Shown in pieces: positions 1 to 64,000 of a stretch of 64,000 nucleotides of DNA. The position numbers and the translations under genes are program-made. How positions within the stretch are numbered: the stretch's first letter is position 1; each line of letters begins with the position of its first letter. Under the pieces are notes generated by a model. The model was given only the letters and a program-made list of their open reading frames with translations. It had not been told where the DNA came from and ran no database searches. The stretch is from Plasmodiophora brassicae (taxonomy: Eukaryota), in NCBI GenBank assembly GCA_036867785.1, contig CP145409.1, positions 1,860,001 to 1,924,000 of the forward strand. The letters run 5' to 3'.

Positions 1-270
1 GCGAATGAAACGAAGTTCCCGTTTGCCACGCATGCGCAGATGCAATAGGTGCGCGCACGGCACAACCCGCACGCATTGGCTCGGGCTGCGTGACGAAAAT
101 AGACCTACCATGTGCAAACGGCTCCTGCAGCCACGCATGGCGTGATGATGACTGGCGGGCGGACTACACCTACCTGGGCAGGGGCACGTCACACTGTCGT
201 CCGGGCTGGCTCGCCCGCAGCGTTTTCCGGAAATTTCTTCTCATTTTGTCAACGGGACGGCGGGCCGGGC

Positions 271-1961
271 ATGTCTATCGACAGCATCATGGCGGCGGCG
301 CCGTCCGACGCCGCCGTCTGTGATCGGGATGCCATCGTGTCTGATCGCGTCACGTTCCTGCAGAGCGGCGCAAAGTCACGGTAAGCATCCCGCCCAGCCC
401 GCCCCTCGATCGTCGAATAACGCATCGACAGGGTGGCGTCGTGGCTCTCGATCATGGATACCATGCGAGGGTCCTTTCCAACGCATACGGTCGCGATTGT
501 TCACAATGCTCTGGACCTCGACACATCCCGGGCGTGTCTTCGTGATGCGTTTTTCGTTGACGGCAATGTCGCTGTGTTCTTACGGGTGGCCTTGCTTCCG
601 AATTGCCGCCGCTTTGTTGACGAGTACCAATGGAGCGGTGATCGGTGGCTGTTGACGAGGCACGACATCGACCTGTTTTCCTACGTCAGTGGATCCACAC
701 TTCGATGTGTCAGCGTCGACAGCATGGACAAAGTCAATTCTCGTCGCCAAACCACCAGCAAGGTCTCGACTCGTACTCGCTGGCATTTGATGTGCCTGGT
801 ACACTGAATGACCTCCGTCAGATTCTGATGGTCGCTCCAGATGGGTTTGCTTACAACCCACACGCGGCGGTCGACAACAAGTTCAGCCATGAGGTCGACA
901 AGTCCAGCGACGATGTAAGAGAGGCCGCCCGCGCTGAGTTTGCAAGTTTACATGCGGCTTTGGAACGCTGTGGAGTCCAGGTTCCGAAGCATGTCAGACA
1001 TTGTTTTACGGTTAGGTGTTGAATCTCTTTGATGCAGATCGTCCTGATTGCAAACCCTGAGTTTCACGATACGCCTGACGCTGTATTCCCAAACAATTGG
1101 TTTTCGACCCACTCCAAGTCAGGTAATACGGGCCGTTCGGGTCGCTTCGCGTGTCGCCTCATCGCCCACGTTAAACGATGCAGAGGTTGGCCGTGATACG
1201 CTCGCGTTGTATCCCATGAAACCCGTTTCACGTCGAGCCGAAAGGCGAGCTGAGATCATTGCCCGCATCCAAGCCGTGCATTCGTACGACAACCTAGTCG
1301 ATCTGCGCAAGTTTGAGGAGGGCTCCGCACCACAGTTTCTGGAGGGAACTGGTATGCTCCTTCTACAAACGGCGCTAGCACGCTGGTGTTAACATCACGT
1401 CTTTGTTTCAGGCAGCATGGTACTTGATCGCGTCAACCGAGTTTGTTACGTGTGCCTTTCGGAACGGTCTACGTTGCCACTTGCGACGCAGTGGTGTTCG
1501 ACAATGGGATACAATCTTCACGCGTTCCACGCGACGGACGCATCCGGGTCGCCCGTCTATCACACCAACGTGATGATGGCTGTTGGGTCGCGGTTCGCGG
1601 TTGTATGCGACCAGGCTGTCGACGATCAACACGAACGCGCGCGACTGTTGGACCAGCTTCGAACCACCGGCCACGAAGTGATCTGTATCAGCCGGGCACA
1701 GATGGCAGACTTCTGTGGGAACATTCTGGAGCTCTGTAAGTCGTCGTGCGTGTAACTCAGTTCACGAATGTGACCGATCCTGTAGCAAACGCGTTTGGCC
1801 AATCCGTGCTGGTTGCATCGACCCGGGCCTGGAAGGCGTTCGGAGAGGAAATTCGTACCCGTTTCGGAAAGCTCGTCGACGAAGTCGTGCACGCGGACAT
1901 CCCGACGATTGAGTCAGTTGGTGGCGGTGGTGTCCGGTGCATGATTGCCGAGCTGTTCTGA
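271..1961 (+). CDS. Amidinotransferase / arginine deiminase-related hydrolase (CtlX-like), multi-exon, with N-terminal extension
   Basis: Spliced exons give ILMVAPDGFAYNP, DTPDAVFPNNWFSTH, LYPM..RRAER, FLEGTG|SMVLDR, YHTNVMM and terminal TIESVGGGGVRCMIAELF. Start codon is tentative. Confidence 0.85.
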
Positions 1962-2157
1962 TATACACAACCGCACACCCTCCGTTCGTGGCTGCGATCC
2001 TGCATTCGAGAACGATCCCCCGACTCGAGAAAGGTTCGAGAGCGGTCCCGACCTTCGTTTCCCAGACTGGCAATGTGCGCCATTGCACGCTAACCTGTTC
2101 ATGGGGCCCGACTGGATTGTATCGTCGTAGCAAGCGGAGCGCTGGTGTGGCCCTTCG

Positions 2158-3575
2158 ATGCCGGCGTCGTCTTCGACAGCATCCGACGGCAACGTCAATA
2201 CAGGGTCGGCGGGCGATGACGACGTCGCCGCCAGGGCCGTTGACTTCGCGTACGAATCATTCGCTAACCAGCTCCAGCTGAAACATTACCTCTTCCCGCT
2301 GGGCGGCGCTGCTGACGAGCAGCCAGCCAACAAGCTGACCTGGTCAGTTGGCGCCAAGGACATTCTGGACCAGTTCTGGACGGACGAATGCTACCACAGG
2401 AAGGCACTGAAGTCGATGGTCGCTCCATATGACCTGCTGTGGGTGATTCGGTGCCACTGATTCAGTGTCAGGTTTCGACGATGGACATCCTAGGCGACAT
2501 GCTTAACGACCGTGAGATGGACAGCGTCTTCGGCAACACCCGGGACCGGTTCGCGCTCGACCAGGGCTTCTACTTCCATCTGCAGAACCTCATTGGCGAG
2601 AACGTGCTGTTCCAGAACATTTGCCCTGTCATCCTCGTGTATGCACCGCTGTTCAGACTGTACAAGGACTTCGCCTCCGGCTATAGTGAGTGTGCCGGAA
2701 GACTCCTGTCTGGATGCTGACAACGTGCCCTGCAGAGCACGGCGTGCTAACCCTGCAACGTATTCGCCTCGAGTCGCCTCGTATTGCGAAGATCATCGAC
2801 CTTGCCAATGACGTGCCTCTTGAAACCCTAATGTACTCTTCGGTGAATCGAGGTACTGGATCCTGGGGCCCGTTTCGATCGTGCAGTGCAACTGAGGTTG
2901 ACGACGGTGTAGTGTCTCGTCTTCTGGTAACGCTGTCGAGATTGCGCCGGTTGCATGACGCGCTCGATATGAAGGTGCCGGACGATCTGAACGAGGCCTA
3001 CCGCCTGATCGGGGCGCTGTCGCATGAGATCAGTAACGCCCAGTGCCACCGACGAGAGATCGACCAGCTGCGTGACATTCAGGAACGATTGTTCAACGGT
3101 CGCGTCACGATTGCCAATGGTCTTCGGTTTCTCGTTCGATACGGCGTGCTCGAAAAGGTACGACGCAACCGTTTGTATAGACTTGCTCTTCACGGGTCTG
3201 ACGCTTTCTACCCAGGTGGACAAGACGCGTTACCGGTTCCGGCTTGCCTTACCCAAGAAGTACCTGTTCGTTCTGTGCAACGACCTCCTTCTGTACGGGA
3301 CACCCACGACGTCGTCAGCGCCGTCGCTGATCAAGCGGATTCTGCCGACGAGCGGGATGCGCCTCGAAGTTCTGTCGCCAACGCGATTCCGCATCGATTC
3401 GCCGATGAAGTCGCTCGAGGTCGTCGCGCGCGACCCACCCCATGCAAGGAAATGGATCGGTCAGTTTGGGGAATCCGATCTGTCGTTGATCCTCGCTGAC
3501 CGACAGCACAGCCGACATTCGGCGGACGCTCGAGATGGAGTCTCTTCAGAAAAGGATTCGCGAACTGCCGACTAA
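2158..3575 (+). CDS. Divergent DH-PH (RhoGEF-like) protein, multi-exon
   Basis: DH-like segments (DECYHRKAL, SVFGN, LFRLYKDFASGY, LETLM) followed by a PH-like tail (RFLVRYGVLEK, YLFVLCNDLLLY, FRIDSPMKSLEVVA...KWI). Confidence 0.6.
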
Positions 3576-3704
3576 CCTGAAAGTGGAACCCAGGACCGAA
3601 CCGGCACTGGCTCATTCCATCAAATCGTCCACGTCATAATGGCATCGGAACGCGAAGGACCGCCTGTGGGGTTTTAATAGATACAAACAGTAAACCTGCA
3701 GCAT

Positions 3705-5984
3705 TCACCAGACGTCGTTGCACGTGCATGTCCCATCGCGAAGATGATGCCGGCGGGACCGATCCCAGATGATGATGTCGCGATTGTAGATCGCCGATAC
3801 GCGCTTCGCCGTCTGATGACAGTCGGAGCACATGCGAACGTTCGTCGCTGCGTTGATGACGTCGCTACCCGGCACCGTTTTCAATGCGTACGCCAGCGCG
3901 AACATCTCGCTGTGGAACATCTGCGACCCTTCGGTGGAGTGAACGTTCAGCGCCTTTGTGAGACTCGAGTGCGCATCTCGGAGCGCAACGTCAAACCGAT
4001 ACCGACTATCGTCCGACTTGAACTGGGCGGGGCCACCAGCGAGGATGACGGTTGTCGTGCCATTCGGCGTACTAAGCTCCTTCGTCTCCATCTCGTCACG
4101 AATCCGCTCGGCGTCACTTGCCCGACCGCACTCGGCGTACGTGTCTGCCATCGTTTGATAGCACCCGGCAAGCATATCGGGATCGACACCATCCTTCAGA
4201 GATCGAATTCGGTCGAAGGTGCGTTCGGCACGAGGAAGGTCATTCCGCATCCGACAGCCATTGAGCAACGTTGACAGGGCGTCCAGGGTCGGAGACGACA
4301 ACGCCACTTCCTCGGCAGCGTCCAGATCGCCCTTGTGGCACAGCAGGTCGACCCTCGAAGGGGCACTCGACAGCAGGTCGTCGGCAGAACGAAGGAGGCC
4401 TGCTTTTGCCAGAGAAGCGATAGCGTTTTCGTCCGGCGTCAACCCGGCCGCTTTCAGTTGCTCGAAGATAGCAATCGCCTTCTCGGGCACGTCATTGTGG
4501 CAGTACGACGTCATCATGGCCGAGAAGACGGGGACGTTCATATTCGTCCCATCGAAGATTTGCTCGGCGACCTGCAACTGACCGCACCTTGAATAGGCAG
4601 TGATCAGGGCGCTAACGACACTGTCGTCCATCATCAGCCGTCGTGTCGTCCGGGAATAATCACGAAGTTCGTTGAGAGCCGGCAGGTTGAAGCACCGGCC
4701 GCTGGCACTGATCAGGCCAACAAACGTCTCGTTCGCCACTTCGATGCCACGTTGCAACATGTCGCGAAACACGTCCAGGCCTTGTGGAACGCGATCGCAC
4801 TTGGACAGGACCGCTGCGATCGTGTTAAAGATTTCGTTCGCCCATCGTATGTCGGCGGCCTTGACGTACTGGAACAGTTCCAGGGCCTTGTCGGCCATGT
4901 CGTGGTCGCCATACACGGTGATCATGGCGTTGAACACGGCTGGGCCCCGATGTTCCGCCGAGTTCTTCAGGCGGAACACGCGTTCGGCCTGTTGGATCTC
5001 GGTACAATCGCTGTAGGCGGCGATGAGCGCGCACTGGATCGCAATGTCGTTCAGCAGCATCTTGCGTTCGCGAACGTACCCGTACAGGACGCCGACGGCG
5101 GACGTGTTCCGGGCGCGACCGCACGCTGCGATCAGGGCGACGATGGCTGGGCGACTCGGGACGATGCTGCGCGCCTTCATCTGCCAGAACAATTTCAAGG
5201 CCATGTCGACCGCTTGAACAGACGTCGCCGACAGCACGTTCGACAGGAGCTGCTGTGACGCCGGGACCTGCATCGACTGCATCAGGTGCAGGACGGTAAA
5301 CGCGGCGTCGACGCGTTCTTGTGACAGAAGCGCTGCGATCAGGTGGGCGAACACTTGTTGATCCGGTGCGGGTTCTGTCTTGCCCTTCTTCAGGTGATGC
5401 ACGAGGCGGGCGGCCTCATCGGCACCTTCTTTACAGTTGCTTTCCGCACAGCAGGCCGATAGCATGGTTAACAGTTTGCCGGTCAGCACGCCCTCCCGAA
5501 GGGCGTCTCGGACGAGGAACAGGGCCAACGACGGTTGTTTCGCTACCCGGCAGAGGTGGGCGACGGCGAACATGACGTTATCGGATCGTATGCCGCACTT
5601 GTTGTACAAATCGAGAGCCTCGCGTACCATGGGCGGGTCGGCCGCCAGGCAGCAGGTGACAAAGGTGCCGAACAGCGCATCGGGGACAAACGCGCCTTGC
5701 GACAGGGCGGCGTCCAGCACCTCAGGCGCCTTCGCCGGCATCCGGCGCTGGCAGAACTCCATCATCGATTCGAACACGTGGACGTCGGCCCTGGGCAGGA
5801 CGCGTTGAAACAGGGACCAAGCCCGCTCGGGGTCCTGTTCGTCGGCTAGCGCGCGAACCGCCAACGACGGCGTCCCCGATTCCATGCACCTCACGAATAG
5901 CGATGACGGCGGCGCAACAGGGTCTGCTGCGGCGGCAACACCCGAGAATGCAGGCCGGCAAGCGATGCGGAACGCCAGTCGCAT
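3705..5984 (-). CDS. Pentatricopeptide repeat protein with C-terminal DYW-type deaminase domain
   Basis: Intronless ORF with about 35-aa PPR motifs (e.g. VFNAMITVYGDHDMADKALELFQ) and C-terminal HSEMFALAYAL..NVRMCSDCH..RHHLRDGTCTCNDVW. Likely start is M71 of the listed ORF (MRLAFRIACRPAFSG), resembling a transit peptide. Confidence 0.9.
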   Translation of the reverse strand: MRLAFRIACRPAFSGVAAAADPVAPPSSLFVRCMESGTPSLAVRALADEQDPERAWSLFQRVLPRADVHVFESMMEFCQRRMPAKAPEVLDAALSQGAFVPDALFGTFVTCCLAADPPMVREALDLYNKCGIRSDNVMFAVAHLCRVAKQPSLALFLVRDALREGVLTGKLLTMLSACCAESNCKEGADEAARLVHHLKKGKTEPAPDQQVFAHLIAALLSQERVDAAFTVLHLMQSMQVPASQQLLSNVLSATSVQAVDMALKLFWQMKARSIVPSRPAIVALIAACGRARNTSAVGVLYGYVRERKMLLNDIAIQCALIAAYSDCTEIQQAERVFRLKNSAEHRGPAVFNAMITVYGDHDMADKALELFQYVKAADIRWANEIFNTIAAVLSKCDRVPQGLDVFRDMLQRGIEVANETFVGLISASGRCFNLPALNELRDYSRTTRRLMMDDSVVSALITAYSRCGQLQVAEQIFDGTNMNVPVFSAMMTSYCHNDVPEKAIAIFEQLKAAGLTPDENAIASLAKAGLLRSADDLLSSAPSRVDLLCHKGDLDAAEEVALSSPTLDALSTLLNGCRMRNDLPRAERTFDRIRSLKDGVDPDMLAGCYQTMADTYAECGRASDAERIRDEMETKELSTPNGTTTVILAGGPAQFKSDDSRYRFDVALRDAHSSLTKALNVHSTEGSQMFHSEMFALAYALKTVPGSDVINAATNVRMCSDCHQTAKRVSAIYNRDIIIWDRSRRHHLRDGTCTCNDVW

Positions 5985-6863
5985 TGTCGAGGCAGCTCGC
6001 GTCACCATCACGGGGATGGTGCTGCAGCTCCCCACTGACGCAGTCCGCCACCACCCGGCTGGCGGCATCGGAGTATTTTTGTCCCCCCGCTCCAGTGACA
6101 GTGTCGATGGGACGCGAGCAACAGCCAACATCCGACTCATGAGACTGCAACCGGGAACGCGAAACGGCGGTTGCAACATCGACGTAGCTCGCACTGCGAT
6201 CGTCGATCATCGGTGGTATGTAGGTACAGCTCCCGCTGTCGTCGCAGTCCGCAAACGACTGCGTCGCAGGTTTTATCATTGTGCCTGTTTCGAGAGGTGA
6301 TGCGGTGCGGGTTCTGTGGGCGACGAATCTCGGCTGCTGGGCTGCACGGTAAGGACAGGGTTTGGCGTCTTCTCCCGTTTGCCGAAGCAGACGTGCTCGA
6401 ACCAGCGCGATTCGCGTTCGTCTGACTCGACGATGGTGGGCAGCTGCTTGTGTCGGGATACAACTGACCAGGGCCTGATTGTAAACATGGGGCCTCCCGC
6501 GACGATGCACGTTCTGCGTTTCACTATCGGCAGGTTCGCGTCGTCTTGTTCAACGTGCTTAGGGGGCGGCGGCAGCGCGTCAAACTCGCGGCCGGCTGGG
6601 GGATGCCTCGGCATGCTTAAGCACAGCACGTGCGTACAGCCACGCCAACGCCAGCCGCGATATTCTCGATGATCGCTTTACCGTACCAATTATTTCCCTA
6701 AAAATCGACCTGAACGGGGTTTCGACTGCCGATCAGCACCGGGCAACAGTGCCACATGGCGGTTCCTGTACGTCCCTGCATACGCGGCACCGACGATGCG
6801 CATTCGACAATGCGGCCACTGCTGTCACGCAAGGCACAACGCTAGGCTCAAAGGCAGTACGAT

Positions 6864-7948
6864 TTAGCAGAGGTGATCGGTAAGCTCCTTCTGTCGACTC
6901 TTTCGCCAGGCATGCTGCAGGCCCAGTTTGACTAGACGCTGGGGTAGGTTGGCGCATGCACATCTTTGCGATAGCGTACGAATTAGGAGTCTGATGATCG
7001 TGTAGCAAACGAGCACGACCAGGAACGGTATCGACTTTACAGCCACTGTGACGTCGTCTCCGTGCCAGCTGTGTTGAGGACCGCGAAATTAATGCACGTC
7101 TGCGATCTGCCACCTGACTCCCGTATACCTGCTTCCCTTGTAATGCCTGAATGCAGTATGGGCGCCTTCAGCGTAGACATGCTTCGGAATACTTGCAAAC
7201 CCGTAATCCTTGTTTTCAGACGTGAGCGCCCTGATATATTTCCCGATGCAGTATGAGAAGAACGCAGGCCCCGTGCTCATGAACACCTGAAAGTTAATGT
7301 TGAAAGACTGGGCTAGATTCTCACTACGGAGCAATGGCGTACCGTCGGATATTTCGTGAAGAAACGATGGTTCCAGTACGGCAATGCATTGATCAATAGT
7401 CGGGATAGAGGATGGTTCGGGACAGCGGCGAACAGATCATTCGAGAACCCAGCTGGCCATGTTTCGGGCGCCAGGAACCCAAGGTCGGTGCTGTTCAGCA
7501 CCCTGGAAACAGGCACGTTGCACCCGATATCCAGATCCATGTACACACCCCCGAAGTGATAGATCAAGAAGTACCGGATGGCATCGGCTCGTTGTATGTC
7601 GTATGGATACGTTACGTAGACGGGGACAAAATCCGGGTAATGCTGGCGCAGGAAGGCCAGCGCCTCATTGTCAGACCAGAGCCTGATCTCGTAATCGGCG
7701 TTCTGTTCGCGAACGAGCTGATGGGCAGGTTGCCATCGATCCGGAACCTGGTTCGTCTTGTAGACTTGGTGTATGATCCTAGGGATTCTGCTCGTTCCGC
7801 CTGCTTCCGCAAGCGCCGCTGACGGGACGTCCAGCGGGTAGTAGGCGGTACGAACATAATGCAGTACGACGGGCAAGATGCCGACCAGCATCGTTGCACT
7901 CGTTGCGGCAGCGATACCTGCCAAATAGCGCAGGCCATTTGCGGTCAT
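6864..7948 (-). CDS. GT32 glycosyltransferase (SUR1/CSH1-like inositol phosphoceramide mannosyltransferase), 3 exons
   Basis: IPRIIHQ, DAIRYFLIYHFGGVYMDLD (DxD), KYPT|VFMSTGP, GS|SWHGDD; N- and C-terminal hydrophobic segments. Confidence 0.88.
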
Positions 7949-8313
7949 GACGTTGAACTGCGAACCTGCCAACAAACGCGGCGCTCAGCGCCAAAGTGAA
8001 ACGATGACATCGGCATGCCATGCAGTCACAGCCAAAAGCAGACGGCAGCGCTCGCTGAGCTGCACCAAAGTGAGACCCCGACTTCGCGGTGCCATCTGTA
8101 CGGTAAGGGGTCCACAGCAGTCGACGGACGGGTGGGTGCCATTGGCGGGACGATCTGGACAGTCTGGCGGCAGAACGGCGCCAGTACAACGCCGTGGCCG
8201 GTCATGGTGGCGGCGGAAAAGCAGGAAGCCCGACTGCCGAGGCAGTCACGCGGGCGTCGGGCGATCCCCAGTGATGACGGCGGGTCCATTCCGTTTTTTG
8301 GAAGGGCGACGCG

Positions 8314-9738
8314 ATGGTGTCGCCGTTTGTCGTCGTCGTCGTCGTTGTGGCGATGAGCGGCGTCGGCACGGCCGACCGGCACGTGCAAGCGGAGATTGCG
8401 GTTGCCGATCGGCACATTCCGGCGTTCTTTGCGTCCTGGGGCGACGATCCTAGTTCGCCGCTGGCGGGAACGCTGGCGTCGGCGGGTGGCGATGCGTGCG
8501 GCCCGGTTTCCGGGATCGAACCCGGGGCGATCGTGATTGTCAACCGGGGATCGTGTACGTTCTCGACCAAGCTGGATAATTTGAAGTCGGCGTCTCCAAC
8601 GGCTGTCGTCGTCGTGGGCGGGCCATCGGACCGGTCGTGGATCGTGATGGGACCGGATGATATGGCCACACCGATCCCGTCTGTGTTCGTGCTTCACGAT
8701 GACGGAGACATACTTCAGTCATCGCTTGGACGTCAGGCGACAATCGCGCCGTACGCCAGGCCGAAGTTCGATTGGTCGGCCCCGATCCTTCTCGCCGTTT
8801 CTGTCGTCATTGTTCTGGCCAGTGCATTCTGGGCCTCTGAGAAAGAGCGGCTGCTGTCAAGGGGGATTGTTGCCTCTGAGGACCCCGATATCCCAGACGC
8901 AGACATCGCCACGCTCGACGCTCGCAGTGCCGTCACCTTCATTGTCATCGCGTCCGTCGTCTTGGTTATATTGTTCTTCTTGATCGACGAACTCATCTAC
9001 GTTATCTTTTTCGCCTTTGCAGTATCGGGGACGTCGTCCCTCGTGATTCTGATGGCCAAGCCATGTCGTGCAATGTTTCCGAAGTTGGATCACCCGATTG
9101 CTTTGCCCGTATTCGGAGCGCTTAACGTGATGTACGTCATTCTGACGGTGATCGCGTCTGCAATCACGCTGACGTGGTACCTAACGCGGCATTCGGACTG
9201 GTCGTGGGTCCTGCAGGACGTAATCGGTGCATCGCTGCTGATTACAATCCAACGTGTGCTCAGGATCCCGAATTTGAAGATCGCCACGATCCTGTTGGGC
9301 ATGGCCTTTGTGTATGATGTCTTCTGGGTGTTTCTGTCGCCATACCTTTTCAAGTCCTCCGTTATGGTGACTGTGGCGACTGGTGGCACGACTGGGGAAC
9401 GGATACCGATGCTTCTCGCCATTCCTCGTCTGCAGGACCTGTTCGGCGGGTATTCGCTGATTGGTTTCGGCGATCTGGCTTTGCCGGGTCTTCTCATATC
9501 CTACCTACTGCGGTTTGATTCGTTAAACCGAACGACCTACTTTGGGCCGGCAATTTTCGGGTACACATTGGGACTCGTAATCACGGATATCGCCATGATG
9601 GCGACGCAACTTGGGCAACCTGCCCTGCTATACCTGGTACCATGCACACTAGGGACAACGTCCTTCCTCGCATGGCGAAACGGGCACCTGCGCCCTATGT
9701 GGAAGGGCGAGCACCTGGACCATCGTTTGCTCGGCTGA
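8314..9738 (+). CDS. SPPL2: Signal peptide peptidase-like 2 (PA domain + GxGD aspartyl intramembrane protease)
   Basis: Signal peptide, PA domain (VNRGSCTFSTK), VYDVFWVF, GFGDLALPG, QPALLYLVP. Confidence 0.93.
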   Translation: MVSPFVVVVVVVAMSGVGTADRHVQAEIAVADRHIPAFFASWGDDPSSPLAGTLASAGGDACGPVSGIEPGAIVIVNRGSCTFSTKLDNLKSASPTAVVVVGGPSDRSWIVMGPDDMATPIPSVFVLHDDGDILQSSLGRQATIAPYARPKFDWSAPILLAVSVVIVLASAFWASEKERLLSRGIVASEDPDIPDADIATLDARSAVTFIVIASVVLVILFFLIDELIYVIFFAFAVSGTSSLVILMAKPCRAMFPKLDHPIALPVFGALNVMYVILTVIASAITLTWYLTRHSDWSWVLQDVIGASLLITIQRVLRIPNLKIATILLGMAFVYDVFWVFLSPYLFKSSVMVTVATGGTTGERIPMLLAIPRLQDLFGGYSLIGFGDLALPGLLISYLLRFDSLNRTTYFGPAIFGYTLGLVITDIAMMATQLGQPALLYLVPCTLGTTSFLAWRNGHLRPMWKGEHLDHRLLG

Positions 9739-9843
9739 TCTCCGTATACTCTCGCACTTCTATTGTAATTCCATACATGCACGCTCAACTGTACCGCCAC
9801 TTCAGACCAGACGGTTCGAGTAATTGCGGGGCGTCTATCTAGG

Positions 9844-10902
9844 TTAACCGTCGAATTCGTCGTCGACAATTGGGATGTACCCGATCAGCTGGTTGTACCC
9901 TGCCGATTGCAGGAACTCGGCGGGCAACCTCTTCTTGATGCTGCGGATATAGTACGCGAACGACACGATGATGGCGGCGGACGAGATGAACCAGAGCAGG
10001 AACGGGTGCCGGCTGGTGGCCCAGTAGAAGAACTGGAATAGGAACAACGTGCGGAATACGATGGGTATGATGACGAACGCGCTGTGCACGTTCTCATTCA
10101 AGGCGGCACGACGCCCTAACTGTAATCCGATTAGGTACCCGGTCATCACATGGAACGGTATGTACAGGAACGCGATCAATGTAGAGATGACCAGGGGGAG
10201 CACCATCGTCTGCGCTCTTGACGACAGCAAAGCGGACGTCACGAGCCCCTGATAGGTGCCGTAGCCCAACGAAATCGCCATGGACGAGAATAGACAGTGC
10301 CGGAGATCGCTCAGGCGTATGGCGGCCTCCTGTTCGGATTCGCTGCCCAGCCTCTGCGTCTTGCTGCGAATCATGAAAAACTTGTACGCCTCCTCGCCGG
10401 ACACCTGCGCGAACAGCAGCAGAAGGATGCTCAGGTAGACGGAGCGCACATGGCGAACCAAGGGGTGTGCCATGTTCAGCAAGATCACCATCAGCAGGAG
10501 AATGAACGGCGCCGTCGCGAACGCGATGGCATATGTTTTGATGGTATCGTTGGGCGACACGACGTTTGTCGTATGCGACCTCCAGACAAGGAAACCGAAC
10601 GGCACGAAGAACAACGGGTACGCCTGGATAAAGGATGGCAATGTCAGAACAGAGGCGGGCATCGGCAGCGGCTATGGACGGCCAACCAGTGAGAACGTTG
10701 GATAGAGGAAATACACGACAAACCATACGGCGACGAGCGCACCAATGATCAGGAGCGACGTGACGTTCAACGGCACTATGGGTTCCTGGGGTGCGCCTGC
10801 GTCGATGGCCATTGATTCGATGTCGCGGTGCGGGTCATCAGTGAGCGGCGGGGGGCCCAAATCATCGCGCTTCTCGGGGTCCTGCAGCGGCACATTTTCC
10901 AT
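9844..10902 (-). CDS. Multi-pass membrane protein, PrsW-like (degenerate), 2 exons
   Basis: One GT-AG intron at about 10624-10688; multiple TM helices with EEAYK, LGYGTYQG and FHVMTGYLIG resembling PrsW motifs. Confidence 0.6.
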
Positions 10903-11106
10903 GTCGATTGGCCGGCGCCCAGTTCGGCCGTTGTCCGGCGCAGTTGACATCGGATCCGCAGCTCCGGCGTATGTATATAGCGCGAACGGGACGGATATCT
11001 ATCCCCGTTGGACAACAGACAGCGCGTGGGACCGGCGCCACTCGGTACACTGCAACCTGGTCCAGTCACACTGCTGCGCTCGTCCACGACAGTATCCTGC
11101 GTCTGA

Positions 11107-11861
11107 TGACCGGCGGATACGAAAGCGGCGACCTGTACGTTTGAACCTGCGGGTGCGCGTCGTTTCACATCGAATCAATACAGTCCGGGCGAGCGGCGGA
11201 CTCCGTGAGGCGACGCGGTGGCGATTGTGACGATGACGAAGAAGCGCGCCGAGCGGTGCACGACCTGCTATGGCGTCACGTACCTGACGCGCCGCATGGT
11301 TGGGTTGCCGTGTCCGGCCTGCACCATGGACACTTGTATCTGAACGCGTGGGCGCTCCCGCAGGCGAGGAGCGGTGCCCGGCCGCGTTGCTACGGCCTGC
11401 GAGTGTCGTCGCCGATGGGCGCCGCCGAATCGGCGCGCGCCGCCATGGCTCCGGCGGACGAGTTCGGCGACATCTCGTCGATCATTGTCGCCGGGAAGAC
11501 GGTCACGACGGAACCGAGCGAGCTGGACTCGGACAAGATCCCGCTCGCGGGCGCCACCGGCATCATTGTCGCATTCGAGGGCAGCGCCGACGACGACGTC
11601 GACGTGGACGGTACCGGTGCGCGTCATAGTCTGATCAGCTGGGGCCAATGGCGTCACGCCACGGTCAGGCACCTGGAACGGCAACGGCACGCGATCGGGG
11701 CGCTCGGCGACCGCATGAAATGGCTGGCGACCGGGTCGGGCCTTCGCGAGCTCTACCGAGAATCGTCAACGTTCCTCGGCGCGTACACGTCCGCCATGTC
11801 GGCAGCAGGGAAAGAATTACAGAAGCTCGCCAAGGCCGCCATCGACCGCCTCGAACGATAA
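11107..11861 (+). CDS. Hypothetical protein
   Basis: 218-aa ORF with a probable short upstream exon (GTACG donor near 11135); no recognisable domain. Confidence 0.45.
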
Positions 11862-11920
11862 TGCACGTCGCGCGTCATTCCGACAATTGTCGCCCTGGCC
11901 CCCCGTTTAGTACAGTCGTC

Positions 11921-13448
11921 CTACCCGGACGTCCCCTCCGCATCCTTCATCGGTTCGTCGTCGGCGGCGGCGACGGCGGGTTTCGCGGTGCCTTCGTTCT
12001 CGACGTGGTCGATGCCCATCTCGTACGTGTTCATGACGACGCCGTTCGGCGTCGGGATCAGCTCCAGCACTGGGCAGCCCGTACGTCAGTGGCAGGCGTG
12101 GGACACACACACATGATCGGACGACCGTCTCTGACCTGAATGCGATGGGAACACCATCTCCGGGATGTCGGGACGCGCCGTGCCCAGGAAGTACCCGAGC
12201 AGGCAGCGAAGCACGGCCTTGTGCGACACGATCAGGACCGGGTGGTCGGCGAGCTCGACGTCGAGGACGACCTGGTCGATGCGCTCGATGACGTCGGCGT
12301 AGCTCTCGCCGGACGGGTACCTGTACCCGAGCTTGTCCTTCTTACGCGCCGCAAACGCGGCCGGGTCCACCGCCCGGATCTGCTCGTACGTCATGCCGGC
12401 GAACACGCCCGCGTCGATCTCCTGCAGGCACGACAGGCGCCTCATCGGCGCCGGCACGTCGATCAGCGCCGCCGTGTCGATCGTCCGCTGCAGGCAGCTG
12501 GTCCAGACGTGCAGGCCGTCCAGCGCCGGTTCGCGTTCGCGCACGAACCCGGCCAGGGCGATCGCGAACTCGCGGCCGCGGTCGGTGATGGTCGAGTCGC
12601 CGCCAATGTACCCGCCCAGGTTGTCCTTGCTCTCGCCGTGCCTCGACACCAGGATCGGCTTGTCGCACAGGGTCAGGTGCGACACGAACCTCAGGATCAC
12701 GCGCTGGACCGCACCTAACGCCCAACCTGATGCTCAGCAGGGGCGCGGGTTCCGACAGGGAACGCTGTGCCCCACCTTCCACGTCCCGGTGCCCGACCAT
12801 GATTCGTGGTGCGTCGCCGACGACGATGACGGCGCCGTTGCCCGGGTCGACGGTGTCGATCCACAGTCGCTCCACGTCGCCGTCGGCTCGGGCGCGGATC
12901 CAGTCGCGGTCGCTCGTCGCGACGTGCACGACGGCGACGCCACCGGTGCACGCGTACGCGACGCCGGATTCGTACGCGTCGGCGCTGGTGTCGTGCCTGT
13001 GCCGGAACGAGGGCGTGGTCGGCACCAGTGATGGGCGCGTGGTGAACAGGCGGCACCGGAGGCCTTTCCAGGCGAGGTACCTCGCGATCCGGTTCGAGAT
13101 GCTCGACGCGCGATCGCCGTCGCCCACGACGATCACGGCCAGGCGGGCGCTGGACCGGGCCAGGTCGTCGTTGGCGGTGGGCGGGACAACGAGCAGCGAG
13201 CGGGTTCGCAGCAGGCGCGCCCCGTCGAACGACGAGGAGCGCCTGCGAGGCGCCACCGCGTCCGGTGCCTCCAGCGTCGACATTGAATCGCGCAGCCGCC
13301 CTGTGAGGGGCGATGCCGCCGTCGCCAGCCTGCCGACGTTCAGTTCGTTCTGGAATCGGCGGGGCGGGGCCGTGCAATGCAGGACCCACCCTAGCAGCAT
13401 CTGCGCGATGGCCGCTTCGCTGCCCGAGCGTCGCAACCCAATCATCAT
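11921..13448 (-). CDS. Fructose-2,6-bisphosphatase (PFKFB-type histidine phosphatase) with vestigial kinase domain
   Basis: RHGES, LQEIDAG, RYPSGESY and VSH phosphatase motifs; upstream ISNRIARYLAWKGLRCRLF resembles the PFK-2 N-terminus. Start is tentative. Confidence 0.8.
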
Positions 13449-13746
13449 CGTGTGTGTTGTGGGGGGTACACGATGGTGCAAGTGGCCGACGGGCGCGCGC
13501 TCGGCCGATGCGCGCCCGGCTGTGCGTCCAGGAAGGGCCTGATCGTTCACCGAACAAGGGGGGCACCTCCGGGCCCTTCCCCCACGAGCGCCCGTTCGAG
13601 CCCGGTTCTGGGCCTTACTACCCCCGTTCACTGAACCGGTGATGCACAAGCGTTTCCGACGACATCGTTACGCCGCTGAGATGCACTCGACGTGAACCCT
13701 GTCAACGATAAAGACGTGACGCTGCTTTACGTCGTTCGTCGGACGC

Positions 13747-14781
13747 TCAGGCGCCCGAATCGGTGTCCTCGCCCGGGTTCGGCAATGGCGATGCGATGGT
13801 TGCTAGCAGTTGGGCAGCACGATCAACGGCCGCCTGCACCACCAGCTTGCGCAAAGCGACGTGATCGCGTTGCGTCAGGGGGTACGGCTGGGCAATCGGC
13901 ACCTTGGTCGCGACACGCTCTCGGACGGGGCACGTCTGGCACCTGCCCAGCCAGTTGCATCGGCAGGGCTCATACCCGACCTGTGCGCGTCGTGTCACAC
14001 CGCCCCAGAACACACACCATAGCACGTACGATTCGTGTCGACGTTTGCTCCTCGTACCCGGCGACGTGTTCGGCGACGCTGACCTCGACGGTGGACACCA
14101 GAGCGCATGTCGAGTACGCCGGCACGCCTCGGGACATGGATTTCGTGCTCCAGAACGCCATGAAGGAGTAGGCGGGCCCTGACGATTTGCCCTGCACACT
14201 GCTGTGCACGGACGTCTCCGGCAGGATCGCGTCCATGGCGACCACCTCCATCGGCGCGCTTTGCAATTGCCGACGCAGCGCGGCTCGAACGGCGTCGACG
14301 GTCTGCCCTTCGACACAGGCCGCCCCGGCGTACGTGTTCAGCCTTCCTAGCAGCCATGCGTCGATGACGGCCGCGCCGCCGCCGCCGCTCACGTCGCCTG
14401 TGCTCAACGTCAATCCGACGCACGCCCAGCCACACGGGACGACAACGTACGATGACGGTCGACGAAGGTCGCCAGGTGCGCGTAGGGGCCAGGCGACGAT
14501 TCGTCAACGCGCGTCACCATCGCCACGAGCATGGCCGTCAGTACACCGGCGGCGATATGCCGCCAATGGGTGGACGACAGCACGAGCGTGTGCGGGTACG
14601 ACACGAAACGACACAGCGACGCCAGCGTCGAGTCGGCAACGGGAGGCAGGCGCACCATCGTCATCGGTGGACCGGCGTCGGAGGCTCGCCCCGATCCCGG
14701 ACGGACGTTCGGAACCCGCCAGCGGAACAGATCGGACGGGATGGGATACAGCAGCGCCTGTAAGGCGAGGGGGGAGCGCAT
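13747..14781 (-). CDS. Hypothetical protein, multi-exon
   Basis: Three adjoining minus-strand ORFs separated by intron-sized gaps; Cys cluster CRCNWLGRCQTC in the last exon. Confidence 0.4.
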
Positions 14782-14945
14782 GATTAGCGACAGGCGAGTG
14801 CCCTGTCGTTCGGGGTGTGGCCCGTCGACAGAAATAGTGTCGCAGGGTGCAGCCCCGCCCCAGCCAGGACCCGGCCGGAAACATTCGCATCAGGTCAGTC
14901 GGCGGAGCGTGTGGGACCCGCAGACGTCGCGTACGATACACATCC

Positions 14946-17554
14946 ATGGGCGGTTGGTGCCTTCGTTTCGGAGCCGTGTGGCCGTCGCTCGTCGTGATCG
15001 CGGTCGGCGTCGGGGTCGTCGACGCTCTCGGCCTTCGATCCGGCGACAATGTCACCCGGATCGTCAACGCGAGCGCTGCCGTCGAGCACTCGCAGGTGCT
15101 GCTGAAGGCCCTGATCGATGCCGATGGGGACGGCGGCACCATCACGCTGCCCAATGTGGCCAGCAGCGAGCTGGAGCAGATCGTCGAGTTCATGAACACC
15201 GTCCCCCATCACGAGGTAAACGTACCAGCGTACGTGCTCCTTCGTCACTGACCACCCGATAGGTTCGTCTCGCTCAGCAATGGGCCCAGGACCAGTTGGA
15301 CGCATCTGGCCTGGATGCACAGTGCTGTCTGTTAACCACCGCAACCTACCTCGACATGCACCCGCTCATGACCGCAATCGCGTCCACGAAACGTACATGG
15401 CGTGATTTCTCTGCCATACGCGACAAGGTCCACCACGACGCGTTATCGTTCGTCGTGGACGAGGCCCCTGGTATGGTCCGTCTTTCACAGGTCGCCGCCT
15501 CCGACGCCCAGAAAGACATCGTTAAGCGAATTCGCGACCTGCTCATGGCCGGTGGAAATGCCACCATCGTCAACAGTCTCCGGTGGAACGTCCTCGGCAA
15601 CGTGTTGCACTGGGCTATACGCCATGGAAACGAATCGGTCGTCGAGCTGCTGGCGACCGCCCCCGGGATCGATATCAACGCTCAGGACAGGTTCCAGAAG
15701 CCGCCATTGTTCGTCGCCGTATCTCAGGGGCACGTCCGCGTCGTCGAGCTGCTGCTGAGGTGCCCCGATGTCGACGTCAATGCCGGCAACCTCTTTATGG
15801 AGACGCCCCTGCTCAGAGCCGCGTCACTCGGGAACCCCGACCTGATCGAGTTGCTGCTGAAAGCGCCCGGGATCGACGTCAACGCCGGCGACATGCAACA
15901 GGTCACACCGTTACACGTCGTGGCGTCGTCCCCCCGGTTCGATGACCCAGAACAGCAACCCAAGTTGCAGCGATGCCTCGAGATGCTGCTGAGTGCCAAC
16001 GAAATCGACGTCAACGGGCGCGACCTTGACAACATGACGGCCCTGCACTGGACGGTTGCCAGCGAGCACGCCGTCGGCGCTGCGCTCCTGCTCGCTGCTC
16101 CTGATGTCGACGTCAACGCCCACGACTGGCGCCTGCAAACACCGTTGCATTTGGCAGCGATGAAAGGGCACGTTGGCATCGTCCAGGCGCTGCTGAGCCA
16201 CCCCAGCGCTGTCGATGTGAACGCGCGGGACGAAACGCGGAAGACGCCGTTGCACCTGGCAGCGACGAACGGTCATACCGACGTCGTTCGGGCGCTGCTC
16301 CAGAACGCTGGCGTCGAGGTGAACGCTCGGGATCAGAAGAGGATGACGGCGTTGCACAGGGCCGTCGACCAGCAGCATGCAGACGTCGTCGCATTGCTGC
16401 TGAACGCCACCGGAACCGATCTCAACGCCAAGGACGCCCGTCAGATGACGGCATTGCACATGTCCCTGCTCGAGGAAGAACCCGACGCGGGCGTCGTCTC
16501 GTTGCTGGTGAGGGCCCCCGGGATCGACGTCAACGCTGCCTGCTGCTCTTCGTGGACCCCTCTGCATTTGGCCGCTGCTCTCGGCGACGTCGCAGCTGCT
16601 GACCTGCTCCTGAACCATCCCGCGATCAACGTCAACGCCCGCGATGGAAACCGCATGACGCCGTTGCAGAGGGCGGTTATCCGTCGGAACGTCGGCGTGG
16701 TCGCGCTGCTGTGCCTTGTTCCGTCTGTCGACGTCAACGCTGCCCACGACGACCTGAGGACGTCACTGCACTGGGTGACAGGCAATGCTGAGATCGACGT
16801 GAGCATCGCTGTCGTGTTAACGAGCGCCCCCGGGATCAACGTCAACGCCCGCGACGTTGATGGGCGAACGCCTCTGCACTGGGCAGCGGCCATTGGGCAC
16901 GACGATGCTGTCGGCGTACTGTTAACCGCTGATGGGATCGATGTCAACGCTCGCGACAACGACCGACGGACGCCGTTGCATTGGGCCGCTGCCGGTGGAT
17001 ACAACGCCACCGCCAGTTTGTTGTTGGACCATCGTCCTGGCGTGGACGTCAACGCGCTAGACAGGGACGTCGTTGCGCCTCTGCATGTGGCCGTTAGCAA
17101 CGGCCATACCGGCGTCGTCGAGCTGCTGATGAACGATCCAGAGGTCGACGTCAACGTTCGCGACAGGTTCCTGCGGACGTCATTGCATTTCGCCGCTGCC
17201 ACTGGGCAGGCGCACGCGGCCGCATTGCTGCTGAGCCATACCCCCAGCGCCCTCACCAGCGCTCGCGACGTGCGACACAGGACGCCGCTGCACGTGGCCG
17301 CGTACTTTGGCCACGCTGGTGTTGTTATGCTGCTGCTCACGACGGCCGATATCGCGGTGGACGCCAGGGATGCGTACCAGAGGACGGCGCTCGACTATGC
17401 GACGTACCGCCGCCACGGCGCGATCGTATCGCTGCTCAAGGCCCGTCGTCTCGGGCGGCGTCCTCACCGCCTGGATGGCGTCGTCGGGACCTTCCGCTCC
17501 GTCAACCTTGGCACCGACTGGGGATACTATACCAGAGGCGACTTGTCGACCTAG
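14946..17554 (+). CDS. Secreted SKP1/BTB-like + 18 ankyrin repeat protein (copy A)
   Basis: Hydrophobic leader; LRSGD..TITLPNV..IVEF..LLTTATYLDM; intron 15216-15262 joins the exons in frame; 18 ANK repeats. Confidence 0.9.
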
Positions 17555-17790
17555 ACATCGGGCAGGCGGTGCAACGTGCTCCATGATCTATACAACCAGG
17601 CGTCGTCCGTTGACATTTATACGCAAAGCGCGAATGGGGGTGCAGCATAAGGCGTTCCCAGGTTGGCGCTCTGTGGGGGCAGGGGGAGAGTACGCCGAGA
17701 CAGAAATAGCGGGGGGTTGACTGGCGCGCGCAGACGTGCGCTGCGTGCCCTGCCCCCGCGCATCGAGCACCGCGAACGACCGGGTACGAC

Positions 17791-20199
17791 ATGTCCAGCG
17801 GCGGCAATCGTCGTCTGCGCCGCCACAGGGCGACATGGGTGTCGCTGGGCGTGTTCGGCCTGGTCCTGGGGCTGGGCGACGCCGTCCTCCGGCTGCGCTC
17901 GAGCGACAGCGTCTGCCATGTCGTGAACGCGAGCGCCGCCGTCGCCCACTCGGAAGCATTCCGGGGCGTGGTCGCCGCCACCGCCGCCACCGTCGTCCTG
18001 CCGAACATCGGCAACGCCGCACTGGCGCCCATGGTCGAATTCATCCATCGAACCGCCCCTGCTGACCAGGTACACGTCTCGTCGTGCTACGCTGTAATCG
18101 TTGCCAAAGGGCCAGTTCGCCGAGCAGTGGGTCTTGAACCGTCTGGCAGTCGACGGTCTGGATGCCCAATGCTGCCTGATGACCGCCGCCAACTACCTCG
18201 CCATGTTCACGCTGATGCAGGCGGTCGCGTCCACGAAACGTACCTGGAGCGATTTCGCTGCCATGCGCGGGATGGTCCACCGCGACGCGATGTCGTTCCT
18301 CGTGGGCCACGTCCCAGGTACCGCCCGCCTGCGGCAGGTCGCGGCAGCATCAGGCAGTGCTGACCAGCACGCGACCGTCCAACGAATCCACGATTGCATC
18401 GTCACTGGCCGTGGCAGTGCCACGTTCGTCAACAACGTCCGGTGGGATAAGTACGGGAACCTGTTGCACTGGGCCGCTCGCCATGGCGACCCATCGATCG
18501 TGGCATCGACGTCAACGCATGCGACAGGTTGAACAAGCCGCCCTTGTACACGGCCGTATCCGCCGAGCACGTGGACGTCGTCGAGACGCTGCTAATGTTC
18601 TCAGGCGTCGATGCCAACGGCCGGGCGTTCTTCCTGGAATCGCCCCTGCACCGAGCCGCGTCGTTGGGGAACCCGGCGGTCATTGCCATGCTGCTGGGTG
18701 CGGCCGCGATCAATGTCAACGCGCGCGACACTGAACACGCCACACCCCTGCATGTCCTGGGGGCATCCTCTCGGTTCGACGATGGGGCGCACCAACCCCA
18801 GCTACGACGCAGCGCCGAATTGCTGGTGAACGCACCCGGGATCGACGTCAACGCCGCCAACGAGGACAACATGACGGCCCTGCACTACGCCATCATCCAC
18901 GAGCGCACCGTCGTTGCACAGGTGCTGCTCAGTGCCTCCGGTATCGATGTCAACGCGGGCGACCGCGACCAGGACGCGCCGATCCATGTGGCGGCGGATG
19001 CAGGCCAGGCTGACATCGTCCAGGCGTTGCTGGGCCACCGCCCCGTCCGTGTCGACGTGAACGCGCGCGACCGCAAGAACAGGACCGCCTTGCACAGGGC
19101 CGTCATGCGTGGACGCGAGCACGTTGTCAAATTGCTGCTGAACGCCACCGACATCGACGTCAATGCGCGAGACGTCCATCAGACAACATCGTTGCACCGT
19201 GCCCTGGTTCGGGACGTACCCAACGTCAACGTGATCACGTTGCTGGTGAACGCTCCTGCGGTTGACGTTAACGCGGGGGACGATACCCTGTGGACGCCGC
19301 TGCATGTGGCCGCTGCTCGTGGACAGACGGCGGCCGCTGAGGTTCTCCTGAGTCATCCAGACATTGACGTGAACGCTCGCGATTGGACCCAGACGACGCC
19401 GCTGCTGGTGGCGGTGAAACGCCAGAGACTCGACGTGGTCGCCCTGTTGCTGGGCGTCCCGGCTGTCGACGTCAACGCTGGCGACGACGACCTGGCAACA
19501 CCATTGCATTGGGCGGCATCCAGTATCGAGGTCGACGCGAGCGTCGCTGAGTTGCTGCTGGCGACCCCTGGTATCGACGTCAACGCCCGCGATGGCCACC
19601 AGGGCACGCCTCCGCATTGGGCAGCGTCCGTCGGATACGGCCAGGTTGTCAGGGCGCTGATGAACGCTGTCGGGATCGACGTCAACGCCCGCGACATCGC
19701 CCAGCGGACGCCATTGCACTGGGCCGCCCTTGGCGGATACGTCGACGCCGTCGACCTGATGCTGGGCCACTCTGACGTTGACGTCAACGCGCAGGACATC
19801 GGTCAGATGTCGCCGCTGCATCTGGCCATCCGCAACGGGAACGTTGGCGTCGTCGAATCGCTGATGAAGGCGCGCCAGGTCGATGTCAGCGTCGGGGACG
19901 AATTCCAGCGGACGCCATTGCATCTGGCCGCCCGCCTTGGCCAGGAACAAGGTGCGGCGTTCCTGCTGCTGAAGGCCACCAGCGCGACTGTTAATGCTCG
20001 CGACGTGAACCGCACAACGCCTCTGCACGTCGCTGCCGCCCTTGGACATGCTGGGATCGTCAAGTTGCTGACGACCGTGGCCGGGCTCGATGTGCACGCC
20101 AAAGACCTGGATGGCATGACCGCGCTGGAGTACGCCCTGGGTCGCGCCCATCATGGTGTCGCGTCGCTGCTGGGTTCGTACGTGCCCGGAAGACGTTGA
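17791..20199 (+). pseudogene. Secreted SKP1/BTB-like + 17 ankyrin repeat gene (copy B), frameshifted in ANK1, possibly splice-rescued
   Basis: Intron 18070-18109; 22 nt missing between 18501 and 18502 relative to copies A and C; the downstream 556-aa frame is intact. Confidence 0.7.
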
Positions 20200-20462
20200 C
20201 CGCGTGGGTGGACCTGGAGGACCCACACAGAAGAGCTAGAAACAGTACACGTCGACTAGCGCGCCCTGCAAGATGCGGTCCTTGGGACAGGCCGCCGTGC
20301 GCCGACTCGGGTCGCTCGCCTCAGTCGACACGACTCGCCAGAATTAGGTCCTTCCGCGTCCGCCGCAAGCCTCCGGGCCTGGGGAGCCCGGCCATGTGAA
20401 ACGTGCAGCAGCTCGCTGGCGCTGAGGACGGCGAACACGCGCGCACACACACACATAGACAC

Positions 20463-22969
20463 ATGTTCAGGACCAACCGGTGTATGAGGACTACCATGTG
20501 GATATCGCTGGCCGTGCTTGTTCTGCTATCCGGGGGCGACGCAGCGCTCAGGCTGCGTTCCAGCGATGGGGTCGCCCACGACGTCGACAGGCGCGCGGCG
20601 AGCGCCCACTCGGACGTGCTGAAGCACCTGCTGCCGGCCGGCGGCTCCAGCGGCACCGTGATTCTGCCCAACGTCGCCAGCGGGGAGCTGGCGCCGATTG
20701 TCGAGTTCATCAACACCACCGCCGATTATGACGTACGCACCCGGCACGCACGCCCCGCCCCCCGTGTCTGAGCACTGAACAGGCCGACGTCGCCGAACGA
20801 TGGGTCCTGGACAAGCTGGCAGCATCAGGGGTTGCCGAGCAGTGCCGCCTGGTGACCGCCGCCAACTACCTCGCCATGCACCCGCTCATGAGGGCGATCG
20901 CGTCCACGAAGCGAACATGGGGCGACTTCGCCGCCATGCGCCAGGTGCTGCACCCGGATCCGCTATCCTTCCTCGTGAGCAACGCCCCCGCTGTCGTCCG
21001 CATTCAGCAGGCCATGGCCACCGACGATCAGATCGCGATCGTCGAACGGCTCCGTTGTCTCCTGAACGCGGGCGGAAACGCGACCTTCGTCAATAACGCA
21101 CCATGGGACGCCTGCGGCAACGTGTTGCACTGGGCCGTACGCCATGGGGATCGACCGATCATCGAGCTGCTGGTAACCGCCCCCGGGATCGATGTCAATG
21201 CTCCTGACGCGTCGCAGAGATCGCCGCTGCACCGCGCTGTCGCTGCCGAGTTCGCCGACGTCGTCGCGTTGCTGCTGAAGTCCCCCGATGTCAACGTCAA
21301 CGCCCGGAACGCGCTCCTGGCGACGCCCCTGCACAGAGCCGCGCAGCTCGGCAACGCTGGCATCATTGGACGGCTGCTGCATGCGCCCGGGATCGACATC
21401 AACGCGCGGGACGACGATCTGGTCACGCCGCTCATCGCGTCGGTGTCGACGCAGCGGTTCGACGACCCCGCGCACCGACCGGAATGCCACGCGAGCGCCC
21501 TGATGCTGATCAACGCGCCCGGGATCGACGTGAACGCAAGAGACGTTGACAACATGACCGCCCTGCACTGGGCGGTCACCCTCAGACACCCCGGCGCGGT
21601 CCTGTTGTTGCTCAGCGCGCCAGCCATCAATGTTAACGTGCAGGATCGCCACCTGCAGACGGCGCTGCACTTGGCGGCGGCGACTGGCCAGGCCGAAATC
21701 GTCAAGGCCCTGCTGAGAGGCCCGACCGAGATCGACGTCAACGCGCGGGATCGGAAACAGTATACGCCATTGCACAGAGCGGTCGCCGGTGGGCACGCAA
21801 AGGTCGTCGCGTTGCTGCTCAACGCCGCCGGCATCGACGTCAACGCAAGGGGACCCCGGCAGATGACCGCCCTGCACGGGGCGCTTGCCAGGCAGGCGCC
21901 CAATGACGACGTCGTGCGGTTGCTGGTGAGCGCGCCCGGGGTCGACGTCCGCGCAGGCGATGGTCATCTGTGGACACCACTGCATTGGGCCGCTGCCCTG
22001 GGGCATATCGCGGCCACTGACCTTCTCCTGACGCACCCGGATATCGACGTTAACGCCCGGGACGCTGCTCAAACGACGCCGCTACTACGAGCGGTTGGCG
22101 GCCGCCACGTCAACGTGGTCGTGTTGCTGCTGAGTGTCCCGACGATCGACGTCAACGCCGGCGACGGGGACCGGATGACCGCATTGCACTTGGTGGCATC
22201 CAAGGCCGATATCGGTCTAGACATCGGTCTCTGGTTGCTGGACGCCCCTGCGATCAACGTCAACGCTCGCGACGATTGCCGACGCACGCCCCTGCACTGT
22301 GCCGCTGCGACCGGGCACGTCGACGCCGTCGACGTGCTGCTGGATTGCCCCGGGATCGACGTCAACGCTCGCGACCACGACCTGCGAACGCCGTTGCACA
22401 GGGCCGTCGTTGCTGGCGTCGCCGGCGTCGTCGAATTGCTATTGAGTTACCCCGGGATTCAGGTCAATGCACCGGACAGGGACCGCATGGCCCCGCTGCA
22501 TCTGGCCATCACCCACAGCCATGGCAACGTCGTCGAATTGCTGATCGGCGCCCTGGACGTCGACGTCAACGCGCGCGCCAAGGCCGGCAGGACGCCGTTG
22601 CATTTCGCGGCGCGTTCCGGTCAGGACGGCGTTGTCGCGCGGCTGCTCAGTGCCACGAACGTTGCCGTCAACGCCCACGACGTGAACCGTCAGACGCCGT
22701 TGCACGTCGCCGCGTCCCGCGGGCACGTCTCCACGGTCAGGTTGCTGGCAAGGGCGGCCGGCGTTGACGTCAACGCGAAGGACGCGCTTCAGAGGACGGC
22801 ACTGGACATTGCCAGGGCTCGTGGCCACGACGGCGTCGTTTCGTTGCTGAATGGCCGCGCGCCGCCGAACGGCACGGCCGATCGCCAGGACCGGGCGACG
22901 CGTCCTGCACGCCAGATGCGTCTCGACTGGGAGTACTATCGCGGATGGTCGCCGCCGATGAGCGGTTGA
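20463..22969 (+). CDS. Secreted SKP1/BTB-like + 17 ankyrin repeat protein (copy C)
   Basis: Leader MWISLAVLVLLSGGDAA, LRLRSSDG..VILPNV..LVTAANYLAM; intron 20733-20782; 17 ANK repeats. Alternative starts at 20484 and 20496. Confidence 0.9.
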
Positions 22970-23076
22970 CCCAGCAACAACAGCGCCCACTATAGACCAA
23001 CCCGATTGTCTGAACTCGTACGCTGGGAAGCCGATCTTGCAAATGTAAGTGTGCCAGGTGCCAAGGAGACGCCCGT

Positions 23077-23810
23077 CACGTTCGACGAAATACAATCATC
23101 AGCCCGCTCCCTACTGCCAGACGGCCGGTTGGAGTTGGCCCCGCGCGTGTATAGACACTTTGATCGTAGAGCGACTATGTTTGGGGTTAATTACCTCGGG
23201 TCGGTGTCGTCCTTCGCGTCAGCTTCGCTCCAGTCAGTGCCCCAATCAAAGAATTTCTCGCTGGGCCCGTCGTGGCGTACGACGACCATCGAGGCGCCAA
23301 ACGGGATATTGTCCCGCGTGATGCCACTGGCATCAGGTTCGACGGCCTCCCTAATCGTCGACTGCCCGATGGCAACGACCGACGATATGGGTTTGCCCTT
23401 GGCTTTCTCCACTTCCTTCGCCATCGCCTCGAAGTCGAACTCCGTCATCACCGACGCCGAGCGCACGCCGAAACATCGCGCTGGGACACCTTCCATAGCC
23501 TGCCGCATATCAACTTCGCGACCCATGCTTCCAGACCTCCACCCACGCCCGACCATACGACGGTTCAGATACGCTACGCCGTAGCAGATAGAGCACCGCT
23601 CGACGTCGCTGTCGCCTTCCTTCCCCATCGTCGCACGCGACAAAAGTGACGGCTTGAAACGCGCAGGAACCTGCCCATTTTGATTGTAGAACCTATACGC
23701 CGGTCACTTGGCTTCGCGAAGCACTGCGCTCGGAACCGCCCCCTCGTGCGACTGAACTGGTCGTCGTCGTGCTGTGGGACTCGCCTTCGCTTTGTCCCAA
23801 GATCGTGCAC
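23077..23810 (-). CDS. Hypothetical protein, multi-exon (boundaries uncertain)
   Basis: Protein-like core ORF 23191-23643 ending at a GTAATT donor; flanking exons not resolved. Confidence 0.35.
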
Positions 23811-24063
23811 ATCGCCGGTCGTGCATGTTCCGTCCCGAATTTGCTCCCCGGAAAACGTCTCCAGCCAACAAGGTATATATCGTCCGCTACCTGGTCAGGC
23901 GAATGCTCAGTCGTGAAACTGGGAACCATTCAATCGGCGCGCATGAAATGGCGGACAAGAGGCTGCCGTCCCGACCTGTAACAGCTACAAAACGGCTGCT
24001 GCCCCAGCGTCGCATGCGGAGTTTGGCCGCCAGAGCGTCAGACGAATAATTGTTCGGTTTGGA

Positions 24064-27000
24064 ATGGGGCGCCCGGCGTCGCCGTCGGTGCTGGCGCAGG
24101 TGCTCGGCGCCGCAGCGGACGCGCTGGACGGGCCGTTCGCCAGGCAGGGCGGCGCCTGGGCGCTGCCGTTCGTCGGAGTCGCGATCGACCGCGCCAGGTC
24201 GTTCCCGGCCCCGTCGGCGGACGCCGCCCAGGACATCTGGTACGACCTGGAGCAATCGGCGAAGACGTTACGTTTCCTGCGTGAGTTTCGTCACGTCGTG
24301 CTCAGCGCGGTCGTTCGCGCTATCGGATGCCGGTTGCTGTTCGCTGGCATACTTGGCAGTGTCGGGGACGACGAGGCGCGTGATGAGCTGTCGGATTCCA
24401 TTGAGCGCGTGCTGGTCCATGGGAAACTGGATGCCCGACTCGCCGAGTGCCTTGACGTGGTATCGCCTGGGGACTGCGTTCGGAAACTGTTGGCCGCCCT
24501 GCCTGACGCGTCGTCGATCGTGGATGTCGTCGATCTCGTCGACCAGCAGCGGGCGGGACGCCACCAACGATATCGATACCTCGGCGTTCTCGTTCCATAC
24601 GCGTTACAGTCTTCGCTCGAGCGCCTGCAGTGCGCTGTGGGATCTTTAGTTGAGCTGGCGCCGTCTGACGCTCACTATCGCATTCGCCTCACGGCTTCCT
24701 CACCTGGGCTGTCTGACATGGTGGCCGTCCTACAAGAATTCTGCGTTCGTGTTCTGCATGCGCCTTCTACAGTCTGGTTAGAGAGTGTTCTTGGTGGACG
24801 TTCGGCCTGGACTGTGTCCGAAGTCGCTGTGGTCGCTTTGTGTGTGGAAGGCGGGTTACATGAAGTTGCTCACGTATGGCGCAAGCTCCGTTCGTCCTGG
24901 CTCAACTTGGTGGGGTCACTGATCGACAGCGATGAATCCGGTCAACTATTCGCTGTTTTCTGCCGCCTCGTCGAACTTGGAGCCGCCCTGGGCGTTGCCA
25001 ACAAGTCAAATCCTCCATCGCGTCTAAACGTTGAACACGTTCGTGCTGCGATCTTGGACCTAGAACGCGAGTGCCGCCTTGCATCGCGATTTACCAGGCA
25101 GTGGCCATACTCGCGTATCACATGGTTCACCCAGATATCGCACGCGTCATCTGTATTCGAACTTCGTCAAGCGCTTCTCGATATGGAGCACCACATACGC
25201 AGTAGCCAGTTGCCAAAGTTATGGCCGTCCAACATGTACGGGATGTGGGCATATCCCCTGCTTCCGTCTGCCTGTTCCCTGGGTTCAGTTCGTTCCGCCC
25301 TACTATCGTTTGTCGTTCTGCTCCCGGACGATACCGCGTTTGTGCCTAAATGGCCACGTCAGTTCTGGGTCCGATCTGTGTCCACCTGTGAACGAGTATT
25401 TCCATTTGGCGAGCTTCTTATTGATTTGGAAACCTTCCTTGAGTACGACGCGCTCTCGTCATCCTGGACGGAATATCGATCCCTGTGGGGACGCGCTGTT
25501 CACGCGTGCGACACAGCGTCCAGTCTCGCGTCATGCGTGCTGGATTTGGAGTCGTTCGCGACAAACTGCCTTCCACAATCATGGTTGAATTCTCAGCGTC
25601 GCGCGAACTGGGTTTCCACATTGGATGCACTGATCATGTCCGACGAGTCAGGGCGCATCTCCAGGATTAAACGCGTTGCTCTGAGGATGTTCCGGGCCTT
25701 AAAGGCAAGCGTATGGGCATCTGCTTTCCGGAAACGACGCGACGAACTCTATTCGCGCTTACTGTCTTGTCGGACCGCCATCCAGGTCGCGGGATTGGTT
25801 CAGTGGGCCGCTGATCACATAACGGTCATAGCGTTGAGCTCGGAATGGTTCAACACGATTAACGTTGCATTCAACTCGTTCTTCCTCTGCGTTTGCCTGA
25901 TCGTGTTGGACGGCATGCTACCCGACGGGGCATTTGAGGAGAGCGAATCGGAAACTCGGGAGTGGCTCGAGGACTTGTACACCCTCCGGCGATGGCATAC
26001 CTCGAATTCGTCTGTGCGTTCCACGCGTTCCGTTCTGGCTGCTTTCGAAGACCACCTTGATCCCGACGTGATGCGGCAGACATGGGTGTCAGATCGTCTT
26101 CTGTGGCAGCGCGTGGTCGCGATCCAAACGACGGATGACGGTATACGAGCGTGTATTGATTCTTTGCTGGCTGCGTTTCTCAAACCCGTTAAACTGGCGC
26201 ACTCATCGCGCGCTGCCGCTTCCACGTTAATTGCGCTTGATTGTATTCTGCCTGATTCTGCGTTCAATCCGAACTGGTTTCGAATTCGCGCCTTGTCACG
26301 TCTGTCACTGCGTTCATCGCCCGTGTCCACACAAGTTCGCGTTGCCGTTTGTCTGGCAACGTTGGTGCAGAATACGGTACGCGACGGCGTCTACCACAGT
26401 ACTGACGTGTGCGACTACGTGGCGCTTTGCGATTTCGAGACTCTCAGGAAGGCGCTAGTCAGTGTTGCCCAGTCCTGCAACGTGGACGCATTTGAGCCCA
26501 ACTGGATCGACCACAAAGCTGTCTGGCTGGAGGCTGTCGACAGAGCGTCCTCCGCAGGCGACCTTAGCGAACCTGTTCTCAACCTGATGCTGTTCATGAA
26601 CAATGCCCCAGATTCGCAGCGCCTCCTGTCGCATTACTTTCATCAGTTGCGGGAAACGTGGGAAATGGCTTTGCTGGCCTGCGACGACGCTGTCGAATGC
26701 GCCCAGCCCCTGGATCATGCATTAGATTATGTTGACGAAGACGACATTGTCGCTGCACGACGCTTACGAATCGACCTGTGGCTGGACGAGCTGGAGCCAC
26801 TCGGACTGAGGCGCTGCCTTGACTGGGAACACGCTGCTATTGACAACGCGTTATCATTTGCAGACCTGGGCATGGGATTGGGACGCGCCATTCTCCGGAC
26901 CTACCTTTCCTGCACGTCTCTGCGGAAGTGCATCGGCGTTGAAGTACGCCTCCAGGTACCAATGGACGTTGCCAGGTCGGACACTGATCCTTGCTCATAG

Positions 27001-27479
27001 GCATCCGCCAATCGTTTCAAGACCACTGTCGCCGCGTTACGCCAATGGCCTGGGCTTGAAGTCGTAGTTGATGTGCCTGCCGCGTGCGTCGTCGCTGATC
27101 GCGACCAGCGTATCCTTGACCTACGTTGCGGTGATCTGTTCGACTGCGAAGACGGTCTGGTTGTCATTGGCGTACGAAACGCGATCTGGCTGAACGTGTT
27201 CTGTATGTAGGCATCCAGTCCGACGTCGTCTTACTGTACATTCGACTGTACCCTGCAATGCGGAGGCGCCTGTGCCGCTTCGTCGTCACGATGAGGCCGG
27301 GTGCTCGCCTGATCACCAACATCGACATTGTATCGTTATTCCTGGCCGTTTTCGATGAACCTGCGCCGTTCGAACAGGTCGCGATCAACCGTTCCACGTT
27401 TGACTGCTTCCGGACGAAAGCGGCGCCGGTCAGCGGCCAACGATTGCTCATCTACCGACGTTTACCAATCGTATCATAA
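24064..27479 (+). CDS. Trp-repeat (WHIM3/WSD-like) protein with C-terminal DOT1-like class I methyltransferase
   Basis: Long exon 1; introns 26944-27000 and 27155-27210 keep the frame; FADLGMGLG, CIGVE, LRCGDLF, SDVVLLY, MRPGARLIT. Confidence 0.75.
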
Positions 27480-27547
27480 TAGAAACGCATAACGAATCCA
27501 CGCCCCCCATTTCGGCTATGCTAGAGAGCTCGCTCGATTTATGACAA

Positions 27548-28409
27548 TCACTGCTTCTTCTCGTCGTCGTCCGCCATCTCCTCTCGGTCCTTCTCGGCCT
27601 TCGCCTCGGCGATCGCCTTCTGGCGAAGCTCCTCGGGGACCCGGACGTGCTTCCGGCCGGATTCGTCACAGACCCAGCTGAGATCCAGCTCGAACTCCTT
27701 GTCCTTGACGTCGTCGTGCAGTTTGTAGATGACCTTCGCGACGATTGATAGCGCTTCGCGAACCGTGACCTTCTCAAAGTCCACCTTCTCCAGCTCGCTG
27801 CACGCCCCGCTCTTCGCCTTGCCGGTTGCGGTCGCGAAGAACCGGTTGCTGACCCCGGATGGGTCGACCTGGTACAGCTCAGGGCCGTCCTTGTCATACG
27901 TCGCAATCAGGACCGACGTCCCGAACGGACGCAAATACCTTCGGCGATGGTCAGACCAAAGGGCGGCCGGACGACGCATGCACACTACCAGTATAGCGTG
28001 TAGGTGTGAACCTCGGACGCGAGGCGGTTGCTCAGGATGTTGCCAGGGATTTGAGCACCGTAGAAGTTCCGGTATTCCTGGCTCTCATGACGCGCGATCT
28101 TGACGATTCTGCGCGCATCGGCAGCCAGCCCAGCCATCGCCACGCCAGCGTGCTCGTCGACAGTAAAGATCCGGCGGTTCCCGCCCGACACGAGCATCTT
28201 GCTCATGACGATGTTCTCGACGCCCAGCACGACCCCGTCCTTGCAGCGAACGCCGATCGCCGTCCTGCAATGCGATGTCAACGTGTCGCCGAGCAGTACC
28301 GGGCGGCGACGAACCCGCTCTTCTCCACGGCCTTGCACGCGTACTCGACCTGGAACACGCGCCCGTCCGGGCTGAACGTCGACGTGCTCAGGTCATACCC
28401 GCTCGACAT
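27548..28409 (-). CDS. PSMA3: 20S proteasome subunit alpha7 (alpha type-3), 3 exons
   Basis: [59 protein letters not shown]. Confidence 0.95.
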
Positions 28410-28607
28410 CGCCGACGACAACCACCAAAACAATCAATGCCGTGGCCGCCGCCGCCGCCCCACCCTGAAGCCTCCTCTCGTTTTCGACAGCCCTTTTTGT
28501 CAATGTCCTCCGACGTCAACAACACCACTGGGACGACGGCGACCGGCGCCCCCTGCCGCCTATGTACATAGGTAGGCTCGCAGCGTTCCGTAAAGCGAGG
28601 CGCTTCG

Positions 28608-28922
28608 TCACTGTTTATTCGTGCTACGTGCAGGATGGAAGTGGTAGTCAAGCGGGCGCGCCGCCTGTAGCTCGCTGTGCAGAATCTGCAGGCGCCGGTC
28701 GACCTCGTCCCGGCCGTACGTGCGCGCGTCCGTCTGCGACGGTCAGTGCGGCAGGTCGCATTGTCGCGCGCGCGACAAACCTACCAGTATCGACAGCTTC
28801 CTCTTCTGGGTCGCCACCTCGCTGTGCTTCGCATAGGCGATCATGCCCGACGCCCCGACAACGCCGGACCCGAACAGCAACCATTTCTCTATGGCCTCCA
28901 GCGCCCTGTCGTGCACAGGCAT
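28608..28922 (-). CDS. Small two-exon protein with one hydrophobic segment (about 87 aa)
   Basis: MPVHDRALEAIEKWLLFGSGVVGASGMIAYA..LSIL, GTAGGT donor, CTGAC branch point and CAG acceptor, then TDARTYGRDEVDRRLQILHSEL. Confidence 0.45.
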
Positions 28923-29072
28923 GGCTCCCTGGTCGGAGACTGCGCCCCTGTTTGTGGGCCCGGCCACCGGAGCAGCGGTCGGCTGCAAAAGCCGCGCATG
29001 AAACCCGCCTGGCTTTCCAGCTGAAATTTCATCGCCGGGCGGAAAGTCCGTCGAAGGGGTGGCCGTCGATCG

Positions 29073-30361
29073 ATGTTCGGGACGAGCGGATCGTCGCTGA
29101 CGGCGGCAAAGTCGAACCCGAACAACGACTTCGAGGTCGACCAGGTCCAGCCCGATGGCATATCGTCGCTGGCGTTCTCGCCGACGCCGGATAACTTCCT
29201 GGTCGCGACCAGCTGGAACAACGAGATCCGGTTCTGGCAGGTCATGCCGAACGGGCAGTCGATGCCGAAGGCGATGACGTCGTCGGCCGACCCGCTGCTG
29301 TGCTGCGCCTGGGGATCCGACAACCAGAACGTGTTTTTCGCCGGCGCCGACAAGGCCGTTAAGCACTGGATCCCGTCGACGAACCAGACGCAGCAGCTCG
29401 GGACGCACGACTCCGTCGTCAAGGAAATGGAATGGGTCAAGGACGTCGGCATGCTGTGCACCGGATCCTGGGACCGGACTCTGCGCTGGTGGGACCCTCG
29501 GTCGGCGGGCTCGCCGAAAGCCAACGTTCGTTGTTGGCCATTCGAGACGACGATATGCGCTGAACGTGTGTGTGTGTGTGTGTAGGTGTCGTTGCCCGAG
29601 CGTTGCTATTCGATGTCGGCCGTGTACCCGTTGCTGGTGGTCGCGTGCGGCAACCGCGGCATTGTCATTTACGATTTGAGGAACCCGTCGACGCCGTACA
29701 AGACGGTCGAGTCGTCGTTGCGGGAGCAGACGCGATCGGTGGCCTGCTTCCCCGATCGCACCGGGTTCGCTGTCGGGTCGATCGAAGGGCGCGTGTCCGT
29801 CCAGCACGTTGAGGAGAAGGTGCGTCTGCTGCCGAGTGGTCGTCTTTGCTGACCCTGGGGGGGAGGCACTGATCGTGCGCGTTGGTCAGGACGCTGGTAA
29901 GAACTTCGCGTTCCGGTGTCACCGGGTTGAACCTGGACCCGACATCTACGCGGTCAACCAGATCCGGTTCCACCCCGGGTTCGGCACCTTTGCGACCTGT
30001 GGAGGTGACGGTGTCGTCAATTTCTGGGTATGGTTCCCGTGTGCACGATGGATCGGCGTGTTGACGCGAAATTGCTGCATGCGTAGGACAAGGAGGCGAA
30101 GCAGCGGCTGAAGCTGTTCGCCTCGGTCGGGCAACCGATATCCGCGTCGAATTTCAACCATGACGGCACCATCTTCGGCTATGCAGCATCGTACGAATGT
30201 GGTTGGCGTCTTGCAATGAGGGCCACCTCACTGACGGCGTGCACAGGTACGACTGGTACAAAGGGTCCCAGTTCTACAACAAGAACGAGGCGAGCCGCAT
30301 ATTCCTGCACGCGGTCAGCGAACTCGACATCAAGCCCCGCGGCAAGAAGAACACTCGCTAG
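29073..30361 (+). CDS. RAE1: mRNA export factor Rae1/Gle2 (WD40), multi-exon
   Basis: [44 protein letters not shown]. Confidence 0.93.
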
Positions 30362-30418
30362 ATACATTGCGTAGCACACAGACGCGCTATGACATGAAGT
30401 CTATGTGACCGGATAGAT

Positions 30419-33608
<3,190 letters not shown>

Positions 33609-34189
33609 GCCTGACGCCCCGCGGCCCCGCCGCCCTCCGGAATCCGTTCGATGTGACGCCGACCTGTCGGATACGACGAATGGCAGTGCCAACCCGCCAC
33701 GGAGTTTCAGGGCCACCAGCAACCTTGTTTATTGGTTGCCCTTCACCAGTCACACGCCACCTGGCAATGGCATGCCCCCGGCCCTGCACGTCACGACCAG
33801 CTACCTATACGAGATCTCCCGCCTGTCGCATTATGCGTCATCGTCTGGCCACTCGTCCAGCGACGTCTGACGCTCGGGAACCGGTGCGTTCTTCACGTGC
33901 GCATGGTTCGATAGTGTGCGGATTTGCAACGGGAACGCACAAGCATCGAACGGTGCACTATCGGCAAGGTCCGGATTAGGGCTCGCCCCCCCCCTTGATG
34001 AGGACAGCCCTACGAATTACATTCTCCCATCAACTCGTATCAAGTCGTTATCTGTGTTTGACACCCGTTGTGTTGTCTTGAGCGTGCCGTCCGTTTAACA
34101 CGTACGGCCACCCGTTACGCGATCGGACAGCGTTGTCTGGTGAGAGCCGGCTGAACCGGTGACGATGGCCAACAGGCGGACTTCGAGAT

Positions 34190-34928
34190 GTGGACGACTG
34201 CCGGATCGGGGATTCGCGAGCGAAATCAGGGCCCCCCAAACTGGCGGGGGCGTCCACAGCCAGTGATCTGGTGCGCGTTCATAGTTCATACGTTTCACGC
34301 GGGAGCATGATGCGCTTGTCGTTGTTCAACGCGGGCCTGCTGCGGCAGTACGAGGACGTTTCGTGCGCTAAGCCAGGCCAACAGATCCCTGCCGAGCACG
34401 CCCCGTGCTATGACCGGATCCCGATTCGCGGCCTCGACGAATCGACCGAGGTCGTGCATCGCCCTCCGCCTCCGTTCCACGGCACAAGGAACCATCCGGT
34501 TCAGGGCCGGGACGTCCCAGGCCACCCGGAGATCATCACGACGATCAGTGGGAAGCGGAAGGAGGCGTCCCCCGTCGTTTCCGAGATGGGTACTGTGGAC
34601 CCGTTTACCGCGTTCAGGTATACTCGCTAAACGTTGTTCAGACCCGGCCGCCCCTCCTGACCAAGCACGACGGCAAGAAGAATCTGAGGAGCCAGCGGGT
34701 GGGCGGCTGTCGGAGCCCAGTGCACAGCGTGTCGAGACGGCGGTGCCACAAGCCGACATCGCGGGCGGCCATCCGACCTCGGGTGACGCCGCCACCCAGC
34801 CCACGATCGCGCGAGATGAGCGCCAGGAGTCGTTAGCCGTTGGCGGCAGTGGCGGGGGAACGGTTGTGTCGCTGGATGCCACCACCGACCTGTTGGCACC
34901 TGTCGACGCTCCTGGGACCGCAGGGTAA
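34190..34928 (+). CDS. Hypothetical protein (uncertain)
   Basis: Overlapping ORFs with no recognisable motif. Confidence 0.25.
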
Positions 34929-34987
34929 GACACCCATCAACGAACGGACACATTAATACATTGGAACCTGATGTGTATGTATTCGCG

Positions 34988-36343
34988 TTATGATCTGGTA
35001 GACAGTAGCCTTGCGACGTCGTCGTTCTCGGAAATGTCCCACAGGGCCAGAACGCCCTCAGTACCACCGGCTGCCAGCATCGTCGGGTCGTCTCGCGAGC
35101 ACTTCAACGTCAGGACGGCGCCCACCTTCAGGTTGCGTTCGCAGAGCACCGTCGGATTGGGTATGTTGTTTAAGTCCCAGACGCGGACTGACTTGTCGGC
35201 AGACCCAGTGGCCAGCAGATCCACTCCCTGACAGAACGACAAGGCACTACACGCCTCCTCGTGCGCTTGCCAGGTTGCTAGCGGGTCGCTTGCTTTGCGA
35301 ACGTCGACGAGCGTCACCCGACCGGATTCGGTGCTAACCGCGAAGACGGCCGCGTTCGCTGGGTTCCATTCCAGGACCTCTACGTCGGCATCGGTTTTGA
35401 CTGAGATCGACTGTTTCGCGGTCCTGGTGTCGACGATGACACATGAACGGTCGTAGGACCCGGATAGAAGCACGACGGGTTCAGTCGGGTTCCAGGACAC
35501 GCTTTGCACCTTGTCCTTGTGATGCGACAGCGTGCTCGTGCAACGCTGCGTGGGCAGGTCCCACAGTTTCACAGTGCAGTCGGCGGATCCAGACGCGAGA
35601 CGATCGCGACCCGATGCAATCCACGACAGGGACATGACGGCGTCCATGTGCGAGTCCTTGTGCAGGCGCACCTTGTGCCCGGATGAGGATCGGACGCCAC
35701 CGAGACGGCAAACAGGCTCGAGGACGTCGATGACGTCCAGGTTCCATATCTCGATGTCGGGCGCGAACGTACCAACGGCCAGGAACGATCCCGCTGCGCT
35801 ACTGTCCTTCGGGTTGATGTTCATCCATTGGAGCGCTAGCGGGAACGAAGGAATGGCGAAGTCGTGGTGGACGTACAGAGATCCCGTGTTGCTGTCGTAG
35901 ACGTGCACCTCAATGTTGCTGTCCTCGTCCTCAGTACGTCCGATGACGAGAACGGCGTCCGTGTCGTTCAGCTCGTAGTCTTCCCGGTCGGACAGGTCGT
36001 CCAGGTTCCCGGCGTCCATCTCCTCCATGCCGTCGTCGTAAACGGAAGCGCTGGACAATAGGCGTTCAGTCACGTCGACCGCACCTGCGTCGTCATCATC
36101 GTCACAGTAAAGGGCCAATGCCGCTTCGAACTCCTCGTCGTTCATATCAGCGACCGCGGCATTGTGCTCGCCACCGTCCTCCAAGTCGTCGCCGTCGCTG
36201 CCATCGCGCATCGAATCATCTTCTATCGGATCCTCGGCCTCCTTCAGGTTTTCCATTGCAACCAGTTCTTCATGGGCGATCTCATATCGAAGAGGGACCC
36301 GCTGGGCGGCGCCTTTCGGGATCCACTGAATTGCAGAGATCAT
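34988..36343 (-). CDS. PWP1: Periodic tryptophan protein 1 (WD40)
   Basis: MISAIQWIPKG, acidic region, LYVHHD, IEIWNLD, LASGSADCTVKLWDL. Confidence 0.92.
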   Translation of the reverse strand: MISAIQWIPKGAAQRVPLRYEIAHEELVAMENLKEAEDPIEDDSMRDGSDGDDLEDGGEHNAAVADMNDEEFEAALALYCDDDDDAGAVDVTERLLSSASVYDDGMEEMDAGNLDDLSDREDYELNDTDAVLVIGRTEDEDSNIEVHVYDSNTGSLYVHHDFAIPSFPLALQWMNINPKDSSAAGSFLAVGTFAPDIEIWNLDVIDVLEPVCRLGGVRSSSGHKVRLHKDSHMDAVMSLSWIASGRDRLASGSADCTVKLWDLPTQRCTSTLSHHKDKVQSVSWNPTEPVVLLSGSYDRSCVIVDTRTAKQSISVKTDADVEVLEWNPANAAVFAVSTESGRVTLVDVRKASDPLATWQAHEEACSALSFCQGVDLLATGSADKSVRVWDLNNIPNPTVLCERNLKVGAVLTLKCSRDDPTMLAAGGTEGVLALWDISENDDVARLLSTRS

Positions 36344-36485
36344 GATCGTGGTGGCTGCCTTTGCGGCGAAAGCACAAATCCGTGACGGACTCCGTGGCGG
36401 ACTTGGACGACTATGGCCCTTGCATTAGCGAATACAACAACGGGACCTGGATGTATCGCCCCTGTCGGTTACATTGGGTTTCCAG

Positions 36486-36759
36486 GTACGTCTTGCTGAT
36501 CGGAACGTCAAGTTCACAGCGGGCGAGGTGGCCTGGCGGATACTTGGACAGGAAGTGCCTAAGAAGGTACCCGATGCCATCCGGCAGCTGACGCCTGCAG
36601 AATACGGCAACTTCGTGCGGTTGACAGGGCTATAGCGAAGGTGAACGCGTGGTGGTGAAGGTCATCTCCATAGCCGACAAGAAGCCGCAGTTGAAGACGT
36701 GTACCCCTTGGAGCCAGCTCGACATCGCCATCGACAGCAGTACGGCGGACGTTACCTGA
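36486..36759 (+). CDS. Possible small spliced gene (5' end unresolved)
   Basis: Two in-frame exons (ADRNVKFTAGEVAWRILGQEVPKK | GYSEGERVVVKVISIADKKPQLK) joined by a GTACC..CAG intron. Confidence 0.3.
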
Positions 36760-36875
36760 TCATCAGCAAGCAGTGGGTTCGGCCTGGCTAAGCGGATCTA
36801 GTCCTTGTTAGACGGCTATGTCGATCGCAGTAGCCGTTCTAGAAACTGTCACCGTCGGCAAATATATTCGGCTAT

Positions 36876-39800
36876 TTAACTATGTGAAATGGGCAGTTGC
36901 GGAATGGAAATGGTTGGGCGCCGAGGTCGTGCACTGGGCGGCGGCGCTTGTGCTGCTGCCCCGAACAGGGACACGAACCGGTACTGAACGAGTTGCTCCA
37001 ACCGATCCAGATCGGTGGCAACGCCCGCTTTCGACTCCACCGGCCGATGCCCGCCCTTCCATTCCTGCTGGTCGTGGCAAATCTCGAGAAGCAGCCCTCT
37101 GTACATGTCCACGATACTACGCGCGTCAGCACCCGCTTGCAGGGCACGTTCCAGGGCGGTCACCGCACACCGTAACCGGTGCACGGACTCGCCATCCTGC
37201 GACGTCTCCACCATCTCCAGGAACCGCTTGTACGCCGGCGTCATCCCGTTCCACCGCCGCACGACTTCGTCGATCAGGTCCCTGTCGGGGTCGACACGAA
37301 CCGCGGACGGCAGCGCCAGCAGGTGCACGCCGCGCACTCTGCACAGCACACGCCGGAACTGCGCCCGCGTCATCGCCTTCGTGTCCGAGTCCCGCGTCGC
37401 CTCCTGGAACAGGCACTGGACGTCGCGGTCGCTGTACCGGGGCGACGTATGCGCAAGGGTACGCGCGAACTGTTCGACGCTGATAAACCCGTCGCCGTCA
37501 TCGTCAACGGCAGTGAACGCCGCATCGATCCAGGCGTCGCGATCGTAATCCAAATCGGCGCGCGCGATCCCGTCCATGACGATCGCCATGAACAGGCCGA
37601 CCTCGATCGCCTTCGGGTGCGTCTTCCATCGGACGTCGTGCGGGTTGAACAGGTCGGTGAGCGCGGGGCGCGCACGCGGCGAGACGACCTGCGCACCGGG
37701 GGACAGCACCACGCGCCAATCCACGAGGGCGCTGTCAACCGCGGTCTGCGTCGGGTGCGGTGGTGCGTGCCCGTCCGCGAAGAACTTCGCGACGATATCC
37801 GCGGCGCGATCCCCGCAGATGTACGCGTTGTCGTTCACGACGATCTTAACGCCGACGGTGCTCGACTGGCACAGGTGCCGCAGGCGCAGCAGGACGTCGA
37901 CGTCGCTGGCAACGGCATCGGGCTGCAGCAGCCGCCAGAACAGGTCGACGAGCCGGTTGCTGGGCCTGTGCGCACGAATGGCGCGCATGACGTCAGCGAG
38001 TTTGCTGAGCACCATGTGCTCGAGGCCGTGCTGCTTCCGGAGCAGGTCGCGTATGAACCGACGCAGGCGGATCGGGTGCGGGGCATCCACGGGCACCCCT
38101 TTCGCGTTACGCGCCACCTTCACCGCGTATGCCGCGTCCAGGACGGCGTCGATGAACCTCAGGACGGCGGGTACGGTCATCATCGGCACGGACGGCACTT
38201 CGCCGTCAGGTGTGTGGACCGGCGCGACGGCACGCACCCGGCGTGTGCGACGAGTGGACGACGACGTAGAACGGGAATCAACCTTGCCACGCGGCCGTAC
38301 GCCGGTGTCGATCGGCGCCGAGTGCGTCTTTGAGCGTCGGGAAGCGGTTACCAGAGGTGCATCCATCATGGTCGCCGGGCGGAACGTCACCGCGCCTTCG
38401 TCCTCTTCCTCGTCACCGAACCCGGCCAGCGAGGAGCGGCGCCCGCCGTCGTGCGATGTGCGTTCGTCCGGCAGAACGCGAACGGTTTCGTTCGACGGGT
38501 CGGCTTGAAGGCGCGGGGCGGTGCGGGATGATGTGCGCGGCGTGGCGGGCACGCTGCTGGTTTGATTGTCGCTGGTGCTTGCCAACGACGACGTTCTGGA
38601 GGTCGGCAGAGCACTGGTGGTTGTGCGTGTGTGCTCAGTGTCGACGTCTGGTGCTTCGGGAAGCGGCCGTGCCGTTAACGGTACAGGTTCGACGCGCGAT
38701 GCCTGCTGAGCGCGTTTCTCCACCAGATCCGCCCGCTCTTCTTGCAGATCGTCGTCGTGGGGGTGCTCCGCGATCCTGGTGAGCTGAAGAGATGGAACTG
38801 ACGGTTTCCGGATCGTCTGCACTTGTGAAAGCGCGCTCGGAAGCACTGGGCACTCCTTGCTAAACACGGGCCGGTCTTCGGTACCTGCTGGGCGGTTGTC
38901 GTCGTTCATCGCAGCAGGAGAATCGTCGTCTTCGACCATGTCAGCATTGAACGCAGCAGTGACGTCCCTGTCAGCATTCGACGCCATCGGCACCTCGGCG
39001 GACGCTGCTGGTTCCGGCTCATTATCGTCAGGCAGGCCAGCGAACAGGGCTATTCCGGCAGGTGTCAATATGGGGCGGCGCCTGCACCTCACGCGGCACT
39101 CTACCCTCAGCGAGGTCGATGATGCGGCCGCATCGCGCGGAGATGGCGTTGGCGCGTTCGGGATCCGATGATTGCTGCTGTCCAGACCTGTTGCCATCCC
39201 GCAGCGATCGGTTCTCGTCGAGCAACGTGACGATCTTGCGATCGAGAACGTCACGTTGCTCGTTCCACTGCCGGCGCAGGTTTAAAAACTGGTCCTCGAA
39301 CACCGCCTGCCGCTTCTCCAGCCTGCTCGTCGTGAGACCCCGGGTTCCAGCCCTCGTTGTTTCAAACTTACGCCTGTCTCTCCGTTTCCCACTGCTTCTG
39401 CTCCCGCTCGTGGCCATCCACGACCCGCTGCAGATCGTCGATACGGCCGACCGCATCATTCAGCTGGATCTGGGTATCATGCAGGTCCCGTCTTAGGTCG
39501 TCGTTAACGTGCGTCAACCCATCGACGTTGTCCTGGGCCTAAACGCGACGTTACGACCAGCATAATGGCAATACAAGAGGCGTACCTTCCGCATGTAGAA
39601 TGGGATGGCGTTCAGCATCTCCTGGTACAGCACGCGAACGTTGGCGAGGAGCTGGCCGCGCTCGTGGCACACTTCCGACTCGTGCTCGATGATCTGCGCG
39701 AACACGCCGTCGTACAGGCGCTGCTCGTTATTACACACGTCGATCACGCCTGAAGCCGTGATCAACGCTGGTCCCAGAGGTATGGTTACTCTCGCGTCGT

Positions 39801-40444
39801 ACCCTGCAGACCGTTCTCGTTGAACGCGTCTTTGGCCAGAGCGCCGACGTCCCCAGCGCTGTCCTCCAGCTCCTTCGACATCTTCGCCAGCCTTTCACGC
39901 TCTGCAAACGGTCAGAATCCGCCGTCCCATACGCACAAGAAGCCCACCTTGGGATCGCAATGGAGGCAACCCGCGAAGCACCCGTCGTTCCCGTTCCAGG
40001 TTCCTGTACGCTTCGCAATTGTCCAACGTTAGACGATTTGGAGCGAGTGCGGGCGATGGCGTCCTTACACTCGAGCATGCTAACGGGGAAAGGCGCCTCG
40101 GCACATATGAACGTATCAGGATCGACCTTCTCGTCGTCCGGGGCCGTGTCACCATAGGCGACCTGGGCCTGGTACCGGTCCCGTGTGCTCTGCGCCAGCA
40201 CCGCCCTGGACAGGAACTCGCGGTGCTGTGCGACCAGCGGGGGCGGGCGCGGCGTCGCCGGCGGCTCTGGTACGAATTTCGTGTGCAGGGCGTGGTCGTG
40301 GCTGTGAAGTCGGGCGTGCAGCCGGTGCGCCGGGGACGGGTTCCGCACCGGCGTGTGCGTACGCACGCCCCGCGCCGATGCGGCGCGGTGATGCCGGGCG
40401 AGGTCGGCGACCAGGTCGCCGTCGTCGTCGTCGCCACCGCCCAT
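36876..40444 (-). CDS. Axonemal dynein light chain-like domain / coiled-coil / EF-hand protein (TSNAXIP1/AXDND1-like)
   Basis: VFAQIIEHESEVCHERGQLLANVR; coiled coil; EF-hand DDDGDGFISVEQF. Confidence 0.6.
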
Positions 40445-40582
40445 TACGATCGGTTATCGAGAGGTACCCGATTGTAATGGTACCGCGACCCTGGTCCCCT
40501 CGCTGAAGCAAATGGACGGTGCGGGACCAGACCTACCTACCCGATCCCGAAGAAATCTCCATCGCTCGACAGGGCAGCGCCC

Positions 40583-42197
40583 ATGGTCGCCGCTGGTGCC
40601 TCGTGGCCTCGCGTCCTAGCATTCCTTGTACTCTGTCGTGTCGTTGTTGACGGCTCGCTTGTGTTCCCGTCGGCGTCGCCGGACAGCCCACTAGCTCGCT
40701 TGAGCGTATCCGCGGCAGCGGTGACGTCTTTCACTGGACCCCAGCCCGAGGACGCGTCGAACGTCAGGAACGGGACCGTTGTGCTGTTCAGCGGCGATGT
40801 TTGCCACCCGATTCCGATGCGGGCGCCCGGCAGCATCATCGTCATCACGAGCGAATCCGCATCGGACACAGCGTGTTCGTTCGAGTCGATCTACCTCGCG
40901 TTGTACGCCACCGGCGCGGCCGCTGCCATCTGTCAGTGAGCAGTGAGCGAGCAACCTGCGTTTGCCACCTGCGAGCTTAACCATATCGTTGCCAGGGCCC
41001 GCCGTCGACAACGTCCCATCGTACTACCTGTACAGCAACGACGGATCTCGGGGCGCCCGTACGCGTCACCTCCCGATGCTGTTCCTGCGGATCGGTCCCA
41101 GCAACGATGTCTACACGACGTTGCTGACCTATGCGCCCGAGCAGAACGCCACCGTATCGCCCGACGTTAACGTGTGGAAGGCCACCTTGGAGTCATGGTA
41201 CTACCAATTGTTCATCCGGATCCTGCCCGGTACTGCCTTGATGGGGCTGGGATGCACTGCCATTGTCTACTTTGCGTTTCACATGCGAATCATCGATGAC
41301 GCGTACAAGAGCGCTGTTCCAGAGGAGCGCCGCTCGCTGGCGAGACGTTCCGAACACTTTCGACATTCATTCGGATTGCCCCACGCTGTCCTGGCCATTG
41401 AAATGTGCACTGCGACAGTATCTGGCATCGTGGTAGCCATCGATGGGCTCCACAGTACGCCGAATTTACCGTTCCCGGTTGTTGAATTCTTTATGACCCT
41501 GCTTAGCGGGTGGAGCTTCGCGGCGTCTCTGCTGTCGGCATCGGTTTGGACTAAGCAAGTCCTGGAGCTCATCGAATCGAAGACGTTCCTGACTCGCATA
41601 ATCAGAGGCGACTACCCGACGGTCTTCATCGTCTTGGTCGTCGTACCGATTGCGGTTGACACATCGATCAGCGCCGTATGGTCAACGTATTACTACTCGG
41701 ACACGCTGACTGGCATTGCAGCGGTGATCCTGTTTCTGTTTCAGTTGACTTTGGGCCTTCATGTCCTCGGTTCCGTCCTGCGCTATTACCGGTTCGTCAG
41801 CGAGGTGCAATCGCAGACGGTCAGCGCTGCGGGACGTGCCCAAGGCATGGACGCTTTGCTGGCACGCCTAAGCCGCTGCGCCCTTGGCATGTCACTGTCA
41901 ACGATGATGGTCTGTTTCGGAACTGCGCTTTCTGCCGCGTCCATAAAGTTCCTGAACAGCCCGACTGGATGGACCGTGTGCTTCGCATTCGCCTACGCCG
42001 GGCGTGCACTGGATACCGGCTTCCGTGTCGCCATGTTTAAACCGCGATCCACCCGTCGGCAAGCCATTACCATGCGCGCTGTCGAGATTGTACCAAAGAC
42101 AGGCGAATTCGTATTATTACGTGGTTCCACCCACCCTGGCTCAGCACAGGGTGCATCTGCCAGCGGGTTGAGGAATTCGACAAACCCCCAGCAATGA
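40583..42197 (+). CDS. Signal peptide + ectodomain + about 7-TM receptor-like membrane protein
   Basis: Intron 40932-40995 restores the frame; N-terminal leader, about 170-aa ectodomain, about seven hydrophobic helices. Confidence 0.65.
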
Positions 42198-42400
42198 ATG
42201 AGCTATCGGAGCAACCAACCGGAATGGCCGTTGGCGCCCAGAGATGTACAGAATGTTGACCGATAGGAACTGTTGAATCCAGTCAACACGGGAAGACAGC
42301 GTGGCCATGGGGGTCCTTCCGCGAATGGGGGTGGCTGGATCCCAAAAATAGGTACCAGGCCACTTGGCGAAGGCCGTGAAGGTTCGGGGGGTGGCTGTCG

Positions 42401-44107
42401 ATGGCATCGCGACCGCCTCGCGGGCCGATTGAACGGTTCCTGCAACGGATCAATGGCTTGAACTGGCCGGCGCGGATTGCCTCCGTGTCGGCGCTGACGC
42501 TGGCGGTGTCGCTGTCGATTATCTGGGCGGTCCTGATGAACGTCCAGGTTGCCGCGGCGATGCACGTCCTGCTCCCGTTGCTTAGTATGATCCCTGACCC
42601 GTCCCGAACACTGCCAGGGTTAGCCGTTTGTACTGTTCGCTGGATTATCATCCAAATTCTCCAGCTGTGGTTCGCGTACCCATCACTGCCTCGATGGGCG
42701 CTGTCGCTCGCGCTGAGTATTGCCGAGACCGTCTACTTCTCCTATCTCGAGTCCGGCATGACGATCGTGGCGATTCTGACGGCCTGGCAAGTGTTCGCCA
42801 GCGATATCTGGCTTTGTACAACGGAAAGACATCTTGAGCACGGCGAGAAACGCCTGCTGGATCTGACGTCCTCCGTAATCGGCTAACGCCCGGCCTGTCG
42901 CCTGTGCGCTGAATCCGTTTCCTGCTAGGTCCCGACAACTTCTGTCACTGTTGCTGGCATCTCTACCCTGGTTGTATCGAGGACCAGCGATAACAAACCC
43001 GTCCTTGTCTGCTGCCATGGGTACGCTGCAGGGAAAGCGCTGTTCGCCTCGTCCCTGGCCGCGCTTGCCGAGCACTACCAGGTCTACTGCATCGACTGGC
43101 TTGGGTACGCTGATGCACGTCGATGCCCGATGTGCAGTAGTGACACGTTCGCCAGGTTCGGGAGAAGCTCGAGGAAGCAACGTTTCAATGCGCGGTCTGT
43201 CGATGACACCGAGCGGTACTTTGTCGATTCGCTGGAGAACTGGCGCATCGCCATGGGGTTCTCCTCGTTCCATCTGCTGGGCCACTCGATGGTATGCGTT
43301 GGGCCCGGCCCGATTCGGATTCGACCTAACAGCGGTGGCAGGGCGGGTACCTGTGCAGCGTCTACACGATTCATTATCCCGACAGGGTCGATCACTTGTT
43401 CCTGGTGTCGCCCGTCGGCCTGCCAACGCGGCCAGAAGCCGAACGCATCCGGCGGTCCCTGTTTCTTCGGGCCCTGCATTGGCTCTGGGTCTGTCGGTAA
43501 TCCTGTGGCTTGCCGTTGTCTCCATCGCTGACGCTGCTGTACCAGGATCGCGGGACGACGCCGGCCGACCTGCTGCGCCTGTTCGGTCCCTTCGGGCCGG
43601 CAGCCATGCGTGCCCTGTGCGCCCTGCGATTCGGCAGCTTCATGACCAAGGAGCAGACGGATGCGCTCGGCGACTACGTGTACCATTTGAACGCAGCACC
43701 GCTCGTCGGCGATCGGGCCATCGCCCGGCTGCTGCACATTGGCGCATGGCCGCGTGTCGCCCTGGGGCCGCGTCTCCTGGCGCTGCGCGAGACGCCGATC
43801 ACGTTCCTCTACGGAATCGACGACTGGATGGACCGGACGCACGCGTACGACATCGCTCACGACAGGGCCCAGCTGGCGTCGCCGAAAACCTGCCGTATAT
43901 ACGTCATACCTGAGGCCGGGCATCAGGTGAGGCGCGCGCGCATTCCCGATTGGAGATGCCTCGTTGACTGGAACCCCCGACCAGATCTTCCTGATGAACC
44001 CGAAGGCGTTCACCCGAACGGTACTGTTCGAAGGGCTGAAGATCGAAGGCGGCAAACCGTTCGTGGTCACGGTCGACGAGAACAAGGTCTTCTTTGTCCA
44101 GCCGTAA
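42401..44107 (+). CDS. Alpha/beta hydrolase of the ABHD4/ABHD5 (CGI-58/Ict1) type with N-terminal TM region, multi-exon
   Basis: CCHGYAAG, IDWLG|FGRSSR, GHSM|GGYL nucleophile elbow, YGIDDWMD, PEAGHQ. Confidence 0.85.
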
Positions 44108-44168
44108 CAGACGTCCGCCTCGAGCGGGCTGCTTTCAAGCAGAGGAATATGATAAGTATATTATGTGG

Positions 44169-45059
44169 CTATTGTACAAACCCCATGCGCTGTCGCTTAC
44201 GTTCCTGCTTGTTCGCCATTGCCCTTAGTCGTCGGAAGACGAGATCCTGCAGGTCGTCCAGGGGCATGTCATCCGGCGGTTCCAAGATGTCGCCGTCGCG
44301 GATGGGGCTGACGCTCGGGCCGCGCCCGCCGACAATCTCCTCGTCGTCAGCGGCGTCGAAACCGTCGCTTCTGGAGTTTGCCGTCTCGCCTCTGTCGAGA
44401 TCGGAGACTGTGATACCGATGCCGTCCAGGAATTCGCGCTCACCACTCGACAAGGCCAGGTTGACAGCGGCCTGTTCGGCGAAGGACACGAGCGCGCGAC
44501 GTTTCTTTGACTGGACGACGCCGGTCACCTTGCCGTACCTCGAGAACACCCGCTCCAGCTCATCGTCATCGGGCGCTGGTTTGCGCTTCCTGCTGATCTT
44601 CACCGAGATCGTGTTCGTGACTGGAGGCGGCGGCGTCGGAGTAGCGGTTGCCCGTTGCCGGTTGGCTTCCTCCTTGGCAATTTCAGCGCGGAATCGTTCC
44701 AGTTCCGACTGGATCTTCTGCTTCGTGATGTCGGTGCGGTCACGTCGCGTAAGCGACTCGGCGTATTCGCGTTCCCTTCGCTCGAGTTCCGCGATCTGCG
44801 CCTGCTTCGCCGCGGACTGCTGCCTGATCCGCTCGGCACGCTCGATCCTGGCCTTGATCTTGGCATCAAGTTCAGCGCGACGCTCGGGGTCCTTGAGCAG
44901 TTCGAAGGCGGCGACCAGCTCCGCGAAGCGTTCGTTGGCGCGCGGGTCATCCTTCTGCTTGTCCGGGTGCAGGCGCAGCGCCGTCTGCCTGTACGCGGTC
45001 CGGATCTCCTGGTCGCTGGCGCCGAACGCCACGCCCAGCAGATCGTACGCGTCCGCCAT
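44169..45059 (-). CDS. DNAJC17: J-domain + RRM-like protein (DNAJC17/Cwc23)
   Basis: DAYDLLGV..YRQTALRLHPDK, coiled coil, LERVFSRYGKV..ALVSF. Confidence 0.8.
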   Translation of the reverse strand: MADAYDLLGVAFGASDQEIRTAYRQTALRLHPDKQKDDPRANERFAELVAAFELLKDPERRAELDAKIKARIERAERIRQQSAAKQAQIAELERREREYAESLTRRDRTDITKQKIQSELERFRAEIAKEEANRQRATATPTPPPPVTNTISVKISRKRKPAPDDDELERVFSRYGKVTGVVQSKKRRALVSFAEQAAVNLALSSGEREFLDGIGITVSDLDRGETANSRSDGFDAADDEEIVGGRGPSVSPIRDGDILEPPDDMPLDDLQDLVFRRLRAMANKQERKRQRMGFVQ

Positions 45060-45203
45060 CGCGCACTGCGTGGCGCGTTGCACACACGCACCGTTCAGTG
45101 TCCGCTGGCGGCAGGTGCGTGTCCGCACACCATCGGCCACTGCACACAGCTGCACACGTCGCACCGTGACCACACAGGTGCATATCAAGGGGACAGCGCC
45201 ATG

Positions 45204-45959
45204 TCAAACTGTGCGGTTCATTGAAGGGCTGTCGCCGGATATCTCGTGCGTTATCGGCTGCACGACGAAGACATCGTTGCGGGGGTTCGTGTTGTTCAGG
45301 GGATCCTCGTGCATGCGGCAATCGTCGTCCCTGTCCTGGTCCATGGTGGTGCTGTTGAACTGCCATGCCGGTTCGCCGATCGTGCTGTTGTCGGTAGCGT
45401 CGTCGTCGATGATCATGGGCCAGGTGTCGACGTCCCAGCTCTGGTCCATCTCGGGGACGTCGATCGGGATGTAGTGGCGGTGCATTGGGCTGGTCGTCAT
45501 GATCTCCAATGAGACGTCGTCCAGCGCCGTGTCATCTTCATCGCTCATGACCTCGTTGGTCGCGATCGAACCCGTTCTGTCAGGTTGGGATTCTTTCCGC
45601 ACAACGCCGCCAGCTGATGGACAGTCGGATGACGTCCCGTTGCTGTTGAAAGGACTGGACACGTTGAACTGGTTCACATCTTTGGTAGTGCCCATTTCGG
45701 GAAGAAGTTCGAATGGGCTAGAGATAGGAATTGGGACAGTCGTCGTGGAGGGGTTAATGTCTGGCACTAAATTGGCAGTCGAGTCGCTCTGTGCCGATGT
45801 TTCGTCGACACTGTTTGAGCGTTGCGGATTCGGGTCTGTCAGTGGTTCTGGAAGTGACGCGGGGTCCAGGAAGGGAGTCGATGAAAAGTCTGAAGGCTGC
45901 GACGTGGCCACACTGGCGCCGACAGCCACGACGAGCCAGAACGTTGATGAGATGTCCAT
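45204..45959 (-). CDS. Secreted acidic Ser/Thr/Pro-rich protein
   Basis: Leader MDISSTFWLVVAVGASVATS; low-complexity 251-aa ORF. Confidence 0.55.
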   Translation of the reverse strand: MDISSTFWLVVAVGASVATSQPSDFSSTPFLDPASLPEPLTDPNPQRSNSVDETSAQSDSTANLVPDINPSTTTVPIPISSPFELLPEMGTTKDVNQFNVSSPFNSNGTSSDCPSAGGVVRKESQPDRTGSIATNEVMSDEDDTALDDVSLEIMTTSPMHRHYIPIDVPEMDQSWDVDTWPMIIDDDATDNSTIGEPAWQFNSTTMDQDRDDDCRMHEDPLNNTNPRNDVFVVQPITHEISGDSPSMNRTV

Positions 45960-46693
45960 TGCTTAAGCGACAGGATTGAGGGGTGTGTCGACCAGGATGC
46001 CTTGGGGGTTTACGTAGCACTTGATAAATGAATCACCAGGCTGGAATCTGCCCCTGTTGACGTTGGTCGGGGTCATAGATATCGGGTATTCTGGTCACCT
46101 AGCGACCCGCACGCTGGACCCTCTGTTGACTCCCGCTCCTCCTCGAATCCGGACCCGTCCGGTGGACAGTGACTCATCTCTCCGATCGCATGAGCCACGC
46201 CGGTAGTCTACTGAGGACAAACGACGGGAATCTGTTGACGGGCATTAACCGTGGCCAGAACGATGGCGCCTTGCCAGCTCTAGTTTCCCTGTCGTTGCCG
46301 CCGTTTTCAGTCGAAGACGTAATTCCGCCGACCGGCAACTTCGAGCGCAGCCGTGCAATAACTGTCGGGTTTTTATGAGCCCTGCGCCAATCGATTGATC
46401 GCCAGACGATTCATGCCACCTGGGGCACGGCGCCGCACAGTGTCATCATAACCTCTTTGGACCGGGAATTAAGGGTCGGCAGCGTTGGGCGACGCGCGCG
46501 CATTTGCCATCGCCGTCCCGCGTGGCCACGTTTTGGAAGGCGGGCAGTGGCCACTGCCTGCTCACCTCCAGTCTGAGGGGCCAAAAACGGCCCCCCACGG
46601 CTGTACAGTCATTTGAACGGTCGGTAGCGGAAGTTGAACTGCACTTTTGGCCAGTCAGAATTCGGGTGCGTTTGGATCGGGTCGCGGGACACC

Positions 46694-46990
46694 ATGGGCA
46701 AGGTGACGGCGGGCGTGGCGGGCAAGCCGGCGACGACGACGGCGAAGGGCAAGGCCGGCAAGGCTGGCAAGACGAAGCGGGCGGCGACCGGGTGGATGCT
46801 GTTCATGGCCGAGCAGCGCCCCGTGCTCGCCGCCAAGGGCGTCGACGCGCGCAGCATCATGAAGCAGGCGGCCGTCGTCTGGAAGGGCATGACCGACAGG
46901 GAAAAGGCCAAGTACAACGACCAGGCCAAGAAGGCGGCGGCGACGGCGGCGGCCGCCGCCGAGGAGGCCGGCGAGCACAGCGACGAGTGA
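46694..46990 (+). CDS. Small HMG-box protein
   Basis: KRAATGWMLFMAEQRP..VWKGMTDREKAKYNDQA, with basic N-tail and acidic C-tail. Confidence 0.85.
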   Translation: MGKVTAGVAGKPATTTAKGKAGKAGKTKRAATGWMLFMAEQRPVLAAKGVDARSIMKQAAVVWKGMTDREKAKYNDQAKKAAATAAAAAEEAGEHSDE

Positions 46991-47111
46991 TCCTCAGCGT
47001 CGTCAGCAGTCACTCCCTCTTTGGTCGTCGTAATATTACACACAGTTCGGCGTTGTGCAGCAGAACACATCTTTCGCGAGTGAGCGGCAGCCAATATGGG
47101 TCGATAATGTT

Positions 47112-49179
47112 TTATGATTGCCCCATGGATCGCAGGCGCCGCTCCAATGTCGTCTTCTCGCTCTGCAGGCGCAGGACATCGCGGACGGCATCATCCAGCA
47201 ACCCGCGATACATCGCGTCCAGACGATGCAGACGCTGATCGAGGCACACCCTGTAATCCCGAAACACCTACGCCACATGTCACGCGCGGCAGGCAACGCA
47301 GCGGGTCCCGACGCGACACACGTTCAGCATCTCCCGTTGCATCTGCGCGTTCTGGGCACGATGGCGCGACTCGCGCTCGATCAGTCGTCCGATGACCTCG
47401 TCGCGTTCCCATTTGACGTTCTCCAACTGTGCGCACCGGTCATTGCGTCTCGTCGGCGGGAGACCTCTCATCGACAGTGGACCTGTTCGATAAGACGGTG
47501 CTCGCGATCGAGGATGTCGCGCTCCGCCGCCTCGGCAGGCCCCCCTTTACATCTGTCGGAGATCTCGCTGCATCGGTTCCTGTAATCGTTATCGAGCTTG
47601 CCCTTGATCTTGATGAACTTGGGATCCTCCGCCTGCGTCTCATCATCAGTCGGTGATGCGGTGACGAGCGCGATATCCGACCAGACGAACCTTCAGCGCT
47701 TCCAGGTCGAGCAACTCGATGTCGTCCGCCAATGCATGGAGCTTATCGAGGTCCGGCCCGCTGACGTACAGCGCGCGTTGCTTCTGTTCATCCTCGACAG
47801 CGAGCTCGACCAGCGAATTGAAGTTCGCCCTGATCTTATCGAGTTTCTCTCGTTGCCGCGCCAGGTCGTCGACGAGGTCTTTATGGCCGGGCGCGTTCGG
47901 ATCCCGACCGTCCACTTCGATCCTCGCCTTCGCGAACGCCAGGCTCGCTCTGACGAATGCGTCCCGCTCCCTGTACGTCCTCTTGGCGATCTCCGGATCG
48001 CATTCGACCGGCTCATCCAGCACGAACAGAAGCGATTCCCGTTCCAGGACCCGTTTCCGTTCGTCCATTGCAGTCACCGACCTCCTTCGTCGCTCTGCCC
48101 ACGTGTCTGACTTGGCTCGTCGAAGCTGCGCCATCTTGGTCGCGAGTGCCTCCATCAGGCCGGCGTCGATGTCGTCGACCTTGTCGCCGGGGCGATCCAG
48201 CTGCATCCTGGCGCGAATCTCGCCGACCTCCACCCGAAGTTGCCGGATGACGTCCTCGGGCGCCGTCGTGTTCTCCACAGGGCGGTTGAACACGCGCGCC
48301 AGCTTCTCCCCCGTGGCCAGCGACGTCCCAGACGTGATGACGAACGCTGCGAACCCGTTGCCACCGATAGCGAACTCCAGCAACCTCGTCACGTTGGTCG
48401 ACCGGTACTCGGGCGACGCACCAGAGGCGATTGCGTCTGCAACCGAGATGATGCCATTATCGCTGTCGTCGATTCGCGCGAATCGCAGCACGGAGACGCG
48501 ACATGGAGCGTCGATTGTGGCGCAGGACTCAATGTGCAAGTCGGCGAAGACGTGGACCATGGCGATGCGACGACGCTGCAGCGCTGACTGAACGCGAAGA
48601 GCTTGCTGGAGGCAGACGGAGACCTGCCGTGCATCAGGGACGACAATCTCAGCCAGACCGTCGACGGCGGCGCCCGCGTGGCGGTCGTCGATGAGTCGGC
48701 AGGGCCTCGACGAGTCCGGGCAGAGAAGGTCGACTATGCTGCCGTCGGCGGCAACAGCGAATACGCTCAATCGGATTAGGAATGCACGATCGGTGCTCAC
48801 CTACGTAGGGAGGTGTCAGGGCGGGCCAACGAAAGGTGTAGCACGGGCTACCTGGACATGGTCGAAGACGTCGTTAACGGCTCTGGGCATAACGCCCGGG
48901 TCCGTTCCGCCTGTAAACAGCGTCGGTTCACGAGCGGCATTGGCGCCGTAGCACACTATGGCAACGTTGTGGCCCAGGAGGGCCTTGCCGATAAGCGGCC
49001 TGCAAAGGTCCTCGTACACGGAACGATTCGAGGACCCCGACGGAAACTTATGGTCGACCTGGGCGGAGTCAAGCACCGTTCCAGGCTGAAGTCGGAGGCC
49101 GACCTACGGACAAGACGTGTCAGGCAATGCAAGCAGATGACGAGCAGCGTTCGATGACCTTTATCTTGGCCGCGTCCAT
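47112..49179 (-). CDS. Kinesin-like protein with degenerate motor motifs and C-terminal coiled coil, multi-exon
   Basis: KIK|VGLRLQP, LLGHNVAIVCYG, DPGVMPRAVNDVF, PEYRSTNVTRLLEFAIGGN. Confidence 0.7.
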
Positions 49180-49363
49180 GCTGGAAGCGCAACAATGACA
49201 GCCGCCTGTATACCGGCGTCCACAGTGGTACCCGTTGGTGATCGGCCCCTATAGGCGCAACGATATATTTGTATTGATGATCACTGCAAGTTAAGCCCAT
49301 GACCAGGCACGCCTTATCGCCTTCGTACAACACGAGCCAAAAGCTGCATGACTTCCGACCAAC

Positions 49364-49434
49364 GCGCCTGTGGTTGAATGGTACAATGGGTCGTTGCCAA
49401 CGACTTGGTCCGGATTCGATTCCCGGCAGGCGCA
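49364..49434 (+). tRNA. tRNA-Gly (GCC), T-stem variant
   Basis: Cloverleaf: GCGCCTG/CAGGCGC acceptor stem, GGTCG-TTGCCAA-CGACT anticodon arm, TTCGATT loop; T-run terminator near 49446-49453. Confidence 0.9.
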
Positions 49435-49655
49435 TCTGCCGGACGTTTCTTTTGAGCGGTGGCGCTGCTCTGTTTTTGCGGGTTGGGAAGAGGGACGAGT
49501 CGGACGACGAGCGACGCGGCCTGAGTGTGCCGCTACGGGGGGCTTGTCATGTGGCCGGAGTCCGTGACTCTAGAGACCGCCGGGGGCCACAATCATTCAT
49601 TTAGCCATCGCCCATCAGCCCTGGCGACGGCCTTCGTGCTGGCTGGGCGGACGTC

Positions 49656-49969
49656 ATGGTCTGTGCAGACCGGACCCCTGACAGTGAACCGTTGCGCTGA
49701 CCCCCGTTGGCGACCCATGTAGTCCAACCCACGAAAACAGGCCTCGCAGCGGTATAATGCGAATGTAACCAGGAGGGGTATCGTCAAGAACAAATCCCGC
49801 GTGAGCAGTTGCCCTGGTGCGCTCGTGTTCCTGCCAGGCAGGACTGACCGGTGTCCATCAGGCCGAGACGACGGAAGGGGTATCCCCCTTCCTACTGCTG
49901 ATGATCGTCTGCTTCATCTTCGTCGGCGCCGCATCCGCCCTGCTCCACTTGATCCTATCTGCCTTCTAA
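49656..49969 (+). CDS. RAMP4/SERP1-like small tail-anchored ER protein, divergent copy (62 aa)
   Basis: Exons 49656-49658, 49723-49800, 49862-49969 give M|SNPRKQASQRYNANVTRRGIVKNKSR|AETTEGVSPFLLLMIVCFIFVGAAS... Confidence 0.8.
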
Positions 49970-50333
49970 AACGGGTCCTCGTAGTTGCCGCCACGAATTA
50001 CCCAATATTATTGCGTTCGGATTGTCAATCCTGCGTTCATCGGCGAACTTGGCGTTCATGCAGGACCCGTCGTGACCCTCGATCAATATCGTACGGTCGG
50101 GGGAGCCCGAATCTATCTATAATACACTGGCCGTCAAAATCAAGGACACGTCAGCAGCCCCTGTTTGGACGGGCGGCGTGGTGGGAAACTGCGCGCGGCC
50201 TGAGGAGCGGCGGCCCTGTCTGATTCGCGTGTGCGTGTCGCAGGAGGTCGGCCTCAGCCAGTCACAGGAGCCGCGTGTCTCGTCGTCGTCGTCATCGTCG
50301 TCGTCCGCGTTTGCCGCTGCCGCTGGCCCGCCC

Positions 50334-50658
50334 ATGGTCTGCATTTGACACTCGCTGCTCGTGCCGGTTCTGACGCGTGCGCCGCTCAGCCCAGCGCAAG
50401 GAAGCTCGCTTCGCAAAAGTTCAACCAGAATGTCACGAAGAGAGGCCTGGTGAAGAATAAGAGCAAGGTACGTGTCCTCTGCAGCGGTCGTGTCAGCGAA
50501 TCGCGCGCGCGTCGTCTCATGCGTTGCGGTTGCGGTAGGCGGAGTCGACCGACAATTCGTCTCCCGTCGGCCCGGTCATGCTCGGCTTCTTCGTCTTCGT
50601 CGTCGTCGGGTCTGCCGTCTTCCAGATCATTCAGTCGGCCATGAGCGGATTGTTTTAA
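50334..50658 (+). CDS. SERP1: RAMP4/SERP1 (66 aa)
   Basis: Exons 50334-50336, 50390-50467, 50539-50658 give M|PSARKLASQKFNQNVTKRGLVKNKSK|AESTDNSSPVGPVMLGFFVFVVVGSAVFQII. Confidence 0.9.
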
Positions 50659-50753
50659 AATCCACGCCATCCCCCTTCAATACACCAGCCGGTCCCCCCC
50701 CCCGCCCCTCCCCAAACGGACGGTTCGGCTCGCCTGCGGCGCGATGCGTTCGT

Positions 50754-53700
50754 TTATCGACGGGAGAACAGCCACTCCATGAAGGTCTGCAATTTCTCCT
50801 TGCTGGCGTACCCGTCGGCGTTCAGGCGCGTCATGACGGCGTTCATCAGCGTCGACGTCCCGGACGACGACGTCGGCTCCATCATGGCCTCCAGTTCGGG
50901 CACGTGGTACGACGACCCCAGCAGGCGGACCATGTCGATGGACGCGTTGCGCACGGCGACGTCGTCGTCGTCCCACATGGACAGGATTAGGTGGAGCGCG
51001 CGTTCCCGGCCGACGGTAGCGTGCACCGGCAGGCGGGGCAGGATGCTGGCCAGCGCCGCGCACAGGTCCGCCTTGCTTCGGCGCAGGCGGTTCGCCTGCG
51101 CGTCGCTCTGCAGCGACCCGATCAGCTGCTCGGCCAGCCGTTCGTACAGCAGCGACAGGTCGACCGTGTCGTCGTCGTCACGCGCCCTGCACCCGGTGTG
51201 TTTGTGTCACACGCCTGACGGTGGGGAGGTGGCGCGCGCGCGCGCGAACCCCACCCACCTGACGACTTGGGTGATGCAATCGCGGGCGACCTTGCGCACG
51301 ACCTCGTGCTCGTCGCCCAGGATGCCGATCAGGAACTCGACGCCCGACGCGAACCGCTCCGGGTCGCCCACCTTCAGGTACGCGTACATCCGGCCGAACC
51401 CTTTCACCATCTCCAGGGTCAGCGTCGTCAGCGTCGCCAGCAGCCTGTTGTCCGCCTCGATGCGCGCCTGCCCCCGTGCGTCACACGACGCGCACCCGGC
51501 ACGCACACACGCACACACACGTACCTGTTCATCCTGGGCGGCGCGAATCATGGCGGCGCGTTTCTGCGGGTCGCCGGCCGCCTCGACCTGTGCGGCGGCG
51601 CGCGCGGCGGCGCGCTCCTCGTCCGCGGGCGTCGTGACGATCGGCGCGAGCTGTTGGTCGACGGCGGCGATGATGGCGGCGCGCAGGGCGGCGCAGCGCG
51701 TGCGCGTGTCCGTGCACAGGGTGCGCAGGCGCGCGATCGGCGCGTCCGTGCCGTCGTCCAGGTGGGCGAACGACGCGATCAGGTTGACGAGGACGCCCAT
51801 CGTGTGCGCCTTCGTCTTGAGATCGGCGCGCGTGACGCCCGGCGCCTCCATCGCCGCCAGCAGCTTGTCGAGCAGGACGCGGGCGCTGTCGGCGTTCGAC
51901 GCGATCGTCGCCGACAGCATCGTCTGCAGCTGGTCGGGCGTCATCGCCGCGATCAGGTCGTCGCCGAGCGCGACCCCGCCCGGGTCGTCGTGCGCGTCGC
52001 CCCCGGCCAGCTCCTGCCGCATCGTCGCCGCCGCCAGCGACAGCGACGACCGCGTCGACTCGCGGCGCAGGCGCGCCCGGTGCCCGTCGCGCGCCATCGC
52101 CATGCCCGTCGGCGACGACGGCCGTCGCGTCGCGCTGCTCGTCGCCGACGCCCGCGCTGGCGTCGACATCGCCGCCCCCGCTGGCTCGGACGACGACAAC
52201 GACGACAACGCGCCGGCGGGCGCCGCCCCGTCCGCACCCGGTGCACCGTCGGCGGGCGCGTTGCCCAGCGGTTCGCCCGGCGACGCCGACTGGACCGGGT
52301 GCGGCGCCTGGCCCGCGCCGGCGAACGCCGCCTTCAGGGCGGTCGCCGCGTCGACCGTGGACAGGTCGGGCGGGCGGGCGCCGACGGCCCCGTCGTCGCG
52401 CTCGACGGGGCCGTCCTCGTCGCCGTCCTCGTCGACGGTCGCGATCCCCGTCTTGCTGCCGTCGTTGTCGTCGTCGACCCTGCCGAGGCGGAAGGCCTCG
52501 TCGGGCGCGTTCGTCGCCACGCTGTCCTCCTGGCCGTGCGCGTCGTCGACGATCAGGTTGTCGACGTTGTAGATCAGCGACGAGTGGTACCGGGCGGCGA
52601 TGGACGAGTACCGCTCCGACGCCAGGTACCTGGCGTTCAGCGGGTCGGCGTCGGCGATCGACATCGGGGCGGGCAGGTCGCCGTCGTCGTCGTCGTCGAT
52701 CCCCGACGCGCTGTCGCTCCTGTACGCGCCCGCGACGAGGTCGCCGCCGGACGAGGACACGACGGCGGCGGCCGCCCTCGAGTAGTCGAACGCGCGCAGG
52801 ACCGACGTGCGCATGCGGAAGGCCAGCGATTGCGACAGGCGCTGGCGTGCGACCCGCATCGACGTCTTACGGTCGCCGGCCAGGTCGCCGCCCGCCGCCG
52901 CGTCGTCGCGCCTGGCGGCCCCTTCCAGGATCGGGGTCAGCGACGCGCGGATCGCCTCGCCCAGCGCGCCGTTGACGACCATCCGGACGGCGCGGCGGCG
53001 CACGCCAACGTCGGTGTCGGCGAGCAGGGCGACGACGTGCCCGAGGACCGCCTGCGGGTCCTGGTTCTCGGACAGCAGCGCCAGCAGCGTCAGGCGGCGC
53101 TGCTGGTCGACGGGGTCGACGGCGACGCCCGCCGACCCGTCCAGCCGGTCCTGCAGGGCGCGCAGGACCGGGTCGCCCAGCGCCATCGCCCGCAGCATCG
53201 GCCGGGCGGCCGCCACGATGTAGTCGTGGAACTCGGCGTCGTCGATGTCGTCGATCAGGTCGACGAGCTGCTGGACGACCGGGGAGCCCTACGTCGCGGT
53301 GGGTGGGCGTGCGTTCACAGGCGCGATGGGCGGCGCGCGTCACGCACCGAGTCGCAGATCGCGCCCAGCAGGACGAGGAGCTCGAGCGCGAGGTGCTTCG
53401 TCTGCCGCGTCGTCGCCTGCTCGGACAGGATCCGCCGCACCTGGTCGACGAGGGCGCGCGCCTGCGCCGCCGCGACGATCTCGGCGAGGTCGTGCAGCGC
53501 GGCGACCGGCACGAGCACGGCGTGCAGGGCGTGGACGAGGCCGTCGTGGGCGCCGGCGCCGGCGCCGGCGCGCCCTACGACGTACTCGACGACGCGGTGC
53601 ACGGCGATGACGGGGGCGGCCTGGGCGAACGTGCCCAGGGCGATGGCGAACCCGGCGAGCCGGTCCGTCGGCAGGGCGGCGATCTGGCGGTCCAGCTCGG

Positions 53701-56700
53701 CGCACAGGCGATCGGCGAGCGCCTCGCGCGACTCGTCGCTGATCCTGCCGGCCAGCTCGCTGACGACGACGGCGGCGCTGGCCGCGAACCCGGTCGGCGA
53801 CGACAGGAACCGGAGCAGGCGGTCGGCCGTGTGCTCGGCCTCGGCGCCGACGTCGCCGACGACGCGCTCGTTGCCGATCAGCGCCCGCACCTGGTCGACG
53901 AACGCGCGGTTGATCGGCGGCGGGTTCATGACCGCGTCGGCGTGCGCCTCGTAGTCGTCGTCGGCGTCGTCGTCGCGGGACGCCCCCCTGTCGGCGGGGG
54001 CGCCCAGGTCGAACGCGTCGTGGCACGCGAACGACAGGGCGGTCGGCGGCGGCGCCGTCGCCTCCAGCGCCAGCGACGACGCCGGCGCGCGCATGCTCTG
54101 CACGAGGTGGACGGTGGGCGACGACGGCAGCGACAGCGTCTTGGCCTGGATGCCGCGGCGCACCTCGACGCGCACGTCGATGTCGCTGTCGGCCAGCAAC
54201 GGCAGCACCTGCCACAGGGCGGACGCCATCGAGGCGCGCACGTCGCTCGGCATGTCGGCGGCGGCGACGTCGGCGATGCCGAACACGGCGGACGTGGCGT
54301 CGCGCCTGAACTCGTAGTTCGGGTGGCACAGGAACGGCGTCAGGTCGGCGAGGAACTTGGGCACCATCGCCAGCGACGCCGGCGTGCCGCACGACCCCAT
54401 CGCCCTGATCGACACGCGCCCGACCAGGTGCCGCTGCGCCTTGGTCAGGTTCGCCATCAGCGGGTCGCCCGGGTCCGCCCCCGCCGCCAGCAACGGCTCA
54501 ATGTCGCCTGCGACGACACACCGCGCCCCATATATGAGCGGGCGCCCTAATAACAGCGTGCAGGCGCGCGTCGTCCGTTACCCATGAGGAACTCAAAGTA
54601 GGCGGTCGCGTCGTACACGTTCGCCGGCAGGGTTGCCGCGCATCGCGCCACGACCACGTAGAGGCGGTCGGCGCCCGCCGACGACGTCGTCAGCATCTGG
54701 CGCGTCGCGTTCCGCAGGTGGTCCAGGTTCGCCGCCAGCACCGCGGTCGCCTCGTTCCTGTTCGCCGCCGTCGGGTTCGCCAGGTGGTCCAGCAGGAGCG
54801 TCTCGATGAGGCGGACGATGGCCTTGGGCGGCAGGGCACCCGGCGCCGGGCGCCCCTTGGCGTTCGCCAGGGCGCGTTCGCCGAGCATGTCCGTCAGGGT
54901 GCCGAGCAGGCGCGTCGTCAGCCAGACGTTCAGCCTCGGGATGTGCCGGCGCGCCAGGCCGTCCAGGATCGCCAGCGCGCTGTCCTGGACGAACGCAGCG
55001 GCGCCGTCGATCAGCGCGTCGACGGCGTCGGCGATGGCCGCGTCGGCAATGTCGCGCAGGAGGCGCGCGCCCAGGAAGCAGACCTTGATGGCGGTGTCGA
55101 CGGCGGCGGCGCGCACGACCCGATTGTTCGAGGCCAGCAGCGGGCGCAGGGCGCGCTCGACGGGGACGTCCGCCGTGCCGATCCGGATCGGGACCCGCAG
55201 GCGGCTGAACAGGAGGACGTACCAGTTGGGCAGGTGCGTCCAGACGTCGGCCCGCATCGTCACCGAGTCCGTCGCCATCGCGAACAGGCGCGCCCGGACG
55301 AGGTCGGCGATGCCGCCCGCGACCAGGTGCCCGATGACGCCGAACAGCGGCTCGGGATCCGCCCAGGTCGTCATCGCCGACACGATCTGGTTGTAGGCGC
55401 CCAGGCGCACGTGCAGGTCCGGGTGCCGGATCAGGCCCGCCGACTTCAACAGGAGCGCGTGGAACGCGCTCGTGCTGGCCGCCGACTTCCATTGCGGCCC
55501 CGACGACACGTCCAGGAACCCGCGCAGGCTGGCGAACGCGGCGACCGGGTCGACGTCGCCGATCCCGACGACCAGGATGGCCAGCGCCGCACACGCGAGG
55601 TCGTTCGACGTCCAGAACCGCCGGCAGCTGGCCAGGACGGTGTACACCGCCTGGCGCAACGTCGACGACGTCGGGGCGAACGCCTTCGGCGCGAGATGGT
55701 CGACCAGGAGGCGGTGCAGGCGCGCCACCGGCAGCTCGTGCAGCGGGAACATGGACAGCACCTCCAGCGCGAGCAGGACGCACGCGTCGTCGTCGGAGCA
55801 CAGCAGCTGCCTGAAGTACGTCTCCGACGACCTCAGCAGCGACTTGGACATGGTCGGCAGGGCGCGCTTCAACGCGCGAAAGATGGCCAGGACCGCCGCC
55901 TGCGCGCGCGTGTTGCCTGACGCGCCCAGGTCAGCGAACCGGCGCGCGTGTGTGTACCGTGCGTGTGTACGTGCGTACCCGTTTGCAGCATGGGCAGGAG
56001 CTGCTGGATGAGGTTGGCGTCGAGCTCGGTGGCGCGTGACGCCCAGTGCCGTACGAGGTCGAGGTTGTCGAGCTGGGCGGCGAGCGGCATGCACCGCGTG
56101 CTGCCGAGGAGGGCGGTCAGCTGGCGCGGCAGGATGTTCGCGCCGTACATGACGGCCTCGGCGACGACGTCGGAGAGCGTGACCGGGCGGCTGTGATGCT
56201 GGTGGTGCCGCTGCTCGAACGAGTGCAGCAGGTCGACGAGCGAGTGGAGCTTGCGGCACGTGGCGATCTGCATGAGGATGTGCAGGTGCAGGTTGCGGGT
56301 CACGAGGTGCACGTCGCAGCAGCGGTTGACAACGATCGGGTACAGGTCCGGGACGCGGTCGACGAGCTCGGGCGCGGCGTCCAACGTGGCGCTGACCATG
56401 ATGGCCGCCCCGTACCGGACCAGCGTCGGCGATAGCGCCGTCATAACCACCATGACGTTCTCGATGAACCTGACGGTCTCGGGCGGGGGTGCGCCGCCCG
56501 GGTTCGCCGCCATCGCCGCCGACGTCAGCGTGCGGGTCGCCACGGCCACCTGGTCGTAATGCGCCTCACAGCGCCCCGTCAACAGCTTCACGAGCGCCGT
56601 GTACGCGTCAGCGACCGTGGCCCCGCCGTGACGTCGTCGCCCAGGCGAGCGCTCGCCGTCGCCTTCGCGTTCGGCGACGAGTTCGTCGGGCGGCCGGCGC

Positions 56701-57662
56701 GTGATCTCGGCGATGATGTTGGAGATGGCGGTGCGGGCGGCGGCCGCTTCCGTGCTGCTGATCGTCGGGATCGCCAGCAGCTTCGTGATGATGTCGATCG
56801 TCAGCGACGCCGATCGCGAGCAGTAATGGCTGGCCAACAGGTCCAGCGATGCGATGATGGCGACACGCGTCCCCGTCACCTGCCATCGCGACGCATTGTC
56901 GTCGTCGAGGTCGAGCAGGAACACGATGTTCCAGACGGACGATACTGTACGACGACGGTTAGGGCGAGGTTGAATGCATGCCACGTTGCTTACGGTTGTC
57001 CTGGACGACCAGCAGGTCGCTGTTGCAGTGGACGAGCGTGGTGACGCAGACGACGGCAACGTCGCGTACGTTGTGATCGGCGTGCATGTACAGGGATTCC
57101 AGGCCGGTGACGAACCCGATCAGCATGGGCGCCAGCGCCCGATGGACCAGCGTGATCAGCGTCTGGATCGTGTACGATCGTCCTACGCCATGCGGTCAGA
57201 TGCCATCGGGGCGACGTCCACCTGAAGAGACTGTGGCTGACCGCCCGGTTTGACGACCTGTTCGTAGGCGGCCTGGACGGCAAACGTGCGGTCGAAGACG
57301 GCGGCGAGCTTCAGGTAGAGTAACGTGGCGCTGTGGCGGACGGATTGCAGGAAGTGGCCCAGGTTCGGGGCCAGGTCCACAGCGCTGCCCACGACCAGCA
57401 TCTCGAGGACGTCGGACGCACCGGGTCCTGAGCCTGAGTTAGTCACCGGGAGGGATGGCGAAGTGACAGCCGCCGACGAACGTGCCGCCTTCTGTTCGGC
57501 GTTGTCGACGGCCAGGTGCGTGTAGAAGGCGGCAACCTCTTCGAGCCATTCGATCGCGAGAGGTCGCTGCCCGTCGCGCAGCTCGAACTCGGTCAGCGAT
57601 TTGATGTGCTGTTTCACCGGCTGTTGGGGCCCCGGCGACGCCGCGATAGCCTCAGTCGCCAT
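50754..57662 (-). CDS. Very large HEAT/ARM-repeat protein, multi-exon
   Basis: Chain of minus-strand ORFs with HEAT signatures (LADTDVGVRRRA, LADSDIDVRVEV, LGDEHEVVRKVA, WDDDDVAVRNAS); exon structure approximate. Confidence 0.7.
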
Positions 57663-57853
57663 TACGCCGCGTCTATCATCCGACCGTACGGATCGTCGAT
57701 CCAGCAACTCGTTACATGCCCGTTGAGCTCGGTGTCGTGGCACTCGTCTGCGACAGACATGCCGAAGGGCAACCGACCGCCTATTCCGTGTTCGGTAAAT
57801 TGCCGGTCCAGGAAACGGCATCACACTGCTCTACACATAGTTTACGAGCGATC

Positions 57854-60586
57854 TTAGCGCGAAGGTGCACGCGATTTGTAGAACTTGGCCAGGCTGGCGT
57901 ACGCCTCGCCGAACGTCTTCGGGGTGGCGGTTCGCGATCGGATCCATTGTGGAAATTGTTCGATGATGGTGGGACGCGCGTACCTCTCATCCAGGAGGAC
58001 AATACCGGAATAGTCCCCACGGTGGCGAATCGCCCGGCCAATGCTCTATCCACAGCTCAACGTGACGCCATTGTCACGGTCAGCTCGAGCACAAACCTGG
58101 TTAACGGCACGCATGCACAAAGTCTCGAAGTATCGCTCGCCGGCACCCTTCCCGTGTGCCTGATCCATATACGCCATACGCTCGCGAAGCTCGGCATCAT
58201 TCGGATTCGCATACGGCATGCCGACGACCACGACAAGCTACGACGATCAGGTCAGCAACGTGCACTGCCCAGCATTGCGCGAGGAGATGCAGGGCACGTA
58301 CACGAGCGAGGTCGTCCGAGAAGTTGATGCCTTCGGACATCTTCCCACCAACAACGCAGGACAGCATAGCACCGCCAGCTCGCGCAACTGCCTCGCTGAA
58401 CCTGGTCAACGTCGAACCGACATCGGCAGCGTCCCGAGGTTCCCGATGGACTGACTTGCGGGAGCGGATTCGTTGGAGGAAGCCGTTCGAGTCCAGGAAT
58501 TTGAAGACAGCGTCCTCGTAGGCGTACGATGAGAAGAAGCAGACAAGGCCAGCCGGGGCGATCGAGCATAAATTCACCAGCGTACGTCCCAGCTCCATCA
58601 GCGTATCCAGTTGCGATCGTGATGTAAATCTGAAGTTCAGCGAGCGACCAGTGGGGCCCGTGCCAATGACGATCGCGGCGACGTTGTCAGGGGCAACGAC
58701 ATGGCCGCACGAGAACGTATGCACCGACCGCCCAGGGAACAGCTGATCCACGTAGAACGAGTACGGGCGCATCGTGCCACCTGCCAGGATGACAGCACGG
58801 GCGTCCTTCACAACGGCAGAAAACGACGATGACGGGTTCAGGTTCAGGTAACGCAGCGACGATGTGGATGGCATAATGACAACGCGTCCATCGTCGTTCG
58901 CATTCGTCAACGAGAAGAAGAACGACTTGAAGGCGGCCAGTGCCGTGAATGAGGAATCCGCGCCTTTACCAGCGTCCTCCATATTCTTGTCCATGAACCC
59001 GATCAGCTTGCGAACGATACCGCTCGCGTCCATCCATGCCGACGTATCCCACAGGTTCTGATTATCGATGCCGACGTCGAAGATGAAATCATTGACTGTG
59101 GCAACGTGAGTCGCTTTTGATGGATCGATCCTTTGTAAATTCGTGACGCTTAGTAAGTAGATCCCTGGCGCAATACATTTGCAACGTACCGTTTCAAGAA
59201 ACGTGCCAGAGACTTCGCGATGAACAAGACGCGCTTGACGTACATCGCGTTCGACGGCTTTAATCGCGATGCGTACCGTTTCAGGTACGCCTCCAGCGCC
59301 GCCTGGCAGCGTTCCACTCCCTGGCACGTCAGTGACACGCTGTTCATTTCATTGATTGCTTCGACCAAGTTGTGCGCCTACACAAAGTCAGCGTTTCTCG
59401 TAATACACGTCCAACGGGGGGCGGCATGTACCTCGTCAATGATGACAATGTTGCCCTTGATGTTGACGCCAAGGGTCTCGCGCGTCGTTTCGCTCAGCAG
59501 AGAGGGATATGGGACCACCAGCAGTTGTGCTGTTCGGGCGGCACGACGCGCCCCAAAGTAAGCACACGCTTTCAGCTGAGCTCCCTTCTTGAACAGGTCC
59601 TCCAAATCGGACGGGTGCTCCAAGGCGAACGATGCCATTAGACGTTGCAACGACGGCGAAAGGAATTCGCACCCCTGTTTCCCTTCGCTGCTCGTCTTCG
59701 ACCCGATCAGCTCAATACACCGATCGTTGATGGACGAAGGCGGGAGCGAGCGAACGCCCGGGTTCGTGCACAGGTGCTGACGCGACGACAATGGCACGCA
59801 CGAGCACCTGCTGCCGAACGGGCTCCTCACGAACTCGTGCAGAAACTGACGCGTCTGAGAACTATTGCGATGTGTCAAACCACAGGAACGTCAACGACAG
59901 CAGCGATAAGCGTACTGCGTCCGCGTCGCGTAGATGATCTGTACCGGCTGGACACGTGAACGTCAGATCGCGACGACACAGCGCGCAGGGATCCCGCGGG
60001 CATACCTTGTCATCTTCATCGATATCGCTGTCATCGTCCGGCTCGCTGCCAGAGTCAGCCAACCTTGATTTCCATTGCTCTGCACTACAGAGCTGGTCGG
60101 TGGATGGTTCCCAGTCGGCCAGGAACTCGTCATCGGGATCGGCTGCGCCTCCCGACGCGACCTGAACCACAATGTCAGAGAGCAGCACCAACGTCACCAT
60201 ATCTGTACGACCTTCTTTCTGCTGTCATTCCTACGCTTGTTCCTCGTATTGGCGCGTTCGATTCGTCGTCGGCGTTTCAGCTTACGCGCCGCTTCGGCCT
60301 GGGCAGCGTGTTCTTGCTCCTGAGCTGATTGTGCGGCAGAGAACTCCTTCACCCAGTCGGGGCAGTCGGCGATGGCCGACGACGTCGTCTGGGCCGCGTC
60401 CTTCGCCTTCACGGTTGTCGACGTCGTCAACCAATGCAGGGCGGCGCAGATAATGCTCATCGACTTGCCCGTGCCGGTCGGCGATTCGAACATGGCCAGG
60501 CGGCCCGTCTCGAGGCAGTCGAACAGCTCCGACATGAACTGCCGCTGGACGTCATACGGCTCGAACGGGAACGGTATCTCCCGCAT
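57854..60586 (-). CDS. DDX11: Fe-S XPD-family DNA helicase Chl1/DDX11, multi-exon
   Basis: [64 protein letters not shown]. Confidence 0.93.
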
Positions 60587-60832
60587 TCGCGGACGCCGTC
60601 GTCTTCGTCGTCGTCAACTCCGTGGCGACGTCTGCAGCTCCCACGGGGCCGCCGCTGGCACGTCACGACGTCGTCATGCGACATGGGCCTGTCGTTGTAT
60701 TGGCAGTGGCCGGCTTGTCGCTGCCGCCCTGTGGCGCAGCCGCTGCGGGCGCAATATCCGAGCCTGGCACTGGAACGAGCGGCTGCGGCAGGCGTTGGGC
60801 GCGATGGGTTGCCCCCAGGTCCCAGTGTGACG

Positions 60833-61286
60833 ATGGGTGTCAAGATCACGGTTGATGGCAACGGCGTCCATATTCACCTGTCTGTGCTGCAGAAGGTGAT
60901 CGCTGTGCAGGGTGACATACGCATTCCTCTGGGCAACATCAAGCTGCCCGTTCGGGTTCATCCCGACGAATGCAACCAATTCTTCAAAGGCCTAAAGGCA
61001 ACCGAATATGACTCGTACGGCGATTCTGCTGTTCTAACAGGAGCGATGCATCCAGGTTGGCGCCGACATTCCAGGAGTATTCACTGCCGCGAACTATTAC
61101 CATCTCGACGGGACGCACGACTTCTACTACTTTGCCGACGCGTCCCGCACGATCGGCCTGGACATCATCAACGACCCGCGGCGTAAAGTCGTCATCGTCC
61201 AGGTGGAAGATGGCACATCCGTCGAAGAGGTCGTCAACGCCATCTCGAATGCTGTTCAGTCCAGCGACGACCATAAAACAAACTGA
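60833..61286 (+). CDS. Small bacterial-like (PH-fold-like) protein, 2 exons
   Basis: MGVKITVDGNGVHIHLSVLQKVIAVQGDIRIPLGNI..FKGLK|VGADIPGV; the frame is restored by a GC-AG intron 60998-61055. Confidence 0.6.
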
Positions 61287-61365
61287 CCCCGATACTCCAC
61301 ATTCCATACATATGGTGTGCTGGCTGGGCTTCAGCGAATTGTGCTCAACGCATCTTGTCCGGACG

Positions 61366-61497
61366 TAGCAGTAGACATTGTCAACGACCCCGACCACAAC
61401 CTCGTCGCCGTCCAGGTCGAAGACGGCAAATCCGTTCACGAGGTCGCCAACGCTATTACGGACACCGTCCTCGCCAGCAACGATCGCAAATCGAACC
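61366..61497 (+). repeat. Diverged tandem copy of the C-terminal about 44 codons of the upstream small gene (61154-61283)
   Basis: VAVDIVNDPDHNLVAVQVEDGKSVHEVANAITDTVLASNDRKSN versus IGLDIINDPRRKVVIVQVEDGTSVEEVVNAISNAVQSSDDHKTN. Confidence 0.8.
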
Positions 61498-61576
61498 AAA
61501 CCAGAACGTCCGTTGGAGCTACACCCGCCTGCCACGGAGTGCGCTCAGCAGTCAGCAGCTCCTACAGCCCCTCACA

Positions 61577-62953
61577 ATGCTGAGCAAGGTCGGGACGTTG
61601 CTCACGGTCATGTCGGTGGCATCCTACATGCAGGACTGGCATAACCTCGATCACGTTGAGCCGGCAAGCGTGCGCATCTGTGAGACGGAGGCGGATGTGA
61701 TCAACGCCGTTCGTTCGTCGGATGGCCCGATTGCGGTCCGCGCGACTGGACACGGGCAGGGGTCCACTCTGGTTCCCGATGGCCTTGTAATCGACGTCAA
61801 CGCGCTTCGAGACATCATCAGCATTTCGCCGGATTCCGGGATCGTCGTCGGCGCTGGCTGCTCGTTCCACGATGTGCTCGATGCGCTCCGACCGCTGAAT
61901 CTCACGACGGTCACCCAGACGGACTGGCAGGGCCTGTCCGTCGGGGGCATTGTATCAGTCGGCGGACTCGGCCCCGGCCTGTTCCGTCATGGGCTGGTCA
62001 TCGATTCCGTCACCGCACTTCGAATTGTCACCGGCAACGGCGCTGTTCACGATGTCGGCCCAGACGACGACCTGTTCCGAGCGGCGTTAGGCGGCCTGGG
62101 TCAGTTCGGCGTCATCCTTCGCGTTCGGCTTCGCGTTGCACCTCGACCGGCCCGCGCCCGCCTTCATCGCTGCGTCACCACGCTGGACGGGTACCTTCGT
62201 GCCGACTACTCATCGGCGACGCTGCACAACGTGCAGACGTTCCCGCGCCTGAATCAACCCGGGACGTTCGTTAATCTGGAATCCGCATTCGCTGACTTCC
62301 CTCATGATCGATATCCGGACGCCTGGCTCTTCCTACACGAGTACGTCTCGTTCTACAACGATGGTGCGGGCAATGACGGTGCCGGGACAGTGCTCCGGGA
62401 CGAAGACGTTCTCGCCAAGTACGTTCGCGACGTGTCATACGACGAATGGGTGTTCCGCCTCGACGACAAGTTCGGCCGCCGGGCACCGCACGTTGACGAG
62501 ACGCCACTGTATCGGCCGTGGTTCGAGGCGTTCATCGGGGGCCAGGATGCCGTCGAGTTTATCGATCGGGAAGTGCTTCGCAACGTCACCGCCGACGATA
62601 ACCCATCGGGGTCGCTGATGATCACTTACCCAGTATCGTCGATGAGGTCGGTGAACAGCGACTCCATCTCGTTCCCGGATGGGTTCTCGTCGGGTATCTA
62701 CTTCGGATGGCTTCGCGTGACGCCCGACAAAGAGCAAGCGAAGCGGTTCCGACTGCAGGACGATGCCCGGCGCGTGAGGTTCCAGGAGCGATCGCGCGGG
62801 TACCTGAGCAGCGCCATGCCGCGTTCCGTTGAACAATGGCGCCTGTACCTGGGCGAAGACCGTCTCGTGCGTCTGCGTCTCTTGGCTGATCGCCACGACG
62901 CCCGTCATCGGTTCTCCTGGCGAATGTTTAAAGGACAAGACATACGGGACTGA
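61577..62953 (+). CDS. Cytokinin dehydrogenase-like FAD oxidoreductase (VAO/PCMH family), intronless
   Basis: RATGHG, TDWQGLSVGG..FRHG, LFRAALGGLGQFGVI, RPWFEAFI, GSLMITYP, YL..EQWRLYLG; short hydrophobic leader. Confidence 0.8.
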   Translation: MLSKVGTLLTVMSVASYMQDWHNLDHVEPASVRICETEADVINAVRSSDGPIAVRATGHGQGSTLVPDGLVIDVNALRDIISISPDSGIVVGAGCSFHDVLDALRPLNLTTVTQTDWQGLSVGGIVSVGGLGPGLFRHGLVIDSVTALRIVTGNGAVHDVGPDDDLFRAALGGLGQFGVILRVRLRVAPRPARARLHRCVTTLDGYLRADYSSATLHNVQTFPRLNQPGTFVNLESAFADFPHDRYPDAWLFLHEYVSFYNDGAGNDGAGTVLRDEDVLAKYVRDVSYDEWVFRLDDKFGRRAPHVDETPLYRPWFEAFIGGQDAVEFIDREVLRNVTADDNPSGSLMITYPVSSMRSVNSDSISFPDGFSSGIYFGWLRVTPDKEQAKRFRLQDDARRVRFQERSRGYLSSAMPRSVEQWRLYLGEDRLVRLRLLADRHDARHRFSWRMFKGQDIRD

Positions 62954-63658
62954 CGGGATCTCTGCTGGGTCATATTTGAAATAACGAGGGTTCATGGCAA
63001 TACATGGCTATTGTCCTTCGATTACCGCGTCGTCGCAGGCTTGTTGGCTCCCGGCACAGGTCGTCGAGCGTGTACGTCGGAGTGGCAATCGAATTGAACA
63101 GATCCGCAGACGGCGCAGGATGCCTCTGCACAGGTGCTACAGGTTGGGTGAGATCAGCAAAGGGGGTCACTAGGCGGCATTCCTGTGGCCCGCCCGGCTG
63201 CTGAACGTGGCGCGTGCAAAGGCTCGAGTAGCGACTGGGTCCCATTCGGAAGTAATGCCGGCGAAATTGCCAAATTCTTGGACAGCGATGGAGGGCCACT
63301 GGCGGGTGGCTGCCGTCGACGCCCCCGACAATGAAGCAGACAGAACGGAAAATGCGTCTTCGAACGCTGGTTCGATGGGCGCCTGCCGCAGCCCACGATT
63401 ACGTACAGCAGGGGAGTTTAGCGGCACGACCATACCGCTGGGTTGGCCTCGTGCATGGAAGACAGCTATTTGTTGCGTTGCTTATTGTATCTACATACAG
63501 CAGAGCTACCCGTATGATATCTGAACAACGCAGACATGTGGATTAGGGCACACAACTGTTGCATTTATTAGAGGAGCAGGCCGAGGAACCGGGAAAAAAA
63601 GATGGCCTAGCTCATGGGGATTTTCTTTGGACAATAAACGAGGTGGAGGCGAACGCAA

Positions 63659-64000
<342 letters not shown>

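Follow-up and report, generated by a model that had tools for sequence, protein, structure and literature searches.

Described PPR-DYW systems

PPR-DYW proteins form the catalytic core of C-to-U editing in plant organelles and are rare outside plants. Plant PPR proteins, including those with a DYW domain, also function in splicing. In Heterolobosea, a small nuclear PPR-DYW family is linked to C-to-U editing at a few mitochondrial sites. PPR-DYW proteins and mitochondrial C-to-U editing have been described as co-occurring in Naegleria, in other protists and in the rhizarian group Paradinida, in which the genes accompany demonstrated mitochondrial C-to-U editing, and A-to-I editing is also found (Yabuki et al., 2025, PMC11946409). 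In the plant factor OTP86, a gating domain extends from H837 to G891, with a β-finger at 870-891 and a DYW-specific lysine (K915), and editing drops markedly when the finger is replaced (Δ875-890GGG; Takenaka et al., 2021, PMC7611903).

Plasmodiophora brassicae (Rhizaria, Phytomyxea), the clubroot pathogen, lives within the cells of Brassicaceae. Its mitochondrial genome is 114.7 kb long and contains 54 introns, and intact reading frames are hard to annotate (PMC6823432). No editing sites are known in this organism, and the accessible text of the mitochondrial-genome paper names ‘RNA editing’ in its references only (PMC6823432). One survey counted ‘31 DYW’ for Rhizaria from NCBI NR, leaving the species unnamed in its main text (PMC13386178); these very likely include P. 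brassicae proteins. Two P. brassicae PPR genes have been reported to be differentially expressed, in a paper whose accessible text mentions neither DYW nor editing (PMC8298192). A literature search for DYW together with Phytomyxea returned nothing, and the literature joining Plasmodiophora and DYW concerned host genes only.

A PPR-DYW gene in the nuclear genome of P. brassicae

The window considered here is a stretch of 64,000 nucleotides from contig CP145409.1 (assembly GCA_036867785.1), with a GC content of 0.55–0.76 and no tandem repeats detected in a scan of its sequence. It is nuclear DNA of P. brassicae, and not of plant origin: the neighbouring gene at 8314-9738 encodes a product 99% identical to a named P. 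brassicae protein, and the PPR-DYW protein belongs to a cluster containing CEO98933.1 (PBRA_007047), already recorded in databases as a “DYW domain-containing protein”. An earlier note, made from the sequence alone, had described a plant-type PPR-DYW protein in an apparently non-plant genome, and the neighbour and the cluster both bear this description out; the plant-derived contig that the same note had raised as a possibility was checked for, and the identity of the neighbour speaks against it.

The gene lies on the minus strand, in a frame that ends with a stop codon at 3705-3707 and is open to 6194. The coding sequence (3708..5984, minus strand) was delimited from the open reading frame list and the translation, and encodes 759 amino acids from an ATG at 5982-5984, corresponding to M71 of an 829-residue reading of the same frame. 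An alternative in-frame ATG (6006-6008, minus strand) yields a 767-residue protein, and NCBI models of 758 and 767 residues are present in the cluster. The 824-residue reading frame starting from an ATG at 6179 is probably over-extended, as the RNA contigs stop at 6021-6033, but contigs cannot fix a transcript start and their breaks between 6033 and 6126 give a weak hint of the 5' end.

Unspliced transcript contigs span the gene (3424..6033, minus strand; X1 3654-6021, X2 3424-6028, X5 3511-6022, X7 3659-6033), covering 3654-6021 or more in all four runs, from four studies. None of the contigs from these runs has a splice joint inside the gene, and the same contigs contain 13 GT..AG/CT..AC joints of 50-70 nt in flanking genes. 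The runs were taken as RNA-derived because of these joints, on which their RNA nature rests, no run being recorded as RNA. The lack of introns reported in the earlier note is, thus, confirmed by RNA-derived contigs, although the adjacent signal-peptide-peptidase gene also appears to be intron-free in these contigs, and the absence of introns is therefore not distinctive. The locus is a real, expressed, intron-free nuclear gene of P. brassicae, encoding a plant-style PPR-DYW protein.

Domain architecture and predicted structure

The assignment to the PPR-DYW class is far beyond chance, and the reading frame is almost certainly that of a true member of this family. Over the whole protein, Pfam PPR scores 107.5 bits (E 9.5e-32; cut-off 25) and PPR_2 gives an E value of 3.3e-30, and the final 79 residues match DYW_deaminase (PF14432) with 73 bits (E 1.7e-20; cut-off 24). 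A sequence search of the PDB matched a synthetic PPR-DYW protein (9kfx, E 2e-27) and the DYW domain of OTP86 (8.9e-16). The full-length structure model (pLDDT 86.7) consists of about 18 helical hairpins followed by an α/β domain, and its best Foldseek match in the PDB is 9kfx_A, the synthetic PPR-DYW protein with its target RNA (E 2.5e-22, 666 columns); PPR10 and designer PPR proteins are also among the matches. A separate model of the DYW domain (pLDDT 92.1) superimposes on that of OTP86 (7o4f_D) with a Z score of 18.8 and an rmsd of 1.9 Å over 115 aligned of 135 chain residues, well above the next family, the bacterial deaminase toxins (Z 10.6); matches to classical cytidine deaminases score Z 5-6.

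The first 30 residues (5895..5984, minus strand) are rich in Arg and Ala, nearly acid-free, and form a putative mitochondrial presequence. The earlier observation of an Arg/Ala-rich N-terminus holds for the 767-residue form, the first 30 residues of which include 4 R+K, 1 D+E and 9 A. Residues 1-21 are predicted to be disordered (pLDDT <50) and, as judged by composition, Arg-rich, acid-poor N-termini recur in most paralogues. Targeting to mitochondria is suggested by this amino-acid composition.

Residues 31-330 (4995..5894, minus strand) constitute a helical-repeat module specific to the family, a degenerate PPR-like tract of about 300 residues common to the 21 paralogues described below. Mean pairwise identity among them is 0.36–0.47 in this module, matching the level of the DYW domain. 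Its Pfam PPR signal is weak (PPR_2 1.3e-8, best-scoring stretch at residues 207-241), but the structure model consists entirely of helical hairpins and, by language-model features, the module matches PPR clusters with a score of 0.96. The central PPR tract (residues 331-537; 4374..4994, minus strand), with P-, L- and S-like motifs (Pfam PPR 3.1e-27, four stretches), is the part of the protein most variable among paralogues in both sequence and length, with an identity of 0.22–0.38 and an occupancy of about 15-17 of 21 sequences across residues 331-480. Motif lengths, read from the helices of the model, are 30-36 residues (36 for L-like and 30-31 for S-like motifs), the register of the degenerate repeats being uncertain.

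Degenerate S2-like, E1-like and E2-like motifs precede the DYW domain (residues 538-639; 4068..4373, minus strand), as indicated by an E_motif (PF20431) score of 16.8 bits (E 0.0082), below the cut-off of 27.3, which is exceeded in four of the 21 paralogues, and by a HMMER alignment in which residues 9-160 of the last 160 match residues 445-612 of 9kfx, E2 included. The PG box is also degenerate (PNGTTTVIL versus PGxSWIE), its two β-strands being predicted at E44-48 and E54-57 of the DYW domain model. The cytidine-deaminase domain itself occupies residues 640-759 (3708..4067, minus strand) and has a shortened gating region; it is defined by PF14432, the model and the match to 7o4f_D.

Zinc sites and the gating region

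The HSE motif (3906..3914, minus strand) provides the zinc-ligand histidine (H691) and catalytic glutamate (E693) of HxE, and CSDCH (3816..3830, minus strand) contains the CxxC zinc ligands C719 and C722 and the family-invariant H723. From the translation and alignment, H746, C753 and C755 lie in the C-terminal segment HHLRDGTCTCNDVW (3708..3749, minus strand), together with a variant of the DYW tripeptide, DVW, in which Asp and Trp are kept and Tyr is replaced by Val; the C-terminus of the protein reads RRHHLRDGTCTCNDVW. Both strain variants carry the same H691, E693, C719 and C722 as the window copy. All 26 aligned rows have H723, H746, C753 and C755 and, by analogy with the structure described by Takenaka et al. 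(2021, PMC7611903), these four residues would be the ligands of the second, structural zinc. All the motifs that the earlier note had listed for this end of the protein (HSE, CxxCH, HH, CxC and DVW) are present in the translation, and the paralogue alignment supports its statement that the residues of both the catalytic HxE/CxxC site and the second zinc site are retained.

The note missed a difference in the gating region. The segment between helix α1 and the HxE histidine is 12 residues long in the window copy, versus 28-29 in all nine named plant rows, and the position of OTP86 K915 is occupied by Thr, with Lys in 9/9 plant rows and in 15 of the 21 paralogues. No strands are predicted in this region of the DYW domain model, in which the N-terminal part of the gating region (helix α1) is present. 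As seen in the structural match and the alignment, the window copy is without the gating β-finger found in plant DYW domains. Such a protein, without the finger and the lysine matching K915, may edit without plant-type autoinhibition, edit weakly, or serve as a binding factor only.

The paralogue family

P. brassicae has at least 21 PPR-DYW paralogues, a lower bound counted from the protein-database clusters named for this species, and all 21 pass the DYW_deaminase cut-off. The other members (e.g. PBRA_008080, PBRA_006811, PBRA_004378 and PBRA_008312) have the same architecture and the same N-terminal module as the window copy and fall in a single clade with it, at a full-length identity of 32-38%; their lengths range from 621 to 1235 residues, because the central repeat tracts differ in length. 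HxE and CxxC are kept in 13 of the 21 paralogues, including the window copy. The remaining eight have lost catalytic residues, all four residues of the second zinc site still being present, and the family therefore tolerates non-catalytic members. The finger segment is full-length (27-30 residues) in 11 of the paralogues, but not in the window copy, and it is also shortened in four of the 13 catalytically intact paralogues.

Possible functions of the protein

We infer that this protein works in mitochondria, binds RNA and has editing activity. The explanation that best accounts for the data, and which is somewhat favoured in its full form, is that of a mitochondrion-targeted PLS-type PPR-DYW factor from a lineage-specific family, with C-to-U editing performed by the window copy itself. 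To judge from the sequence, action on RNA in the mitochondrion of the parasite is very probable, and the likelihood that the window copy itself catalyses C-to-U editing is about evenly balanced: it keeps the catalytic residues, and PPR-DYW proteins accompany mitochondrial editing in other protists, but its short gating segment, the Thr at the K915 position, the degenerate PG box, the sub-threshold E motif and the loss of catalytic residues in eight paralogues speak against editing. The Arg-rich presequence would bring the protein into the parasite mitochondrion, where the helical PPR tract would bind a mitochondrial transcript, as a single strand and with sequence specificity. The target would be set by the variable central repeats, and the conserved N-terminal module might perform a task that all family members have in common. 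The HxE/CxxC zinc site of the DYW domain would then convert a cytidine lying just 3' of this binding site to uridine by deamination.

The protein might, instead, bind mitochondrial RNA without deaminating it, conferring specificity or helping to splice or stabilise the intron-rich transcripts, with any editing left to a paralogue whose DYW domain is complete and acts in trans, as in plant E+/DYW1-type pairs. The missing β-finger and the Thr at the K915 position are consistent with such a role, as are the non-catalytic roles suggested by the eight paralogues that lack HxE or CxxC and have a complete second zinc site, and the splicing functions of plant PPR proteins. The marked loss of activity on replacement of the OTP86 finger (PMC7611903) and the 54 mitochondrial introns (PMC6823432) point in the same direction. 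Retention of all four catalytic residues (H, E, C, C) in three of three strain variants would, however, be unexpected if catalysis were dispensable, and the short fingers of four catalytically intact paralogues suggest that this lineage can do without the finger; a binding-only role, thus, appears rather unlikely.

It is very unlikely that the gene is a decaying relic without function. The shortened gating region, the degenerate PG box and E motif and the replacement of DYW by DVW could be read as signs of decay, but the 759-residue frame is intact, the gene is transcribed in four of four runs, the fold is predicted with confidence, and the two other aligned variants in the cluster, 97-99% identical, keep all the zinc-binding and catalytic residues. 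A role as an effector exported into the host cell, entering plant mitochondria or plastids and altering host organellar RNA editing, would fit the plant-like architecture, an Arg-rich presequence that the plant import machinery could also read, and the night-time up-regulation of host PPR/editing genes, for which parasite manipulation of host organellar editing has been speculated in a study of host genes only (PMC13247141), but it is highly improbable, given the lack of a signal-peptide-like hydrophobic N-terminus (as judged by composition) and the resemblance of 21 paralogues with a conserved module to a housekeeping organellar family, nothing in the data pointing to secretion.

A wider, tentative extension of the editing model is that phytomyxids run an undescribed system of mitochondrial C-to-U editing through an old, non-plant branch of PPR-DYW proteins, comprising at least 21 P. 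brassicae genes with their own N-terminal module. About half the members, including the window gene, would lack the ‘gated zinc shutter’ (β-finger and K915) and have a deaminase free of plant-type autoinhibition. There is only a very slight likelihood that some members of the family act on host organellar RNA.

Origin of the family

In a tree of DYW domains, unrooted and with plant rows chosen as best hits, the 21 paralogues and two further sequences lie on one side of a branch of length 0.9 (support 100/99), with all 31 named land-plant rows on the opposite side. The family is monophyletic and lies outside the sampled plant radiation. Balamuthia mandrillaris, the only named non-plant row besides P. 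brassicae, nests among the plants, in a data set without named sequences from Naegleria, Acanthamoeba, Physarum, rotifers, fungi or paradinids. The sequences P0160, P0172, P0182, P0176, P0180 and P0223 group with or beside the P. brassicae clade.

The DYW region of P0152, a representative of the family, is 39-48% identical to the listed matches outside the family, among which angiosperm sequences are no closer than those of liverworts, mosses or gymnosperms. For the DYW domain of the window copy, identity to database matches without a species name reaches no more than 52%. As identity to plant domains does not exceed 48% and the branch is long and well supported, the family does not result from a recent transfer from the host, and, since the paralogues number at least 21, have diverged, carry their own N-terminal module and lie outside the sampled plants, any transfer would be old.

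The DYW phylogeny suggested in the earlier note as a check thus separates the P. brassicae family from all the plant domains sampled. The same note considered the lack of introns compatible with horizontal transfer or retroposition: the gene is indeed intron-free, but this hint is weakened by the diverged paralogues, the tree and the intron-free neighbour. Recent acquisition from the host plant, or plant contamination of the contig, would fit a parasite living within plant cells and carrying an intron-free PPR-DYW gene, and non-plant DYW genes have been read as plant transfers in print (PMC13386178, PMC11946409), but it is extremely unlikely here, given the neighbouring P. brassicae genes with their introns of 50-70 nt, the low identities of both the P0152 and window-copy domains without angiosperm preference among the matches listed for the former, the supported branch parting the family from the 31 plant rows, and the conserved N-terminal module; a recent host transfer was rejected on the grounds of DYW identity, tree position and these neighbours. 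A transfer long ago is possible, the donor being an early streptophyte or one outside the sample.

Significance

The elements new here are a family of at least 21 members, its conserved N-terminal module, its separate clade, the intron-free expression of the window gene and the missing β-finger. That the family is monophyletic and deeply placed in the tree speaks against recent host-to-parasite transfer. From a PPR-DYW family of 21 genes, mitochondrial editing at multiple sites would be expected in this major crop parasite, a prediction directly checkable with public RNA-seq data and the published mitochondrial genome. If this prediction is correct, the phytomyxids would join Paradinida as the second group of Rhizaria with such editing, and editing would account for part of the difficulty of annotating intact reading frames in the 114.7-kb mitochondrial genome; its identification would improve this annotation. 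Members with catalytic residues but without the β-finger are natural variants for probing the need for the ‘gated zinc shutter’, a question also relevant to engineered PPR-DYW base editors.

Comparison with known systems

Compared by description, Heterolobosea (Naegleria gruberi, Acrasis kona) have plant-type editing and protist DYW proteins, but belong to a different supergroup (PMC11946409, PMC13386178). Paradinids (Ascetosporea, Endomyxa) are, like P. brassicae, rhizarians with PPR-DYW genes, but have one to three DYW sequences per strain, versus at least 21 in P. brassicae, and their DYW domains are described as having a two-residue deletion reportedly common to fungal DYW proteins (Yabuki et al., 2025, PMC11946409).

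Land-plant PLS-class PPR-DYW factors (OTP86 (At3g63370), DYW1, the moss proteins PPR56 and PPR65, and the synthetic 9kfx) appear to have the same order of parts as the P. brassicae copy: a tract of P/L/S-like PPR motifs, an S2/E1/E2-like cassette and a DYW deaminase. They have in common with it HxE(x)nCxxC and the C-terminal H..CxC..D-x-W zinc motif, and the fold is also the same, with a Z score of 18.8 against 7o4f and a Foldseek E value of 2.5e-22 against 9kfx. The P. brassicae copy differs from them in coming from a non-plant organism, in lacking the β-finger (12 versus 28-29 residues), in having Thr in place of K915, in its PG box (PNGTTTV versus PGCSWIE) and in its DVW tripeptide. The N-terminal repeats of plant PPR-DYW factors are variable, whereas the P. 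brassicae paralogues, unlike the land-plant factors, have a conserved N-terminal module of about 300 residues.

The PPR-DYW gene and its genomic setting

The PPR-DYW gene (PBRA_007047) lies on the minus strand, in a reading frame that opens at 6194 and runs to a stop codon at 3705–3707, with in-frame ATGs at 5984 (the start given by the earlier note) and 6006–6008 (ORF list and translation). Pfam identified PPR (E 9.5e-32) and PPR_2 (3.3e-30) repeats in its product and, at the C-terminus, a DYW_deaminase domain (PF14432; E 1.7e-20, 73 bits versus a cut-off of 24), the E motif scoring 16.8 bits, under the cut-off of 27.3. With HSE (3906–3914, minus strand), CSDCH (3816–3830, minus strand) and the C-terminal tail RRHHLRDGTCTCNDVW all found in the translation, the PPR array ending in a DYW domain described by the earlier note is borne out.

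The protein of the neighbouring ORF 8314–9738 shares 99% identity with one assigned to Plasmodiophora brassicae, and the PPR-DYW protein falls in a 90% cluster (UniRef name 'DYW domain-containing protein') that includes CEO98933.1, 'hypothetical protein PBRA_007047'. By these identities the window belongs to the nuclear genome of a rhizarian, the clubroot parasite, and is not plant DNA; the suspicion of a plant-type protein in a non-plant genome was correct, and a plant-derived contig is not the case. The gene is already public under an automatic name. In one series of NCBI records for P. brassicae (SPQ accessions), proteins encoded in the nucleus carry the tag '(mitochondrion)'; this is apparently an error of annotation, and automated localisation could be misled by it.

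The product of the ORF 8314–9738 (plus strand) combines a PA domain with an SPPL2-like signal peptide peptidase. Among named proteins of other organisms it comes closest to SPPL proteins of land plants and charophytes (34–39% identity), and records without a species name reach 40–52%. Three long ankyrin-repeat ORFs in tandem on the plus strand (15356–17554, 18595–20199 and 20876–22969; Ank_2 E 8e-121, 6e-76 and 1e-90) appear to form a local cluster. One tRNA gene, tRNA-Gly(GCC), is present at 49364–49434 (plus strand). The stretch 50000–57000 is very GC-rich (0.67–0.76 versus about 0.6 elsewhere in the window) and carries long overlapping ORFs on both strands (50779–52572 plus; 51207–53198, 53315–54457 and 54547–55851 minus), none of the four having a Pfam match at E ≤ 0.001; a scan for tandem repeats gave no hit there.

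Transcription and gene structure

Four sequencing runs from four studies were examined; none is recorded as RNA, and RNA origin was judged from joints in the assembled contigs. In all four, joints skipping 50–70 nt with GT..AG or CT..AC ends (13 listed) occur in the genes flanking the PPR-DYW gene, and the contigs therefore come from spliced RNA. The PPR-DYW gene itself is covered without any joint in every run (X1, 3654–6021; X2, 3424–6028; X5, 3511–6022; X7, 3659–6033). Given the spliced neighbours, this shows transcription of an intron-free gene; the lack of introns agrees with the earlier note. The 5' ends of the four contigs fall within 12 nt of one another, just upstream of the ATG at 6008, which hints weakly that the 824-aa ORF, counted from the ATG at 6179, is too long and that translation begins at M63 (767 aa) or M71 (759 aa); the NCBI models are 767 and 758 aa long. 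The lack of introns is not unique to this gene, because the peptidase gene is likewise unspliced in the contigs (8079–10500). The flanking genes (1735–3511 and 6214–8028) contain many very short spliceosomal introns (50–70 nt, GT..AG), about one per 200–300 nt in the plus-strand gene 2471–3511. The transcript of that gene converges with the PPR-DYW transcript, and its last exon runs into the 3' end of the latter, giving an overlap at about 3424–3654.

Predicted structure and conserved residues

The AlphaFold2 model of the protein (26-row family alignment; pLDDT 86.7) comprises about 18 helical hairpins followed by an α/β domain, and its best PDB match is 9kfx_A, a synthetic PPR-DYW protein bound to its target RNA (E 2.5e-22). 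Folded alone (pLDDT 92.1), the last 160 residues match the DYW domain of the plant protein OTP86 (Z 18.8, rmsd 1.9 Å, 115 aligned of 135 chain residues), 9kfx (Z 17.6) and plant DYW1 (Z 12.9) and, more distantly, bacterial deaminase toxins (Z about 10) and classical cytidine deaminases (Z 5–6). Searching the PDB by sequence gives a consistent result (9kfx, 2e-27; 7w86, 1e-17; the OTP86 entry 7o4e, 8.9e-16).

The catalytic HxE/CxxC zinc site is kept, as proposed, with H691, E693, C719 and C722 (759-aa numbering) present in the protein and both its strain variants. The second site is also retained: H723, H746, C753 and C755, which do not vary across the 26 aligned rows, should be structural-zinc ligands by comparison with the OTP86 structure paper (PMC7611903).

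According to the same paper, the OTP86 gating domain spans H837–G891, with a β-finger at 870–891, the Δ875–890GGG deletion 'markedly reduces' editing, and a DYW-specific Lys, K915, keeps hold of the catalytic Glu while the enzyme is inactive (Takenaka et al., 2021, PMC7611903). Helix α1 is separated from the HxE His by 12 residues in PBRA_007047, versus 28–29 in all nine named plant rows; among the 21 P. brassicae paralogues the spacing is 27–30 in 11 and 11–23 in the other 10, PBRA_007047 included. The K915 position is Thr in PBRA_007047, and Lys in 9/9 plant rows and 15/21 paralogues. No β-strands are predicted between α1 and HxE in the model of its last 160 residues. Four paralogues, PBRA_007047 among them, are catalytically intact with a short finger.

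The paralogue family and its relation to plant DYW domains

Used as the query of an exhaustive HMMER search, the last 140 residues matched 1584 proteins at E ≤ 0.001, only the protein itself falling below 1e-30. The best non-self matches carry the signature GRT.L, DDRY and RHHHF, and 18 of the best 20 are P. brassicae by cluster names; with the cluster of PBRA_007047 itself, PBRA_008080 and PBRA_008312, this gives at least 21 distinct PPR-DYW proteins, a lower bound drawn from protein databases rather than a genome search. DYW_deaminase exceeds the Pfam cut-off in all 21 and the E motif in four. Full-length identity to PBRA_007047 is 32–38%. The N-terminal module (residues 31–330), which is degenerate PPR, is conserved across paralogues (mean pairwise identity 0.36–0.47 versus 0.44–0.50 in the DYW domain); the central repeat tract varies in length, with an identity of 0.22–0.32 over residues 361–450.

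The paralogue closest to the plant consensus (P0152) shares 39–48% identity in its DYW region with its best listed matches outside the family, which come alike from liverworts, mosses, a lycophyte, Ginkgo, conifers, angiosperms and unassigned records, with one amoebozoan, Balamuthia mandrillaris. In an unrooted IQ-TREE tree of 65 DYW domains (150 columns; plant rows picked as best matches; sampling without named heterolobosean, fungal, rotifer or paradinid sequences), a branch of length 0.9 (100/99) sets the 21 paralogues and the database records P0153 and P0160 apart from all 31 named plant rows, Balamuthia and 10 unassigned rows. In a FastTree tree of 254 domains, P0172 and P0182 join the P. 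brassicae clade, and P0160, P0176, P0180 and P0223 lie just outside it. These results support a single origin, then expansion within the lineage. The earlier note's hint of horizontal transfer survives only in part: recent transfer from the brassicaceous host is excluded by these results, and an old transfer or old inheritance would both fit. The Balamuthia protein (P0369, 'DsRNA-binding protein 3') has the full PPR-E-DYW layout (DYW_deaminase E 5e-39), and in the IQ-TREE tree its DYW domain nests among plant domains, beside Selaginella (97/92); it looks like a separate case, nearer plants and misnamed.

Probable function

PBRA_007047 most likely encodes a mitochondrial, sequence-specific RNA-binding protein with a DYW domain predicted to turn defined C to U. 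This reading is favoured by a conserved PLS-E-DYW-like architecture, by the retained catalytic and structural residues, by expression of the gene, by a number of paralogues that suits editing at multiple sites, and by N-termini of Arg-rich, acid-poor composition in the protein and most of its paralogues. It also has a printed precedent in Paradinida, another rhizarian lineage, in which PPR-DYW genes go with mitochondrial C-to-U editing (PMC11946409, available text). Two points weigh against it. The available text of the P. brassicae mitochondrial genome paper describes 114.7 kb with 54 introns and intact reading frames that were hard to obtain, and no discussion of editing was found there (PMC6823432); PBRA_007047 also lacks the β-finger. 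A non-catalytic RNA-binding role, set beside an intact HxE/CxxC site, is rather unlikely; catalysis by this particular copy is predicted with evenly balanced confidence.

Comparison with known DYW proteins

PPR-DYW proteins outside plants have been known since 2010. The main text of a 2026 survey reports '31 DYW in Rhizaria' from NCBI NR, the species not being named (PMC13386178). A literature search, whose coverage left out most subscription journals, yielded no paper that deals with DYW genes of the parasite itself. What may be new lies at the family level: how many genes there are, their conserved N-terminal module, how often the gating finger has been lost, and a deep position in the tree, outside the plant domains sampled. 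Eight paralogues (P0003, P0155, P0162, P0213, P0220, P0222, P0234 and P0294) have lost HxE or CxxC residues, the full set being kept in 13/21, but still have the C-terminal motif and every one of the four residues of the second zinc site; the pattern resembles how tasks are split in plants between complete DYW proteins and degenerate ones. PBRA_007047 differs from plant DYW domains in lacking one defining feature, the gating β-finger, as judged from the short spacing and the absence of predicted strands, and in having Thr at the K915 position, whereas the chemistry is retained.

What the first reader, a model, noticed from the sequence alone, without database searches (positions are those of the whole stretch)
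24064..27479. Tandem WHIM3/WSD-like Trp repeats fused to a hidden DOT1-like methyltransferase
Seen: roughly 25050-26680 contains about ten diverged units of about 40 aa with the pattern L..LE......f...W...R..W...v..a.s (e.g. LLIDLETFLEYDALSSSWTEYRSLWGRAVHACDTASSLA). Two short introns then complete a class I MTase: FADLGMGLG, CIGVE, LRCGDLF, SDVVLLY, MRPGARLIT. Established: this motif spacing resembles Dot1, and a single similar Trp unit (WHIM3/WSD) occurs in ISWI-partner DDT proteins. The Dot1 YGE and VNN positions appear changed (LDE, LYI). Inference: an unusual helical-repeat methyltransferase, perhaps with a substrate other than H3K79. I do not recognise this architecture.
Basis: partly seen in the sequence, partly recalled or inferred. 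Interest (0 to 1): 0.75.

Follow-up and report, generated by a model that had tools for sequence, protein, structure and literature searches.

The report
Trp-repeat array fused to divergent DOT1 methyltransferase
This is a real, expressed three-exon gene of the clubroot parasite Plasmodiophora brassicae whose 1100-residue protein joins a long array of an undescribed 40-residue tryptophan-pair helical repeat to a diverged DOT1-type methyltransferase domain that has kept its cofactor-binding motifs but lost the usual substrate-gate motifs.

Summary
The window is Plasmodiophora brassicae. The gene runs 24064-27479 on the + strand and has three exons. Both short introns (26944-27000 and 27155-27210) are spliced out in contigs of 4 of 4 runs from 4 studies.

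The C-terminal ~205 residues belong to the DOT1 family. A profile of the plasmodiophorid proteins alone matches a profile of 29 DOT1-like proteins at E 7e-38. That 29-protein profile hits solved Dot1/DOT1L structures. Pfam itself does not detect the domain in this protein.

Cofactor motifs are kept (DLGMGLG, GVE, GDLF). Family-conserved gate motifs are changed (YGE to LDE, TSW to TKA, E/Q-T to Y-I), and they are changed in nearly the same way in the Spongospora orthologue.

The repeats are real. A self-comparison gives P 1.7e-6, and unit profiles score above all shuffles. They form an all-helical array with no clear solved counterpart. The same unit occurs in secreted bacterial proteins and in other DOT1-like proteins.

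Kinship to WHIM/WSD found no support.

The most likely role is a non-H3K79 protein methyltransferase, with a SAM-binding pseudoenzyme as the main rival. I class it as a new variant of a known kind.

The parts
24064..27479 (+). Whole coding region: 3 exons, 1100 codons plus stop.
   Evidence: Deposited models P0004 and P0005 use the same junctions. Spliced contigs in 4 of 4 runs.
24064..26943 (+). Exon 1 (residues 1-960). It holds the N-terminal region, the whole repeat array and the first part of the methyltransferase domain.
   Evidence: Contigs cover 24000-26943 without a gap, so the 286-residue skip in model P0005 is not supported.
26944..27000 (+). Intron 1, 57 nt, GT..AG.
   Evidence: Skipped in contigs of X1, X5, X7 and X11. 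Sequence.
27001..27154 (+). Exon 2 (residues 961-1011 plus the first base of codon 1012). It holds GDLF at 27130-27141.
27155..27210 (+). Intron 2, 56 nt, GT..AG. The tool gives the cut as 27153|27210 with +1 ambiguity.
   Evidence: The reading frame requires the donor at 27155. It matches DCEDG|IQSD in P0004.
27211..27479 (+). Exon 3 (rest of codon 1012 to residue 1100, stop at 27477-27479).
24064..24804 (+). N-terminal region (residues 1-247), poorly conserved, no recognised domain.
   Evidence: 17-27% identity to Spongospora. No Pfam family. Collinear homology with P0008 and P0009 starts only at about residue 240-250.
24805..26826 (+). Array of about 14 diverged ~40-residue Trp-pair helical units. 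Pattern: s..lr.alL.lE..l.....f...W...R..W...v.
   Evidence: Alignment A2. Self-hhalign P 1.7e-6. HMM tests against shuffles. AF2 model of residues 300-700 is all-helical, pLDDT 76.8.
25393..25512 (+). Best-preserved unit (residues 444-483, W468/W475).
   Evidence: 16.3 bits against the HMM built from bacterial-type units.
26593..27476 (+). DOT1-family methyltransferase domain (about residues 887-1099, i.e. 26722-27473, spliced); this coordinate span is wider (from about residue 844) and includes the two introns and flanking helices.
   Evidence: hhalign A6 against A5: probability 99.95, E 7e-38, 205 columns, P0004 843-1055. phmmer hits over 846-1052. 36 of 43 relatives scanned carry Pfam DOT1.
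26782..26790 (+). LDE (residues 907-909) in place of the family's YGE gate-loop motif.
   Evidence: Among 119 relatives, G and E are each kept in >=90% and Y in 70-79%. Spongospora also has LDE.
26863..26883 (+). Motif I, DLGMGLG (residues 934-940), the SAM-binding loop.
   Evidence: The three glycines are kept in >=90% of relatives.
26935..26943 (+). GVE (residues 958-960), the acidic end of strand 2. This is the last codon set before intron 1.
27237..27242 (+). Y1021-I1022 where relatives have (E/Q)-T. This position aligns with the Asn of ..LLSNLLFP.. in chain 8fjm_A.

Best explanation
Shown: this is an expressed three-exon P. brassicae gene encoding an 1100-residue protein. After a poorly conserved N-terminus come about 14 diverged 40-residue units, each built around a pair of tryptophans, which fold as helices into an all-alpha array. 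The last ~205 residues are a diverged member of a DOT1-like subfamily of class I SAM methyltransferases; 9 of the top 10 Atlas clusters for this domain carry Pfam DOT1 and come from protists and viruses.

Inferred: the domain still binds SAM, because motif I (DLGMGLG), GVE, the conserved Arg, GDLF and the conserved Asp are all kept. The Trp-repeat array acts as the docking arm that brings a protein partner or substrate to it. The residues that line the substrate gate in relatives are replaced (YGE loop, E/Q-T, TY, TSW...GHH), nearly the same way in two plasmodiophorid genera. The enzyme ends right after the core, with no C-terminal extension. I therefore infer that the target is not nucleosomal H3K79 but another, probably non-histone, protein lysine. 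The whole architecture is inherited, not a local accident, because collinear full-length homologues exist outside plasmodiophorids.
For: - Gene and expression.
- DOT1 membership by homology. There are 217 HMMER hits at E <= 1e-3. The best non-orthologue hits, P0008 (4e-27) and P0009 (6e-25), cover query residues 846-1052. Of 43 relatives scanned, 36 hit Pfam DOT1 and 30 reach its 23-bit cut-off.
- The plasmodiophorid-only profile against the family-only profile gives E 7e-38. The family-only profile hits 22 PDB sequences at E <= 1e-3, of which 20 are Dot1/DOT1L-type.
- The protein-language-model search puts the C-terminus with DOT1 clusters at 0.95.
- Motif retention and loss. The methyltransferase core is the best conserved part against Spongospora, at 51% versus 17-39% elsewhere. 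The changed motifs are largely shared by both genera (LDE, Y-I and T-N identical), which argues for selection on the altered form.
- Repeats.
- Architecture elsewhere. P0008 and P0009 are collinear over 829 and 830 columns (E 3e-27 and 2e-26). Units upstream of DOT1 also occur in P0012 and P0047.
- Precedent for non-histone DOT1-like enzymes: LpDot1 (PDB 9NE1) is among the top solved matches of the family profile. The preprint reports no activity on histones for it, methylation of SFPQ K518, and gate loops that include the YGE loop. It also says DOT1L F131 and W305 orient H3K79 (10.64898/2026.01.11.698932, sections 5 and 6 and passages read). The Trp that aligns in the TSW motif is Ala here.
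Against: - No fold-level confirmation exists for this protein's own domain.
- Pfam does not score the protein at all, and its orthologue falls just under the cut-off at 22.5 against 23 bits.
- Two of the roughly 11 positions kept in >=90% of relatives (the G of YGE and the W of TSW) are lost, as are several kept in >=80%. This fits an inactive enzyme as well as it fits a retargeted one.
- Nothing shows what the repeats bind. Their presence in secreted bacterial proteins says only that they are a generic scaffold.
- No localisation signal was tested.
- The runs are only guessed to be RNA. The spliced form is the evidence.
Confidence: 0.55

Rival explanations
1. Pseudoenzyme. The DOT1-like domain has lost methyl transfer. 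It serves as a SAM/SAH-binding or purely structural module at the end of a helical scaffold protein.
For: Family-conserved gate and channel positions are replaced in both plasmodiophorid genera. YGE becomes LDE, GK becomes GR or GQ, (E/Q)T becomes YI, TY becomes TN, TSW becomes TKA or ASS, and GHH becomes GQR or GLR. Pfam DOT1 no longer detects the domain.
Against: All positions expected to contact SAM are kept (DLGMGLG, GVE, GDLF). The domain is the most conserved part of the protein, at 51%. The Asn-equivalent position is already E/Q rather than N across the active-looking subfamily, so loss of the canonical DOT1 residue is not diagnostic. The invariant E of YGE is kept.
Confidence: 0.28
2. 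The units are WHIM3/WSD motifs, so the array is a multiplied ISWI-partner/chromatin module that brings a Dot1-type enzyme to nucleosomes.
For: Two relatives of the DOT1-like subfamily carry a weak, sub-cut-off Tudor-type match (P0030 and P0036), so chromatin links exist in the subfamily.
Against: No WSD, WHIM1 or DDT match at E <= 10 appeared in this protein or in 10 repeat-bearing relatives. The WSD model PF15613 finds nothing in the Spirochaetia genome that encodes P0065. The unit profile finds no ISWI-partner chain in the PDB. The same unit sits in signal-peptide-bearing bacterial proteins. WHIM motifs are described as single-copy parts of a DDT module (review PMC8536118, passages read), not tandem arrays.
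Confidence: 0.08
3. The repeat array binds nucleic acid, as PPR, OPR or HAT-type helical repeats do, and the methyltransferase acts on RNA or on an RNA-bound protein.
For: The period of 38-40 residues and the two-helix units resemble RNA-binding helical repeats in general form (review PMC8635915, abstract only).
Against: No PPR, OPR, HAT or TPR family match at E <= 10. The homologous bacterial proteins carry signal peptides. The DOT1 family is known as protein-lysine methyltransferases.
Confidence: 0.05

Closest known systems
Compact DOT1-like lysine methyltransferases of protists, giant viruses and Legionella (LpDot1, PDB 9NE1)
   Same: The family profile matches 9NE1 at E 3.7e-9 and 1.4e-8. 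The domain is of similar size and has the DxGxGxG motif. The protein ends right after the core, with no long C-terminal extension. The preprint (sections 5 and 6 read) shows such an enzyme acting on a non-histone protein.
   Different: LpDot1 and most relatives keep YGE, whereas this protein has LDE. It also lacks the conserved TSW Trp and carries an ~880-residue N-terminal extension with the Trp-repeat array, while LpDot1 is the catalytic domain alone.
Canonical Dot1/DOT1L H3K79 methyltransferases (Pfam PF08123; PDB 1U2Z, 1NW3)
   Same: Homologous class I methyltransferase core. The family profile hits 1U2Z at 1e-8 and 1NW3 at 1.8e-6. It shares motif I, the acidic residue after strand 2, and the D-F motif.
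   Different: The protein is below the Pfam threshold. The YGE, Asn-equivalent and SW positions are changed. There is no basic C-terminal nucleosome-binding extension. The N-terminal architecture is different.
Spongospora subterranea 'DOT1 domain-containing protein' (P0006 and P0155; UniRef A0A0H5QRK7 and A0A0H5QSY7)
   Same: Orthologue: E 2e-156, 35% identity, collinear over residues 99-1049, with nearly the same altered motifs.
   Different: It comes from a different genus. Its DOT1 domain is already named automatically, whereas the P. brassicae protein is deposited as hypothetical. Neither has its repeats annotated.
WHIM/WSD motifs of ISWI-partner DDT proteins (Pfam PF15613 WSD; PF15612 WHIM1, recalled accession)
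   Same: Only a remembered similarity of pattern: a helix ending in LE, then W...W, then a small-residue helix start.
   Different: No profile match. There is no DDT domain. This is a tandem array rather than a single motif, and the unit is also found in secreted bacterial proteins.
Secreted Trp-pair repeat proteins of bacteria (P0065 in a Spirochaetia MAG, locus L001; P0022, P0113)
   Same: The same ~40-residue unit. hhalign gives 7 alternative registers against P0022 at P <= 5.5e-4. HMMs cross-recognise in both directions. Units are grouped in threes in P0022, matching the 121-residue shift here.
   Different: These proteins have a signal peptide, no methyltransferase domain and much cleaner repeats. 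They have no Pfam or NCBIfam family and no known function.

Membership tests
DOT1 family (Pfam PF08123) | Significant sequence homology to established family members | tested here: met
   phmmer E down to 4e-27 to proteins that score over the Pfam DOT1 cut-off. hhalign E 7e-38 to a 29-member family profile that itself hits solved Dot1 structures.
DOT1 family (Pfam PF08123) | The protein itself scores over the Pfam gathering cut-off (23 bits) | tested here: not met
   No Pfam family at E <= 10 for P0001-P0005. The Spongospora orthologue scores 22.5 bits.
DOT1 family (Pfam PF08123) | SAM-binding motifs: DxGxGxG, an acidic residue after strand 2, and a D-F type motif | tested here: met
   DLGMGLG (934-940), GVE (958-960) and GDLF (1004-1007) are present and aligned with columns kept in >=90% of the family.
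DOT1 family (Pfam PF08123) | YGE gate loop (loop-EF of LpDot1; D1 region of DOT1L) | tested here: not met
   LDE at 907-909. G is kept in >=90% and Y in 70-79% of 119 relatives. E is retained.
DOT1 family (Pfam PF08123) | Asn of the VNN / SN motif after strand 4 (its role in DOT1L is recalled from memory) | tested here: not met
   The position aligned to the Asn of 8fjm_A is Tyr1021 here. It is E/Q in about 60% of the subfamily, so the whole subfamily departs from canonical Dot1 at this position.
DOT1 family (Pfam PF08123) | Conserved Trp of the SW motif (DOT1L W305, which orients H3K79 according to the LpDot1 preprint) | tested here: not met
   TSW in >=90% of relatives is TKA here and ASS in Spongospora.
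DOT1 family (Pfam PF08123) | Class I Rossmann-type fold of the domain | tested here: inconclusive
   The single-sequence AF2 model had pLDDT 39 and is not usable.
DOT1 family (Pfam PF08123) | Methylation of H3K79 on nucleosomes | not testable with these tools
   Needs a biochemical assay.
WHIM/WSD motifs of DDT proteins | Match to the Pfam WSD or WHIM1 model | tested here: not met
   No such family at E <= 10 in this protein or in 10 repeat-bearing relatives. PF15613 finds no match in genome G001, which encodes P0065. This holds at HMMER sensitivity only; no HHsearch against Pfam was possible.
WHIM/WSD motifs of DDT proteins | Accompanying DDT domain, with the motif single-copy per module | tested here: not met
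   No DDT hit. There are about 14 tandem copies.
WHIM/WSD motifs of DDT proteins | Fold likeness to the WHIM helices of a solved ISWI partner | tested here: inconclusive
Trp-pair 40-residue repeat (no database family) | Tandem ~40-residue units with L..LE helix, W-x6-8-W helix and a small-residue turn, recognisable by a one-unit profile | tested here: met

The most novel reading that the evidence does not exclude
The 40-residue Trp-pair unit is a helical repeat family that no database models. It is shared between secreted bacterial proteins and a clade of protist DOT1-like enzymes, where it is the substrate-selecting arm of non-histone lysine methyltransferases. In plasmodiophorids the catalytic gate has been rebuilt (LDE, Y-I, no SW Trp), giving a DOT1-type enzyme with a new substrate class or a new SAM-sensing role in an obligate plant parasite.
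Probability: 0.3. Interest if true: 0.65.

Novelty: new variant of a known kind. Interest (0 to 1): 0.5.

Why it matters
DOT1 enzymes are usually treated as single-purpose H3K79 writers. A recent preprint on LpDot1 shows that a compact DOT1-like enzyme can act on a non-histone protein. This gene adds a conserved, expressed lineage in which such a domain is welded to a long array of an unmodelled repeat and has a remodelled substrate gate. It offers a defined protein for two questions: what compact DOT1-like enzymes of protists methylate, and what the Trp-pair repeat binds. The repeat's presence in bacterial secreted proteins and in at least four other DOT1-like proteins suggests a reusable binding module that current domain databases miss. 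No role in clubroot disease is shown or implied.

Tried and rejected
- Pfam scan of the exon products and both deposited models: 0 families at E <= 10.
- NCBIfam scan of P0004, P0022, P0065 and P0113: only noise.
- phmmer of P0004 against PDB sequences: 0 hits at E <= 10.
- Single-sequence AF2 of the C-terminal 251 residues: pLDDT 39, unusable.
- Word-based homologue searches returned only the protein itself and P0065.
- Self-BLASTP found no internal repeat at E <= 10; profile methods were needed.
- The Atlas search gave no usable hit for the repeat part.
- The unit profile against the PDB gave one chance-level hit, E 0.78.
- Foldseek and VIA wide searches with the repeat model gave no convincing match. 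No listed row was an ISWI partner, but absence from a list does not exclude the fold.
- A close-relative scan for P0022 in species genomes found none. The alignment-based scan found only P0065's own contig.
- No whole genome is held for the window. I therefore could not check for paralogues or for a canonical Dot1 gene in P. brassicae.
- No RNA holder is listed on record for the stretch. The runs laid are labelled RNA only by guess, and their spliced contigs are what I rely on.
- Earlier-findings look-ups by place and by sequence found nothing.
- Literature searches found nothing on this protein or architecture: 'dot1'+'plasmodiophora' gave 0 papers; 'whim'+'dot1'+'repeats' gave 1 unrelated review; 'PBRA_007035' gave 0; 'dot1 domain'/'helical repeat'/'tryptophan' gave nothing relevant.
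- I considered an OPR/PPR/HAT-type RNA-binding repeat and set it aside for lack of any family match.
Full report
**Identity and gene model.** The window's product is 99% identical to 'hypothetical protein PBRA_007035, partial' of Plasmodiophora brassicae. The long + strand frame starts at the first in-frame ATG, 24064, and runs to 26943. Reading the DNA gives the following model:
- Intron 1 is 26944-27000 (57 nt, GT..AG).
- Exon 2 is 27001-27154.
- Intron 2 is 27155-27210 (56 nt, GT..AG).
- Exon 3 runs to the stop at 27477-27479.

The spliced CDS is 3303 nt, or 1100 residues. Two deposited models use exactly these junctions: CIGVE|AS.NRF and DCEDG|IQSD. Contigs of 4 of 4 runs from 4 studies skip both introns and cover 24000-26943 without a gap. 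The gene is therefore transcribed and spliced as read. The 814-residue model P0005, which drops residues 246-531, is not supported. The runs are RNA only by the tool's guess; the intron-less contigs are the evidence.

**The methyltransferase end.** Pfam finds nothing in the protein at E <= 10, and phmmer against PDB sequences finds nothing. An exhaustive HMMER search of 1.84 billion representatives gave 217 hits at E <= 1e-3, 48 at <= 1e-10 and 2 at <= 1e-30.

- The best hit is a Spongospora subterranea orthologue: P0006, E 2e-156, 35% identity, named 'DOT1 domain-containing protein'.
- Nearly all other hits cover query residues about 846-1052.
- Of 43 such relatives scanned, 36 match Pfam DOT1 at E <= 0.01 and 30 reach the 23-bit cut-off. 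The 7 without a match are the repeat-only proteins and P0026.
- A profile of the three plasmodiophorid proteins alone aligns to a profile of 29 DOT1-like relatives with probability 99.95% and E 7e-38 over 205 columns.
- That 29-member profile, without the query, hits 22 PDB sequences at E <= 1e-3. Twenty are Dot1/DOT1L-type chains, including 1U2Z, 1NW3, 8FJM and 9NE1; two are aKMT-type (with the query included).
- The language-model search agrees: DOT1 clusters at 0.95, 18 of 30 hits.

Membership of the DOT1 superfamily by homology is therefore secure. The fold of this particular domain was not confirmed, because the single-sequence model failed (pLDDT 39).

**What is kept and what is changed.** I aligned 122 domain sequences to the family model and tallied 119 non-plasmodiophorid ones.

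Kept here:
- D-L-G-M-G-x-G (glycines in >=90% of relatives)
- G-V-E (G and E in >=90%)
- the following Arg (>=90%)
- GDLF
- the Asp before strand 4 (>=90%)

Changed here, and nearly identically in Spongospora:
- YGE to LDE (G >=90%, Y 70-79%)
- GK to GR or GQ (K 80-89%)
- (E/Q)T to Y-I (T 80-89%)
- TY to TN (Y 80-89%)
- TSW to TKA or ASS (W >=90%)
- GHH to GQR or GLR

The core is the most conserved part between the two genera: 51% identity, against 27-39% in the repeats and 17% at the N-terminus. The LpDot1 preprint (10.64898/2026.01.11.698932; abstract, sections 5 and 6 and passages read) establishes four relevant points:
- 9NE1 is LpDot1, a compact DOT1-like enzyme.
- It showed no activity on histones and methylates SFPQ K518.
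- Its gate loops include the ...YVYGE loop.
- In DOT1L, F131 and W305 orient H3K79.

The pattern here is an intact cofactor site with a rebuilt gate under conservation. That fits either a retargeted enzyme or a SAM-binding pseudoenzyme. I favour the former modestly.

**The repeats.** Tryptophans fall in pairs 5-10 residues apart, recurring every 38-44 residues from W347 to W681, with further pairs before and after. Fourteen anchored units align with the pattern s..lr.alL.lE..l.....f...W...R..W...v.

- BLASTP sees no self-similarity.
- hhalign of the orthologue alignment against itself gives 347-627 against 468-737 at P 1.7e-6. That shift of 121 residues is three units. Weaker registers follow.
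- The HMMER search also returned repeat-only proteins (P0022, P0065, P0075, P0094, P0113, P0007). P0022 and P0065 have signal-peptide-like N-termini and about 18 very clean units grouped in threes.
- P0065 lies on a contig of an uncultured Spirochaetia MAG, among ordinary bacterial genes.
- A one-unit HMM built only from those proteins scores this protein at 22.0 bits, against at most 4.3 in 500 shuffles.
- The reverse test, a unit HMM from this protein, beats 200 shuffles in 7 of 9 proteins; P0009 and P0065 fail.
- hhalign finds 7 alternative registers against P0022 at P <= 5.5e-4.
- AF2 of residues 300-700 with an 11-sequence alignment gives an all-helical model: pLDDT 76.8, pTM 0.67, 22 helices.

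**Architecture beyond plasmodiophorids.** Metagenomic proteins P0008 (1306 aa) and P0009 (1224 aa) align collinearly from about residue 240-250 to the C-terminus: 829 and 830 columns, E 3e-27 and 2e-26. They keep the canonical F/YGE, ET/QT and T[ST]W..GHH motifs. P0012 and P0047 also have units upstream of a DOT1 domain. The fusion is therefore older and wider than this lineage, and the gate remodelling is the plasmodiophorid peculiarity.

**WHIM/WSD.** No WSD, WHIM1 or DDT match appears at E <= 10 in this protein or in ten relatives. The WSD model (PF15613, 69 positions) finds nothing in the genome encoding P0065. The unit profile finds no ISWI partner in the PDB. WHIM motifs are described as single-copy parts of a DDT module (PMC8536118, passages read). 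I could not run HHsearch against Pfam and could not obtain a WSD sequence from any tool, so the link is unsupported rather than excluded.

**Literature.** Four searches found nothing on this protein or architecture. A chromatin-evolution preprint mentions deep-branching viral DOT1 homologues (10.1101/2021.11.30.470311, passages read). Its supplementary tree could not be seen.

**Verdict.** This is a new variant of a known kind, of moderate interest.

Noticed in passing
window 24799-25656 (residues 246-531): The deposited 814-residue model P0005, labelled '(mitochondrion)' by its source, skips 286 residues of the repeat array. Contigs of 4 runs cover this stretch without a joint, so that predicted intron looks like an annotation error.
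   Followed up: yes
window 27480-27600 and beyond: The spliced contig of run X1 is 4152 nt long and runs about 640 nt past 27600, into the convergent proteasome-subunit gene on the - strand (27551-28392, Pfam Proteasome). Only about 70 nt separate the two stop codons. Either the 3' ends overlap or the assembler merged the two transcripts.
   Followed up: partly
P0022 (units at 57/97/138, 196/236/277, 335/375/415 and so on) and window residues 347-737: The Trp-pair units come in groups of three. The bacterial-type proteins have three units and then a ~20-residue linker, and the third unit has an extra Trp seven residues before the pair. The best internal alignment of the window's protein is shifted by 121 residues, which is three units. 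This hints at a ~120-140-residue higher-order domain.
   Followed up: partly
P0007 (248 aa, 747-nt contig filed under Beta vulgaris): This fragment is 36% identical to residues 321-560 of the protein and closest to the plasmodiophorid proteins. On a sugar-beet record it is probably contamination from a root-infecting plasmodiophorid such as Polymyxa. That is an inference and was not tested.
   Followed up: no
P0030 and P0036 (relatives of the DOT1-like subfamily): Two relatives carry a weak PTM/DIR17-like Tudor match upstream of the DOT1-like domain (22.6 and 20.4 bits, below the 27.2-bit cut-off). At least some members of this compact subfamily may therefore be chromatin-linked.
   Followed up: no
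window 20732-22969 (+), 27551-28392 (-), 29025-29852 (+): The neighbours are ordinary eukaryotic genes: a large ankyrin-repeat protein (Ank_2, E 1e-89), a proteasome subunit split by an intron, and a WD40 protein. Nothing suggests a functional cluster with the finding.
   Followed up: partly
window 52001-56000: G+C rises to 0.72-0.76 here, against 0.55-0.68 elsewhere in the window. I did not examine it.
   Followed up: no

What the first reader, a model, noticed from the sequence alone, without database searches (positions are those of the whole stretch)
61577..62953. Intronless cytokinin-dehydrogenase-like enzyme with a possible secretion leader
Seen: motifs track plant and actinobacterial CKX along the whole length. 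These include GH (FAD-linked His), TDW in place of TDY (catalytic Asp retained), FRHG, GGLGQFG, PW, G...YP and YL...W. The CKX DYVEG Glu may be Gln here (HNVQT; tentative). Inference: a hormone-modifying enzyme of a plant-associated protist, plausibly acquired horizontally. A cytokinin oxidase has been mentioned for Plasmodiophora, so this may not be new.
Basis: partly seen in the sequence, partly recalled or inferred. Interest (0 to 1): 0.7.

Follow-up and report, generated by a model that had tools for sequence, protein, structure and literature searches.

The report
Clubroot parasite's divergent cytokinin-oxidase-like gene
This is a real, intronless, apparently transcribed gene of the clubroot parasite Plasmodiophora brassicae for a flavin enzyme of the cytokinin-dehydrogenase family; it was already mentioned in the genome paper, it has no convincing secretion leader, and several motifs that plant enzymes need for activity are changed, so its action on the plant hormone is still unproven.

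Summary
Window 61577-62953 (+) is one uninterrupted 458-codon ORF, and its product is homologous to cytokinin dehydrogenases (CKX) along its whole length. The evidence is a profile-profile match (E 2.3e-57, 447 columns) and an AlphaFold model (pLDDT 87.9) whose 28 best solved matches are all plant CKX (Z 37-41).

The organism is Plasmodiophora brassicae. A "P. brassicae cytokinin oxidase" (PbCKX) is already in print, so the gene is not new.

- The FAD-linking His59 and catalytic Asp116 are kept. Tyr170 is Trp, Glu288 is Gln, HFG is YLG and the PGQxIF tail is absent. Pfam's Cytokin-bind model does not hit the protein itself.
- The gene belongs to a well-supported small clade that includes a protein of Cercozoa sp. 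M6MM. This clade branches outside plants plus bacteria, so neither host capture nor recent bacterial transfer is supported.
- The "leader" is the first structural element of the CKX fold (model residue 2 = ZmCKX1 residue 40), not an added presequence.
- Spliced contigs, most simply RNA-derived, from 4 of 4 runs cover the ORF with no joint.

Activity on cytokinins remains untested; I put it at about even odds.

The parts
61577..62953 (+). Complete single-exon coding sequence of the CKX-like flavoenzyme (458 aa plus TGA), protein P0001
   Evidence: ORF list and translation. The exact protein is in the public collection on 5 contigs. Spliced contigs of 4 of 4 runs cover it with no joint and no differing letter.
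61577..61627 (+).
   Evidence: Model residue 2 aligns with residue 40 of ZmCKX1 (1w1o_A). Helix 11-17; the block 11-20 has mean pLDDT 81. Best 8-residue hydropathy is 2.27, against 2.88-3.91 in the four non-plant relatives with clear leaders.
61661..62056 (+). FAD_binding_4 (PF01565) domain, residues 29-160
   Evidence: Pfam E 3.2e-19, 69.5 bits against a cut-off of 26.4.
61751..61753 (+). His59 codon (in TGHG), equivalent of ZmCKX1 His105, which links FAD covalently
   Evidence: Alignments. Numbering mapped through 1w1o. His in 12 of 12 plant and 47 of 50 other family rows. Role taken.
61922..61927 (+). Asp116-Trp117 (TDW): the catalytic Asp169 equivalent is kept; the Tyr170 equivalent is replaced by Trp
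   Evidence: The D169E mutant entry 3s1f fixes the Asp of the TDY motif as residue 169. Tyr170 is proposed to help flavinylation.
62234..62236 (+). Gln220 codon, at the position of ZmCKX1 Glu288 (partner of the catalytic Asp)
   Evidence: At this column: Glu in 12 of 12 plants; Glu 20 and Gln 14 of 50 other rows; Gln 3, Glu 1, Lys 1 of 5 clade rows.
62510..62527 (+). YRPWFE (312-317), the counterpart of the plant PHPWLN motif; Pro-Trp kept, His to Arg, Asn to Glu
   Evidence: W397/N399 numbering taken.
62846..62854 (+). Tyr424-Leu425-Gly426, in place of the HFG motif
   Evidence: plants H 12/12 and F 12/12; other rows H 37/50 and F 28/50. The HLG variant of maize ZmCKX6 is reported inactive (passage).
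61287..61576 (+). Upstream leader/intergenic stretch. It holds a decayed in-frame copy (61365-61496) of the C-terminal 44 residues of the upstream gene. Only one ATG (61312), and none after 61391.
   Evidence: BLASTP 24/44 identical, E 4e-15. ATG scan. Contig ends at 61338/61391 (X16) and 61512/61581 (X7).

Best explanation
This is the Plasmodiophora brassicae gene already referred to in print as its 'cytokinin oxidase' (PbCKX). It is a single-exon nuclear gene, apparently transcribed.

**What it encodes.** A 458-residue two-domain flavoprotein of the vanillyl-alcohol-oxidase superfamily, in the cytokinin-dehydrogenase (CKX) branch.

**Most likely mechanism (inferred from the family, not shown).**
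- FAD is held at His59.
- Asp116, paired with Gln220, polarises the exocyclic secondary amine of an N6-substituted adenine.
- A hydride passes to flavin N5, and the resulting imine hydrolyses to adenine plus an aldehyde.
- The enzyme would work inside the parasite, because the protein starts directly with the folded domain and has no added presequence.

**Evolution.** It belongs to a small, deep-branching clade that includes a Cercozoa sp. M6MM protein. In this clade several plant-type motifs are replaced (Tyr170, Glu288, HFG, PGQxIF). Kinetics, the mode of flavin attachment and the preferred substrate may therefore differ from plant CKX.
For: **Family**
- The best solved relatives by sequence are 14 plant CKX sequences, E 2e-24 to 1.1e-13.
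- Profile-profile comparison with 11 plant CKX: probability 100, E 2.3e-57, over 447 columns covering both domains.
- AlphaFold model: mean pLDDT 87.9, pTM 0.91.
- Foldseek: every row listed at ranks 1-33 is plant CKX (E 1.2e-33 to 6.2e-31); the first other enzyme is DprE1 at rank 35, E 5.9e-23.
- VIA-align: ranks 1-28 of the 50 entries listed are CKX (Z 37.1-41.2, rmsd 2.2-2.6, 409-440 residues aligned); from rank 29 on Z is at most 34.4.
- 22 of the 25 nearest representatives scanned carry Pfam Cytokin-bind, including 4 of the 5 clade relatives.

**Catalytic core**
- His59 and Asp116 are kept, as in all 4 clade rows that cover those columns.
- Their roles come from the literature.

**Native gene**
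- It is flanked by eukaryotic genes: PPR-DYW, signal peptide peptidase, ankyrin, WD40, DnaJ, DEAD_2 helicase, tubulin.
- GC3 is 0.734 against 0.63-0.82 in 11 neighbouring ORFs. The RSCU correlation with the rest is 0.90; the neighbours range 0.72-0.92.

**Transcription and structure**
- Contigs of 4 of 4 runs cover the ORF with no joint.
- In X1 and X3 the contig that covers the ORF also lacks the 58-nt upstream intron.

**Identity with PbCKX**
- The organism was established.
- No second close paralogue appeared.
- Papers.
Against: - Pfam Cytokin-bind does not hit the protein itself even at E 1.
- Tyr170 (proposed helper of covalent flavinylation) is Trp.
- Glu288 is Gln.
- PHPWLN is YRPWFE.
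- HFG is YLG, and maize ZmCKX6 with HLG is reported inactive because of that change (passage).
- The PGQxIF tail is missing.
- There is precedent for a CKX-like protein with no activity: Nostoc NoCKX1 (abstract). It lacks the His and the Asp that this protein keeps.
- Published transcript data call the gene lowly expressed or not expressed in kohlrabi galls.
- No assay exists. I found none in searches.
- That Schwelm's gene is this one is an inference; their Supplementary Fig. S19 and tables could not be read.
Confidence: 0.5

Rival explanations
1. It is a CKX-fold amine dehydrogenase that has moved to another substrate. The rhizarian clade would use the same His-FAD/Asp chemistry on a different secondary amine or modified purine, and would play no part in cytokinin turnover.
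For: - The clade branches outside all plant and bacterial CKX-like rows (SH-aLRT 97-98 for the clade, 84-89 for the rest).
- Substrate-side positions differ from plants: Gln220, Glu317 for Asn399, Leu347 for Pro427 after a one-residue insertion, Lys298 near Glu381.
- The Pfam substrate-domain model misses the protein.
Against: - Gln at the Glu288 column occurs in 14 of 50 other family rows, and an acidic residue at the Asn399 column in 19 of 50.
- The functional bacterial RfCKX also differs from plants at the Glu381 and Leu492 positions.
- No alternative substrate is known for any member of this branch.
Confidence: 0.27
2. It is a catalytically dead or unstable remnant, like Nostoc NoCKX1 or maize ZmCKX6, kept as an open frame but doing no redox chemistry.
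For: - HFG is YLG; Phe to Leu in this motif is reported to inactivate ZmCKX6.
- Tyr170 is lost.
- Published expression is low or absent.
Against: - The frame is intact over 458 codons, and the protein is identical on 5 contigs.
- His59, Asp116 and the FAD-domain glycines are kept across the clade rows that cover them. The one named clade member belongs to a different rhizarian phylum in NCBI's taxonomy.
- None of the 4 clade rows that cover the motif has HFG, so the loss of HFG is old and has been tolerated.
- Contigs that are most simply RNA cover the gene in 4 of 4 runs.
Confidence: 0.13
3. It is a secreted effector, exported by an N-terminal leader to destroy host cytokinins in the plant cell.
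For: - Residues 5-16 are moderately hydrophobic (best 8-residue hydropathy 2.27).
- A Ser-Val-Ala stretch follows, which I read from recall as a possible small-residue cleavage pattern; no predictor was run.
- Hydropathy is higher than in relatives that clearly lack a leader (0.15-1.09).
- Three clade relatives (P0094, P0095, P0096) and many plant CKX do have clear leaders.
Against: - The protein begins where the ordered ZmCKX1 structure begins (model 2 = chain 40). A cleaved 16-residue leader would remove a modelled helix of the FAD domain.
- Relatives with leaders carry roughly 25-45 extra residues before the DFG motif; this protein has none.
- There is no upstream ATG or spliced upstream exon.
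Confidence: 0.08
4. It was acquired recently by horizontal transfer, from a bacterium or from the host plant, as an adaptation to plant parasitism.
For: - The gene has no intron, although an adjacent gene does.
- The nearest named non-rhizarian relatives are actinobacterial proteins at 28-31% identity.
Against: - Its nearest relatives form a starred clade that includes Cercozoa sp. M6MM, a different rhizarian phylum in NCBI's taxonomy.
- The clade is not nested in any bacterial or plant group.
- Holding it with plants costs 24.1 log-likelihood units, p-AU 0.045 (36 rows, LG+G4).
- Composition and codon usage are native.
Confidence: 0.1

Closest known systems
Plant cytokinin oxidase/dehydrogenases (ZmCKX1, PDB 1w1o; AtCKX7, 2exr; ZmCKX4, ZmCKX8)
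   Same: - Same two-domain fold over the whole length (Z 37-41, rmsd 2.2-2.6 A).
- FAD-linking His, catalytic Asp, FRHG, GGLGQFG and the Pro-Trp of PHPWLN are kept.
   Different: - Only 21-26% identity.
- No leader or N-terminal extension.
- Tyr170 is Trp, Glu288 is Gln, Asn399 is Glu, HFG is YLG, PGQxIF is absent.
- Pfam Cytokin-bind does not hit.
- A separate deep clade.
Bacterial CKX and CKX-like proteins (functional RfCKX/FasE of Rhodococcus fascians; unnamed actinobacterial 'FAD-binding proteins' such as P0002 of Amycolatopsis)
   Same: - Similar length and no long N-terminal extension.
- Gln at the Glu288 column is common there (14 of 50).
- A Tyr aligned with Tyr409 is present in 47 of 50.
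   Different: - Bacterial relatives mostly keep Tyr170 (39 of 50) and, in HFG, His (37 of 50) and Phe (28 of 50).
- The parasite clade is not nested among them.
- RfCKX itself was not in my alignments; what I say of it comes.
Nostoc sp. PCC 7120 NoCKX1 and maize ZmCKX6 (CKX homologues reported inactive)
   Same: Degenerate conserved motifs. ZmCKX6 has HLG where this protein has YLG (passage).
   Different: NoCKX1 lacks the FAD His (GYT) and the catalytic Asp (Leu) and binds no FAD. This protein keeps both.
Other VAO-superfamily flavoenzymes (DprE1, EncM, L-galactonolactone dehydrogenase, BBE-like oxidases)
   Same: The FAD_binding_4 domain and the general two-domain architecture.
   Different: Clearly more distant: Foldseek E 5.9e-23 or weaker against 1e-33 to 6e-31 for CKX; Z at most 34.4 against 37-41. 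They serve as the outgroup in the trees.

Membership tests
Cytokinin dehydrogenase (CKX) family | Two-domain VAO-type fold with the CKX-type substrate domain, closest to solved CKX structures | tested here: met
   - Foldseek: every row listed at ranks 1-33 is CKX.
- VIA-align: ranks 1-28 are CKX, Z 37.1-41.2.
- hhalign: probability 100, E 2.3e-57 over 447 columns.
- Caveat: the model was built from an alignment of CKX-family sequences.
Cytokinin dehydrogenase (CKX) family | Pfam Cytokin-bind (PF09265) above its gathering score | tested here: not met
   - No hit at E up to 1 for the protein itself.
- 4 of 5 clade relatives pass (25.7-40 bits against a cut-off of 23), as do 22 of the 25 nearest representatives. 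Membership therefore follows only by transitivity and by profile-profile comparison.
Cytokinin dehydrogenase (CKX) family | His of the GHS motif (ZmCKX1 His105) for covalent FAD | tested here: met
   His59 in TGHG; the Ser of GHS is Gly. Covalent linkage itself cannot be tested here.
Cytokinin dehydrogenase (CKX) family | Catalytic Asp (ZmCKX1 Asp169) | tested here: met
   Asp116 in TDW.
Cytokinin dehydrogenase (CKX) family | Tyr next to the catalytic Asp (Tyr170), proposed to be needed for self-catalytic flavinylation | tested here: not met
   Trp117. Clade rows: Trp 3, Phe 1 of the 4 that cover the column. Plants: Tyr 12/12. Others: Tyr 39/50.
Cytokinin dehydrogenase (CKX) family | Glu paired with the catalytic Asp (Glu288) | tested here: not met
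   Gln220. Gln is a frequent natural variant in non-plant members (14 of 50).
Cytokinin dehydrogenase (CKX) family | PHPWLN motif | tested here: inconclusive
   YRPWFE: Pro314 and Trp315 are kept; His is Arg and Asn is Glu.
Cytokinin dehydrogenase (CKX) family | HFG motif (the Phe is reported as crucial for activity and stability) | tested here: not met
   YLG at 424-426. None of the 4 clade rows covering the motif has HFG. ZmCKX6 with HLG is reported inactive.
Cytokinin dehydrogenase (CKX) family | Tyr491-Leu492 at the domain junction | tested here: inconclusive
   Tyr409-Leu410 align with the Tyr found in 47 of 50 non-plant rows, but lie two columns before the plant Tyr-Leu. hhalign instead pairs Ala413-Met414 with the plant pair.
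Cytokinin dehydrogenase (CKX) family | Oxidative cleavage of the N6 side chain of cytokinins | not testable with these tools
Secreted proteins with a cleavable signal peptide | N-terminal presequence additional to the folded domain, with a strongly hydrophobic core | tested here: not met
   Model residue 2 = ZmCKX1 residue 40. Helix 11-17. Best 12-residue hydropathy is 1.71, against 2.52-3.31 in the four non-plant relatives with clear leaders. No dedicated predictor was run.

The most novel reading that the evidence does not exclude
PbCKX and its few relatives (one from Cercozoa sp. M6MM, four from unnamed environmental or transcript contigs) form an unrecognised, ancient rhizarian subfamily of the CKX fold. 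The subfamily has replaced Tyr170, Glu288, HFG and the C-terminal tail. It would bind flavin differently and oxidise something other than, or broader than, classical cytokinins. If so, the 'cytokinin oxidase' label in the clubroot literature would be wrong or incomplete.
Probability: 0.3. Interest if true: 0.5.

Novelty: already known. Interest (0 to 1): 0.3.

Why it matters
Clubroot galls depend on disturbed cytokinin and auxin balance, and the parasite's own "cytokinin oxidase" is repeatedly cited as a possible hormone-manipulating gene.

This analysis shows three things:
- The gene is real and apparently transcribed.
- It is probably not secreted, and it was not captured from the host.
- It departs from active plant enzymes at several motifs that matter for function.

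The hormone-degrading role should therefore not be assumed before an enzyme assay. If the enzyme is active, it would degrade cytokinin inside the parasite. If it is not, one candidate for hormone manipulation drops out.

Tried and rejected
- **Whole genome.** Not held, so I could not search P. brassicae for paralogues or for IPT/LOG partners.
- **DNA context of relatives.**
  - With P0241 it returned one distant relative only (L001, 26% identity).
  - The DNA context of the clade relatives therefore stays unknown. Apart from P0095, I cannot show that they are eukaryotic.
- **More clade members.** The profile search with the clade alignment found no further members and missed four of its own six input rows; the search is limited by its word index. 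The protein atlas gave only generic CKX clusters.
- **AU test.** On the 73-row tree it did not finish in four calls. I replaced it with a 36-row set under the simpler LG+G4 model. Its p of 0.045 is borderline, and the group was named after seeing the first tree.
- **Run search.** No RNA holder was listed. The runs laid are labelled RNA only by guess. I read them as RNA because contigs skip intron-sized pieces (58, 62 and 53 nt) at three places, and one run also holds the unspliced form. Whether the joined forms also exist as DNA was not reported.
- **Contig depth.** Not used to rank expression.
- **Supplements of Schwelm 2015.** Fig. S19 and the tables could not be read. Their gene identifier, tree and any secretion call for this protein were therefore not seen.
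- **Repeats.** The repeat finder saw no DNA-level direct repeat in 60800-61620, although the protein-level copy is clear.
- **Earlier notes of this scan.** Searches by sequence and by words gave nothing relevant.
- **Papers.**
  - A search for mutant data on Glu288 found nothing usable.
  - One search failed on term syntax.
  - Rolfe 2016 mentions only parasite IPTs in all 10 'cytokinin' places found in its main text.
  - The 2025 hormone review does not hold the term PbCKX, and its two 'cytokinin oxidase' passages concern plant enzymes.
- **Fusion with the upstream ORF.** Considered and rejected. The two frames differ, no contig shows an indel or joint there, and the in-frame upstream peptide is Arg-rich and unlike any CKX N-terminus.
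Full report
**What is there.** Window 61577-62953 on the + strand is one open frame of 458 codons ending in TGA. The frame is open upstream to a TAA at 61274. It holds no ATG before 61577, and 61391-61576 contains no ATG in any frame. Exactly this 458-residue protein (P0001) is already in the public collection, on five contigs, the longest 2,120,846 nt.

**Organism and setting.**
- Neighbouring ORFs are plainly eukaryotic: PPR-DYW, signal peptide peptidase, three ankyrin-repeat ORFs, WD40, DnaJ, DEAD_2/Helicase_C_2 and a tubulin C-terminus.
- The signal-peptide-peptidase ORF at 8314-9738 is 99% identical to a protein that NCBI names Plasmodiophora brassicae, on a contig of the same length, 2,120,846 nt. 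The window is therefore from the clubroot parasite, as earlier notes of this scan also said.
- The gene's GC3 is 0.734. Its codon usage correlates 0.90 with eleven neighbouring ORFs, within their own ranges. It does not look foreign.

**Family.**
- Pfam finds only FAD_binding_4 (residues 29-160, E 3.2e-19). It does not find Cytokin-bind even at E 1.
- Every other line of evidence puts the protein in the CKX branch:
  - The 14 best solved sequences by phmmer are plant CKX. One alignment, to ZmCKX2, runs over residues 31-383.
  - 69 of the 90 other proteins carry Cytokin-bind.
  - 22 of the 25 nearest representatives carry it.
  - A profile of the gene's clade aligns with a profile of 11 plant CKX over 447 columns, probability 100, E 2.3e-57.
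- An AlphaFold model from a 68-row alignment has mean pLDDT 87.9 and pTM 0.91.
  - Foldseek: every row listed at ranks 1-33 is plant CKX (E 1.2e-33 to 6.2e-31). There is then a gap to DprE1 at 5.9e-23.
  - VIA-align: ranks 1-28 are CKX (Z 37.1-41.2, rmsd 2.2-2.6 A, 409-440 residues). From rank 29 on Z is at most 34.4.
  - The model leans on a CKX-family alignment, so this is supporting evidence rather than independent proof.

**Motifs.** I mapped ZmCKX1 numbering through a close grass CKX (P0035) onto PDB 1w1o and its D169E, E381S and L492A mutant entries.

| ZmCKX1 feature | This protein | Status |
|---|---|---|
| His105 (GHS) | His59 (GHG) | kept |
| Asp169 | Asp116 | kept |
| FRHG, GGLGQFG | same | kept |
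| Pro396-Trp397 | Pro314-Trp315 | kept |
| Trp501 | Trp421 | kept |
| Tyr170 | Trp117 | changed |
| Glu288 | Gln220 | changed |
| His395 | Arg313 | changed |
| Asn399 | Glu317 | changed |
| Pro427 | Leu347, after a one-residue insertion | changed |
| HFG | Tyr424-Leu425-Gly426 | changed |
| PGQxIF tail | absent | changed |

- In the 68-row alignment, Gln at the Glu288 column occurs in 14 of 50 non-plant, non-clade rows, so it is a common variant. Tyr170 is kept in 39 of those 50, and the Phe of HFG in 28 of 50.
It sits two columns before the plant Tyr491-Leu492, and hhalign pairs Ala413-Met414 with them instead. I leave this open.
- From the literature (section 9 of PMC8234997 read whole; passages of PMC4574047; a passage of PMC9340367):
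  - The His links FAD covalently.
  - The Asp, paired with Glu288, polarises the substrate's amine nitrogen.
  - Tyr170 and Tyr491 are proposed helpers of flavinylation.
  - The Phe of HFG matters for activity and stability, and maize ZmCKX6 (HLG) is reported inactive.
  - Nostoc NoCKX1, which lacks the His and the Asp, binds no FAD and is inactive (abstract).
- This protein keeps the two residues that NoCKX1 lacks, and shares the HFG defect with ZmCKX6.

**Relatives and origin.**
- The exhaustive representative search gave one relative at 39% identity (P0092, E 3e-81) and a fragment at 40% (P0093). Next come P0094, P0095 and P0096 at 32-33%, and everything else is weaker.
- P0095 is a protein of a MAG named Cercozoa sp. 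M6MM. The others come from short unnamed contigs.
- In a 73-row tree (LG+C20, quick search) these six form a clade with SH-aLRT 97. That clade is sister to all other CKX-like rows (84), within which plants are one clade (100). A 36-row tree gave the same picture (98, 89, 100).
- Forcing the clade together with plants costs 24.1 log-likelihood units, p-AU 0.045. This is borderline, uses the simpler model, and the group was named after the first tree.
- NCBI places Plasmodiophora in Endomyxa and the M6MM organism in Cercozoa, both Rhizaria.
- The simplest reading is an old rhizarian gene. It was not captured from the host and is not a recent bacterial import. Long branches may also pull the clade towards the root. 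The deeper origin, including an ancient transfer, stays open.

**The N-terminus.**
- Structural alignment pairs model residue 2 with residue 40 of ZmCKX1 and residue 452 with residue 534 (1w1o_A). The FAD domain of ZmCKX1 is said to start at residue 40.
- Residues 11-17 form a helix, and the 10-residue block 11-20 has mean pLDDT 81.
- Three clade relatives (P0094, P0095, P0096) and P0099, an unnamed metagenome relative outside the clade, have obvious hydrophobic leaders, followed by roughly 25-45 further residues before the DFG motif. This protein has neither.
- Its best hydropathy windows are 2.27 (8 residues) and 1.71 (12 residues). Those four relatives score 2.88-3.91 and 2.52-3.31. Leaderless relatives score 0.15-1.09 on the 8-residue window.
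- I conclude that the 'leader' is the first structural element of the fold. A dedicated predictor was not available.

**Transcripts.**
- Logan contigs of four runs from four studies were laid on 60200-63700. The runs are labelled RNA only by guess.
- Contigs skip 58 nt at 60995/61054 in all four runs. Allowing for the 3-nt ambiguity, this is a GC..AG intron at 60998-61055.
- Contigs also skip 62 nt and 53 nt at two other places. One run also holds the unspliced form. RNA is therefore the simplest reading.
- In X1 (2,802 nt) and X3 (2,884 nt), the contig that lacks the 58-nt intron runs on through the whole CKX frame. X7 (61581-63383) and X16 (61391-63024) cover the frame with separate contigs.
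- No run shows a joint, an indel or a differing letter inside the frame. This confirms the intronless structure.
- It also indicates transcription, in mild contrast with 'low' expression (Schwelm 2015, passage) and 'not expressed' in kohlrabi galls (Ciaghi 2019, passage). Contig depth cannot rank expression, and a contig across two genes does not show one transcript.

**What is known.**
- Schwelm 2015 states that cytokinin homeostasis 'can also be inferred by a P. brassicae cytokinin oxidase' and that its contribution 'remains to be shown'.
- Two later papers repeat this, and Ciaghi 2019 calls the gene PbCKX.
- I found no biochemical or genetic study of it.
- No second CKX-like protein of this organism appeared, so I infer that this gene is PbCKX. 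Their supplement could not be read.

**Verdict.**
- The secretion leader is not supported, and horizontal acquisition is not supported as stated.
- I put about even odds on real cytokinin dehydrogenase activity, about one in four on a shifted substrate and about one in eight on an inactive protein.

Noticed in passing
window 61365-61496 (+), frame of 61287-61583: The stretch between the upstream gene and the CKX start holds a stop-free, in-frame copy of the upstream gene's last 44 residues (24/44 identical, E 4e-15). The frame carrying it runs on to a TGA at 61581-61583, which overlaps the CKX ATG (ATGCTGA). It has no ATG of its own. It could be a decayed tandem duplicate or an unused alternative last exon.
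   Followed up: partly
window 60833-61286 (+): A small upstream gene of 131 codons in two exons (60833-60997, 61056-61286). It has a 58-nt GC..AG intron, spliced in contigs of 4 of 4 runs. Neither exon has a Pfam hit.
   Followed up: partly
window 63382-63434 and 60405-60466: Two further intron-sized skips in the contigs: 53 nt with CT..AC ends, which is a minus-strand GT..AG, and 62 nt inside the minus-strand DEAD_2 helicase gene. The X3 contig joins the CKX gene to the convergent downstream gene, so the 3' ends of neighbouring transcripts overlap.
   Followed up: no
protein P0105: An unnamed 661-residue relative fuses a LOG-type domain (Lysine_decarbox/SLOG, the cytokinin-activating phosphoribohydrolase family) to a complete CKX (FAD_binding_4 + Cytokin-bind). 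One chain would then carry both activation and destruction of cytokinin.
   Followed up: no
proteins P0110, P0368, P0369: Other fusions of the CKX-like FAD domain: one with a flavin amine oxidase (736 aa), and one with a cytochrome P450 in two Nocardia proteins (865 aa).
   Followed up: no
window 3705-6194 (-): An 829-codon single ORF for a PPR protein with a DYW deaminase domain (E 1.7e-20).
   Followed up: no
window 15296-22969 (+): Three large ankyrin-repeat ORFs in a row (752, 556 and 705 codons).
   Followed up: no
window 50779-57059: A very GC-rich block (0.72-0.76 at 52-56 kb) with long overlapping ORFs on both strands (up to 895 codons). None has a Pfam hit.
   Followed up: no
protein P0246: The source record labels the nuclear-looking signal peptide peptidase, which lies on a 2.12-Mb contig, as '(mitochondrion)'. 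This is probably a labelling slip in the deposited annotation.
   Followed up: no
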